Below are positions 1 to 64,000 of a DNA stretch of 64,000 bases, piece by piece. Location: the NCBI GenBank assembly GCA_002269645.1, contig NIVC01002653.1:1-64000 (forward strand), given 5' to 3'. Numbering within the stretch: the stretch's first letter is position 1; each line of letters starts with the position of its first letter. This DNA comes from Macrostomum lignano. Its lineage: Eukaryota. The notes under the pieces are model-generated. The model was given only the letters and a program-made list of their open reading frames with translations, had not been told where the DNA came from and did no database searches. The position numbers were made by a program, and so were the translations under genes.

Positions 1-248
1 AACTGGTGAAACTGGTTCCGCATTGGATCTAACTGGTGAACTGGTTCCGCAATTGGTTCTAACTGGTGAACTGGTTCCGCATTGGATCTAACTGGTGAAC
101 TGGTTCCGCATTGGATTCTAACTGGTGAACTGGTTCCGCATTGGATCTAACTGGTGAACTGGTTCCGCATTGGATCCAACTGGTGAGCTGGTTCCGCATT
201 GGATCTAACTGGTGAACTGGTTCCGCATTGGATCTAACTGTTGAACTG
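1..248. repeat. 29-bp minisatellite (AACTGGTGAACTGGTTCCGCATTGGATCT), truncated by window edge
   Basis: About 8 near-identical tandem units read directly; intronic to the minus-strand gene ending at 2619. Confidence 0.95.
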
Positions 249-291
249 GAGAACATGCATCAAGAACAAACACAAGTACATGGACACTTAC

Positions 292-2619
292 ACAGAACTG
301 CAGGCAGCTCGCGATGAGCCAGTTCATTGAACAGTCCTGACTGGTTCACCCGACACAAAACGGATGCTGAGCTTCCCAGCTCCTGCTCACAATCACTGAG
401 AATGTGCTGCTTGAGTTCGTGCTCTGAAATGAGTCAGTATTCACAGCTAAATGTCAGATCATTGTTGCCATGCACCCAATACACAGGTGCAACCATGGCC
501 AGTGTGAGACTCACTGACAGCAGCTGAAGCGCTGTGTTTCCATTTCGCTGTGACTGGACAGAGCAGCTGTGGCTGATTGGCATCCAGTAGCAACCCGGTG
601 TGTCAGCTGTCAGATTGACGGCTGCTCCGTCTGTCCAGCTGGTGTTTGCGAGGAGCAGAAAGTGAGTGGTGCAGGGCTCTGGAAGGGTTTGAGTAGTGAG
701 TGGTGCAGGGCTCTGGAAGAGTTTGAGTAGTGAGTGGTGCAGGGCTCTGGAAGGGTTTGAGTAGTGAGTGGTGTAGGGCTCTGAAGGGTTTGAGTAGTGA
801 GTGGTGCAGGGCTCCGGAAGGGTTTGAGTAGTAAGTGGTGCAGGGCTCTGGAAGAGTTTGAGTAGTGAGTGGTGCAGGGCTCTGGAAGAGTTTGAGTAGT
901 GAGTAGTGCAGGCTCGGAAGGGTTTGAGTAGTGAGTGGTGCAGGGCTGTAAGCCTGGGTTTGTAAGCCTGACTCACTGGCTGACTGCACACCCAGTGTGT
1001 GCGAAGTGCCAATCGCAGTCCCACCGCTGCAGCTGTGTCGGCACTTCAAATCCGCCCCGTGCATCCGCAGCCGCACTGTAAAAGTTCTCAGAATCAGAGA
1101 GCTGGCCAAGACCGCCCTCTGCAATGCGAATGCCCATCTGCGCTGTTTAATTCCCATATCTGGTGCAAGCTCAAGTATTTATCTCAATCGAACTCTTACC
1201 GAACTCAACTCCAAGAGATCAGTGCCGTTCCGCATTCTGATGCTGCAGTTTGATGCAGCAGGTGCTCTGCAGTTTCCTGGCAGCCGAGCTCGAGTCATCA
1301 CTTTCTCATTGAGCTTGAGCTGAGACAAGTCTTCCACAAAGCATCCGCTCTGATATTGCCTGCAGAAGTCAGCTGGAGAGCAGCCAGAGCTGCTGTCTCT
1401 GTTACGCTGAAAGCAGTCTCTTTTCTCAATTTCAAGCAGCTCAAAGTTCATCATCTTGTCAGTCTGATTGGCCACGAACTTCCTCAGCAGCACATACTGC
1501 CCCATCTGCAATGCGATGCTGCAGCACTGCGAATTCCAATATTGAAAGATTAGCAGCAACTGGGTGACAAACCTTGACATCGGCCTCAGCTGAGCAGGTC
1601 ACTTCATGCACCAAGTGCGACCTGAGTGAATTGCTGCTGTCATTTCTGGTGAAGCCGCAGTGTTGGAATCCGGACAGACTGTGACTGAAATGGCTGCAGT
1701 GCAGTTGGGTGCATCCTCATCCAGACCGGCTGGCTTCTCCTCACTGAGCAGCACTTCGATGCCCAGGGCTCTGTGGCTGACTGAGAAAAGTTTAGGGGCA
1801 AAATCTGATTCAAATTATTTCAGATTTATATGAAATGTGAGGGAGGACTCACCCTCCTGTCTCCATAGACAGTGATGGAGCGCACTGGGACACTTCGAAA
1901 CAGCTTCAGCAGCAGCCACTGGTAGCCGGAGGGGTCCGGAGTGTCGCTGGTAAGAAAATAGGCCCACTGCCCCGGCTTGTCCATTGATCTGATGAAGCAG
2001 TCGCATTCTGGGTGATTGTAGACAGACGATTGCCAGGCATTGGCGATTCAGCTCTGGAGACCTTGATGGCACAGCCTGTGGATGTGGAGGTTCAACAACT
2101 TCGAAATATGACCTGTTATGAGACCATTGTGCGTTGTTTACGCTTTTGTCACAGTCAGCCAATTAGATAGAACTGCACGTAAGTCAACTAAAACTCCATG
2201 GACATTTGCTCCATGGACAGCTAAAGCAGAAGAAAGTTTTCAGTGTTTTTTTACTTCTGAACTTCTGGATTCAAAATCCAGCAAGTATGCCTTGTGTCCG
2301 AGGTACGCTCACCAGTTTACCAGTACGATTTCACTGGAACTGCTACCGGAGACCGGCAGATAAACACACAGTTTCAGTGAACGAAATCTCAGCTGTTTCT
2401 GGTTGTAGTGTGCAAATTCTCCCCACAGAATTTCCCAATGGCGAAACCTCATCCAGAGCTTAGTTCTCAAAAACTGAAAACTTTCAATCCCACTGATCAG
2501 CATCAGCAAAAATAATTGAATTCTTTAACTTTAAGGAGAAACAGTCGTAGTCACTTACTGTTACTTATACAGTACGAAATGATTGCAAGGCACAGAAGTT
2601 CCTTCATGTGGACAGTCAT
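292..2619 (-). CDS. Surface/secreted protein, signal peptide + F-type-lectin (FTP/discoidin)-like domain + Ig-like domains; 3' end beyond window; several apparent frameshifts (pseudogene or assembly indels)
   Basis: Inferred exons 2619-2559 (MTVHMKELLCLAIISYCISN, GTAAGT donor), 2075-1853 (NAWQSSVYNHPECDCF...YQWLLLKLFRSVPVRSITVYG), 1780-1573, 1526-1200 (GQYVLLRKF...FELLEIE), 1075-977 (VRLRMHGADLKC...TLGVQ), 638-515, 423-292. Motifs parallel the gene at 48383-51683. Frame needs +1 nt at about 5-6 places. Confidence 0.6.
663..948. repeat. ~34-bp minisatellite (GTGAGTGGTGCAGGGCTCTGGAAGGGTTTGAGTA)
   Basis: About 8 tandem units filling the intron between exons at 977 and 638. Confidence 0.95.
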
Positions 2620-2714
2620 ATCGCAGAGCTGTACTTTGTAAAAAAACAATTTTACATATAAGCTGCTGCTAGCAACAGCTGTGGTATCGCTGGGCCTCCC
2701 AACCTTAGTCGAGC

Positions 2715-2850
2715 CGATGTTTATAGGAAAGCGGCAGGGCTGCGTGTGGAGGCGGAAGTGCAGCCGCAGCCCATAGGCTGGAAGAAGATTGGCTGGCTGG
2801 CTGGCTGCAAAGCAGGCAAGCGAGGTGCGAGATTGGAGGCCAATGAGGCG
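2715..2850 (-). promoter_or_regulatory. Candidate core promoter: TATA box (CCTATAAA, 2720-2727) and CCAAT boxes (2788, 2832, 2840)
   Basis: Motifs lie about 100-220 nt upstream of the ATG at 2619 in a GC-rich patch. Confidence 0.5.
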
Positions 2851-3000
2851 GGCGAAGATGGCGGAATCAGCAGCTTCTCTCAGCAGTGAGGGGCTTGAAG
2901 AAATGTGAGGACAGAAGATCCTCATTCATTTTCTGCCTGCCTGGGGGGTCTTTCTCAAAAGCAACTTATGATCGGCCATAGACGTAAGTTGGGGAGGAAG

Positions 3001-4002
3001 TGCCTGTGCTATAGAATCAAGAGTAATTTTAAGAGCTAGGAGGCTCCTTTAAGGAGACCATTTTAGGAGACCAGTGGCGGATCCTGGGGGGGGGGGGGCA
3101 AGGGGACCATGGCCCCCCCTCAGCTGCCTCGAAAAAAATTCTGCTCTTGGCCTTTGGCCCCCTTCTACCAGTAAGTAAAGAAAGGGCTTGGGCCTTGGGG
3201 TGGGTTCCTACTCGGGCAGCATGAAAAAAGTTGGCCCCCTCAATAAATTCCTGGATCCGCGCCTGTAGGAGACCTCATAAAGGTTTCTGCAAGTGCTAAA
3301 GAATAAGGAGAGAGGAGTTGGAGCTACTGTGGGTGCTGGATGTTGCCGTTTCGGAGTGAATTTTAGGAGTGCGTGTCCTATAGAAGGAGCGAATTTCATT
3401 TCTAGCTCCTAACTCCGATAGTTAGATTTCAAGGGCCAAATTGTACTCTTAGGTTAGTAGGAGTGTCTTTTTGTCATGTTTTCGGACAGTGACCTGGGCT
3501 CTGACGATAAAGACGCCAACGTTTGGCGACCCAGGCAATTCAGGCAAAGGATAAACTCTTCGAAGAATTCCGTACTGCATCTCGATTTCGGCTCAATGAG
3601 AGTCAACGCCAATTTCAACAAACATTGTTGCATCTTAAAACATCACGAATCAGCTTAGATTCCGACATGTACTCTTTTCTGTGAGCTGTTTTGCTGAGTA
3701 CAATATTTACCACTTTTATGGTCTCTAATAGCACCCTTCACCCTTCTTTTACGATATTTCTTATACCAGAGTTAGTTGTTTATCAAATGGGAGCAATTAA
3801 CTAACGATAGCAGTTAAACCATTTCTATTGACTTGGTCTATCAACTAATTGAATGCGCAGGCTTGTAGTATAAAATGGTTTTACTGCTTTACACGCTCGT
3901 AGCTCACGAGAGCCGCTTTTCACAGGGCAATAAAAGCTTGTTGTTGTTGCATTACTCCTTAAAAGTGCATATATTTAGGAGGAGTTTAATATAGCACGCA
4001 GA
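3001..4002. mobile_element. Degenerate PIF/Harbinger-like non-autonomous DNA element (tentative)
   Basis: Short terminal inverted match (GTGCTATA...TATAGCAC), many subterminal TAGGAG/CTCCT motifs, and a frameshifted fragment RPRQFRQRIN / FEEFRTASRFRL at ~3525-3600 resembling Harbinger transposase N-termini. Confidence 0.35.
3072..3265. mobile_element. hAT-type MITE
   Basis: TIRs CAGTGGCGGATCC...GGATCCGCGCCTG; perfect 8-bp TSD TAGGAGAC on both sides. Confidence 0.85.
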
Positions 4003-4698
4003 TTGGCCAGACTTCTTAGCCAATCACGCATCGGCAATTCTAGGATTGCAATCTGTGAAACTTACTCAGGCAGGATAAAACAAAACAAAACCAATTCAGA
4101 CAATCTTCAAAACTCCTAAAACAAAAAAAATTTCAGCTTCAGTAATACTTTAGTTTTCGCAACGCTTTATTCGCATTTCTGATTAACGGAGTAATAAAAC
4201 AATCAGATAAGAGTTATCAATCAGTCAGTCAATCAGTCACTGGAACACACGCAAGTCAGAGAGGCAAGCAAAGCTACTCAATCAGTGATTATCAAACGCC
4301 ATTGGCAGGAGTCGGACTCCCCATTGCATCTGCTGTAGAGCTCAAATGACAAAATCAAAAATTAAAACAAGGAAAAGCGAGGCGATCGACAGAAATATTC
4401 GGCGAAATGTTTCAGCCAGCAGTCCGAAAAAGGGGATCAGGCCGCAGGGAGGATGATAAACAGTTTATAGCAGTACAGGTGCGCTTAACCGATTGGTGCA
4501 GCTGCACCAGAGCAGTGCAGTGCCCGGTGCGAGGGTGCAAATCCTGCGGCTCTGATCCCCTTTCCTCAGGGCAGTGCTGAACGGCCATGCAAAAAGAGCG
4601 AAAAGTACACAAACCGTCAAGTAAAAGTGCAGCCAGTAAAAGAAATCTATATTTCGATACATATCGGTAGGTTGAATTCGCTGAAACTCTTCTAAAAC

Positions 4699-4888
<190 letters not shown>

Positions 4889-5586
4889 TATTTTAGTGTT
4901 TACTAAATAACACATTAAACCATTTACATTTCCAGTTAAACAAAAGGTCTTCAGAACTTGGGCTCCAACAACCAAAGAGGAAATCCAAATAAATCAATAT
5001 CACAAAGCTCAATTCCATTGCCAACACTCACAGAGAAGTGCTAGAAGAAGTGGATTATCAGAATCAAAGACTCCGGAATGCTTGCAGTGTGTGAAGAGAG
5101 ACGGATATGCATAGAAACAGCAGAGGTGCATTGATCAGTTCTGATTGTTAGTGCTGGATTTCAGTAAAAAAGAACATAAGCTAAAAACTGTACCAGTTAA
5201 AATGATGAATAACAAGCAATGAATTCATGCATTTTTATGTACAGGAAAGCAAAATTAAATGAAATTTGGAAGTGAATCATATTGCACATACAATAAATAA
5301 TGTACTCATTTAGTAAGACTGTCTGTTAAATTAGAATGGATTGCTAATCTACGATAGCATACAGTTAGACTAGCAATCCGCTTATAGATAAAATTTGTGG
5401 AATAAAAAACGCTTGCCAACAGCACTACTTCTAGTACTGAAACAGAAACAGACAGCAAATTTTTATATAAACTCTTTTTCATCCAAATACCTCCTGTTAA
5501 AGGTCTCGAAGGTCAGATTGAACATCTAGATGAGCTCGAACAACTTATTTGATTGAACAGTGTCAAAGGCTAGGGGGGGACTTCAG

Positions 5587-8500
5587 CTAAGAGTCAGTTC
5601 CATAGTTCCGGTTCACCAGGAAGTAGCGCTGCTCGGTGATCAAAGCTGGACTCGAGCACAGCGGCTGCTGCTGCTGTTGTTGCTGAAGGTCGGGAGTCTG
5701 CTGGACCTGTGGCTCAGCTAACTGCTGTTGCTGCTGTTGCTGCTGTTGCTGCTCCTGTGCTGACGGTAGGCTGTAGAAACTGTGCAGCAGCGGCCTCTCT
5801 AAAACCACCGCCGCAGAAGCCGTCGAGTCCAACGCGCGGCCACCATCGACGAAGCTGTCGATTTCGTCGGACTCGAAATCGTCGAGATCGCCGGCGTCGC
5901 CAGCCGAGGAGGACATGAACCAGCGGGTTCGCCTGGCCAGCTGCTGCAGCTGCCGGCGCTTCACTGAGTTGAACCTGCCCGACGGGGTGCGCTGGTGCAG
6001 CACCGACTGGGGGAAGGCGGCTGGGTCCGCCACCGCTGTGGTGTCCTTCGACTGCTGCTGATGCTGGCCTTCGCTTGCCTTAATTCGAATTTAAATGATA
6101 ATACTGTTTATAAGCACTGCTTGCTACTGATTGCTTTTAAGTAGCAAATATGGACATTTTTAATCACTGAATCGAGAAGCGCAACTATCTGTGAAGCGTT
6201 GTGAATCATTCACTGTTTTTTGTCTTTGCTTTCATCTCTGTGTTGACATGGTTGGCGGGCGAGGTGGGTGAAAGAGTGAGGTGGGTGATGGTAGTGAGGT
6301 GGGGGAAGGAGTGAGGTGGGGGAAGTAGTGGGGTGGGTGAAGGAGTGGGGTGGGTGAAGGAGTGGGGTGGGGGAAGTAGTGGGGTGGGGGAAGTAGTGGG
6401 GTGACTGAAGGAGTAGGTGGGTGAAAGGGTGGCGTGGGTGAAGGAGCGGGGTGGGTGAATGAGTGGGGTGGGGGAAGGAGTGGGGTGGGGAAGGAGTGGG
6501 TGGGTGAAGGAGTGGGTGGGTGAAGGAGTGGGGTGGGGGAAGGAGTGGGGTGGGTGAATGAGTGGGATGGGGGAAGGAGTGGGATGGGGGAAGGAGTGGC
6601 GTGGGTGAAGGAGCGGGGTGGGTGAATGAGTGGGGTGGGGGAAGGAGTGGGGTGGGGGAAGGAGTGGGGTGGGTGAAGGAGTGGGTGGGTGAAGGAGTGG
6701 GGTGGGTGAAGGAGTGGGGTGGGTGAATGAGTGGGGTGGGGGAAGGAGTGGGTGGGTGAATGAGTGGGATGGGGGAAGGAGTGGGGTGGGTGAAGGAGTG
6801 GGTGGGTGAAGGAGTGGGTTGGGTGAAAGAGTGGGGTGGGTGAAGATTGGAGTTAACAATCAGGCCTAGTAGTGGATGAAGTTTGCTCATAAATTATTAG
6901 ACTGCATACGAAGCAAAACAGTTTAAAGAATCTGATAAAGTTAATCTTTGATTAAAATTAAAAAATTAATACTTCTGAAACGAAACGGAAAAATTCTGAA
7001 TTGATTTCGGACCGTATAAAACATGTCAGACAAATGTTTATAACTTACTTTACGTTAGTAAACTACTGTTAGCATTATTAATTAAAGAGTTTATGCGACG
7101 TATTTTTATTGAAGAGGCTACAAAATTATCAACAGAAAGCATTGCTATGCATAACTTATTAGACTGCGGGTTATTAATTAAGCGGCTAGTTAAATCGCTG
7201 GAATAATAGCTAATACTCAAAATTAATATTTGTTTTTTTCACTCAGCATGCGTGCAGACTAAAAGCGCTGCGGGTTAAAAGCTGGAATTAACAAGCTTTG
7301 TTTAAAACTAGTTTTTTTGTTAAAATCGAGTTACCAATTCCGAGTGGCAGCAGCGTGCCGGATGCTGGGCAACATCAGCAACATCATCATCATCCTCATC
7401 AACACTAACTGGAGGCACAGACAGGCACTGGAGGAAACGGGTAAAGTAGTATATAACGCATTTGCATGGATTAATTTGCATATAAAATTAAATTCAGTAC
7501 GGATTCGCTATTGCACGTGCAACACACTACTGATTGAGCATAACTGATCGCAGTAGCATGCAGGGAGTATGAATGTCTAATGTATGCAACTTTAAAAAAA
7601 ACGTTTAGGGAACAATAGTAAGCACAACCAGAAACGCTGCTTTATATGGGCAATCATAGGTCAGTTAAAATTGTGTTTTCCTCTAAGTTTCAGAAGGAAG
7701 CTATTAAACAAAAATGAGTCAAGTTGAAAGCAAGGCCTATGCAAAGTTTGAAACAATATGAGAAGCCAAACAGTTTTTTGCTTTTTTCAAATGAGTGAGA
7801 ATTTTTACCCAAAACCTTAAGTAATTTGACGGGTCCTCATAAAAAGTGAGACTCGAACTCGCGACCTAGGCGAGTAAAAAACTCTTCCCTTGCTACTCAT
7901 CAGTAGGCGATTTCTTATGAATACCGGTAGGCCTTCAAAAACACTAATGCAATCCTTTAAGCGTGCACCGCCACAAAGTGCCACTTACTCTACGAATTCC
8001 AACTGACATCGGCAGGGTGGAGAGCGAGGGCGGAGCCGGCGGCAGTGGCGGCTGCTGCGACGGCTGCTGCTGCTGCAGCTGAGGAGACAGCGGCGGTTTT
8101 GTCCGCTGAAAGGCGGTGATGTCCGACTGCATGCTGTACACGGACAGCGAGTCACTCGGGCCGAACAGGCTGTTAGGGTTGGCCCGGTCTACGGCGTTTG
8201 AGTTGGCGTTGGCTAGTGATGGGTTCATGGGAGGCTGCAGCGAGGCGTACTCGGTGATGAGGGTCGGAGTCACGTCTGGTGGGTGGTTTGGTCGGAGGGA
8301 GGAACGGATCGTGATGATTTCAAAAGAGGAAAAAAACTTCTAAATAAACTTGGAAGTCGGAAAGTCGGAAAATGAATCAGATGTTATTTTTAGATCCCAA
8401 GCTTCTACATGACGTCAGACACTATTTTTAGAACCGAAGCTTGTACATGCCGTCCGATGCTATTTTTAGAACCGAAGCTTGTACATGCCATCCGATGCTA

Positions 8501-11500
8501 TTTTTAGAACCGAAGCTTGTACACGACGTCATTTGCTATTTTTAGAATCAACACTATCATGACGTCATTCTATTTTTAGAGTCGATTCTTGATCATAACG
8601 CCAGATACTATATATAGAATTGAAGCTTCCAGTTCCAAAGACTGCAAACTTACCAAACGCGGCACCGCGATAATTCTCAAGGCCGTCTCGCATAACGTTC
8701 TTGAACTGCGCCTCCGAGATAGCTGAACAAGTGTATGAGGCGAAAAAAGCATTGGTATTTTAGACATTAGGCTGAGCTATGCGTGTATAATTTTACTTGT
8801 TATTTAAACCACATATTACGAGTATTAACGGAAAATTTTGACAAAAAACAACACCAAAAAGAGAAATCAAATTGGTGCATTATCTTGGCTAGATAAATTA
8901 AAAATATTTCAATAAGGCAAAAAGTAGCCTACTGACAACAGTAGTAGATATCTAGTGTGTACCTTTTTATCGCTTAATATCTAAAGTGTTGGGCTGGAGG
9001 CCCAGTGCTAAACACGATGAAACCATGTGCAACTCTCAATATCTCAGCACCAGTTATACTCGCAATAAAAAATTAATATTATTCTCCTGCGCAAATAACT
9101 CTACTGGAAAGAGTAGTATCATTCAACTGTCCAATAAATTTATAAGCAACTATCTCTACAGAAATAATACGTGTTAAGAATGATAAAGAGACACGGAGTG
9201 CTGTCTTGAAGAAGCTGCAAAGGCTGTAAACCAATTACCGGTTCCAGGCACAAAAGTGACAGGTGCGCGCTAAAAATAAACCGAAAGCTTTACCATCGAC
9301 GATTATGTGAAAGCCGCGCTTCTGAGACTCGGCAGTCAGAATTTCGGCAAACAGCTGCATTGCCCGCTGGCCTGGGGGGCGATCGCGGCTTCATTGTAAG
9401 CTTGCCTAACTGGCCATCAGCTGACTCTGCCTACACTGGTGCTGCGAGCGGGCCCAGCAACTGAGGATCTGGGAGGTTGGCCTAGCAACTGAGGATCTGG
9501 GAGGCTGGCTCAGCAACTGAGGATCTGGGAGGCTGGCCCAGCAACTGAGAATCTGGGAGGCTGGCCCAGCAACTGAGGATCTGTGAGGCTGGCACAGCAA
9601 CTGAGAATCTGGGAAACTGGCCCAGCAACTGAGGATCTGGGAGGCTGGCCCAGCAATTGAAAATCTGGGAGGCTGGCACAGCAACTGAGGATCTGGGAGG
9701 CTGGCCCAGCAACTGAGGATCTGAGAGGCTGGCACAGCAACTGAGAATCTGGGAAACTGGCTCAGCAACTGAGGTTCTGGGAAGCTGGCCAAGCAACTGA
9801 GGATCTGGGAGGTTGGCCCAGCAACTGAGGATCTGAGAAACTGGCCCAGCAACTGAGGATCTGAGAACAAGGAATTAGCGGAAAACCCCCCAAGAAAAAG
9901 CCGGTGCTTAAGTCAAAGTCCATCTACAAAATCCATCTACTACAAGAGCCTTGAGTAAATTACTCAAAGTCATTTCAGAGAAAAAATCACACAAGAGGTC
10001 AAGTGGACCCGCCAGACCCAGTAAGTACACGCAGCCATCTATCTTGATTAGTTGCAGAGCTAACTTTCTTCATCCTTGTCCTGTCTCTCTCGAAGCCCCC
10101 CCCCCGTGACACTAAAGACACAGCCGCCCAGCTGTCGGGGGCAAGAAGCTTAGGACAGATAGAGAAGATTAAAGAAAGCACTTTTAATATCGAGCTGTTT
10201 ACATCGGAGATAAGAGAGTTTATTATGCCTTACAATCTATTTCTCGAGCAGCAAGATGTACTATTAAAGTCCAGATAATTGAGTAGATTCGCGTCCCCGT
10301 TTCGTGAAATCTTTGCAAGTCAATTTGGGCGGCTGTCAAAAGCAGGGCAAAAACAGGATTTTCTTCCTTTGGACTTCATAAGTCTGCCGCATTTTTAACC
10401 TGCCCGAGTGGCCCTGGCTGGTATATTTTTGTATTTTTTGTTTTGATGGACAGAATTTTTGCGACCAGACGTCATTTTGTTAAAAAAGGAAAACTGTCGG
10501 ATCCCCGAGAGAAGGCCGTCTGTGTCTTTTCTTCAAACCCTTGTGCGTTTCATTGTGTAGCAAACTGCAGGACGCACGAACAGTATTCAAATTGTAGCGG
10601 GAAATCCATCAGCAGGGGGGGTGGCTGGGGGCAGGGGAGAATGGAGATGAAGGAAAAAGGTTGGGGGTGAAGAGAGAGAGAGATGAAGGGAGATGGATGA
10701 AGAGAGCTAGATGAAGGGAGATGGATGAGGGGAGAGAGATGAAGAGAGATGGATGAGGGACAGAGATCAAGGGAGAGAGATAAAGGGAGATGGATGAGGG
10801 AGCTAGATGAAGGGAGAGAGATGAAGGGAGAGAGAGATGAAGGGAGAGATGAAGGGAGAGAGATGAAGGGAGATGGATGAAGGGAGAGAGATGAAGGGAG
10901 AGAGATGAAGGGAGAGAGATGAAGGGAGAGATGAAGGGAGAGAGATGAAGGGAGAGAGATGAAAGGGAGAGAGATGAAAGGGAGAGAGATGAAGGGAGAG
11001 ATAAAGGGAGAGAGATGAAGGGAGAGAGAGATGAAGGGAGAGATGAAGGGAGAGAGATGAAGGGAGAGAGATGAAGGGAGAGATGAAGGGAGAGAGATGA
11101 AGGGAGATGGATGAAGGGAGGCTGGCCCAGAGGGATGAAGTGAGAGGGTGAAGCGAGAGTATGTGGTGTAGAGTGTGAAAAAAAGCATTTCTACATGTAA
11201 TTAAATAGGCAAGGTTTATTTTGTCGCCTAATCTCCTAAATATCCTGTCTGTTTCAGAATTAATAAAATAGAATATTGGCACAGAAAAAAAGAAGGAAGT
11301 AACTTACGAGACATGCTGGGCGGGTAGCTGACCTCGTAGGCGTACAGTTGGCTGCGGTTGATGGAGGTGCCGGTGGTGCTGGTGAAGTACTCAATCAGCT
11401 CAGAGCCGAACAGGTCCTCGGAAGCGAATCCGGAGATCAGCAGCTCCATCACTTTTGAGGCGCGTTCCACCTTAATATAGGGGATATAGAATTATTATTA

Positions 11501-14500
11501 TTATTGTAGATGATCTCCTACAGTATCTGACTGTTAAGGGTCAGGTGACGTCCTACAGTATCTGAATATTTGGGGTCACGTGACCTCTACAGTATCTGAC
11601 TATTAGGGGTCTCGTGACCTCCTACAGTATCTGGCAATTAGGGGGTCAGATGACGTCTACAGTATCTGACTATTAGGGGTCAGGTGACCTCCTACAGTAT
11701 CTGACTATTAGGGGTCTCGTGACCTCCTACAGTATCTGGCAATTAGGGGGTCAGATGACCTCTACAGTATCTGACTATTAGGGGTCAGGTGACCTCCTAC
11801 AGTATCTGACTATTAGGGGTCAGGTGACCTCCTACAGTATCTGACTATTAGGGGTCATGTGACCTCCTACAGTATCTGACTGTTAGGGGTCAGGTGACCT
11901 CCTACAGTATCTGACTAATAGTGGTCGAGTGATCTCTTAAGCTCAGCCCAGTGAGTATTTCTGAATAACCAAACGCCTTACTTTTCTAGGATCGTCTGTG
12001 CACGAGTGGAACATTGAACCGGCAACGCTCTTGGCGACAGCCTCCACGGACATGGAGTTCACGTCGGTGTGGTAGATCATGCGGAACCAGATGCCGAATA
12101 GCAGGGCCAGAAGCTGCTGCACTGCCAGGGGCTGACTGGCAATCACCCTGCGATTGGGGGGGGGGCGGATGGAGTAGCATTAAAAGCAATGTTGACCCTG
12201 ATAAACCTCTTGGGGTCACTTGATCTCAAATGGACTACTGGGGAGGGGGTCAGGTGACCTCCTATGGACTACTCGGGGTTAGGTGACCTCCGATGGACTA
12301 CTGGGGGGTCAGGTGACCTCCTATGGACTACTCGGGGTTAGGTGACCTCCGATGAACTACTGGGGGTCAGGTGACTTTCGATTGACTACTGGAGGTCAAA
12401 GGACCAGAGGTCAGGTGACCTCCAATGGATTTATGGGGGTTGAGTTAACTTCGACAGACTCCTAGGGGATCAAGTGACCTCCTACTGACTACTAGGGCCC
12501 AGTGACCTCTAGGGGCGTGGCAGATGACCTCAGGCAGAAGCCTACATTGAAAGCCAAGCCTACCCAAATCAATATAAAGATGACTCAAAGCTCATAGTCT
12601 TGCAAGTCTTCTTGTTTTCGATTGCTAAGCAGGAAGGCTATGGAATAATAACATTGGCTAAACGAGGTCAAAAGATGATGCTGCATCCGGGCAGCTGGGC
12701 CGTGACCTTTGCAGGAGAATACAACACAGTCAATTCACCTCATGATAAATATGGCAAAGCCTGGGCCTGCAGAATCTAGTTTGGCATCCCAATAATAGAT
12801 GACGCAATCGCTTGGAATTGCCACAGCTTTTCCAGGAAACCGATTACGTAATAGCAACAGCGCGCTATATTCTTTCTACAATAAAAAACCCCCCCTCAAG
12901 ATACTCTATTGGTTCTATGCTGTCAAACTCCACTGCTTCATCCTCATTGCCGCTTGCTTCGTTAAGTTTCTACCGCGCGGGAGCTTCAAGGGCTGTTGAG
13001 AAGAACAATTCCCGAGGAGCAATGCAGTGAGATAAGATACTGCCATCGGATCCTCATAGGAAGCCAGCTCATTAACTGGGGAGACGATAACGCAGGTCTA
13101 CCGTATGGCAAGAGGCCTGTGAAACCACAATAGCTCTGAGGCCCCACCCTTAACGTTCTCGGGTTTCCGCCAGCTAGGAGGGTGCCGTAGCTCCCAAACC
13201 CCAATTTATTGTAGCAAAGAAAAGGCGTAGCCAGGAACACCCTACCTGTGTTCATCAATCAGGCTTTTTAGGCATTTTGCTAGAAAGCAAATGCAAGAAA
13301 CTCATCCGTTTTTTGCCTTCGAATACTGTTTATTAATATACAACACAAAGTGTACATAGCGGGGCCCAGATAAGAAACACATAATGTATATCAGGGGTAG
13401 GACCGAGATAACACAGAATGTACATCAGGGATAGGACCGAGATAACACGGAATGTACATTGGGGAGAGGGACGAGATAACACGGAATGTACATTGGGGAG
13501 AGGGCCGAGATAACACGGAATGTACATTGGAGAGAGGGCTGAGATAACACGGAATGTACATTGGAGAGAGGGCTGAGATAACACGGAATGTACATTGAAG
13601 AGAGGGCTGAGATAACACGGAATGTACATTATGGAGAGGGCTGAGATAACACGGAATGTACATTGGGGGGAGGGCTGAGATAACTCGGAATGTACATTGG
13701 GGGGGGGGACTGAGATAACTCGGAATGTACATTGGGGGGGAGGGACGAGATAACTCGAAATGAAACCACAGTAAAGTTGAACAGACTTGGATTAAGACCG
13801 CATGAATATTTTGAATTATAATACTAATGATATTTAATTACACCTGCCCTAATAGGCAGATGTACAACCGACAGCTCTGCCGCAGCCATTGCGCGGAGCA
13901 TCTGAAGGCTGCGTACGGCTGTTCAGTCTAAGGACTGGGGGGGGGGGGGGGGGGTCGCCACACACCCTCAATTACCCCAGCTATGGCACCCATTTTACAG
14001 CTGGGTGAATTGAAGCAATGCAGAGTTAAGTGTCTTGCTCAAGGACACAAATTGTTCCGAGTGGGTCGAGAATCGAACCCTCGACCTTTCAATCGTCATA
14101 TAAATATTGAATGCAATATGTAAATTTCGGCAGCAAAAGTCCCGCAGGCATCTAGAGCCAATTTAATTAAAGTCAGAGAAACTATTGCCGTATATTAATT
14201 ATGTGGAAACGGGAAATCATATTAATTAACCATGCCACCAAAAAATGCTACCTTAAAAGGTATGCGATACAGAAAGAGAGAGATTTTCTTTCTAACGAAC
14301 ACCCACGTTGTTAGGTAACCAGAAGTGGAGAGAAGCTACATTAGTTAAGCATACGGGTACGGTAGATCTATCAGAGCTGAAGTCTCCGCCAGGTGCAGCT
14401 CTGTTATCTGCATATGGACTGCTAAGCGAACTTATTGAATCTTTCACAGAATATTTAAATCTAAAATGTACATTCACGAATCTGTCAGACGAGGCCAGCT

Positions 14501-16121
14501 TTAGTTTGCGGTTTAAATCAAGCGAAATTATGCTAATAAAGTTTTATAATTCAGTTTATTAAACTAGTGTGAACATAAACCTGCGAATGCTTGGCTAAAA
14601 CCAGACACGATAAGTAAAACTGGTGACCTCAATGAACTTCACATTTCTCCTTAGATCTTCTTCTAACTTCACTGCCTTGCTGGTCAATGTTATAAACAGT
14701 TGTGTTTGGATTTCTGACACAAACCTGCAGCAATTCTTGGCACGCTAAAGCGGCCGAAGCGGTGGGCGGGCGGCGGTGACGGCCCAGGTTAGAAAGTGAA
14801 GATTCAGCCAAACTAAAGCAATCTAGTCTAGTCTAGGCTTAAGCACCCCAGCAGTTCACACAGCAAACCACACAATGACGCAAATCTTAGCATCATTGCC
14901 TGATGCTGGGGAACGAGCTAAATTGACAGGCACAGCCCCCACATGCTGATTCAAACAGGCTGCAGATGGTGTTGAGATATTTTAGCAAACAAGTTGAAGC
15001 GCGTTAAATTGAACTCGAAACTTGAAAATATTAGATTTTTTGTCTAAGTTCCAGGGAATAACTAGATTAGGGGAATGTCTACCTTCGGGAAACTACTAGA
15101 TTAGGGGAATGTATTACTTTTGGGGAATAACTAGAATAGGGGAATGTCCACCTTCGGGAAACTACTAGATTAGGGGAATGTATTACTTTTGGGGAATAAC
15201 TAGATTAGGGGAATGTATTACTTTTGGGGAATAACTAGATTAGGGGAATGTCTACATTCGGGGAATTACTAGATTGGGGGACTTAATTACCTTCAGGGAA
15301 CTACTAGTTTAAAGAATGGTTATACCTTCGGGGAACTACTAGAGTAGGGGAATGTCTACCCTCGGGGAACTACTAAATTAGGGGAATGCCTACATTCGGG
15401 AATTACTAGATTAGGGGAATGTCTACCTTGGAGGAATTACTAAATTAATGGAATGCCTACATTCGGGGAATTACTAGATTGGGAAACTTAATTACATTAA
15501 AAAACTACTAGATTAGGGGAATGTCTAGTTTTGGGGAATAACTAGATGGGTAATTACGCTCCTACACTATGAGTATTGTAGCCCTTGGCTTGGTAAGGTT
15601 TTATCAATAATTTCTGTCTGCCTCAATCAAACTAATGCCAACGTAACACATTTCAAACTGTGTACTAACCGCAACCAGCTTTGCTTAACTCTCGCTCACC
15701 CGTGCATGATCCGGACCCGGTGCTCGTGCGAATCGCCACCAGCGCCGACGTCCAGCGCGCCAAGCAGGGTCGCCTCGCCAGTCTTGCCGAACACTCCGTC
15801 GGGAATGGCCAGCAAGAACTTCTTGGCCACGTTGGCCACCGTCCAGAAGTTGTAGTCGGACCAGTCCACTGGCCGGCCCTCCGCCAGGCATTTGATAATT
15901 TTGCGCATCTGCACCGGGTTGCCGGGCCGGCGGAACAAGTCGCAGACTGCAACTCCATCGCGGGCGATGTGGATCAGCAGGTCGCGCAGCGGCGGCGGCA
16001 GGGGGCCGGAGCCGAACACCTGACCGGCTGGCTGGCCAAATTTTAGTCGACTAGACGAGATTCGCCGATGGCCCTGACGTCTGTCGCTGACGCAGGAGAA
16101 GAGCGAACGGATGATGGACAT
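5587..16121 (-). CDS. RhoGAP-domain protein, 7 coding exons
   Basis: Exons 16121-15700, 12147-11982, 11470-11308, 9371-9294, 8275-7989, 7427-7335, 6078-5587, all GT-AG with matching phases. RhoGAP motifs KFGQP...DLFRRPGN (arginine finger), [15 protein letters not shown]...[15 protein letters not shown]; Q/P-rich C-terminal tail. Confidence 0.85.
6260..6845. repeat. G-rich ~17-bp minisatellite (GGAGTGGGGTGGGTGAA), G-quadruplex-prone
   Basis: Direct; RhoGAP last intron. Confidence 0.95.
8390..8582. repeat. ~38-bp degenerate minisatellite (GCTATTTTTAGAACCGAAGCTTGTACATGCCGTCCGAT)
   Basis: About 5 tandem units. Confidence 0.85.
9455..9866. repeat. 28-bp minisatellite (GCAACTGAGGATCTGGGAGGCTGGCCCA)
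   Basis: About 15 tandem units. Confidence 0.95.
10675..11120. repeat. Purine-rich 14-16-bp minisatellite (GAGAGATGAAGGGA)
   Basis: Direct. Confidence 0.95.
11510..11935. repeat. ~37-bp minisatellite (GGTCAGGTGACCTCCTACAGTATCTGACTATTAGGG)
   Basis: About 11 units; a related array with the same GGTCAGGTGACCTCC core lies at 12225-12510 on the other side of the 12147-11982 exon. Confidence 0.9.
12225..12510. repeat. Degenerate minisatellite sharing the GGTCAGGTGACCTCC core
   Basis: About 8 degenerate units. Confidence 0.8.
13385..13760. repeat. ~34-bp minisatellite (GAGATAACACGGAATGTACATTGGAGAGAGGGCT)
   Basis: About 11 units. Confidence 0.95.
13935..14095 (-). mobile_element. CORE-SINE fragment
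   Basis: Minus strand reads GGTTCGATTC (Pol III B box) then GTGTCCTTGAGCAAGACACTTAACTC...CAGCTGTAAAATGGG, matching the MIR/CORE-SINE core consensus from memory. Confidence 0.7.
15055..15550. repeat. ~35-bp minisatellite (AACTACTAGATTAGGGGAATGTCTACCTTCGGGG)
   Basis: About 14 degenerate units in RhoGAP intron 1. Confidence 0.9.
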
Positions 16122-16789
16122 TGCGAGGTTTGGGGCAGACGCAATCTTACTGTTTCTTGTCTTGGATTCGAAGCAATTGCCTGCTCAGCTGCTCTCAGTG
16201 AGCAAAAGGCATCAAAGTGCATATAATCGAAAATATAATTAATAGTATTAACAGTAAGTGCATATTAACATAAAATATGTTTCAGTAGTTAAATAAATAG
16301 GATATAGAGAATAATAAACTTATGGTAAGTTACTAGATTATACGTTTACAGTATAAGACCCAGTTAACTTGAGGCTTATATATATAATCTGAACAATCTG
16401 GCCAATTCTTAACGCAAATTATATATGTACTTGCCAACTTGAAATTGGCTAAAAGAGATAGCATGTATCTGACTAAAGATATATCTGCTATCTCTAGCAA
16501 AAAAATTATTCTTTTTTTAAATTAAAAAAGTATCACTTTTTTACACAAATTGTTAGCTTCTAGGTGATTAATGTTAAATTATAGATTTCTATATTAGTCA
16601 TAAATAATCATCAAGGTAGAATAATCTCTAAGAAGCAAGTTTAAAAATAAAAAATCATAGCTATTCTAAATAGTTTTTTAAGTAATAAGTAATTTATAGC
16701 CTTGTAGACAAAATGAACTACCTGTATATGATTCTTTAAAACATAATTCTTATATCTAAAAATTATAAATTAAACTCTTGGCATTTTCT

Positions 16790-16974
16790 CAGTGGCGCAA
16801 CCAGGGGGGAGGGGGGGTCGCCCCCCCCCCCTTAGGCGGGGAACCGAAAAAAAATCAAAGGGGGGACCAAGTGAATTTTCGCCAAAAACAGAGCCACCCT
16901 CTGCCGCCCCCCTCCCGGGACTTTACCCTCAGAATCCGCCCCCCCCCCTTGAAAAATTTCTGGTTGCGCTACTG
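16790..16974. mobile_element. hAT-type MITE
   Basis: TIRs CAGTGGCGCAACCAG...CTGGTTGCGCTACTG; perfect 8-bp TSD CATTTTCT. Confidence 0.85.
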
Positions 16975-17165
16975 CATTTTCTGTATAAGAAGCAGTGTAT
17001 TATATTTAAATAATAATTAGTTGAAAATGAGATCCATTATCTAGATACAAAATGATTAAATCAAAAATGCTACAGTAACTAGTAATTCTAGCATAATATC
17101 TTCTGCTTTACTACAGTAAACACCTAAGCCTGAGACAAATAGTTGCATCAATAGCAAAGTAGAAC

Positions 17166-17276
17166 GGCAATCTTCCTCTTTCGTTCGTTTAATTATTTCC
17201 GGAATTATTTCGCCCTCTATTCAAGGGTGGTGGGGGGTGGGGGTTGGAATTAAACGAACGAAAGAGGAAAATCGCC
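17166..17276. mobile_element. Mutator-like MITE (111 bp)
   Basis: ~29-bp TIR GGC(A/G)AT(C/T)TTCCTCTTTCGTTCGTTTAATT; 9-bp TSD AAGTAGAAC/AAGTAGAAT (1 mismatch). Confidence 0.7.
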
Positions 17277-18910
17277 AAGTAGAATCACTTTGATAGTTTA
17301 TTAAAAAAAGAAAAGCAAAACAGAAATTTCTCTTGTTTGAAACACGTAAGCTGGTTCACCTTTTCTAAACTAATAACGCTTTTACATAGCACATCCTAAT
17401 AAAAACAGTTAATAACTATCACCAAAGTCGATGGCTGACCATGCACGATGAAGCATAGTCACAAATCGAATCCCGAAAACAAATATAAACTAGGTTAGGC
17501 TAGCAGTATTGGCAAGTGAGTAAAAAATAAACATAAAAGTATCAGGAAGATGACAATTATTGTTAACTGCTTAGTTTTTTTAGTAGATTCGACAATTCGA
17601 TGGACCGTGGAACCTTACTTAATAAATTCAGCTTCATTTCGGTTAACTTTTCGGAAATTGCATCTTGGAAACAAGGAAATTGTATTAGTCAAAATGTGTT
17701 AATCTAAAAAACGAAATTCTTTTTGCTTTTAAACTTAAGTAATTAAAAAAACTTTAAGCAGTCAAATTTTATTTTTTAAACTTTCTTTTCTAGCAAAAAT
17801 GTTTTGAGCACATATAAGTTTTGTTTAACAGAAGTAAATGTTAAAAACCCGATTTGACAGTCAAAAGTTCATAGTTCGACACTGATGTACGACTAACGAC
17901 ATTAATAAAATGCTAGCTTCCTCACTTTCACTTTTTCGCCTTTCGATTAATTCAAAAAATGAGAAATAAAATGAAAGCATCTTGTCTTGTTTCACTTCCT
18001 TCTCTTATTCTCTCTCTCTCTCTCTCTTTCTCATATATTTCATGAGCGCGATTTTCTTAAATTTATATTCTACATCTTCAGCACTACTTTAATGCTGTAA
18101 CAAAACAAACAAAGTCTAGTTATATAAAAATATCAGTTTAAAGCTGTGCGCTTTTCAAGTCTTTAATGCATAAAAGTAATTCTGAAATCAAATTATAATG
18201 TGCGCCGGTACATGAATGAGAAAAAATCGTAGCACACGACAGGACTGGTTCACTCAAAATTTGTTTCCTTAGTTCAACGGAATTCGCTGCTTAGCCAATG
18301 TTTCGTTCTTGCTTAAATTGATTGACAATTGTCAATCAGATTACAATTGTATGAATGCATGATCATCCCGACTATAAACGTTGGCTAATACGCAAACACT
18401 GAACATGAAAAAATGTCTAGATCAAGCACGTCTTCTACATAGATGGTATAGTCAAAAATCTTCCTAATACTATAAAGTTTTTAATCGCTAGGTTAATTTT
18501 TCAACCAAGGACTACTCAAGTAACATATATCTACTTCAGTTGTCCTAATTGTTTTAAAGGCCCTTTCACATCTGCCATTAAAATGTAAATGTAAATTAGC
18601 ACTGCAATATGCTTCCTGTGTTGCGTTGCGGTGTTAAATTTCCTGCCAAACTCACTTGAAGATCTGCGTGGGGGGGGGGGTCGTACAGCTCCATGCCAGT
18701 GAATCGAACCCTGACTCGATCAATTTATTCTATATATGGGCCAGTTGCAAAGCTGGGCCAGCTTTGTTGCTAAGTCGATCGTCTCCAAGAACGAATACGA
18801 TAATTATAGCTGAATCAAAGGTTTTTGCAGCCAACAGTTTCATTTCGAATTGACATTTGCTTCAAATTCTTTTGTTATTTTTTACCAGTCAAGTAACGAA
18901 CCCTTGCAGC

Positions 18911-20028
18911 ATGACTAATATTCCGGATTTGAGAATGGTTCTACTGCTGAGCTGCTTGATGCTGACAGGTACGATAAACCTCTAGGATTCAAGTTTACTC
19001 AGGTACAAAAACACCGTTAAAAGTTCATTGATTGCCGTAATTTCCATCTCCAATAAACCGAAACCAGGCGCAGAGGCAGCCAAGCCGTCGGTTCTCATCA
19101 GCGGCGCATTTTACCACAGAAACTCCGGCACGAACCCGACCACCATTGAAATGTCGCAGAGCACTTCCAGTTGGCAGTTCGCCTGTAGTTGGATCCGAAG
19201 TAGCTCGAACGAGAATCCCGTCTTGGCAGTTGAAGCACCTGTGAGAATAATATTTATCTGTAATATTGTGCGGCTTCTTTTAGTAACTGTGACTAACTGC
19301 CCCCACTGAGCCTTGAAATCACAAAAATTCTCTCCATGAGCCACAGCATTTCAACAATTCATACCCCATGATCCTTGATATCTCAGCAATTCCCACATTA
19401 GCATTGTGCAACAGAATTTTAGCAATTCCCCAATATGTGTCTTTTATAGCTGCACCCAAACCCTAACCTGACCTCGGGACTTTGCTACTCTGGGAGGCGT
19501 CTTTGTTGTTGTTCTTCTTCTTCTTCAGTCCTTTTCTCGCCTCGCGGCGTGGACGCTCTGCCGCCGACTCACTGGCAGGTCTTTCGATGTCTGGCCATGT
19601 TCGTGCGGGCCAGCATCCTCCCGCAGTCCGGGCACGGAGCTCTGGCGCTCTTGTAGATCCGCGCCGTAATCCCCGTCGTCTGCTGGCCTCTCCCCGTTGG
19701 TACTGCTGCTTCTTCTGCCCTCTCGTCCGGTGTCGCGCCCGCCTCTGGTTTCCTTCCGTTCTCCTTGCACCGTTTCCTATGCGCGCGTGGTTGGACTTGC
19801 TTATCCACTTGTTGCACTCTCCGCAGTGGACTTCTTTCGCCGATCGCTCCTCTCCTCCGCACCTCTTCTGGTGGTTTTTTCTTGTCGCCTCCGTGAAGAA
19901 GGTAGCGTTGCACTTTAGGCACGGCAGCGGTGTCTTCGTAAATTGATGGTGTATCCTCCGTTGGTGTACGGCTAACCCGGCTCTCGACGCGCACACCTTC
20001 CCGCAGTCCTTGTTCGCTTCATTCTTTT

Positions 20029-20099
<71 letters not shown>

Positions 20100-20431
20100 A
20101 TATTTTCCGCAGCAGTTCCTCACTCTCTCTCTCACTTTCGGCAAAGCTTTCAACCTTACTGTTGTTTCGAGAGGTGCCTGGGTCGGTTAGGTCCAAGCCA
20201 CTCTGTTGCGAGGAGGTTTGCCCATAGACCGCGGCTGTTACGCCGAGGCTACGGGCCTCTCTCCCCCCCCCGATTCTGCTTTGCCAACCGGGTTGCTCCG
20301 GTTGCCCGCTTGGCACCGCGTGTTGACGGCACGCTTCGTGGAGGTGCAGAATCTTGCCAAGCTTTGTTGTTTTTTGTTGTTTCTTTGTTGTTGTTGCTAT
20401 TATTGTCGTCGTCGTCGTCGTCGTCGTCGTC

Positions 20432-20462
<31 letters not shown>

Positions 20463-22917
20463 TTGTTGTTGTTGTGTGTGGAATGCGGCTCCATCAGATG
20501 GGGACCCAATCGAGGGCACCCAGGAGCCGCGCCACCGCGTGACCATCGGCCAGGTCGCTGAGGTTTTGCACTCCGTGCATGCGGCGAGTCGAGTCCAGGG
20601 CAGGACAGATCAGGATATGGAACTGGGTCACCTCGTCCCCGCACAGCCTACAGGCGGCCTCGTCGGTCGTCCCGATGCGCTTCTTATAATAAGCCGAAGC
20701 CGGACAGTGGCCTGCACGGACTTGCGAGACGAGGACCTTCTGATTTCTGGGGCCGTCGTGGCAGGTAAGGCTCCCCGAGTAGACATCTTTCAGGTGTCCC
20801 TCCAGGACGGGCTGGTACCGGACGGACCTGCGCAGCAGACTCTTGGACGCGGCTAGCGCTAGCGGAACGTGCTGTTGTGGCAGGCCCGTGGCCCGTTTTG
20901 CCTCCCAATCGGCCAGCTCATTGCCGTCGACGCCCACGTGCCCCGGGATCCACTGTATGGTGATAGCTGTGACCCGAGTAGCACTGCGAATGAGGCCCTT
21001 GAGCTCCTCGAGCAGGATGTCGGTGGTGGTACAGTCGGACAGTCGGCTTGGATGGCACGAATAGCGGCCTGGCTGTCGGTTAGGATGGCAGCATTTGGCA
21101 GACCCTCCGTAAGGATGTCACCCAGGGCCATAGAGAGGGCACGGAGCTCAGCTTCGAAGGAACTGCACCATCTGCCGGCCGCTGCACTCCCCGAACGGAT
21201 GATCTGGTCCTGACTGCTGCAATACAGGATCCAGGCCGCACCGCCAAGCTGGGTGCCGCTAGTGGCCGATCCGTCAGTTTAGTAGCAAGTGTCAGGGAGG
21301 CGCGCTCTGCGAGTCTCCTGAAAAAGGTCGCGCCTGACCTGGATGTCGTCGGACTTGCTGCAGGGGCTGACGAGTTCTGGAAAGAGGCGAAGTCGTTCCA
21401 TACCGTTAAACGCTTCCCAGGGGGGCGCTCGAATCCATGAGTTCGGAAGCCTCTTGAACGGAAGGAGATTGGCCAAAATTCTGTTCGCTTGCTCCCGGAG
21501 TCCACGGTTGGCCTTGAGGTGGACGTCGGCCTCGCGCTCGCAAATCTGGCGCCAAGGGTCGTTGGTCGGTCTTCTTTTAGCTTTTTCAACGGCGATGAGG
21601 GCTCTCCGCTTGGCCTCGACACCAATGGGGTCGCAATTTGCTTCCTTGTAGACGGCCTCGCAGGGAGTTGACTTCGGCAATCCAGTAATAAGTCTCAATG
21701 CCTACCGCTGGGCCCGGTCTAACTCCTCTAACCTGGTTTTGGGCAGCCATGGCATCCAAGCCGCAGCCGCATGCCAGGCGACGGACTCGACAACCGCCTT
21801 GTAGACAGTGCGGAGGGTGTCGCAGTCCCAGCCTCACTCTCTGTGAGCCAGGGCACGGAGGATTCTGCAACGGCGGTGCATTTTCGAAACAACTTCGTCC
21901 GTCTGGCGCTTAAAGATCAGGCCGTCGTCTATCCAGACGCCGAGGTAGCGGACTCCACGCTTGGTAGGGAGACGAATGCCAGAGATTGACAGGTTCAGAG
22001 GGCGATTTCGCTCGCTCCGATCGCGCGTATAGAGACAGCACTCAGATTTGGCGGGGTTAAGATCGATTCTCAAGTCGGCCGCCCAGTCTTCGATGCGGTT
22101 GAGCGCAGACTGAATACGAGATTCCAGCTCGTTAGTGTTCCGACCAGTAGTCCAAATGCCGAGGTCATCAGCGAATCCTCCGTAGCAAACCTGGGGGACC
22201 AGTTTGTCCCGCCAGGCGTTAATGTACAGGAGGAAGAGGATGGGAGAGCTGACGGCCCTCTGGGGCACCCCTTCGCGTAGGGGGCGCCACTTGCCGACTG
22301 CCTCGCCGACACGCACGGCGATTTGACGCCCCTCCAGAAAGCTGGCAAACCAGCGAATAATACGGCCGGGCAGGCCTTCATCCATGAGACGAGCCAGGAG
22401 CTTGGCTCGCCACTCTCGAACGCTCTAGAGCAATCGAGCGTGACTGCCAGAGTCTTGAGGTGGGGCCTTCCCATCCGCCCTGGATTTCTTGCACGAGGCG
22501 GGCAATCTGTTCCTCGCAGCTCCAGCCGCGTTGAAAGCCCGCTTGGCAGGGCTGCAGAGTGCCGTTGGTCTCGAGCCAGTGCATCAGCCGGTCCAGCACC
22601 ATCCGCTCCATGAGTTTAACGCAGATGGACGTAAGGCTGACGGGCCGGAAACTGGAGCACCCGTTTACCCGTCGACCTTTACGGACGGCCTGGAGCCACG
22701 GTTCCAGCTCCTACCCGGCGCCGCGTCTACGTCGCGGAGGGAAGGCACCCAATTCAACGGGTGTCGAAGAGCTCCGGAAACTCGGACACCTTGTGTCCCA
22801 TCGGCTTGTTGTTGTTGTTGCTGTTGTTATTGCTGTTGTTGTTGTTGTTTTTGTTGTTGCTGTTGTTGTTGTTGTTGTTGTTATTGTTGTTGTTGTCGTT
22901 GTTGCTGTTGTTGTTGC

Positions 22918-22964
<47 letters not shown>

Positions 22965-23971
22965 TTGTTGTTGAATGCGGTGAGCCTCTCCTAAAGGGGA
23001 CACCAACCGATGGCCCCTAGGTGAAGCGCCACTACGTCTGCACGAGCGAGTTGACACATTTCGGTAATGCCGTGAGTACGGCGTTGGACGTCCAGGGCCG
23101 GGCAGTTGAGGGGGTGGTACTGATCAACCTCTTCCGCGCAGAGATGGCAGTTGCCCCCGACCTTAATGCTGATGCGGTTGCGGTAGTAGGTCGATGCAGG
23201 ACAGTGCCCGGCGCGGACCTGCGAGACCAGGACCTGTTGTCTGCACGGGCCCTCATGCATCGTAATCTTTTGGCCATAGACATGTTGGGCGAGTAGTTAA
23301 CAGCCCGTCGGATGCGGGCCCTCGCCGAATCCAGGGTGATGCCGACATGTTCCTGAGGCAGCGTGGCCGCTAGTTTGGCCTCGGCATCCACAAGTTCGTT
23401 TCCGGGGATTCCGGCGTGCCCGGGCACCCACTGCAGGATGATCTTCGAACGACGGGCGGCGGTGATAAGGCGTTCCTTAACGCTCTCCACGAGCGGGTTG
23501 GTTGATGGTCGATCGGATTTTAGAACCGCGATGGCGCTCTGGCTGTCGGTGAGAATGGCAGCCTCTTTCGGGGGGTTGGCAATTATGTCGCTTAGCGCCT
23601 GAAAGATGGCGATAAGTTCAGCCTCAAAGGAGCTGCACCAGCGGCCCGCGGCCAACCGCGGCTCTGGCTGATGGAGCCGTCCTGGCTCAAGAGAATCCAG
23701 GCCGCACCTCCGTTTTCAACGCCACCCGAGACGGATCCGTCGGTGAAGTAAGTGGCGGCGTTCGGGCAGCGCGCGGTCGTGGTGGCTTTGACCGCCTGGA
23801 CGGCGTCGGTTTCAAGTGGCTCGAACAGCAGCTTAGTGAACATGCGCACTCTGGCGTCGGCCAACGAGTTCCAGGGTGGGAGCCGGATGTGGCTGTTGGC
23901 AAGGCGCTGATTGTTGTTGTTGTTGTTGCTGTTGCTGTTGTTGTTGTTTTTTTTTTTTTTGTTGTTGTTGC

Positions 23972-24018
<47 letters not shown>

Positions 24019-25954
24019 GCGGAAGGTGGTCTAGGGCTGCCTATGCAGGCAGTCCAAGAACCTAGCCACCAGATCGCCATCGGCCAAGTCCTCCAGTTGG
24101 TGTAGGTCCGTCGCGTGCCGAGCTCTTGCCAGGGCCGGACATTCGAGGAAGTGGCCCTTGTCTTCATAGAGGTCGCACCGGGGGCATCTGCTATCCTCCC
24201 TAGAGCCAATTCGGTGCTGATAGTACGCCGTGGAAGGATCGTGACCGGCTCGCATTTGAGCTATGGAAACCTGAAGCGCGCGGGGCGAGCGGGCATCGAG
24301 GGGGTCTTGCTGTAGATCCGCTTCAGCCGGTCATTCAGGAGAGGCTTGTAGTTGATGAGACGGCGTACACGGCTGCGGGCGGCCTCGATGTCGATCTCTA
24401 GAATGTCCTGGGGGAGCAGACAGGCGTTCTTGGCCTCGACGTCGGCTCTCTCGTTACCGGGAGTCCCAGAATGACCTGGGATCCACTGCAGGACCACGTC
24501 GGCGTGGCTCTCCACCTGTGTCAGCTTGCGCTTGAGCAACTCGAGCAGAGGGTTCAGGGAGTGTTGCCGACCTTTGAGCGCCGCAATGGCCGATCGGCTG
24601 TCGGTGAGGACCAGGGCAGAGTCCTGTTTAGTCTCAAGGATGTGATCCAGGGCGAGGTGCAGAGCTGAGAGTTCAGCTTGGAACGAGCTACACCAACGCC
24701 CGGTAGCAGCTCCCTCAATCCAAACCACCTGGCCCGAGATAGGGGCGACCGCCACACAGGCTGCCCCTCCATTCTCAGTTCCTTCTGATGCAGACCCGTC
24801 GGTGAAGTAGTGGATCTTGCGGTCGCCCCATGATTGAATGGTGTCTTCCGTCGCCGACCGCCTGGTCTCTGGCGGATCGTTCCTGGAGATCGGCTGAGTC
24901 AGGTGTTCGCAAAGGGTGACCCGATCCTCAATTCTCGGAAGCCAGGGCTCGTTCCTGATCCAGTTCGATTCCCGGCGTGGGCAATGCAGAATCTGCTCGG
25001 ATTCCAGCTTGGCTTGGTCCCGGAGGCCTTTGTTAGCTTTGAGCCTGCGCCGGCTTTGGTCTTCGCAGAGGCTGCGCCAAGGGTCGTAGGCAGGCCGCCT
25101 GAGGGCCTTCTCGACAGCCAGCAGGGCTCTTCTGTGTCCTTCAACGGAAATGGGAACGGTTCCGAGTTCGAGGTATACGGCCTCCTCCGGAGTGGATTTA
25201 GGGAGGCCGGCCACGATTCTGAGTGCTGCCCGTTGAGCCCGTTCGAGTTCGTTCAACCGGCTTTTGGATAGCCAAGGTAGCCAGGCCGCTGCCGCGTGCC
25301 ATATGACAGATTCGACCATGGCGGTGTACGTACGCATCAGCAGCTTACGGTCCCAGCCCCAGCTCCTTTGCGCTAGCGCTCTCACGATGTTAGTGCGTTT
25401 GGCCATCTTTTCTTTGACCGTTTTGACTTGTTGAGCAAAGATGAGTCCACGGTCGATCCAAATACCGAGGTATTTGAGAGACTCAGTGAAGCGAAGTTGA
25501 GTGCCGGCAAGATGGAGATCAGGTGGCCGATCAAAGTCGGCCCGGTTCCTAGAGAAGAGGCACGCCTGGGTTTTGGCTGGGTTAACCGAGATACGGAGGT
25601 CTCTGGTCCAGGTTTCGATGAAGTCCAGGGCGCTCTGTAGCTTTCTGGTGAGGTTCTGAAGGCTACTGTCAGTAGCCCATAGGCAGAGGTCGTCAGCGAA
25701 TCCTCCAAGTTGAACTTCAGTTTCAGGGAAGCCAGTCCAATCATTGACGTAAAGGAGGAAAAGGACCGGGGAGCACACCGCTCCCTGAGGAACTCCACTG
25801 GTGATGCGGCGCCACTTCCCGGTGGTGTTGCCGATTTTGGCACAGATAGTTCTACCTTCCAGAAAGTTGGCTAGCCAATGCGTCATACGATCGGGCATGT
25901 CTTCGTCCATCATCCGATTAATGAGCTTGTCGTGCCAAACTTTGTTGTTGTTGC

Positions 25955-25985
<31 letters not shown>

Positions 25986-28137
25986 AGTCAGGGCATGCAT
26001 GACTCTCACTCCTACGAGCTTGATCTTAGAGAGTGCTTCGACGCATGACTCTGTCGGCTAATGAAGTGCATGAATATAATAAGCCAGCCCCAAACTCTCG
26101 CATTCCGCATCACACAGACTCAGAGGAGCTCCAACAACTGCCAGTTCAGCTCGGCCAGCGGGCCAGCCGGCTGCACACCCTCCAGTATGAAATTCGCCAC
26201 TGATGACGGACAGTACCAGAGCTCGAACCTGACCTGCAGGGAGTCCGGCAACTCTCTCACCTGCTCCGCTGGCATTGTGGGCGGCTTCAATCCGCTTCAC
26301 ATCGGGCCGTGGTTCTGCAAGAGTCTGATGGATGAACAAGAGGATGGCATATTTCTGCAGTATTACAGTAAGTAAAAATTTGGGACTATAGGTGAAGGTG
26401 AGGGAAGTAAGCATCTCGTAACAGTTGAGTGAAAGCGAAGTCAGTAGGGTGCAGCAATTCGCAGTGTTCAGTGCAGGCTCTTTGCTCCGCCTGAGAGAAC
26501 TTAAATGCAAAAGCCAAGGACGACTTGAGTAGAAGGATGGAAAAACTCGTTTCTTAGAAAAATTTAGAAGGCAGGTTTTTCCGAAAAAAATTTACGTAGA
26601 ATAAAAAATTCACATAGAACCCTACTTCTTTGAACTAAAAGCCTTATGAATATCGATAGAGCAATAAAAAAGGCACAACATATCAAAAGATGAACACTGG
26701 AGCTGCCTCCTATCAAAAGCAATAACAATTTTTGTGCTGAAAAAATGAAAACTTTCTATCTCCGTAGTGTATTTTTTCTAAGAAACGAGGTTTTCCGTCC
26801 TCCTACTCAAGTCGTCCTTGGCAAAAGCAAGCTAGGAAAAATGTCCCGACTCTCATCACTCCTAATATGCATTTTCGGGCTTCTTTGAACTCCAGTGTGA
26901 TTTATAAAACTGAAGAAGGAATTGATTCTTAAGAATATGTGCTTTTTTAATGCATTTGCATGAATATTTTTTGCCCTTGCTTATTGAGCGCCCCGGAGGG
27001 GGTCACTAGATTCCTAGTATTTAGAGCTGAAATACTCTACTTATTAGTAGTAATTTGGTAAAACTTTGGTAAAACAAAAAAAATCAATCTGCAGAAATTC
27101 TGCCCCAGAGCAGCCTGGCGCTGGTCAGCTGGGACCCCCTACTGGCAGACGGCGGCAACTCCAGCGCCAGCAGATTCGAGTGCTTTACCAAGGAGGCCGT
27201 CATCCCGCCTGCTCGGCTGACTTTCTACCTGGACGGAGTCGAACTCGCGACCAGCTCAAATCTGGTCGATTGGCTGTCAGACAATTTGTACTCGCCTCGA
27301 CCGACAATGTACTCGCTGAATAAGACTGATACGACTGTTGAGCCGCCTGTCAGAGGCTTGAGCTGTGAGGACCTTCGCTTCTCCCACACAAGATCAATCA
27401 GTTTCAGACCCATTCTAACATCACCATGACGCAATAAATTTGACAAATAGTTGCACAATTAGGACACGATAGCGACATTAACCTGACACGATAATCTGAC
27501 AGAGTATATATTGAATTAGTCAGAGAGAAACTTGGCTCAGACTCGGCTCAAACTCGGCTCAAACCTGGCTCAAACATGGCTCAAACATGGCTCAAACTTG
27601 TCTCAAACTTGGCTCAAACATGGCTCAAACTTGGCTCAAACTTGGCTCAAACCTGTCTCAAACTTGGCTCAAACCTGGCTCAAACTTGGCTCAGACTCGG
27701 CTCAAACTCGGCTCAAACCTGGCTCAAACCTGTCTCAAACTCGGCTCAAACCTGTCTCAAACTTGGCTCAAACTTGGCTCAAACCTGTCTCAAACTTGGC
27801 TCAAACTTGGCTCAAACTTGGCTCAAACCTGGCTCAAACTTGGCTCAAACTTGGCTCAAACCTGTCTCAAACTTGGCTCAAACCTGGCTCAAACTTGTCT
27901 CAAACCTGGCTCAAACCTGTCACATCTCCACTCGCAGTGAACCAGCAGCTGCTGGCCTCCAGTCGCAGTGTCCAGCTGAGCAGCCAACTCAGGAACTGCA
28001 GCGGTCAGACGTTGGTCTGCTCGGCCAGTCAGGGCCTCTCGCACAGCCACAGCAGGGCCAGCAGCAACCTGACCATTGTGTTTGGAGACGGCCAGGCAAA
28101 TGATGGTTCAAGTGGTGAGACAACGGGAAGTAAGTGA
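18911..28137 (+). CDS. IgSF protein A: signal peptide + V-like Ig + C2-type Ig (secreted if ending at the 28135-28137 stop; may splice onward)
   Basis: Exons 18911-18968 (MTNIPDLRMVLLLSCLMLT), 19068-19240 (WQFACSW), 26118-26367 (IGPWFC), 27095-27364 (FECFTKEAVIPPARLTFYLDG), 27938-(28114/28129/28137) (GQTLVCSASQ); phases 1/0/1/1 consistent. Confidence 0.75.
19502..20025 (-). mobile_element. 3' end of an RTE-like non-LTR retrotransposon (element D): C2H2-type zinc fingers, (GAA)4(CAA)3 tail
   Basis: KDCGKVCASRAGLAVHQRRIH, CLKC...H, CGEC...H, CPDCGRMLARTNMARHRKTC-stop, then short UTR and GAAGAAGAAGAACAACAAC. Confidence 0.65.
20026..20362 (-). mobile_element. Poly(A)-tailed retroposed fragment (element E), 68-nt perfect A tail
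   Basis: T-run at 20031-20098 on +; about 264 nt of unassigned sequence between it and the (AAC)n tract of element C. Confidence 0.45.
20363..22805 (-). mobile_element. 5'-truncated, decayed I-group (Ingi-like) LINE, element C: RT + RNase H + CCHC-type C-terminus + (AAC)n tail
   Basis: FRPVSLTS, EGVPQ, GGFADD; in-frame stop in TCY*TDGS; AAGRWCSSFEAEL; QVRAGH...CRLC...H...C; several frameshifts; stop at 20494, ~20-nt UTR, degenerate AAC tract 20363-20474. Confidence 0.9.
22806..23910 (-). mobile_element. 5'-truncated I-group (Ingi-like) LINE, element B: RNase H + C-terminal Cys/His motif + (AAC)n tail
   Basis: YFTDGSVSGGVENGG, AAGRWCSSFEAEL, LTDSQ, WVPGHAGIPGNELVD, QVRAGH; stop at 22991, 18-nt UTR, AAC tract 22806-22972. 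Confidence 0.9.
23911..25943 (-). mobile_element. 5'-truncated I-group (Ingi-like) LINE, element A: RT (partial) + RNase H + C-terminal Cys/His motif + (AAC)n tail
   Basis: About 560 uninterrupted codons from KVWHD through GVPQG, GGFADD, YLG, FTDGS, WIPGHSGTPGNERAD; one frameshift before RAGH...CPRC; stop at 24031, 12-nt UTR, AAC tract 23911-24018. Confidence 0.92.
25944..25985 (-). repeat. Near-perfect (AAC)14 tract abutting the 5' end of element A
   Basis: Direct. Confidence 0.95.
26513..26822. mobile_element. Non-autonomous DNA transposon with ~50-bp TIRs
   Basis: GCCAAGGACGACTTGAGTAG...CTACTCAAGTCGTCCTTGGC; flanked by AAAA on both sides (possible 4-bp TSD). Confidence 0.75.
27531..27920. 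repeat. 11-bp minisatellite (AAACTTGGCTC)
   Basis: About 35 units ending about 17 nt before the acceptor at 27937. Confidence 0.95.
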
Positions 28138-28660
28138 AAGTGAGGTAGAGTGAGCAGAGAGTAAAAGAAAGTGTGGTAGAGTGAGCGGGGAGTAAGAGAA
28201 AGTGAGATAGAGTGAGAGAGGAATAAGAGAAAGTGTGGTAGAGTAAGCAGAGAGTAAGAGAAAGTGTGGTAGAGTGAGCGAGGAATAATAGAAAATGTGG
28301 TAGAGTGAGCGGGGAGTAAGAGAAAGTGAGATAGAGTGAGAGAGGAATAAGAGAAAGTGTGGTAGAGTGAGCGAGGAATAATAGAAACTGTGGTAGAGTG
28401 AGCGGGGAGTAAGAGAAAGTGAGGTAGAGTGAGCGGGGAGTAAGAGAAAGTGAGGTAGAGTGAGCGGGGAGTGAGAGAAAGTGAGGTAGAGTGAGCGGGG
28501 AGTAAGAGAAAGTGAGGTAGAGTGAGCGGGGAGTAAGAGAAAGTGAGATAGAGTGAGCGGGGAGTAAGAGAAAGTGAGGTAGAGTGAGCGGGGAGTAAGA
28601 GAAAGTGAGGTAGAGTGAGCGGGGAGTAAGAGAAAGTGAGATAGAGTGAGCGGGGAGTAA
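28135..28660. repeat. ~31-bp purine-rich minisatellite (GAGTGAGCGGGGAGTAAGAGAAAGTGAGGTA)
   Basis: Direct. Confidence 0.95.
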
Positions 28661-29104
28661 GCACTGATAACTCAAATGTGATACACAACTCAGCTAAAAA
28701 ATGAAGTCATGCATTTATCCAGCCTGAGTGAAAATCAGCATTCCATGAGTCACAGGCTGAGGTTGCCAAACAACGAGGCTTCATTCCTTTTAGAGCGGAA
28801 TATTGAACAAGTCTACATGTCGTGCATGCCATTATGGCCCAATTAGCATTGCTGAAGCAGGTCGACAATTCACTCAGAGATTTCCTGTCTCTGTGTCAAT
28901 GAAAATGCATTGGGTAGAACGAAAACATTGCCAAGTTGCTAATGGCGTTGCTACGGTAAACAAATCCGAGGCTGCGAATAGACCGAATGGACTATATTTG
29001 GCGCACAAGAGCAGGGTGAAGGCATGTTTGATATTATTTGAAACCCCTTTTTCATACGGTCGTTGTAAAACAGAAAATATTTAACCCCTGTCTTAATTTG
29101 AGAA

Positions 29105-29215
29105 ATGATTTTTTTCTTTGTGAATTTCGTCATGATCTGTTGTATCAGCAATCAAGGTAAGCAAAGAGGTTGGGATATAAAAGAAGAGGGAGAGTGAGGG
29201 AGAGTGAGGGAGAGT

Positions 29216-29294
<79 letters not shown>

Positions 29295-32200
29295 GGAGAG
29301 TGAGGGAGAGTGAGGGAGAGAGAGTGAGAGAGAGAGTGAGGGAGAGTGAGAGAGAGTGAGGGAGAGTGAGGGAGAGTGAGAGACAGAGTGAGGGAGAGTG
29401 AGGTAGAGTGAGGGAGAGTGAGAAAGAGTGAGGGAGAGTGAGGGAGAGAGAGAGAGTGGGAGAGAGTGAGGGAGAGTGAGGGAGAGAGAGAGTGGGGGAG
29501 AGTGAGGGAGAGTGAGAAAGAGTGAGGGAGAGTGAGGGAGAGTGAGAAAGAGTGAGGGAGAGTGAGGGAGAGTGAGGGAGAGAGAGTGAGGGAGAGAGAG
29601 AGTGAGGGAGAGAGAGAGAGAGAGAGTGACGGAGAGTGAGGGAGAGTGAGGGAGAGTGAGAGAGAGAGTGGGGGAGAGTGAGGGAGAGTGAGGGAGAGAG
29701 AGAGAGAGAGTGGGGGAGAGTGAGGGAGAGTGAGGGAGAGTGAGAAAGAGTGAGGGAGAGTGAGGGAGAGAGAGAGAGTGGGAGAGAGTGAGGGAGAGTG
29801 AGAAAGAGTGAGGGAGAGTGAGGGAGAGTGAGGGAGAGTGAGAGAGAGTGAGGGAGAGTGAGGGAGAGTGAGGGAGAGGGAGGGAGAGTGAGGGAGAGTG
29901 AGGGAGAGTGAGGGAGAGTGACGGAGAGTGAGGGAGAGTGAGGGAGAGTGAGAGAGAGAGTGAGAGAGAGAGTGGGGGAGAGTGAGGGAGAGTGAGGGAG
30001 AGTGAGAGAGAGAGTGAGAGAGAGAGTGAGAGAGAGAGAGAGTGGGGGAGAGTGAGGGAGAGTGAGGGAGAGTGAGGGAGAGTGAGAAAGAGTGAGGGAG
30101 AGTGAGGGAGAGTGACGGAGAGTGACGGAGAGTGAGGGAGAGTGAGAGAGAGAGTGAGATAGAGAGTGAGGTAGAGTGAGGTAGAGTGAGGTAGAGTGAG
30201 GGAGAGTGAGGGAGAGTGAGGGAGAGTGACGGAGAGTGAGGGAGAGTGAGGGAGAGTGACGGAGAGTGAGGGAGAGTGAGGGAGAGTGAGAGAGAGTGAG
30301 ATAGAGAGTGAGGTAGAGTGAGGTAGAGTGAGGGAGAGTGAGGGAGAGTGAGGGAGAGTGAGGGAGAGTGAGGGAGAGTGAGGGAGAGTGAGGGAGAGTG
30401 AGGGAGAGTGACGGAGAGTGAGGGAGAGTGAGGGAGAGTGAGAGAGAGTGAGATAGAGAGTGAGGTAGAGTGAGGGAGAGTGAGGGAGAGTGAGGGAGAG
30501 TGAGGGAGAGTGAGGGAGAGTGAGGGAGAGTGAGGGAGAGTGAGGGAGAGTGACGGAGAGTGAGGGAGAGTGAGGGAGAGTGAGAGACAGAGTGAGGGAG
30601 AGTGAGGGAGAGAGAGAGTGGGGGAGAGTGAGGGAGAGTGAGGGAGAGTGAGGGAGAGAGAGAGAGTGGGAGAGAGTGAGGGAGAGTGAGGGAGAGAGAG
30701 AGAGTGGGGGAGAGTGAGGGAGAGTGAGAAAGAGTGAGGGAGAGTGAGAGAGAGTGAGGGAGAGTGAGGGAGAGTGAGGGAGAGTGAGAGAGAGTGAGGG
30801 AGAGTGAGGGAGAGTGAGGGAGAGTGAGGGAGAGTGAGTGAGTGCAGAAAAGTTTCTTTCTAACTCCAAAACTCACATGTATCTCACAATGGCTATCTCA
30901 TGCAATAAAATACTCGTAGACGAAGTGATGGCGGAGCCAACCATAGTGATCAGCCGTCCGTACGCCAGGAACTTCAACACGGAGCCAAACACCATTGAGA
31001 TTCCGTTTGACCGGCCCTGGGAGTTCGCCTGCCGTTGGACCCGGCAGAATGCCAGCCAGCACCCTTTTCTGGCGATTGACGTACCGGTGAGTAAACTACA
31101 TCGTGGTCGCGTGGGCTCGAGCTCGATTTTGGTCCTGGGCTTGAACCATATTGTGGTCTCGAGCTCGAACCCTATTGGGGTCCCGGGCTTGAACCCTATT
31201 GTGGTCTCGGGCTCGAATCCTATTGTGGTCCCGGGCTTGAACCCTATTGTAGTCCCGGGCTCGAGCTCTATTGTAGTCCCGGGCTCGAGCTCCATTAAGG
31301 TCCCGGGCTAGAGCTCTATTTTGGTCCCGGGCTTGAACCCTATTGAGGTCCAGGGCTAGAGCTCTATTGTAGTCCCGGGCTCGAGCTCCATTAAGGTCCC
31401 GGGCTAGAGCTCTATATTGGTCCCGGGATTGAACCCGTAGCTATTGACATTGTCCTGCTGGGCTCGAGTTTTATTGTTGGCACAGGCTCGAAGTCCATTG
31501 TGATCCCGGGTTCGAACCCTATTGACGTGGTTCCGGGCTCGAACACTATTGTGGTCCCAGACTCGAATTTTTTGTGGTCACGGGCTCGAACTCTAATACG
31601 AGGTGAGTAGTTGTGTAATATCCAGTCGCCTCATTGGCACCGCAGGCCCAGCGAGGCTACAGCAACTGCCAGTTCGGGTTCGCCGGCAAGCCGCCGCAGT
31701 GCACTCCGTCCAGCGTGCAGTTCGCCGCGGACACCGCTGGGCAGCAGCAGAGCTCGAACGTCACCTGCCGGGAGTCTGGCAACAGCCTCACCTGCTCCAT
31801 CAGCTTAGAGGTGTTCAATCCGCGACATGTGGGCCTGTGGTCCTGTCGAAGTCTGTCGGACAGCAGGAATGACAGCGCCTACCTGCAGTACTACAGTGAG
31901 TCGCTTTTTAAGTCGCACAGCGCTAAATGGGGGTTGGCCATAGACAAAAACAGTGTGATGGATTTCGACCTTTCAGGCCCCTTGTGAGGAAGCCTTCGGG
32001 CCTCAGGCTCAGAAACAAATCACTTAGAGTCCTGGCCCCCCACTCCTGTCAGATGGTCAGCCCCATGGTAGCTTGATCGTGTGGCGAGCAGTCTAGGTCC
32101 TATAGCTAAGAGAGGGACAGCGAGAGACAAGCAGGGAGAATTTCGAAGGTAGAAATTAGCCAATCCGCAAATCAACTAACTCGCTGCCACCAGCCCGTGC

Positions 32201-34575
32201 GTCCTGGCTCACCACACCGGGACTCTCGAAATCGGGCTTCCGACTAGAAGGGGCTTTGCACTTACCTGCCAACTAGTGTCTTTTTGCTGTCAATCTCGAA
32301 GTCATAGCCGATGATAAGGGACACTGCTGGGACTAGATCGCATTGGCCATGCAGGTACAGAGGGGACTTGTGCAGGGGATTCTTGCAGTGGCGAGTCTAT
32401 GGGGTAGCTACATGTACTATTACATTGCTAAATACGAAGATATGTACTTTTGGCCTTCAACGCGCCAACTAGCCTCTCATAGCGCTGATGATAGACTAAC
32501 TCGAACTTCAGAGACCTCACATGATTCATTACCCGAGCCGCTTGGCGAACCTAGAGTGCACAAAGTACATCTCTGGCGCCGATTCTGCACTTCTGGCAGT
32601 TTTGCTCACTGATTTGAATGATTGATCGACTGAGAACCGCCTTGCCATTGGTCCACTGTGACCGGCGCCTACTAGCTTAGCTACTCATCTGAGCCATCGG
32701 CGAACAAAGAAATAAAACCGATAAAAATACTGTTAGACTTAACCTTCTACCTAGATCACTTCACACTTCAAATTGAATTAGAGTTTTAGACTACTAGCAG
32801 TATTATTAAGTGATTTCTGCCTCAGCAACAGCACTACTGAACAAAATGAGCAAAAGTGTGCGCCTAATTCAGCTACTGAAACAGGGGACAGATAGGGAAT
32901 CACCCAATCAAGCAAGTCTAGGTAGCCTCTCACCCAACCAATCAGGAACTCAACAGCCGGAGACCAGGAAATCCACAGTGACCGAATCGGCTTGATGCTC
33001 TGCAGCTGTAGACTCGGGATGATGCTGGCACAATCTTCGCTGATAGCTAGCAGGTGATGATCTTCGCTTGATGTTCGCTGCTGACGACCGGAGGATTCGT
33101 CCTTGATGATGATGGGGGGAAGTCGCAATCCGGGGATCAAGAAACGACGGTCAGGCTCCGGGAGGTCTCTAGCTAGACCAAGTTCCCAGGAGCGTGAGGT
33201 CCGAGCGGGCCAAAAACACCGGTTTAAATAGCCGCCAACTGGACCGCAGTTTGTTATAATGGAACACGTCGATTCTGATTGGCTGAGCCGTTTTGTTAAA
33301 ATGAGCGCCGAATTTTCTGATTGGCTAAGCTTGTTGCTACCCAGAATCACGTGACCGAGAGATCCTATCAGTTCCCACATGGTCGTAAAAAGATGACAGG
33401 TGCGGCCATAAATCATTCAAAATCGCAAAAAAATGATTTATGACTTTTCGCGTAGGATTGACAGAAATTAATGAAAAAATATACATTAGAAAGCTCTTAT
33501 TAAATAGAAAGTGAAGATAATGAAGAGAAATTGCTAATCGCTAATCCCAAGGTACTTTTAGGGGTAAAACGCATAGCTGTCAAAGCTGTCACACGCTTGA
33601 GTGAATCCGAAAAATAGGCTCTGACCTCATAAATCTTGATGGCCTGTCAAAATGATGAGAAAAAAGCTATCGCCCGCATCCTCTCAGACCATCTGGCGCC
33701 CGTCTCAACACTGAGTGAGGCGCAGGTGGCTGTCAGACCAGCTTCGAAAGCGATGATTTATGACCCAAAAAGCAATGCCTATGATATTATGACTACTAGT
33801 ATGGCCAGACATTATATCTAGTATAGATTCTATGACAATTCGCAAAAAAAGGATAAAAATGCCCATCGCCCACTGTTAGTAGGCTAGTAAGTTTCGAGCC
33901 CATGTGCTAGCGCGGGGTTTGGAAAAAAGTGCGTCCTCATCAAGTGGAGAAAACTCCGCTCTAAAAAACATGAGCAGCTGAAATACTGTACTCAGGCAAT
34001 AATTTCAACTTATCAACCAAGGTCAAGCATCATATGATAATATAATACGAAGCATTTTTCCAAGAAACACTGGACACCAGAATCGCTATAAAGATAACTT
34101 TAATTTGCCTACTATTAGTAGCAATACTTGAGAAAATTTTACTTTTTTCAAGTATACACCCGTAACAAGTAAAAACTGACATTTTTCTTTTGTCGAACTT
34201 TAACACAGAGGTGCTGCCTGAGGAGAGCCTCGTGCTCGCCAGCTGGGACCCGATATCGCCCAGCAACTGGACTTCATCCGCCTCATCGACCGGTAATTCG
34301 AGCTCTACAGAATCCCCTAGCAACCGGTTCGAATGCTTCACCAAAGAGGCTGCGATTCCGCCGCCTCGGCTGGCTTTCTACCTGGGCGGAATCGAGCTGA
34401 CGTCTGACCAGACCCGCTACCCGGTGGAGTGGCTGTTCAACACCGAGTACTCAACCAAGCCCAGGATGTTCACCTTGAACGGGACGGAGACTAAGAAGGA
34501 TCCGCCGAGGAAGGATTTGAGCTGTGAGTTTTGAATATGCATATTTTGATGCTTGATGCTATAGTTTTGTTAGTC

Positions 34576-34618
<43 letters not shown>

Positions 34619-34619
34619 C

Positions 34620-34652
<33 letters not shown>

Positions 34653-34711
34653 ATTAGTCAGTCAGTCAGTCAGTCAGTCAGTCAGTCAGTCAGTCAGTCA
34701 GTCAGTCAGTC

Positions 34712-34744
<33 letters not shown>

Positions 34745-36105
34745 ATTAGTCAGTCAGTCAGTCAGTCAGTCAGTCAGTCAGTCAGTCAGTCAGTCAGTCA
34801 GTCAGTCAGTCAGTCAGTCAGTCAGTCAGTCAGTCAGTCAGTCAGTCAGTCAGTCAGTCAGTCAGTCAGTCAGTCAGTCAGTCAGTCAGTCAGTCAGTCA
34901 GTCAGTCAGTCAGTCAGTCAGTTTCCCGAACCCGCAGTGAACCAGCAGCTACTGGCCAGCTCCAGAATTCTGTTCATTCGGCTACATCGAAGCTACAACA
35001 GTCTGCTTCTGGAGTGCCGGGCAACCCAGAATCTGGTGTCCGGCAGGACTATCGCCAAGAGCATTGTGCTGCACCTGGGTGAGCTCGCGGTTACATGTGC
35101 ACTCTGCAGTGAGGTTTATTTGATCAAGCTAGGGTTTACCTATGAGATCCCATTCTACAAGTACAAGTATTACACAAAGACTGAGTGACATCAGGCGAAG
35201 ATCTAGCGAGACTGAGTGACCCCAGGCGAAGATCTAGCGAGACTGAGTGACATCAGGCGAAGATCCAGCGAGACTGAGTGACATCAGGCAAAGATCTAGC
35301 GAGACTGAGTGACCCCAGGCGGAGATCTAGCGAGACTGAGTGACATCAGGCGAAGATCTAGCGAGACTGAGTGACATCAGGCGAAGATCTAGCGAGACTG
35401 AGTGACCCCAGGCGAAGATCTAGCGAGACTGAGTGACCCCAGGCGGAGATCTAGTGAGACTGAGTGACCCCAGGCGGAGATCTAGCGAGACTGAGTGACC
35501 CCAGGCGGAGATCTAGCGAGACTGAGTGACCCCAGGCGGAGATCTAGCGAGACTGAGTGACATCAGGCAAAGATCTAGCGAGACTGAGTGACCCCAGGCG
35601 GAGATCTAGCGAGACTGAGTGACATCAGGCGAAGATCTAGCGAGACTGAGTGACATCAGGCGAAGATCTAGCGAGACTGAGTGACATCAGGCGAAGATCT
35701 AGCGAGACTGAGTGACCCCAGGCGGAGATCTAGCGAGACTGAGTGACCCCAGGCGGAGATCTAGCGAGACTGAGTGACCCCAGGCGAAGATCTAGCGAGA
35801 CTGAGTGACCCCAGGTGGAGATCTAGCGAGACTGGGTGACTCAGTGGATTTCTGAGATGTCAAAGTGACCCCAGACAGAGATCTAGTGTCAGAGGAAAAC
35901 ATTATGTTAATGAGAGCTGAATATTAGATTAGCTGTATAGTGGGGGGGGAGCTTTTAAACTGATGTTTTATCCAGGAAAAAAATATGAACCCCCGTCTCA
36001 CCCACAGATTTAAGCAACCGAGCGTCCACTCTGAGAACCAGCAGCACCAGCCTTGGATTAGCCGGGTGTCTCACGGCCATCCTGATGAAGTTCACACTGA
36101 TTTAA
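29105..36105 (+). CDS. IgSF protein B (tandem paralog of A): signal peptide + V-like Ig + C2-type Ig + GPI-anchor-like C-terminus
   Basis: Exons 29105-29156 (MIFFFVNFVMICCISNQ, GTAAGC donor), 30920-31086, 31646-31895, 34209-34523, 34938-35078, 36008-36105 (DLSNRASTLRTSSTSLGLAGCLTAILMKFTLI*); exon-for-exon similarity and identical phases to gene A. Confidence 0.78.
29185..30842. repeat. ~1.65-kb purine-rich array ((GA)n then GAGAGTGAGG-type ~10-12-bp units)
   Basis: Direct; source of the spurious 574-aa HSPSLSLTLP ORFs. Confidence 0.95.
31120..31592. repeat. ~24-bp degenerate minisatellite (GGTCCCGGGCTTGAACCCTATTGT)
   Basis: About 19 units starting about 35 nt after the donor at 31087. Confidence 0.9.
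34570..34922. repeat. Compound (TAGT)n/(CAGT)n microsatellite
   Basis: Direct; ends about 15 nt before the acceptor at 34937. Confidence 0.95.
35179..35840. repeat. 31-bp minisatellite (GACTGAGTGAC(AT/CC)CAGGCG(A/G)AGATCTAGCGA)
   Basis: About 21 homogeneous units with two variant types. Confidence 0.95.
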
Positions 36106-36629
36106 AGTTGATTTCACTACACGTATGAACCAAGGACAGCTGCAGTCAGTGATGCGACTTAGGACTAAGTAGTCCTTGCTCTGATTCTGTCGAAAATTCT
36201 TTTTGAAAGACATTATTTATCGCATAAGAGGAAAACAATATCCTGATTCGTACAAAAATTAATAATGCACTTATTTCCTACTTATAGTAGCAAACACCAT
36301 TTAGCACTCGTAGTAGTAAAATGTTCCAATTTTTGGAACTCGTATTACACGCTTCCGTTTTAGGTCTCTTTTGAGCATGCAAAATATAATTTTCTAATTT
36401 CAGTTGTAAGTAAATCAAATATCAAAATCATTTGCGATTATTTTGATATAATTCAGCATCATAGATAGAAACTAGAGGTTATAGTTTAAAATCTGATTTT
36501 ATTGATAGACTTGTATAACAGTCCTAGCCTGGAATTTCATATTTTCCAATTAGTAAAACTCAATCACTAATAAGTAGACTGTTTATTAAAGCACAACAAG
36601 GATTGAGAGTTAAGATAAAGTGACTGTTG

Positions 36630-36950
36630 GCCGGGGTGAGTGGGGGAGCGAGTGTACATCGGGGTGAGTGGGGGAGCGAGTGTACATCGGGGAGAGTGGG
36701 GGAGCGAGTGTACATCGCGGTGAGTGGGTGTACATTGGGACAGGGGTGGGGAGCGGGTGTACATTGGGACAGGGGTGGGGAGCGGGTGTACATTGGGACA
36801 GGGGTGGGGAGCGGGTGTACATTGGGACAGGGGTGGGGAGCGGGTGTACATTGGGACAGGGGTGGGGAGCGGGTGTACATTGGGACAGGGGTGGGGAGCA
36901 GGTGTACATTGGGACGGAGGTGGTAGCGGGTGTACATTGGGTGAGTGGGG
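36630..36950. repeat. ~29-bp G-rich minisatellite (GGGAGCGGGTGTACATTGGGACAGGGGTG)
   Basis: Direct. Confidence 0.95.
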
Positions 36951-37712
36951 GGCAGTGAATGTACATTTACTCAGAGTAACACTGCATCTAAAGCAGTCCA
37001 CTAATAGTCATTCGATAATTAAATGTGCTTCGAGCTAATATATGCTTCATCAAGACATGAACCATTAGTCAATCCGTACAATCTGACAGTGACAGACTAA
37101 AGCATAAAATTCAACAAGATAAAACCGAAAGAAAATCTATAACAATTAAATCCGGAACACGAAGATCCTGGATTACTTTTATAAGATCAATAACTAATAA
37201 TTTGGCAGTCAAAACGGTTTCGACTTTTTATTTGAAATCTGTTTGATTAGTTAATAGGGAGACGCAGTGCATTGTACAGTGTACTGAATAGTTAACAGAG
37301 CACACATGGGCAAGTAGCCTATCTCTAAACGACTACTTAACAGTACTATAACAGTACTTAGCAGTAGCTATAATAAATTCATCAGATAGACAGTGTCTGC
37401 CAGATCAAATGCAGCCGACAATCAGATATTCATATATTTTTATGTTTGCAAAACAAACAAAACAATGTCAAATATTCGCAGTTCACCGAAAGGAAAGGAG
37501 ACGGTTCGGGAATAACTGTTGCACAAAAACTAGACTAAAGACAAGAGAAAGAGAGCGACATCATTCACAGCTAGACAAGGAAAACGCACAAGCAGTTACT
37601 TATAAGTAGTCAGTGAGGAGAAAACGCAGAAAGAGACTTTAAAAATGAGCCTAACAGTTTGATTCGGAGACGGAAAGCTTGAAATCTGCGAATTTTTCAT
37701 CAGCTGCTTTGA

Positions 37713-40700
37713 TCACAGCTCGTCCTTGCGCTTCTTGGCCGCCTCAGGCTCGTACTTGGGCAGCAGCTCCTTGACCAGGCGGATGAACTCGGACTTCTCA
37801 GTGCAGCCGCGGCAAACTTCGCCCCAGTTTTCCAGAATCTTCTTCAACTCTTTCACTTTCAGCTTATCGAACTTGACGGTGCTGAAGTCCACGGATTTCT
37901 CTGTTAGGGAATGGAAGGTGTGCACTAGTTAGTGATAAGCAACTGCAGTGAGTGAGCGGTTCAGGGGGGGCCGTAGCCCAGTGACCAGTAGGGCGCTCTG
38001 ATGTGCTAGCGGCCCAGGCTCGATTCCAAGTGCAGTCACATCAATTTGGATGCTTGCTGTCTGAGGAATGCTTGCTATTTGAGGGATGCTTGCTATTTGA
38101 GGGATGCTTGCTATTTGAGGGATGCTTGCTATTTGAGGGATGCTTGCTATCTGGGGGTGCTTGCTATTTGAGGGATGCTTGCTATTTGAGGGATGCTTGC
38201 TATTTGAGGGATGCTTGCTATTTGAGGGATGCTTGCTATCTGGGGGTGCTTGCTATTTGAGGGATGCTTGCTATCTGGGGGTGCTTGCTATTTGAGGGAT
38301 GCTTGCTATCTGGGGGTGCTTGCTATGTGGGGGTGCTTGCTATCTGGGGGATGCTTGCTATTTGAGGGATGCTTGCTGTCTGGGGAATGCTTAGATGTCG
38401 CTTAAAGTGTACCAGGATGAGCAGTTAAACATCAATTAAGGAACGAATGGCTCACCGTATTTCAGATCGCAAATCTGCGAGTCCTTAGCTTTGAGCTTTT
38501 CGCACACTTTCTCGGCCGGCATGCCCCAGCTGACTGGCTTGGCCAACTCGTTTACAATGTATGTGGCCGAGGTTTTCAGGCCGCCGACGTAGTAGCACTG
38601 TGAGGATGAGAGATGAGGGAGAGATGCTGGTAGCCACGTAAACAGAAGATATGGTTTTACAAGAGCACACATCTTATTCTGCTACTTACAAAACGTTCAT
38701 CCTTGCCCTTAGCGGTCAGGCAGAACTTCTTAAAAGCGTCAGAGATCTTGTCCATGTTGCCTTTTGCGGCATCTTCGAGGCTGTTCTCGAAACGTCGAAC
38801 AAATTTCACGCAGACTGCGGATGGGAAAAATGGTAGCTTTTTTGATGCAAATGCCAATGAAAACGATTTTGAAAATAGTTCTTGATAGAAACTATTGTTT
38901 CCATGCCTTACATCGTTGAATAAAAGATTTTTTTACAACCACAAGAAAAGCAATTTTTAAAGTCCGAATCGACCACTTTAAAATTGTTTTTTCATTTTTT
39001 TACAAATAAACAATTAATTTTAAGACTTTTAGACCTCAAAAAGGCTTTTTTTGAATACTCACAAAGGAGAAAGTATTCTGTGTTTTACTGTTTATTTTAT
39101 TCAAAAAGATGAAGGATTTCTAAGGATTTTTAACTTTTTCTAAAACCACCTAAACTCTCAAAAATTCACACTAATTAAAAGTGCAAAGTTTTATAGCAAC
39201 ATTTCTCCCCAAACGTAAATATATCACCCATTTGCAAAAAAATCTTGAAGTTGTTTTCTTTAAATTCTTTTGTTTAAATATCAACTTGTAGAGTATTAGT
39301 GCATGTAATAGGTACCACAAAATGTGAACCTGGCATCCAAATCAAAGGCTTCCTGTATGCTTATTAAGCAACAAAGATCAATGAAATTACACATAAACAT
39401 GTATCATCATAGCATGTATGCAGTGAAAAAAATTTCTAAATTGCTTCAGTAGAAGCTGATTAAAATGCAATTTTCCAATCCTTTGGGAATTCTAATGTTA
39501 CCTGGCTTCTAAACCAAATGCTTCCTGCATGCATATTAAGTGACAAAGAACAGTGAAATTACACATTTACATGTATCATTTTGGCATGTATATATGAAAA
39601 AAAGAATTTTTTGAATTACTTCTGCAAAAGCTAAGTAAAATGTGGTTTTTGATCCTTATGGGAATTTGTATACATTTAATATTGAACTTACATTGAATAC
39701 AGCATTTATTGCAGGCAAACTCTATTCTCTACATATAAAAATCAAAACTCTGTCTGTGTGTCTGTGTGTGTGTCTGTCTGTGGACAATTTTGATCGCTAT
39801 GGACTCCCAAACCGCTCAACCAAATGACACCAAACTTTACACCCACCCTAAACTTACTACGGAGAATGTCTTAGGCTACCTTTAAATTTCCTAGACTCAA
39901 GTCTTCCTACCTAAAAGTACAAAAAACTGCTCAAAATACGCGATTTTTTCACTAAATCCTCCATAGCGCCGCTCCACTTCTACCGATTCTCTTCAAATTT
40001 GACACAGACAATCTTAAACTATTTTAGCACAATCGTGTAAAATTTCGAGTCTCAAAGTTAATCCTGAGCGGTGCTGTGCACTTTTAAAGTTAGGCTGCTT
40101 TTTTCAGCGTAGCAACCACCCCAACCTCCGCCCGCCTGCCTCTCTTTCCCGATTCCGATCTGGGCCCAGATGTGTAAAATGGGTTTCAAAATCGACTAAC
40201 TTTCAGCTGCCATAAGTTTGCTCCACGTGAAGCGATTGACTTTAAACTTGACACAATTCTTCATTGACTCATTCTCTATCTAAATGTAAAGTTTCAACTC
40301 TGTAACTCAACCGAAAAAGAAACTGTAAGCATGTGAAGTTTGTCTGCTTTTTCTGTTGTTTGTGCCACTCACTCACTCATTCCCCCAGAGCCAGACCAAC
40401 GGTCAGGCGATAGGGCTGAATGTACATGGCAATGTACAGTGTTTTGGAATAGCTTTGTTTATGGCCTTCTCTGCACCCCCGTGGAGAGGCTACGTTTAGC
40501 CATCCATAACAGTTTAGTGAGAAATTCTAACCACTGTCCTCTTAGGCAAACTCTGCAGCAGTTTAACAGTAGATGGCAAATCAAGGTAATTCAGCATGGT
40601 TTGTAAAAGCGAAAGATTTATGAAAAAGCGATGCAATGCAATACAACCCTACTAAAAAAATTAGTCACACCATGAAAATTTAAGTAAAAAGTACTTTAAA

Positions 40701-41798
40701 AGTACTTTCTCTTAAAAGTACTTTAAATTTTAAATGTCCTCCTAAGAAATTCGTATTTCCTTGGTTGTTAGACTGATGCAGACTGCAGTAGAGCTGAAAA
40801 TACACAAATTCCTTTCAGGACTGCAAATTGGTCAAAGCATGAGAACAGCCATGAGAGTACTACGTCCCACAAACTTTCTTTCCAAGCAGGAATGGGCAGA
40901 TTTTTACTTCAAAAGCCAGATAAAGAATCCAGCTTATGTGCGGGCCAGATGAGAGTGGAAAGGAGAGGGAATAGACTATTAGAAGAGAGGAGAGGCGAGA
41001 GGGGGGTATGAGAAAACATGGAATATAAGAGAGACAAGTGGTGAGGAGAGAGCAGAGAAGAAGGGAGGAAGAATCGAGAGAAGGGCAGAAAGGAGGGAGA
41101 GGAAAGAGTAAAGGTGAGAAGAAGGGAGAGATGAGACAGAGAATTGATGAGAGGAGAGTAGAGAAGAGTGAGAAGAGAGTAGAGATGAGAGAGGCGAGAG
41201 CAGAAAGAAGATGACAGAGGGTCAAGAGGAGAGGAGAGATTAGAGAGGAGAGAGTAGAAAGGATAGAGAAGAGAGGAGATAAGATGGGGAGAGAGGAGTG
41301 AGAAGAGAAGAGATAGAGATAAGAGAGGGGTGTAAGAAGAGGGGAGAAAGGAGAGATGAGAGAGTAAAGGGAAGAGGAGAGAGGAAAGAGATGAGACTGT
41401 AGAGATGAGACAGATAAAAGGAGAGATGAGAGAGTAAAGATGAGAGATGAAAAAGGTGGGAGGAGAGTGCAGAGAGACAAGAGAACATAATAGAGGAGAG
41501 AGAGTATAGAAGAGGGAAGAGAAAAGAAGAGAGGAGAAAGAAAAGAGAGGAGTCAAAAGAGGTGAAAGAGAAGAGTACAGAGGAGATAAGTGAGAGAACG
41601 TATAAGAGAGTAAAGATGACAGATGAGAGAGCAGATGAACAGACGAGAGATGGGAGAGTAGAGAGAACAGAGGAGAGATAAGAGAGAATAGATTACAGAG
41701 ACTAGAGGAGAGAGGAGAGATAGGGAGAGAGAAGAGGAAATAGGAGAATGAAGAGGGGAGAGAGTAGAGAGGAGAAGAGAGATGGGAGAGGAGAGATA

Positions 41799-41871
<73 letters not shown>

Positions 41872-44800
41872 GAGAGAGAGAGAGAGAGAGAGAGAGCGCA
41901 GAGCAGAGAGAAACGAGAAGAGATAAGAGAAAAGATAAAAGAAGAGAAAGGAGATATGAAAGAGCAGACGAGAGAAGAGAGGTGAGGGAAGAGACGAGCG
42001 ACGAGGGGAGAGAGAAGAGATAAAACAATAAAAGAGATGAAAGAAAAGAGAGAGAGGAAAGGGGAGAGAGGAGAGAGGAAAGAGTAGAGATGAGAGATGA
42101 GAGAGTAGAGGAGAGAGTTAAGAGATGAGAGAAAAGAATAGAGAGAAGGAAGAGACGAGAGAAGAGGGGGAGAGAGGAGAGAGGAGAGGAGAGAGAAAAC
42201 GAAAAAGTAGAGAGGAGAAAGGAGAGGAGAGAGAAAAGAAGAGGGAAGAGATGAGATAAGAGATATGAAAGAGAAGAAAGATGAGGGAGGATACGAAAGA
42301 AGATGGGAGAGAGGAGAGAGGAGAGGAGAGAGAAAACGAAATAATAGAGAGGAGAGCAGAGAGAAAACGAAAAGTAGAAAGGAGAGAGGAGAGGAGAGAG
42401 AAAAGAATAGGGAAGAGATGAGGGAAGATACGAGAGAAGAGAGAAGAGAGGAGAGAAGAGAGAGGAGAGAGGAGAGACGAGGGACGGGAGAGAAGAAAAA
42501 AAACAGAAGAGACGATAGAAATTTTAAAGGATCCAAGGGACATAGGGAGAGTCAGGGAGAGACCAGAGTTTGCCAATACATGTTTTAGAGTCAGACAGAC
42601 ATTGCCTGGCATTCTGCGGAGCACCCCAGCCAACAATATCAAAGTTTGCCTCAAACCCTAATTTTACACGAATGTGCTCCATTTTGTGTCTACCTCTATC
42701 CTACTAACTATTAATTTATTTGTGTATGGCCTAAGATTTCAGAATACATTCAAAAGTAGTTCCGGGGATTGGAATTCCCCGGGTTCAAATTCCGCGGGTT
42801 TCAACAGCTTGTAAAGTATATGTTGTCAATGGTAACAAAGTGATAAACAAATAAACCTTTGAAACAAATGTTGAAAAATGTTGTAGCATTATAGAATTTG
42901 CTAATATATGACACCTAAAGTTAATAAAAATATTATGAGAGCTTTTCTACTATTTTTATTTATTATAGTCATTTTAGTCATAATTGTATTTAACATTTAA
43001 ACAAATAATTTTATTAAAGACAAGGCTATACATATGGATACTTTGTGCTTTTATAGATGTTTTTAATGCTTTTTAAACTGAAATTAATTAATTTTATAGC
43101 TTTATTGCTTTTGTATCACCAAATAATAGTAAATTATTTTAATATTCATAATAATAATAAATAGATTCATAGTAAAATGCACATAATATTTATTATATGC
43201 ATTTCATTATGAATTATATAAAGATAAACATAACAAACAATTAGCTTAGATATATAAATATCCTATTATCAGCTTATCTAGGGTCAAGATTGTGTACCAG
43301 TGTATGCCAGAACAAAAATTGCTTCCCTAGCTTATGCCTATTACTGGAAGATGTAGTGTATGCCAGAACTTTCTAGTAATCAGCATTGGCATTAGTGATA
43401 AATCAAATTTCGATTTTTATTTCGATATTCTGAATTTTGAAACTAATTTTGCATTGAAATAATTTTGATTTCAATTTTGAATTTCGACACCATTCATTGA
43501 AAATCATTTTGAAATTTTGGTTATATTAGACATTGATGATCATGCTACATGAGTAAGAAAATCTATAGGAAGTGAAAGGAAGCGCAGTTCAAAGACTCAG
43601 TAGGGAGGTGAGAATTGCCTTTTCTACAAGAAAAGATTGTGCGGGGCACACACTGTTCCAGGCCTTGTGCTGGACCCACCTCAACCTCCACAAGCCCACT
43701 GGCTGAACTCATTAGCATGGATTTTAATTGGCTAAAGACTTAAAGCCTTAATGAAATGGATATAGGCTACTTGTATCTAGATCTTCAGCTTAAATAACGG
43801 TGAAGTATAATACATAATACACCAGCATTTTCTATTTTGTATTTTTAAAGTAAATTAAATCTTAAGTATTCTGGTTTAAAGATATCAAAGATACTTTTTA
43901 TAAAACATGTAAGCTCATACATGCAGAGGCAAAGTGTTAACCTTTTTGCATGATTAGCGAAAAAGTAACAATTTGTTAAGCTCAAAAAATTTAGATTTTG
44001 ATTTTGATTTCAATTTGAAAAATAATTTTGATCCATCACTAATTGGCATGCATTGGTTCAAAGCATTCTGGTATGCACTCAGCATGATTTAGACGATGAA
44101 GCTCATGTACATCAATGTATGCCAATAGACTTATTGCACACAAAAATATGCCAAAACAAAAATAAAAAATTATGAACGAGATTTTGGGCTCACAAATTCC
44201 AATATTTAAAAAAATTATTAATAAAAATTAGTTATTTTTTACTACACTGTAAATAACTAGTTTATTTCAACTATTTTTGTTTTACTTTTAACTTCTTAAA
44301 AAAATTGAACACAATTTTTATAAATTTAGTTTTCTGTTAATTTTTGGAAGGGCCAGGAACTGTTCTTTTTGGATAGAAATTTATCTACTTAATGTATATG
44401 AAGACTATGCCAAAATTGAACTCAACCATCTTTGTACACTAACTGTATACATTTTAACATTGGGCTATCCTGCAGAATCATTTGATAAATTATTTTCTTA
44501 ATGGGAATAACTTGCATCTTAACTCTTAAGTTTAGAACAATGTAAGAAAGTAACATTGAAACAACAAAATAGAAACTAGACACCAAGTTAGTTTGTTATA
44601 GTCACATCTTCATGTACTTCATGCATTCAGAGTGGGTAATAGTGGACAACCCAATACAAAAAGTTGCCGAATGTGTTCTGCATGTTGGCCATGAGGCTCT
44701 TTATATTGCTTGTTCTGGTTCTAGAACCAGAACCAATTTGTAAAGTATAACTTTTTGTCTCCTTAACTAGAGGGATATACTTGCTATAAACTCTTAATTA

Positions 44801-46780
44801 TTGAATGAAAATCGCAAGAAAGTAAAAAATTGTGCAAAGTAAGGCTATTAAGGCAGTCAAATATTAAAAGAGTTAAATAGTTATATTGCTATTTTTCTTG
44901 GAAGATCCAAACCAATTCGGGTTTTGGAATTAGTAATGTGAAGAGGCTTCATCATTGTAGCAACACTGCAAAGTGTCAGTACTATATTCATGAGTTAGGC
45001 AAATGTCTTGAGGTGGCATGATCCATGTTGGGGCAGAAATTTGTCCAGCCATTTTGAAGTGAAGAACACTTGAATCCTAGAATTCTCAGCTTAGCAGCTA
45101 ACATTTCTAACCCTATAAGCCTATCTATTTTTAAATGCATAAAGTTGATACCACACTCTGGATCATATAGTATACACCCGAAAATTTGGGCATGCATTGG
45201 CCTTGCAGGCCAAAATTAGGTGTTTGCAGTTAGCGTGCATCACTCCTGAGAAAATAGTATGTGTGCACACCTGGCATGCACTTTATAGAATCATGTGTAA
45301 GACTAAGAGTTATTGTGAAATAGAAAAAAGATGAAAAAAGTTCATTTTTAAGCACAAATTTCAAGCTTTCCGTTTTTTTCAAGCTTGTAAAAGAGCATTT
45401 AAACAAAGTTTTTTGTGTATAATTTTTTGCTATAAATAGTATTGCCTAAAAGCATAAAAAGCAACCAAATTATCTGGTAATAAGGGTCTATTATCATATA
45501 TGCGCAACCTTGGGAATCACCCGGCCATTTCTATTGGCAACACAGACATGTAAGTTGCTATTGGCTGAGAGCAGTCACGTGATTAATATTCTGTCCAATA
45601 GCAACTTACATATATGTGTTGCCAATAGAAACGGCCGGGTGAATCCCTAGTTTGTGCTCAAGCATGTCTATTATGCAATTAAAAAAGGTATTTTATTGTC
45701 ACAACATAAAAAAGGTCATTTATTGTTGCAACACCAGCATGCCATATTTTAGAGTATGGGTATACACTAAATTTTTTTGGTGTGCATTTACAATTATTCA
45801 ATTTTTGTTTGGACATCTACCCAGCATGATCTGGACTATGGAGTTGATGCAATGATTTTGGCAATAAACATATTTTTTCAAACCATAGTTCAAGCCATGC
45901 CACATTACTTTATTATTAATGGCACATCAACAGATAATAATTTTTGGAATTATAGATATGACTGTGTGAATTCAAATGCATGTTTGCATTAATTTTGCCT
46001 AGTATTTTTTGTACTAGGTTGTCCACTATTATCCATTCTGAGAGCGTGAGATATATGAAGATGTGTCTATAACAAACTAACTTGGTGTCTAATTCTCTGT
46101 ATGCCAAGCTGTATACCAAGGGGTATGCTAGGCCCTTCTGTGTGTCAATTTGTATACTAATGGTGTATATTAAATCCTTTTATATGCCAAAAAATGCTAG
46201 TGTACATATATACTATCTAAAGTCTGGTAGCTTATTAATATCTTTATAATTATACCTATTCTAGTGTTCTATTGAAATTATGGCTATAGCTATCAAACCA
46301 AATATATTAGGCCTAGCCTAGGTCTAACTAGGCCTATGGATATAATAAAGTGTCTAAAACAACTATACCAATAGAAAAATAGAAAAAACTTCCCTAATAA
46401 CTCAAACAATTAAAATATGATATGCTAGTTTGCTTTCATAGTTTTTAATTCGAATTATTAAAAAAGTAAAATATTTTTTTTATAAAATTAACTTAAATAA
46501 ATGTCATTAGGGGCCTAATACATTAGGCCAGGCCCTATACATAATGCAATGTCAAGCTCAAGGTCAGCAAACAGCGATTATAGAAAAGTTGTTAAAAGTA
46601 TTTTAAAGTTAAATTGAACTAAAACTTGAATTTACACCTGCAAATTATATAAAATCTACAATCAAAGCAACACGCCACAAGGAATGTGGAGTCTGCCTCA
46701 CCTTCGCATGTCTCATCATTAACCTTCGCGCCAAATGTGTATGTAAAACACAAGAAAAAGGTAACCAAAAATAGACGCAT
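37713..46780 (-). CDS. MANF: Mesencephalic astrocyte-derived neurotrophic factor (MANF/ARMET/CDNF family), 4 coding exons
   Basis: Exons 46780-46702 (signal peptide...DETCE), 38814-38690 (VCVKFV...KDERF), 38597-38456 (CYYVGG...[18 protein letters not shown]), 37900-37713 ([25 protein letters not shown]...KDEL*); CXXC and KDEL present, phases match. Confidence 0.95.
37964..38422 (+). mobile_element. tRNA-derived SINE copy 1, body occupied by an 18-bp minisatellite (GAGGGATGCTTGCTATTT, ~38050-38390)
   Basis: Head CCGTAGCCCAGTG (A-box-like)...GGCCCAGGCTCGATTCCAAGTGCAGTCA (B-box-like) and tail ATGTCGCTTAAAGTG..CCAGGATG shared with the copy at 51228. Confidence 0.75.
39721..40420 (+). mobile_element. 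Non-autonomous Helitron-like element
   Basis: 5' TCTACATATAAAAATC followed by a TCTG/TG microsatellite and AAACCGCTCAACCAAATGACACCAAACTT, like known insect non-autonomous Helitron heads; 3' hairpin CCAGACC-AAC-GGTCAGG followed by CTGA. Confidence 0.5.
40950..42545. repeat. ~1.6-kb A/G low-complexity tract including a perfect (GA)n core at ~41810-41895
   Basis: Direct; MANF intron 1. Confidence 0.95.
45502..45657. mobile_element. Palindromic MITE-like element (~60-bp arms) with CCAAT boxes and a central CACGTG
   Basis: GGGAATCACCCGGCCATTTCTATTGGCAACACA...TGTGTTGCCAATAGAAACGGCCGGGTGAATCCC; no clear TSD. Confidence 0.65.
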
Positions 46781-46869
46781 GATGCTTAAGAGCAGAATCT
46801 GTAGGAGTCAGAAGACTTGTGTATAACTATATAAATAAATCAGTAATTTGACAGCGTTGTGATGCAGTA

Positions 46870-46960
46870 GTGCCAATGTCTGAGTACGAGTCTATATGGT
46901 CAACGTATGTTCTGACGTTGTGAAATTCAAATTATGCCTGTGACGTGTGTGTACGTGATA
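46870..46960 (-). promoter_or_regulatory. Candidate MANF promoter: CCAAT plus four ACGT cores including TGACGTG (UPRE-like)
   Basis: CCAAT at 46873; ACGT cores in blocks at 46901, 46911, 46941, 46951, 120-175 nt upstream of the ATG. Confidence 0.4.
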
Positions 46961-48382
46961 TATTTTTAACAAATATAAAATAATTAAAAAAAATATTTAA
47001 TTTTATATTAATTACAGCAGGTAAAAATACCTTTTAAATATACATAATATAAATTACGAGCTAATAGCTGACTTTTAAAATAGTGTTTATGAGTGCGTTT
47101 ACGTTTGCTTTATAGACTTGCTAAGTGCTCGAATTGAAAATACACGCTTTTAAAACGTAACTAAGAGCCGAAATTGCAGTCAAATGAATGTTTCTTATCA
47201 AAAAAGATTGGAAGGTAAAACACACCTAGAATAAATTCATATATCAGCAGCAGCGTATGCCCTAATTTTTTACGGTAATTAAAGAACCATACAATTTTCG
47301 TGCAAACTGAGCCCCAAAAACTTTGCGAAGTTACGATACATAAAGTTATCAAGGACCACTGTATATAACAGTTGTATGCACTGGCCCTTGAAAGTTAGTG
47401 CTATCAGCTACTACCTAGCAAAAATGTTCAAGGGGTCCAGCTAGTGAAGTCAGATGGGGACAGGCTCTTGCATGATAGGTGCCATATGTAACAAACGTTA
47501 GAATGTAGCTGCAAGTTGAACAAGCCGACCTGTGTAAAGCATGCTGATAACCAAGCCAGGTACGTGTCATGCAAGGACTACTTCATTTAAGATGGCGGGA
47601 AACTGGAAAATTTTAGGAGGCTGCCAGGTCTACCGAAAAATGCATGCAATTTATGGAAAATGGACGTTTTATTGTAGCACAAAAATTATTATTGCTGTTG
47701 ATAGGAGGCAGACCCGTGCAACGTTCATCGTGATATGTCTTGCCTCTCTTATAGTTCTATTGATATATACTTAATGTACATATACATGTTACTTTGATTA
47801 GAAAATTAGGATTCTATACATGCAACTGTTAATTTAATTTTATATCCAACGTACATACTATACTGCATGTGCTAAGCCTAGAAACCATAGAAATGGCGCG
47901 CCCAGCTCGACTCATAGGTTTTATGAATCTATATTTTATCATTCTGTTATTTCGTTACACAGCTTTAGCTAGTTCTTGGCAAATTTGAATGGCATGATTG
48001 TGTTGAAAAGCCCAGAATTAGGCATGCACGAGTTAGACGGATAGTAAGCAATGAGAGCTTGGAATTTGCAGCCTCTTTCAACAGCTATTACTACGAGTAT
48101 ATCCTTCAATTCTATACTAACTGAAGATAAACAATCTACATATGTAAGGTTTCGGTGTGGCTATAGCTGATATAAGGTATTGTAAATATTTTGAAAGCGA
48201 ATATGCTAAATTCAACCAAAAGACGACAGCTCTCAGTGCATAAAATTGTGGCTTTTTATCATTCATCACAAAATTGTGCTAACAGAAGTTAATAAAGTTG
48301 GTATAAGCTGTGTCGGTCTGTGACCAAAATGTGCGGCGTTCTTTCAAAATTTTTTTAGAAACGATCCAAAGAAGCTGATCAA

Positions 48383-51300
48383 ATGCAAAAAGTACATGAT
48401 GTGCTCGCCTACCTTACTCTGCTGCTGCTTTCAGTAACCTCAGATGGAGCATCCGCCTACTACTGTGGGTGATCAATCAGCTTACCTTTTAATTACACTC
48501 AAATAATGAAAATGTCCCGCATATTTTATAATATTCAACAGGTGAACTGCCAATTCGAAGGAGTCGCGTATTGAACTCTTGGCAGTCTTCATTTGCTGCG
48601 ACTCAAACTTGTTTCTACGACAAACAAAAATATGATGAATTGTATCTCGATACCAAATTAATGGCCGAAACGTTTTTCAAAAGCAGCCAAATTACGGATG
48701 AGGTGAACGATGGGTTTCACTGGTTTGCAGTGCAGCTGAATGAGACAGTGCTCATCAGATCTGTGACTGTGACCGGCAGAGCGGGTGAGTGACTGCTGTG
48801 CAAGGACCGCTAGGAACACTTCTTTATAGAAGGACATTTACGAGCGCGTGCACTCTCGATTCGTGTAAAAATAGTTGAATTGAAGACCAATTTTCGTTGG
48901 ACCATATACAATAGCGAGATTAGATAAATTTCATGATTTTAAACATACCACTGACGTATGTGCTGTTTGCAGTAGCTACCAGAGAATATTGAGTATTCTC
49001 TGAGTATTGGGTATGAGTACTCAATATTGTCTGGTAGCTACTTGGTTCAGAAACATTTACGAGTAGCTCTATTTTTTATAATATTTTGTGGTTTAGTATC
49101 ATTAGCTTATTACATTTTTTACAACCGTAACAAAAATTTGCGTCAAAGATTTTCGGCTACTTCATTGTTTCCTAAACTTGAAGACTTGAATGCAAAACTA
49201 CATCTAGTTGGAAATTAATAAATTCATAACTTGCTTGGTAGGGGACAAAAATCTGAACAATCGGACGAAAAAATTAACCTTCTATATGCAATCGATTCAG
49301 AGATACAGACATTTTAATAACCGGCCTTCAACTATTTTCCACGATTTGCAAGTGTTGCGTCCTTCTATTCTAGTAGTCCTTGCTGTTGTGTCACCAAATT
49401 TGGCGTCAATTAAGTCCAAATCATTTAAAAAACTAATGCTTTTAGGAAGCAGTAACATTGAGATCTTTACATCTAGTAGTAATCAGCAGATGTTCTCAGG
49501 GCATCACTGCAACTCCAGGAGCATAAGCAGGCAGTTCAGAGCAACACGGCGGCACTGGAGACTGTGCGGTGTCACAGGCAGTGAGCTGAGGGACGCTAGG
49601 GTCCCTATGGTATCCGCGCTGGACTGCACCACAGAGGTGAGCAAGTTTTATTTAAGCTTTTAATAAATTCTACGTAATATTGCTAAGTCCTTATTTGATG
49701 GCCCACTGCAACCAAACTCTATTTTAGGTTCGATTCCTGTTGCTAAGAAAAAACGTGACATTTGCCTGTAATAGAAGCCTACAGTGCGAAGCCATGAGCT
49801 TTGCTGATCTTCGACTTCGGACTCCAGCGCTACTCAGTACGCAATGCCTTATCCCTTACTCTTCATCGCTTCATATTTAAGTTTATAACCACTCGAGTCG
49901 TTGCTCCATCATGTATTTAAGAGCCATCTGATGATCAAATCGTGGCGAAGAACTCCAAATTCTCAGTGAGCTGTTCGTTGCGATGCGCCAGCTTGGCGAT
50001 GAGCACTGATTTCAGCGGGCTGAAGCTCTGCTTGCCAAATGGTGGCTGCACATCTGACCACGAGGTTCAAATTGACAAGGCAAAATCCTGGCATTCTGGA
50101 AATTACACGTGCCATTTAGACTCTTTAACAAAGTCAACATCAGTGCAAGTGACGAGTGAGTTGCAACTATTTTGTTATTTACGAATTTTAAACAGTTTAA
50201 AGCTGACTAGAAACTGCCTACAGTAAGAATTAAGATTTTCCGCACTCCGTTTCCCTTACAGACCCTCCATCAAGCGTGTCAGTGGCGGTACTGAACCTCG
50301 TTTGCCGAAAGCGCCTAGTAGATGCGACAGTGCAGTTTACATCTTCCTCTTCTTGGCCGTTGCCTGAGCACAGATGCAGCGTTGCAGCTGAATGGACTCG
50401 GGTACAAAATCTCACCCACCTTCTCACGGTGAGTCTTTCAGAATCTGGAGGGGGCATCGCAGTAATTTTTATTCGAGGAAAATTAATTCGTCTTGTCATT
50501 TAGCAGTTGGACTGATACTAGAATAAATGTGTCAGTTCCCCTTGACCGATTCTAGGATTTCCGTCCACTTCTTAGCCATAGACATAGACTGACCAACAAT
50601 CGGAAACAATCATTTTACTCGCGCGACATCTGTCTTGGCCATAGACATCAGAGCGCTAAACACATGCCCGTGGTCATAGATATAAAAGGGAGCAATAATC
50701 ATTTATTGTCCTTTAATAAATATGTCCTTTTTGTACTGAGTGCACAGTCATCGAAAATCCCAGACTCACTGGCTAATTGTAGCGGCCTTGCAGAAATCGA
50801 TCGATGACGGCAGAACTGTCAGCCAATGGCGGCTCGTCACTGAGCTGATAGGCAGTCCTCCTAAAGTCACCTGCAGTGCAGTGCAGATTCTGCCAAATGG
50901 CATGGCGTTTGAACGAATCTGCAGCAACTCAGCTCTGATTAGTTGTCCAACTGATGATCTCAAGTCCTTGACAAGTAATTGCGCCATCTTTGCAGCAGTT
51001 TTTAGCGTTGCCGGGTTCGTATTGGGCTGCATCCTCTGCGGCATCCTCTGGGCACTGAGCCACGTAAGCGTTCTTTACACTGTTGCTCATCCCAATCACA
51101 TGGATACTGCAGGAACACATGTTTAAAAGAGGTTTTTAGTATAAGTATCTATGCTCTAGCCCTAGAACAGTGGATTAGGGCACTAAGAGCCAAGTTAAGC
51201 AGAGTCTGCGTCGTCACTCCCCGATTAGGGGGCCGTAGCCCATGGTGGTCCAGAGCGGCGCACTGCTGTGCCAGCGGCCCAGGCTCGATTCCAAGTGCAG

Positions 51301-51683
51301 TCAAATTGATTTGGGACTGAATTGGAATCTCGACGTGGCTCTATCTCCCGAGGCACAGTGAATTGTGATACATGTCTAACGATAAATAAAGTTAGGGCCG
51401 CTGTACACTCCTGTGTGAGTGTGTGCCTGTGCGTATGACTGCGTACGTATCCGCATGCCTCGCCGCTTGTGCGACAATGTCGCTTAAAGTGCGCCAGGAT
51501 GCACACAGCCCCCTGTTTCTAACTAACCAATTATTTTAGGGGTCCGGCTCCAGGCACTGCCAATGTTTCCATGCAGTTGAATACCGGAAGAGGAGCAGCA
51601 GACGAGTGGCTCACTTTCAGGTGGGCCAAGGCAGAGGTTCAGCGGACGATGAAGGACGTATCCAGACTAGCCACAGAGCGTGA
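48383..51683 (+). CDS. Type I membrane protein: signal peptide + F-type-lectin (FTP/discoidin)-like domain + 2 Ig-like domains + TM + short basic cytoplasmic tail
   Basis: Exons 48383-48464, 48542-48784 (NSWQSS...FHWFAVQLNETVLIRSVTVTGR), 49446-49636, 49785-49836, 49922-50155 (WHSGNYTC), 50262-50428, 50794-51063 (TM AIFAAVFSVAGFVLGCILCGILWAL), 51540-51683 (RKRSSRR); all phases compatible. Confidence 0.72.
48971..49042. repeat. 72-bp imperfect palindrome (small foldback element)
   Basis: AGTAGCTACCAGAGAATATTGAGTA...TACTCAATATTGTCTGGTAGCTACT. Confidence 0.75.
51228..51504 (+). mobile_element. tRNA-derived SINE copy 2 (non-repetitive body)
   Basis: Same head (GCCGTAGCCCA...GCGGCCCAGGCTCGATTCCAAGTGCAGTCA) and tail (ATGTCGCTTAAAGTGCGCCAGGATG) as the copy at 37964. 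Confidence 0.75.
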
Positions 51684-52009
51684 GATCTCCGGACAGTACA
51701 AACTGGAGATGCCAATTGGAATGAAATCTACGTTGAATGACACTGAAAGGCAGCATATACTACTCATAGTAAAACTACTTCAATAAATTTACTCAAGTAC
51801 ATTTTAACTTGTTTAGTAGAACTATCAGCTGCGTACAACCTACAGGAAGCAAGTTGAATTAAAAAACACGCTTGCATACTTTTATTCAGTAATTCCGCGC
51901 CTAAATTTAAAAATCATTATGCGATTGCCAGTATACTTTATTACCGCCATTGACCTGGCTTCTGTTTGACTTTGAGCTCAATATAATTACGTAATTTCTG
52001 CTCTTTGGA

Positions 52010-52637
52010 CATAGGCGTACGAACGGGGGGGACAGTGGGGCTATGCCCCTCCACATTTTAAATGCAAAATGTAGACTTTTTGCTTATTTTTTACTCTTAT
52101 TTTTTATTTTTGCTGCTTTGCATGAATGCATTTTGCTGCAGGGCGACAAAACATAGCGCCTGTGGCGCTAAAATGAGTGCCTGCGGCGCCAAAATGGGTG
52201 CCTGCGGCGCTAAAATGAGTGCCTGCGGCGCCAAAATGAGTGCCTGCGGCGCCAGAATGAGTGCCTGCGGCGCTAAAATGAGTGCCTGCGGCGCTAAAAT
52301 GAGTGCCTGTGGCGCCAAAATGGGTGCCTGCGGCGCCAAAATGAGTGCCTGCGGCGCTAAAATGAGTGCCTGCGGCGCCAAAATGAGTGCCTGCGGCGCT
52401 AAAATGAGTGCCTGCGGCGCCAAAATGAGTGCCTGCGGCGCCAGAATGAGTGCCTGCGGCGCTAAAATGAGTGCCTGCGGCGCTAAAATGAGTGCTGACA
52501 ACACCGATTCTGAAAATAATCGGTACATGATAGTGTGCATTTTCCATATAAATGCGTGCATCCTGTGCGCCCCCCCCCCCTATATCCGCCACCAAACCTG
52601 CTCCACCACCACTTTTTGAAACGTTCCTACGCCTATG
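52010..52637. mobile_element. hAT-type non-autonomous element carrying an internal 21-bp minisatellite (GCCTGCGGCGCTAAAATGAGT, ~52160-52495)
   Basis: TIRs CATAGGCGTACGAACG...CGTTCCTACGCCTATG; perfect 8-bp TSD TCTTTGGA. Confidence 0.85.
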
Positions 52638-54822
52638 TCTTTGGAACTAAAAACGTTTCATTTAAAAAATATATGTTTATGCTCCTGGTGATTTTAACTC
52701 GTATGTTTCAATACTGGCCGATTACTCATCATAAGCGCTCAATATCGAGGTGCTTCATGTTAATTTAACCGTGAAATTGCCTAGCAATAGAGCTACGAAA
52801 TAGGGAAGCAGCTACAGATGTAGTTTGAGTCCAGTAACTGAGTCCTACAATATTCTCTATCACATGGCTGGATTCGGGTCAAAGGAATTCTGTAGGATCG
52901 AACAGTTTCTGCTAATCAATAAGACAAATGCCGTTTCTATGTCAGCTGCTCCCGCTGGTAAATGAGAAGCTATTACTCTCTAACCAGTTTTGTAGCTTCT
53001 AAAGTGTACCATAAGTTTAATGAAAATTGGTCAAAGCACAATGAATTTAACGACATCATGATTTAGGATCGTTTCCGGTCCCGTCGGTTCTGAGTCGTCC
53101 TTGGATTTTGGTCTTAGTACGACTCCGAGTGCACGTGAATAGTCAATAGACACGCTTGGATAATATCGTATGTAGCTTTTTAAAGTAGCCCACGTAGGTC
53201 AGAGTGAATTATATTCTCTACTTGCATCACTGCTTTTTGAATCATTTTAGTAGAGATGCAAAGGGGTACAGCAAGATCCCTTCTAGTTGTTCACTGTTGG
53301 CCCTGTGTGCAATGCAGATTACTTAACCTTGGACCTGCTATGTTAATCTTGGCTCGGTGCATGTCTGCCTCACTCTATATCACTACATGCTGTGCAACAC
53401 TTACTGCCAACATAGAGCCACTCATCCAAACCCACTGTGTGTTTTTTTAACATTTCGCTAACAACAGCTGTCCTGGACTTAATGCACAGTACGTGCAGCG
53501 CCGATTCGAAAGATGGAAAAAGCGACCCCAGTACCCGGTCCCACGCAAGCCGAGAGCGAAACAGAATAACAATATTGTTCCCACGAAGTTTGAAAAGCAT
53601 TTGGTTTTGTGTCTTTATCTACAGACAGAAGACTACAGAAGGTCATTGTAATATTCATACAATCTGCGCATCCGTCACTGTAGATAAAGGGAGATAGGAG
53701 AGCAAACTGATAAGGCCTGCTGCTGTAGTGGGTTGCAAAAGTCACAAGTGAAGAAAAGATTGCCAATTAGCACAGCTACCTGTGTCTGCGGTCTCTTTAT
53801 GACCCCGTCAGTTAAATATTTCGCATTGCAGACGGCCCAATGTCCAACTGCGACGCAATAATTAAAGCCCGATGCCTGATATCTGCGCACAGTCAGTCAT
53901 GTCGCATTTGTCGTTTGTAATGATTAAAAATTACACAATTCTACCAGCTTGTTATCACAGGTGCCAGTGGAAGGTTAAGAAGTTCAGCACGGATCTTAAG
54001 CCCTGAAAGGAAATGAGGCAGCTCTCTGCAACAAAACTGCCTTCTTCTGCTTCTGCCTGTGCCTGTGCCAGCTGTGCACTTTTGGCCAGCCAAGCGAATG
54101 GGAGGCGGCCGCGACAGAACAGATCGAAACTCCCCCAAAAAGCTGTGGAAACTCCCCAGTCACCAAGGCTGCACGTCCAAGTTCGTTCTTCCCCAGCCGC
54201 TCCCAACCGCCACGATCCAGATCCCGCCGCCCTTCACTCCAGAAGCTTTTTGGGGAATATTTGGAAATTGGGAGCGCTAGAGAGGATGAGGAGGAGAGAG
54301 GGAATTAAGAACGGAAAAGGTGTAGAGAGAAGATGTACACCCCGTCCCTGTGCTGTACACTCTACATTAGTACTGTCTTCCCACTCAGGCCTCTCTGTCT
54401 CTCTCTCTGTCTCTCCCCCACCCCAACTGCACCCCAAGCGATAAAATGGCAGACTGAAGGTTACTGAGGCCCCGCACGCCCCACAGTCCAATTCTGAAGC
54501 TAAAAAGGCCGCCTATACGAAGTTTCTCGTCTGTTTGTCAGGTCAGTCCTGCCCTATTGTTTGCCATATATCTCGAGGGTTGAGTCTCTCGATCGCTTTA
54601 CTCTACTCGCGACTGCTCAACAGGGCCTGAGCAGCCCATTTTTTACTCTCTCGTATTATTTTCTCATTTATTTTCCAAGGGTGAAGAAGTGAATTAGTTT
54701 AGGGGGCTTGGCACCTCGTTGCTAATATATGAGCTATATATATATATAAGCATTTCAAACGGCAGGAATAGTGCTGCACAGGTTAGTCAGAGTCTGCAAA
54801 CTACCGCTAGCAGCAGCGAAAG

Positions 54823-55056
54823 TATACTTTTCCAAACGGTAAGCCTCTCATTAGTGTCTGCTGTATACAGCAGGGGGCTATACTTTTCCAAACGGTAAGC
54901 CTCTCATTAGTGTCTGCTGTATACAGCAGGGGGCTATACTTTTCCAAACGGTAAGCCTCTCATTAGTGTCTGCTGTATACAGCAGGGGGCTATACTTTTC
55001 CAAATTGTAAGCCTCTCATTAGTGTCTGCTGTATACAGCATGGGGCTCTACTTTTC
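54823..55056. repeat. 56-bp tandem repeat x4, each with the 16-bp palindrome CTGCTGTATACAGCAG (one mismatch in copy 4)
   Basis: Direct; ends about 230 nt upstream of the phosphagen kinase ATG. Confidence 0.9.
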
Positions 55057-55282
55057 GCTTAGCTTATAAATTGAAAAAAATGAATAATTTTGTTTAAAAT
55101 CATGTTACTTATGATCACTCGTTTCTATAATACATCTGACATCATTACTTAATCTGACTCACCTTGAATTCCTTGATATATCTTTACACAGACAAGCAAC
55201 ATACATACCTATAATAAATAAATAAATAAATATATGTTTGTCTTATCTTAATTCCCACAGATTCAAAAGTCGTCAAATTAAA

Positions 55283-57333
55283 ATGGCCGCAGGTAAGCAT
55301 AATTAATATACCTTAACTGTTTTGAGTACCCTTAACCCATTCAACTTTGTATTTTACTCTAATGCTAAATTTTAAACCATCACCCGAACGCAGAGGAATA
55401 CACCGTTGTCATGGACCCCCGCCTTCTGGGCGAGGAGTTCCCCAAGATCTCGTCTAACAACAAGAGCATCATGGGCCAGTGCCTGACCGAGAAGATCTGG
55501 AAAGATCTCAAGGATCACAAGACCAAGACTGGCGAGTGGACTCTCAGGAAGGTATGAAGCTTTGAATGAAATTTACATCACCTTCTGTATAATGGTAGTC
55601 GCCCCTGTCTCTTTATTGGGCGCCCCTGTCTCTTTGTTGGGCGCCCCTGTCTCTTTGCTGGGCGCCCCTGTCTCTTGATGGGTGCCTCTGTGTTTTGGTG
55701 GGCGCCTCTGTTTCTTTGGTGGGCCCTCTGTGTCTTGGCTGTTACCCCTGTTTCTTGGTGTCCTGGTGCATGTAGGTATGGTGATGTGGTGCCCTTGACA
55801 CAGGTTTCATGAGTCGGTGATCCAGCATCCTCTGGTCTGCAACCTTTCCATCGCAGGCCATCAACACCGGCTTCGTCAACGAGGACTCGCTGGTCGGCTG
55901 TCACGCCGGCGACCTGGAGAGCTACACGGACTTCGCGGCCCTGTTCGACCCCGTCATCGAGAAGTACCACGGCGGCTACGGGCCCGACCGGAAGCACGTG
56001 ACCGACATGGACGCCGGCAAGCTGCGCGGCGACTTTGCCGAGAAGTCTAACATCAAGTCGACGCGAATCCGGGTTGCCCGCAACCTGTTCGGCTTCCCGC
56101 TGAACACGGCCGGCACCAAGGAGTCGCGCCTCGCCATCGAGGACCTGATGAAGCGCGTATTCGAGACGCTGACCGGCGACCTGGCGGGAACTTACTACTC
56201 CCTAGCCAGCCTCACCAAGGAGCAGCGCCAGCAGCTGGTTGACGACCACTTTCTGTTCAAGCCTGGAGACCGGTTCCAGGTCGCTTCCGGCTACCACGCG
56301 TAAGCTGACTTGCTGAGTTTTTGACCAACGCTTGCCAGCTAACAGGTGCTTACAGTAGGTCTCATTACCACGCAGTTCAAATTAGTTTAAATGAAAGGTC
56401 TGAACAGACTGAAAATATTGGTTTGGGCAACCTTTCATCAAGCGGTGACACATCTGTCTCTCGCGCCAAGTGTATGAAAAGTGGCCTGGGTCTTGGCGGA
56501 CGGGCCAACCCCCTAATGCAGTACACAGTACAGTACACTGTCTGTGCATCTGCCTGTGTACGTTCGTACGTATTTGTGTGCTTGAGCGTAACTCATCAGC
56601 GGAATGAATTTATGCATATCTGCCTTGAATTTCGGCGATTTGCAAAATTCTTCAATCTAATAATCTGCTATACCGTAGATATACTGAAAACAAAAAACTA
56701 ATTGATTTAAGTATCCATAGTTAATAGCTGTAATTTTTTAAGTCTACACTCGTATTTTGCTACTTAAAGTAGTTTAGTCAAACGTCGCTGAGCCGGATGA
56801 GCTGGAGAATGAATCTCATTTTCCTCACCCCGAATTTCAGCTTCTGGCCCGCCGGCCGCGGCATCTTCCACAACAAGGACAAGACCTTCCTGCTGTGGCT
56901 GAACGAGGGCGACCACATTCGCATCATCAGCATGCAGCAGGGCGGCGACGTCAAGGCCGTCTTCGAGCGCCTCTGCCGCGGCGTGAAGGCCATCGAGGAT
57001 GGCATTAAGAAGATCACGGGCAACGCGCAGGCCTTCCTCTGCACCGAGCACCTGGGCATGATCACCTGCTGCCCGTCCAACCTGGGCACCGGCCTGCGCG
57101 GCAGCGTGCACATCGTGCTGCCGCACCTGTTCAAGACCATGGGGCTGAAGAAGCTGGACGAGCTGGCGCGCAGCCTCGGCTGCCAGGTGCGCGGCACCCA
57201 CGGCGAGCACACGGAGATTGTGGACACCTGCGACATCTCCAACTTCCACCGCATCGGCCGGCCCGAGTACGAGCTGGTGCAGAACATGATCGACACCGTC
57301 AACAAGCTCAACGAGCTCGAGGCCAAGAAGTGA
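55283..57333 (+). CDS. Phosphagen (ATP:guanidino) kinase, arginine/taurocyamine-kinase family, single domain, 4 exons
   Basis: Exons 55283-55292, 55394-55551, 55857-56299, 56841-57333; motifs [67 protein letters not shown]; strong GC3 bias. Confidence 0.95.
55590..55800. repeat. ~20-bp degenerate minisatellite (GGGCGCCCCTGTCTCTTTGTT)
   Basis: About 8 units in kinase intron 2. Confidence 0.8.
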
Positions 57334-58045
57334 TGAGGCGGATAAGCTAGAGCAGAGAAGCTGTAGAAACTTTTCTGGACTCCGACTTTTGTCTCGCACT
57401 GGGGCCTGTTTATTTTCTGAACAAATTAGCTTATTATAAACTTACAAACGCTTGCCGAAACTGCCTGAGCACACCAGTTTCAACAGCGCTTTGCTCTTGC
57501 AGTGCGGCTTGCGCGCAGCTGATGGCACCAGCTGGCAAGCAGATGTCAAACCTGACCCCATCTTCTGTTCTCGTTAGCTTTCAGCACCCAACTCTCAACT
57601 TTTACTCTTGTATTCGAATAGTTGGTATTTTACTAAAACTGAAGGAGCTTTTAACCCGCAGAAGTTAACAGTTAGCGCCTGTAGACCTGTCTTATGCAGT
57701 CTTAATTTAATTCTTTCCTTGGATTCTGTCTGAAGCGAAAGCGCCTCTTCATTAGCTGTATTATCAAATTTTTTATTAGCACTTTTCACGCACGATTTTA
57801 AATGGATAAAATATAAGTTTACAGACATATTTTAAAAATAAATTATTCATTAACCAATCAAACTAGTAGATTCTTGGCGTCTAACAGATCATGTGTGTTT
57901 TGTTTTAATAATTTAAATTTTGTTTTACTTCTACAAGTAAACTTTCGTTTAAGAGTCTTTGTTGAAAATGTTTTAGAAACAAATTCTCTGCATATATAAA
58001 AGTTCAAGTTTTCATTGACGCGCAGGGTTCTCTGCTATCAACTGA

Positions 58046-61000
58046 TTACTTGGCAGCCCAGCTCGGATCCAGCGACACCTTCTTGGACAGCTGGGAGCGC
58101 ATCTCCGGCACCGAGTGGTAGAACAGCTGCCGGCCGGGGCACCGCACCGGGTTCTCCTTGACCCGCCGATTCACCTGGGTCATGATGTCCACCAGATGCT
58201 CTCGTTGGTACTCGCGCTCCAGCACGGTGCACAGAGTCTGGATGAAGATGGAGCCGCGGTGAGGCTCCCGGTAGGCCGCGCCGGTCTCGGTGTTGGCGTA
58301 GCAGAACAGAAAGTCGCTCTCGGTCGGGCAGAACAGCGAGTCTTTCACTGGCGCGGGCCCGCTAGTTGAGTCCGTGCTCACCGGCTGCACCTGGCTGAGC
58401 AGCTGCGAGCCGGCGCCGGCGCCACCCGTTGCTTCGGTGCGGCCGCCTCTGCAGGCCTGGACAAAGAAGATCTTCGGCTTGTGCTCCAGCCCGCTGCAGA
58501 TGTTCGCTTGGAATCGGGCGGCGAGGTATCTGGGCACGAAGATTCGGGGTCATCGATGGGCAAATCCGTTGATAAAATTATCTTAAAATTAACCTATCAA
58601 TAATCTATTATTAAATACTAATCATCGGTCATTATCCATTTACCATTAACCACTAATTATCCGCCACCAAGCATTAAGGAACAGCCACCGTTAACCACCA
58701 ACTAACAGCCACCAAACATTAAGGAACAGCCACCGTTAACCGCCAACTAACAGCCACTAAACATTAAGGAACAGCCACCGTTAACCACCAACTAACAGCC
58801 ACCAAACATTAAGGAACAGCCACCGTTAACCACCAACTAACAGCCACCAAACATTAAGGAACAGCCACCGTTAACCACCAACTAACAGCCACCAAACATT
58901 AAGGAACAGCCACCAAACATTAAGGAACAGCCACCAAACATTAAGGAACAGCCACCAAACATTAAGGAACAACCACCGTTAACCACCAACTAACAGCCAC
59001 CAAACATTAAGGAACAGCCACCAAACATTAAGGAACAGCCACCGTTAACCACCAACTAACAGCCACCAAACATTAAGGAACAGCCACCAAACATTAAGGA
59101 ACAGCCACCGTTAACCACCAACTAACAGCCACCAAACATTAAGGAACAGCCACCGTTAACCACCAACTAACAGCCACCAAACATTAAGGAACAGCCACCG
59201 TTAACCACCAACTAACAGCCACCAAACATTAAGGAACAGCCACCGTTAACCACCAACTAACAGCCACCAAACATTAAGGAACAGCCACCGTTAACCACCA
59301 ACTAACAGCCACCAAACATTAAGGAACAGCCACCGTTAACCACCAACTAACAGCCACCAAAATTAAGGAACAGCCACGTTAACCACCAACTAACAGCCAC
59401 CAAACATTAAGGAACAGCCACCGTTAACCACCAACTAACAGCCACCAAACATTAAGGAACAGCCACCGTTAACCACCAACTAACAGCCACCAAACATTAA
59501 GGAACAGCCACCAAACATTAAGGAACAGCCACCAAACATTAAGGAACAACCACCGTTAACCACCAACTAACAGCCACCAAACATTAAGGAACAGCCACCG
59601 TTAACCACCAACTAACAGCCACCAAACATTAAGGAACAGCCACCGTTAACCACCAACTAACAGCCACCAAACATTAAGGAACAGCCACCGTTAACCACCA
59701 ACTAACAGCCACCAAACATTAAGGAACAGCCACCGTTAACCACCAACTAACAGCCAACAAACAGCAGTCTTACAGTGCTAGAGGCCTAAGAACCCCATTC
59801 ATAAACCTATCATCAGTGGATCAGCCCCCCCCCCCATCACCCACAGAATCAGTAATCAGTCAATCAATCAATCATAAATCAACCCAGTGGCCAGGAAATT
59901 AGTCAGCAACCACTTGATCTCCAGAGCTCCCTCACTTGATCTCCAGCGGTCTCCCGTCGCAGCCGTAGATGGAGTCCGCAGTGCCGTGAGCCATCAGGAA
60001 GCAGACGAAGCAGCCGTGGTTTTGCAGCTCAGCCTGGTTGTTGGCCACCTCGTGCAGACAGTTGAGCACCCCGTTGACGCTCAGGTCCTGTCGCACCAGC
60101 ACGCGGAAGCGCAGCCTCTCGAAGAGTTGTCGAATTCGCTGCACGTCCAGCTCCGACCCGTCGCGGCATTCGAATTTCGAGCTTGGCGAATATTTGTTGA
60201 TGTTGATGACCAAACAGATGCCCTGCGGATCCGTCACTGGGTAGAAGTCGGCTGCTCGGTACCTGCATGGCGGGAGAGTTCGCCATTGAACTGATGGCGA
60301 ATCGAGTTTCACTTATATCTACGGGATCCTACAGGCGAAAGTAGCTCCTAGCTTTCTCATCTCTCTGATCCTTGAGGGTTCGCCCTCAGAAGCGTGAATC
60401 TCACGACAAGCTTTGACGTTATTTTCGTTCGCGAGCCCCAAATTAATGTGGACTCGAACCCCGGAGATCGACCGAGTACTGGCTAGACTTTGCGCTCTTG
60501 AGGTATAGGAGGGATAAGGACTATAAATAGCTGGTCAGATCCGCCTGTCTTTCAACACGAGGGGCTATTAAAAATCAGGTTTTCCTGTCTCAGGAGTCTC
60601 TTGATTTGGATCACTCACCGAAGCCGTGAACTGCGGCTCGAAGCCAAACCAGTGTTCGCATGAGGCTCGCCTTGATTGAATGAATCGGCAGCGACTTCCC
60701 GATCGAAACTTGAATGAAGAAGGACAAACGATTGAAAACAATCAGTTTCCCAAATTTATCTTAGGAAGCAAGGTTGGAGGTTTCTATCACATTTTTTGCA
60801 TGGACAACCAAAGCAGAAGTGCACTTACACTAATTGATAAATATTTCACCTTGTTCAGCCGCAAAGTTTCAGCCGTTACCGTCTGTTTACTGTGTACTTT
60901 CTCGACCGATTTTGTCTATGGCAAAAACCCATTCCGCGCTTTAACTTACTCTTAATAACAGAAACTGACAACTTCCGATCTTTTTGGCCTTTTACCATTG

Positions 61001-61951
61001 ACTGTCCACAAACGAACTTTTTATTAGGATGCAAAACTTACTCGCCATCCTCCTCCCCAGAGGCGATATCGTCCGACTCGAGCTGAGTTGATTGGCTGAA
61101 ATTGTTTTTTTAATGTTTCCTTTTTAGAATGCAGATAACCTGTGCAAAAGCCTTGTAGATATGATCGTTAAAATTTGTGTCAATTCACCTGGGCTCAACA
61201 TCAGTACTGAAGAAGTCTTTGCCTTGGAAGCTGCAATGAGAAAAATACTATCAATGAATATTAAAAGCATACAGAACTGCTTGTAAAAATCATACAAACA
61301 ATAGTTAATCTACCACAACTCCACTTCAACTCCACCTCAACTCCACCTCAACTCCACCTTAACTCTAACTCTAATCTACCTCTAATCTCCCTCTAATCTA
61401 CCTCAACTCCACCTCAACTCCACCGCAAACCCAGCATCACCTCTGCATCAGCTTCATCAGCTCAGCATTCCCTCCCTTGGCAGCGATGCTCTCCGCCGTC
61501 TCGCCATTTGCATTTTTTAGCTGCCAATTGGCGCCCAACTCGAGCAGCACTTGAGCAGTCTCCACTTTGCCAGCAGCTGCTGCCTCCATCAAAGCGGTCC
61601 CGCCGTCGCCGTCGGGACAGTTCACCCAGGCTCCGGCATCGACCAGCAGCCGGACCGCCTCGGTGGCCCCGGCGCCGGCAGCCGCGTGCAACGCCGTCCA
61701 ACCCGCCGTGTTGCTGGAGGTGGCATCCGCGCGGAGCTCATCGACCAGCTGGCGCAGCGAGTCGAGGCAAGCGGACGACTCGGCGCTGCGGCGGGCCAGG
61801 CAGCTCAGGCAGGTGTGAAACCACTGCAGGTGCGGCCAGTCGCAGTTGACGCGAGTGGCGAGGCGGAGAAATTCGGCGGGCGGTGCTCGATTGGCCAGCC
61901 TCATCAGCTCCTGGGCCTCCTGCTTCTCCTGCGGGATGCGGGCTGGGTTGC
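58046..61951 (-). CDS. Caspase (peptidase C14A) with an N-terminal ankyrin-repeat region; 5' end upstream of or beyond the Gypsy element
   Basis: Exons 61951-61441 (ANK repeats GWTALHAAA...GAWVN, GGTALMEAAA...GANW, GETAESIA), 60262-59936 (GICLVIN, RDGSELD, LMAHG), 58529-58046 (KPKIFFVQACRG, DFLFCYA, AYR...GSIFI); both junctions are phase 2 and in frame. Confidence 0.85.
58660..59762. repeat. 45-bp higher-order minisatellite of 24-bp (AACAGCCACCGTTAACCACCAACT) and 21-bp (AACAGCCACCAAACATTAAGG) subunits
   Basis: About 1.1 kb filling the caspase last intron. Confidence 0.95.
61318..61422. repeat. 11-bp minisatellite (CTCCACCTCAA)
   Basis: About 8 degenerate units next to the donor at 61440. 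Confidence 0.8.
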
Positions 61952-62001
61952 CTTAAAAGCAAGCAGAGGCTCACACAGGGTTTACAGCGGTCCAGACTTT
62001 C

Positions 62002-62214
62002 TGTGATAGCTTGGCCTGCGTGCGCGCTGGGGGCGGGGCTAGGTTGAGTTGTGTTGCTCTCTCTCTCTCTCTGCATGTACTTGCTAGCGCGGGTTGGGGG
62101 GTGCGGTGGGTATGCCGATCAATAACAAATAGTTTAATATAAAGCAGGCTTTTTAGCCGGTAAAGTTTTTCGTGCTTTTGAGCCAAAATAAAGTTTTGTC
62201 TTGACTTTATTTCA
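62002..62214 (+). repeat. Candidate 5' LTR of the Gypsy element
   Basis: Starts TG (left boundary tentative), ends CA one base before the PBS; contains ATATAAA (~62137) and AATAAA (~62187). Confidence 0.55.
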
Positions 62215-62215
62215 C

Positions 62216-62230
62216 TGGCGACGAGGATGG
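62216..62230 (+). other. Primer-binding site, tRNA-Ser(GCU)
   Basis: TGGCGACGAGGATGG is complementary to the 3' end ...CCATCCTCGTCG-CCA of eukaryotic tRNA-Ser(GCU), recalled from known sequences. Confidence 0.75.
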
Positions 62231-64000
62231 CCACTGGGCCACTGTGTAGCATAGGGCCGTTTGAGCCTGAGACGGAGGACTGGTCGCAATACAAGGAGCG
62301 CATTGAACAAGTGTTCATTGCAAACGAAATCGAAAGCGAAGAGAAGAAGCGAGCGGTATTCCTCAGCGTGTGCGGCAAGGACACCTATAGGCTTGTCACC
62401 GGTCTTCTGGCCCCAGTTAAGCCTTCAGAGGCTTCCTTCGCTAACATCTGCAAAAAGCTTGACGATTACTGGGACCCAAAGCCGTCAGAGATCGTGCAAA
62501 GGTTCCACTTCTACCAGCGCGTTCGAGAGAGCTCGGAGTCCGTGGCCGACTTCCTGGCGGCACTGCGGCGTTTGGCTGTCCACTGCAACTTCGGTAACAG
62601 CTCGAGCACCATGCTGAGAGATCGTCTGGTGCTTGGCATCCAGGATGATCGCATACAGCGCAGACTCCTGTCCGAGACAGAGTTGGACCTGGACAGAGCA
62701 CTGGCGATCTCCCAGGCGGTGGAGCTGGCAACCAAGGGCTGCAACTTGGTCAAGGGCTCGTCCTCAGGAACCCCGCAAGCCGCCTCGGCAGCATCGGTAG
62801 ACCAAGTCGGCCAGACCAATGCGGTAGCGACTCAGCGACCTGCGAAAAGGTGCTACAGGTGTCTGTCAGCGAAACACCTGGCGGCGAAGTGCCCATTCAT
62901 GAAGAAGGCCTGTTTCAAGTGCGGCAAGATGGGGCACACCGCTGCAGCCTGTCGAGGAGGCGCGGATTCGGCTGGAGCTGAGTCGCGGTCGCAAGTCGCC
63001 GCTGTGGAGGAGGAAAGCCAAGACTGCGGCTCCCTGAACACCTTGCCCAGTGCAGCTGCCAAGGTACCGCCGTACATCACCACGGTCCTGCTTAACGGAG
63101 TGTCCTGCCAGATGGAGATCGACACGGGCGCGGCGGTATCGCTGATATCGGCTAGAGCCTATCACGACCTGTTGGGCGGGGCTCCTGAGCTCGAGCGGAC
63201 CCCGATTCGACTGCGGAACTACTGCGGACAGCCGGTCAGCGTACTCGGTCAGATCAGCGTGTCTGCAGAGATTCCAGGTAAAGCCAAGCAGCTTCTTCCT
63301 CTTCTAGTGGTATCTGGATCCGGTTCCAGCCTCATCGGTAGGAACTGGCTGGCTGTGCTGCCGTTGAATTGGGGGAGCGTCAAGCAGCTGCCCGAAGCGT
63401 CGGCTCCAAAGGATCAGCAAGTGCAGAAGTTGCTAGAGAGGTTCAGCCCCGTTTTCTCGAGTGGCCTCGGCTGCTACACGGGTGAACCTCTGAAACTGCG
63501 AGTGGGCGCGACCCAAGTTCATAAAGGCGCGGCAGGTACCTTTCGCTTTGAAGTCCAAAGTGGAAGAGCAGCTCGAGCGGAAGATCCAGCAGGGCATTCT
63601 GCGGCCGGTCTCCGATTCGGAGTATGCGTCCCCAATCGTGCCGGTGCTGAAGTCGGACGGCTCCGTCAGAGTCTGCGCAGATTTCAAGTGCACGGTAAAC
63701 CAGGACGTGGATATGGATTGCTACCCGCTGCCAAGGATTGAGGAGTTGTTCGCCAAGCTCACCGGCGGCCAAAAGTTCACCAAGCTGGACCTCAGCCAGG
63801 CATACATGCAGCTTCCGCTCGACGAAGAGTCTCAGCGCCTGTGCACCATCAACACCTCGAAGGGTTTGCTGAGGTATACAAGGCTACCGTTTGGAATCTC
63901 CCCAGCAGTTGGAATCTTCCAGAGAACCATGGACGGCCTGCTGCATGGTGCACAGCATACGGCAACCTTTATTGATGACGTGTTGGTGACCGGCGCCGAT
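62227..64000 (+). mobile_element. Ty3/Gypsy (Mag-like) gag-pol, truncated by window edge, frameshift at ~63510
   Basis: Gag (DW..Y.ERIEQ.FIAN, QRFHFYQR, LRDRLVLG), two CCHC knuckles, protease IDTGAAVSLI; after the shift PKFIKARQVPFAL, ASPIVPV, KLDLSQAYMQL, RLPFG, FIDD. Confidence 0.95.

Follow-up and report, generated by a model that had tools for sequence, protein, structure and literature searches.

Head-to-tail retrotransposons in an (AAC)n microsatellite

The 64-kb stretch of DNA analyzed here (the window) contains five retrotransposon copies, all in one orientation, lying head-to-tail within an (AAC)n microsatellite and spanning 6.5 kb in total. On the minus strand from 25985 to 19501, the order is (AAC)10AGC(AAC)3 - A - AAC tract - B - AAC tract - C - AAC tract - E - A68 - D - (GAA)5(CAA)3, and the sole DNA between units that is neither repeat nor element is an A-rich leader of ~20 nt at the 5´ end of D. 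A sequence-only reading of this DNA had described the same order of elements and tracts; its two outer ends needed correction, the 5´ tract being (AAC)10 AGC (AAC)3 AAA and the 3´ end (GAA)5(CAA)3. Minisatellites crowd the window on both sides of the stack, and no telomeric repeat array was found in the window.

Repeat tracts were called with Tandem Repeats Finder and read from the sequence, with TTG on the plus strand corresponding to AAC on the minus strand. TTG arrays were reported at 25942-25985 (14.7 copies, 95% matches), 23911-24017 (35.7 copies, 92% matches), 22806-22973 (56 copies, 87% matches) and 20364-20475 (38 copies, 86% matches, with a (GAC)9 block inside). The first minus-strand tract, T0 (25941-25985), is bordered 5´ by non-element DNA (...ccctgact) and 3´ by element A, and represents either the 5´ copy of the target-site duplication (TSD) of A or a remnant of the original tract. 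T1 (23911-24017, minus strand) consists of (AAC)15 AGC (AAC)3 (AAA)4 (AAC)4 AGC AAC AGC (AAC)5 AA, and T2 (22806-22973, minus strand) has 56 AAC units, with a pure (AAC)15 beside the 3´ UTR of B and distal interruptions by AGC, GAC, AAT and AAA. T3 (20363-20475, minus strand), the impure tract after C, reads (AAC)3 AAA (AAC)10 (GAC)9 AAT AAT AGC (AAC)3 AAAG and then becomes A-rich (AAACAACAAAAAACAACAAA). At the 3´ end of the stack (19501-19526, minus strand), (GAA)5 (CAA)3 AAG comprises the GAA tail of D, seen as (TTC)5 at 19512-19526 on the plus strand, followed by the 13-mer AACAACAACAAAG (19513-19501), which adjoins non-element DNA. Every run of (AAC)>=4 in the 64-kb window belongs to the stack and to the element strand, and the AAC tracts are thus coupled to the elements beyond chance.

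Element A (24018-25940, minus strand; Pfam RVT_1 1.9e-18, RNase_H 3.7e-14) is a 5´-truncated LINE with reading frames taken from tblastn. Its 5´ end falls within the reverse transcriptase (RT) domain, after which come RNase H, a C-terminal RAGH...CxxC domain and a 13-nt 3´ UTR ending CCGCA; it has a single frameshift near 24300 and a 582-aa ORF without in-frame stop, and is 55% identical to the Macrostomum lignano RT P0004. Element B (22974-23910, minus strand; Pfam RNase_H 9.3e-12, tblastn frames), also 5´-truncated and of a second family, begins within the linker that precedes RNase H and runs through the C-terminal domain to a 3´ UTR ending ...CCGCATT, with two frameshifts. Element C (20476-22805, minus strand; Pfam RVT_1 4.2e-13, with RNase H and the C-terminal domain recognized by homology only) is again a 5´-truncated LINE, from a third family. 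Its sequence begins ~50 aa ahead of RT motif 1 and extends through RT, RNase H and the C-terminal domain to a 3´ UTR ending ...GCCGCATTCC. C is disrupted by two frameshifts and three or more in-frame stops, and is 63% identical to P0004 over 284 aa. Disabling lesions number 1 per 1.9 kb in A, 2 per 0.94 kb in B and at least 5 per 2.3 kb in C, densities that are not significantly different (P ~0.2 for A by a Poisson estimate).

Protein identities are 48% between A and C, 42-50% between A and B and 45-58% between B and C. Nucleotide identity among the three is just 65-70%, so that A, B and C are three families, in agreement with the earlier view of them as distinct but related RT/RNase H families. 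The motifs then quoted, AAGRWCSSF(E/Q)AEL and RAGH-CxxC, are found in the translations, where RAGH...CxxC...H...C appears in all three elements. The succession of RT, RNase H and a C-terminal Cys/His motif in one ORF fits that of RNase H-bearing APE-type LINEs, which form the I group in the broad sense. A, B and C, being 5´-truncated, lack the endonuclease; an APE-type domain (Exo_endo_phos) is present in the relatives P0004, P0027 and P0032, and the N-terminal pre-RT part of P0004 aligns to DNA upstream of the RT in L001, L003 and L005, three related loci from other organisms. The named protein matches were to arthropod sequences at 24-39% identity (P0015, 32%; P0018, 25%; the "R1DM"-like P0024, 27%) and to a fungal RT (27%), and no solved structure for P0004 was found by sequence.

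Element D (19527-20030, minus strand) does not belong with these LINEs. While the sequence-only reading of a stack of truncated LINEs stands for A, B and C, D is the 3´ end of an unrelated, zinc-finger-tailed RT family with a GAA tail. It is colinear with the last 130 aa of P0050 (BLASTP 8e-21) and encodes four tandem C2H2/C2HC zinc fingers (the Pfam zf-C2H2 match is weak), with one frameshift; the stop codon (19569-19571) is followed by ~42 nt of 3´ UTR. In P0050, P0166 and P0190, RVT_1 lies upstream of the zinc fingers. The ~20 nt at the 5´ end of D may be foreign to it.

A candidate ribozyme at the first base of element E

Element E (20099-20362, minus strand) is a retroposon of 264 nt whose first base, G 20362, directly follows the AAC tract. 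Its poly(A) tail (20031-20098, minus strand) is an uninterrupted run of 68 A, contained in the T run at 20025-20098 of the plus strand, and is intact while the adjoining T3 has decayed. Starting at the first base of E we detected a candidate HDV-like ribozyme fold (20362-20272, minus strand). This comprises a 7-bp P1 (20362-20356 with 20314-20308), an 8-bp P2 (20353-20346 with 20279-20272), a 3-bp P3 (20345-20343 with 20317-20315), a P1.1 formed by the CC of L3 with GG 20307-20306, and a 7-bp P4 (20304-20298 with 20291-20285), with all helices perfectly Watson-Crick. The elements of a nested double pseudoknot are therefore all present in E, including a C in J4/2 (GCAAA, 20284-20280) and a predicted cleavage site just 5´ of P1.

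The match to Rfam RF00094 covers the full model with 25 bits against a gathering score of 50, and that to RF02682 reaches 22.5 bits against 44; L3 carries a 19-nt insert. The ribozyme descriptor gave one match in 128 kb of window, compared with one per 3.9 Mb of shuffled sequence. No second copy of E was found elsewhere in the window or in the examined loci of relatives. E had been listed among the 5´-truncated LINEs, a description that has to be dropped, as E is a complete poly(A) retroposon headed at its first base by the candidate ribozyme. Judging from the predicted fold, the 5´ end of E is probably set by its own HDV-like ribozyme.

Tails and junctions across the clade

Eight copies, the three in the stack and five from other organisms, have a short 3´ UTR ending ...CCGCA with the tail repeat directly after it. 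The repeat is (AAC)n in seven of the eight and (AC)9(AAC)3 in L002. The copies from other organisms at L001, L003, L005, L004 and L011, with 32-44% protein identity to A, all end in AAC repeats, with (AAC)5-8 or more at L001, L003, L005 and L011. That the AAC tail is part of the elements and common to the clade, as had been proposed, is thus borne out. Altogether, a 3´ end carrying or abutting the target repeat was observed for A, B, C, L001, L003, L005, L008, L004 and L011 (AAC) and for L002 ((AC)9(AAC)3). A, B and C are best explained as belonging to a clade of APE-type, RNase H-bearing LINEs whose RNA ends in a short ...CCGCA 3´ UTR followed by (AAC)n.

The 5´ junctions give a more mixed picture. 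Outside the window, only three could be read with confidence in the AAC-tailed clade, and the one at L004 is non-AAC. The target repeat is present at the 5´ junction of A in the window and of L008, partly so at L002, and absent at L004 and L011. L008 is truncated at about nt 224 with (AAC)3-4 directly 5´, amid AT-rich DNA, and its 3´ end is cut at ...CCGCAACA. L002 has a 7-bp TSD, CAACAGC, in the target GCAGCAACAGCAAAG; this TSD starts with CAAC and is continuous with the tail. The tail of L003 is continuous with a gag-like ORF whose start is rich in CAA. At L004, a distant barnacle copy, the tail is (AAC)6-7 and the 10-bp TSD (GTCATCACTT) lies in non-AAC DNA, and the likewise distant L011 has an AAC tail and a 5´ flank without AAC. 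The proposal that these elements insert into AAC tracts therefore agrees with the AAC-like 5´ junctions of the close relatives L008 and L002 and with the duplication around A described below, but not with the non-AAC flanks of L004 and L011 or the ordinary TSD of L004. These two distant copies leave strict AAC targeting by the clade unsupported.

History of the stack and comparison with known systems

An exact second copy of the 45 nt lying 5´ of A (25985-25941) is found at 24002-23958, following five AAC units of new tail; this recurrence was equalled by only 146 of 20000 token shuffles, for a match spotted after the fact. T1 then reads as the new tail of A (at least five units), the 3´ copy of the 45-nt duplication (24002-23958) and an older tract that preceded B. 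Since the tract 5´ of A has non-element DNA on its own 5´ side, it is not the tail of another element. The perfect 45-nt duplication shows an independent insertion of A into the tract, with a fresh AAC run left behind. A match of this kind could also come from conversion or unequal exchange between tracts. The earlier statement that there is no TSD other than AAC is wrong for A, whose whole 45-nt 5´ tract is repeated inside its 3´ tract; the suggestion that each insertion regenerates its target fits both this flanking duplication and the fresh run behind A. Around B and C, the duplications are loosely matching patterns that are not significant. In T1, T2 and T3, the longest pure run adjoins the upstream element and interruptions occur distally, and tract purity drops (95, 92, 87, 86%) going from A's side to C's side.

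On balance we favor separate insertions into one growing AAC tract, steered by pairing between tail and target. According to this model, target-primed reverse transcription (TPRT) would have struck a host (AAC)n tract several times, in independent events. The endonuclease would nick the GTT strand, the freed (GTT)n 3´ end would pair with the (AAC)n RNA tail and prime cDNA synthesis, and a second nick would fall 15-45 nt downstream. The product would be a duplicated piece of the old tract, the element (usually 5´-truncated), a fresh pure AAC tail, the duplicated piece again and the remaining old tract. Because the freed (GTT)n end pairs with the RNA tail, AAC-containing DNA would be a favored rather than obligatory target, and this tail-primer pairing may be the source of the target preference. 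Every insertion would lengthen and renew the tract, so that the site gains target sequence each time. E and D would have inserted where this tract turns A-rich at its 3´ edge, sequentially or as one chimera. Separate events are supported by the 45-nt recurrence, the placement of pure runs, the purity gradient, the lesion load and the contrast between the intact A68 and the decayed T3. We further infer that C and D are old, B intermediate, and A and E recent.

Template jumping by LINE reverse transcriptases is established, and a single composite insertion could have produced the stack if TPRT began on D RNA and the RT then jumped to the poly(A) of E and the AAC tails of C, B and A, the chimera ending up in an (AAC)n site flanked by a 13-bp TSD. 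The window has just three copies of AACAACAACAAAG, at 25952-25940 (5´ junction of A), at 20395-20383 (within T3) and at 19513-19501 (after the (GAA)5 of D), the last being either a remnant of the original AAC tract or the 3´ member of a 13-nt direct-repeat pair. Two of these copies mark the two ends of the stack, which fits one composite insertion equally well, but the third is internal to T3, and a Val codon belonging to A itself begins with the G of the 5´ copy. The common orientation and the ~20-nt leader as the only DNA between units are also in keeping with jumping, and E, copied exactly to its ribozyme-defined 5´ end, would offer a natural jump point. Four jumps among five different RNAs would be required, however, and A, B and C are truncated internally rather than at RNA 5´ ends. 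Moreover, a 45-nt copy of the upstream target tract in the 3´ tract of A is not expected from an RNA tail, and the purity, lesion load and pure A68 suggest differing ages. We consider this origin distinctly improbable.

It is likewise unlikely, if a little less so, that there was no sequence targeting at all, with AAC present only as tails and the site simply permissive or fragile (for example a long microsatellite with nicks or breaks, or a region poor in genes, rich in minisatellites and possibly subtelomeric), entered by endonuclease-independent, break-primed insertion or notable merely for the survival of its copies. The distant AAC-tailed L004 and L011 in non-AAC DNA, the minisatellites flanking the stack, and the presence of elements with other tails, poly(A) in E and GAA in D, are compatible with such a site. 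However, single copies with AAC-like 5´ junctions occur in two unrelated assemblies in AT-rich or ordinary DNA, the TSD around A indicates staggered nicks inside the tract, and a telomeric array is lacking from the window. We find least credible, and very improbable, an origin in which initially separate AAC-tailed copies were fused at their AAC tracts, whether during assembly or through unequal or ectopic recombination. All joins do lie in microsatellites of 45-170 bp, as is typical of such events, but the tracts are long and uncollapsed, each with its own interruptions, and the many other long tandem arrays resolved in the window suggest a long-read assembly. Neither the 45-nt duplication nor the strict common orientation is expected from random joins.

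If the preference for AAC is real, this trinucleotide repeat joins the short list of simple repeats that serve LINEs as safe harbors. The stack also shows a way in which tails carried by elements can create and lengthen AAC microsatellites in the genome. Microsatellite interruptions act as markers of otherwise invisible TSDs, which allows separate insertions to be distinguished from template jumping. A more far-reaching proposal, which we regard as doubtful, is that a metazoan, possibly flatworm, clade of RNase H-bearing LINEs has true (AAC)n specificity and builds self-renewing landing pads shared by several families, with the ribozyme-headed parasite E gaining a precise 5´ end through read-through of the stack. 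Current concepts are unchanged, and the stack is a clean, testable example of known mechanisms.

Ribozyme-headed retroposons include L1Tc/NARTc (Pr77/L1TcRz), R2 with its 5´ ribozyme, and R2-derived non-autonomous SIDEs (PMC3185411, PMC3383444, PMC3774820, PMC3414825). E resembles NARTc in its ~260 nt plus poly(A), and the group as a whole in having a candidate HDV-like fold from its very first base and in lying where read-through transcripts of upstream copies would need 5´ processing. It differs in that its L3 insert forms its own 5-bp hairpin, its Rfam scores are half the gathering score and it is a single copy. With its candidate ribozyme, E would be a new non-autonomous element among those whose 5´ end is defined by a ribozyme.

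Among LINEs with simple-repeat tails, such as the I factor with (TAA)n and UnaL2 with (TGTAA)n, the tail repeat lines up with the primer and undergoes slippage (see also PMC4176376, PMC1636434). The stack LINEs share with these a short 3´ UTR and an element-owned unit repeat, and the barnacle copy L004 behaves exactly in this way. We know of no report that such families pile up in their own repeat. Nested insertion into existing copies, giving same-orientation tandem arrays composed mostly of 3´ ends owing to 5´ truncation, is described for the Zepp and ZeppL clusters of Chlorella, Coccomyxa and Chlamydomonas in the account cited in PMC8226300 (Higashiyama 1997). The stack has this anatomy, with same-orientation, 5´-truncated copies in tail regions and A inserted into the tract upstream of B. 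Whereas Zepp is given there as L1-type and poly(A)-tailed, with one large cluster per chromosome, the stack LINEs are AAC-tailed, carry RNase H and bring three families together in one tract within 6.5 kb.

Closest are the LINEs that insert into microsatellites, which include the APE-type Waldo, (ACAY)n, and Mino, (AC)n, of the R1 clade and Kibi, (TC)n, and Koshi, (TTC)n, of the Tx1 clade, as well as the RLE-type Dong, (TAA)n, and Togen, (TG)n (PMC3812793, PMC4640811). As with Waldo, Mino, Kibi and Koshi, the stack copies sit within a simple repeat that matches their own 3´ end, and their relatives encode an APE endonuclease (P0004 and the upstream ORFs of L001, L003 and L005); the (AC)9(AAC)3 tail of L002 is reminiscent of Mino. 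Compared with those four, the stack clade carries RNase H and its specificity looks relaxed, with L004 in ordinary DNA flanked by a normal TSD. The probable mechanism is an ordinary one, and what sets the stack apart from all six is the AAC repeat, which is absent from the LINE targets listed in PMC3812793 and PMC4640811.

Composition of the stack and its surroundings

Read on the minus strand, the stack has the element order given in the sequence-only reading, as is also evident from the Tandem Repeats Finder arrays, in which the AAC tracts appear as TTG arrays on the plus strand. Tract T0 (25942-25985; 14.7 copies, 95% matches) is followed by element A (25940-24018), T1 (23911-24017; 35.7 copies, 92% matches), element B (23910-22974), T2 (22806-22973; 56 copies, 87% matches), element C (22805-20476), T3 (20364-20475; 38 copies, 86% matches), element E (20362-20099), an A68 run (20098-20031), element D (20030-19527) and, lastly, (GAA)5(CAA)3AAG (19526-19501). 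The same program reported a T run at 20025-20098 and (TTC)5 at 19512-19526 on the plus strand. Both ends of the stack are bordered by non-element DNA, and all runs of at least four AAC units in the 64-kb window lie within the stack and on the element strand. A (GAC)9 block was found within T3, the tract after C, at 20405-20431 (plus-strand coordinates); this variant unit, expanded in its turn, suggests that T3 is old and still slipping.

Elements A, B and C had been described as distinct but related, and protein and DNA identities confirm three families: A and C are 48% identical over 464 aa, A and B 42-50% and B and C 45-58% at the protein level, with DNA identity of just 65-70%. Pfam matches were RVT_1 and RNase_H for A, RNase_H for B and RVT_1 for C, and the RT/RNase H motifs quoted previously are present in the translations. 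The endonuclease is absent from all three, and the 5´ truncation point differs, falling inside RT in A, in the linker before RNase H in B and ~50 aa ahead of RT motif 1 in C. All are damaged, A by one frameshift, B by two, and C by two together with at least three stops. When the stack was compared with the window by blastn and tblastn, the only matches were among A, B and C, with no further copies of stack elements. The databases gave no close match to the A ORF, contigs at 42% being among the best, and the best contig matches overall lay at 37-44% identity. P0004, a Macrostomum lignano RT protein carrying an endonuclease, shares 55% identity with A and 63% with C over its RT half; it had no match among solved structures. 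One metagenome scan with peptide patterns from a narrowed alignment matched 381 stretches and no relatives, and in another, with the DNA pattern CCGCARCAACAACAACAAC, none of the 120 loci returned showed LINE homology.

Judging from its coding sequence, element D comes from the 3´ terminus of a further RT family. The ORF is interrupted by one frameshift, codes for four C2H2/C2HC fingers and stops 42 nt short of (GAA)5. A word-indexed search for D relatives was empty, while an exhaustive search returned short ORFs, 42-51% identical, together with proteins of 670-1060 aa carrying the finger module at the C-terminus, with RVT_1 upstream of the fingers in P0050, P0166 and P0190. The C-terminal 130 aa of P0050 are colinear with D (8e-21). 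The relatives of window 19569-20023 (P0045-P0058, P0166 and P0190) have GHV.RM and DR..W motifs upstream of the fingers, such as occur in RTE/Jockey-type C-termini. Short ORFs consisting of the four-finger module alone are also common in ENA assemblies, on contigs reaching 700 kb.

Minisatellites are unusually abundant in the window, at 1-19000 and 27500-61500. These include a 17-mer x35 (6263-6845), a 28-mer x15 (9451-9863), a 35-mer x12 (11511-11926), an 11-mer x35 (27528-27916), a 31-mer x17 (28124-28661), a 10-mer x166 (29186-30842) and a 31-mer x21 (35178-35840), alongside (AGTC)88 (34572-34922), a 1.3-kb GA-rich stretch (41154-42496) and 45-mer arrays (58642-59763). A telomere-repeat search found no telomeric array in the window, and both the tRNA scan and Rfam at gathering scores were empty. 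A RhoGAP-domain exon (15696-16121, minus), with a single database relative at 69% identity, and an ankyrin-repeat ORF (61437-61904, minus) are probable host exons. At 62227-63741 (plus), a 504-aa ORF heading to the window end has weak Pfam matches to a zinc knuckle and to a gag-type aspartyl protease, and probably represents the gag-protease portion of an LTR retrotransposon.

The AAC tail and the insertion sites of relatives

The contigs of twelve database matches (L001-L012) were fetched. The AAC tail had been taken to be borne by the elements themselves, and the relatives agree, as L001, L003, L005, L004 and L011 also end in AAC repeats. In L001, L003 and L005, the stop codon is followed by a UTR of 15-30 nt and then by ...CCGCA and (CAA)n, while the contig of L008 stops at ...CCGCAACA. 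The L002 3´ end is CCGCA(AC)9(AAC)3 (L002 2119-2165) rather than pure AAC, from which it appears that the tail repeat may switch between AC and AAC inside the clade; AC repeats are the reported target of Mino. For all eight close members (A, B, C, L001, L002, L003, L005 and L008), the 3´ UTR is just 10-30 nt and CCGCA lies directly before the tail repeat or at most ~10 nt from it, in A, B and C at 24018-24022, 22979-22983 and 20489-20493 on the minus strand. CCGCA may be a recognition or initiation site for the RT. Less closely related are L004 (32% identity; from Amphibalanus, a barnacle) and L011 (35%), which have AAC-repeat ends without CCGCA; the AAC tail is absent from L006, L007, L009, L010 and L012 (24-33% identity).

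The further claim that these elements insert into AAC tracts found support in some relatives and not in others. Among the closer relatives, two, L008 and L002, have a readable 5´ junction. L008 is truncated at ~nt 224, where homology to the L001 upstream ORF starts, and directly 5´ of the copy is (AAC)3-4 within AT-rich DNA. L002 is flanked by a 7-bp target-site duplication (TSD), CAACAGC, that opens with CAAC and is continuous with the tail, indicating that the target was GCAGCAACAGCAAAG. In L003, the tail passes directly into a gag/protease-like ORF (L003 3465-5486) at its CAA-rich, Gln/Asn-coding N-terminus, as if the LINE had inserted where the coding region of an LTR-retrotransposon gag begins. 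This ORF is 673 aa long; besides a zinc knuckle, it has a weak match to Asp_protease. The flanks of L004 and L011, in contrast, are not AAC: L004, truncated in RT and with an (AAC)6-7 tail, has a perfect 10-bp TSD, GTCATCACTT, in ordinary DNA, and AAC was not seen upstream of the L011 copy. Judging from L004, an AAC-tailed copy does not necessarily have AAC as its target. In the window, the DNA adjoining T0 is without similarity to element 3´ ends, so T0 is not just a tail left by a different copy. Taken together, these junctions fit, in a small sample, an AAC-like site preference, more marked in the CCGCA subgroup.

Duplications within the tracts and the probable history of insertion

Using tract interruptions as markers, we found a duplication where the sequence-only reading had reported no TSD other than AAC. 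T0 is (AAC)10 AGC (AAC)3 AAA and T1 is (AAC)15 AGC (AAC)3 (AAA)4 (AAC)4 AGC AAC AGC (AAC)5 AA; the 45-nt T0 recurs exactly at 24002-23958, five AAC units into the tail of A. An exact recurrence was matched in 146 of 20000 shuffles of the T1 units, in a test picked after the match had been seen. The duplication looks like a TSD of 15-45 bp with both nicks inside the tract, which would mean that A inserted independently, in the tract then upstream of B. Exact-suffix matches were not significant for B and C. The B 5´-flank pattern (AGC-AAC run-AGC-AAC run-AAT) and that of C (AAT..AGC (AAC)3-4 AA) do return in the respective 3´ tracts with altered unit numbers, and are compatible with insertion duplications. 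In each of T1-T3, the longest stretch of pure repeat adjoins the upstream element and the interrupted portion is distal, as expected if a fresh tail precedes older tract.

The most economical account, towards which we lean, is repeated, separate target-primed reverse transcription into one AAC tract. A first nick would free a (GTT)n 3´ end to pair with the (AAC)n RNA tail, a second nick would fall some tens of bases downstream, and every event would add a pure tail and duplicate part of the old tract. The data fit an order running from C (and D), the old copies, through B to the recent A and E, with no age indicator significant alone: tract purity drops from 95 to 92, 87 and 86%, the duplication around A is perfect, C has the heaviest lesion load and the A68 run of E is uninterrupted.

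A pile-up that is purely passive, at a microsatellite that is fragile or permissive, is unlikely; single copies with AAC-like junctions in other genomes weaken this reading. We consider a single template-jumping chimera rather improbable too, though it could draw on a 13-mer, AACAACAACAAAG, that occurs three times in the window, all on the minus strand: at the T0/A junction (25952-25940), in T3 20 nt ahead of E (20395-20383), and after the (GAA)5 of D, adjoining non-element DNA (19513-19501). The copies in T3 and after D could be a TSD of the E-D block or of D alone, and the first and last copies could equally be one of the whole stack, flanking such a chimera. Template jumping, however, leaves both the 45-nt duplication around A and the internal truncation points unexplained. 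Misassembly of the stack seems very improbable.

Element E and comparison with known systems

Contrary to its listing among the 5´-truncated LINEs, E has a ribozyme-like fold at its first base, a length of 264 nt and an A68 tail, and is best read, from these features, as a full-length 264-nt retroposon whose tail is uninterrupted. When 19400-20500 was scanned with Rfam, two HDV-type ribozyme models matched weakly over their full length at 20364-20269 (minus), RF00094 (model positions 1-89, 25 bits) and RF02682 (positions 1-74, 22.5 bits), each at about half the gathering score. The candidate HDV-like self-cleaving ribozyme (20272-20362, minus) starts directly after the AAC tract, with P1 beginning at G 20362, the expected cleavage site. 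No part of the fold is missing, and pairing is Watson-Crick in all helices: P1 (GCUUGGC/GCCAAGC), P2 (GAUUCUGC/GCAGAAUC), P3 (ACC/GGU), P1.1 (CC/GG) and P4 (CAACCGG/CCGGUUG), with GCAAA as J4/2. The single oddity is a 19-nt L3 insert forming its own hairpin (GCGUG/CACGC). With a topology descriptor whose thresholds were set after the sequence had been seen, this site was the sole match on both window strands, against a background of one match per 3.9 Mb of stack dinucleotide shuffles and zero in 2.56 Mb of shuffled window sequence. The minimum-energy fold of the E head, from a program that does not model pseudoknots, was unexceptional (z = -0.72). No second copy of E was present in the window or the fetched loci of relatives, and Rfam and a relaxed descriptor gave nothing credible at the 5´ ends of the relatives. 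The candidate is worth a bench test.

We found no AAC-specific LINE in the literature, where "(AAC)n" is hard to search reliably. Listed microsatellite targets of LINEs are ACAY, AC, TC, TTC and TAA (PMC3812793), as well as TG for Togen (PMC4640811), with AAC not among them in either source. The 5´ ends of R2, L1Tc/NARTc and SIDEs are known to be ribozyme-defined, and E is comparable to NARTc or R2-derived SIDEs (PMC3185411, PMC3383444, PMC3414825). Zepp provides a precedent for nested arrays of 3´ ends in one orientation (PMC8226300). The stack thus belongs to known kinds of system, and offers a well-resolved insertion history.
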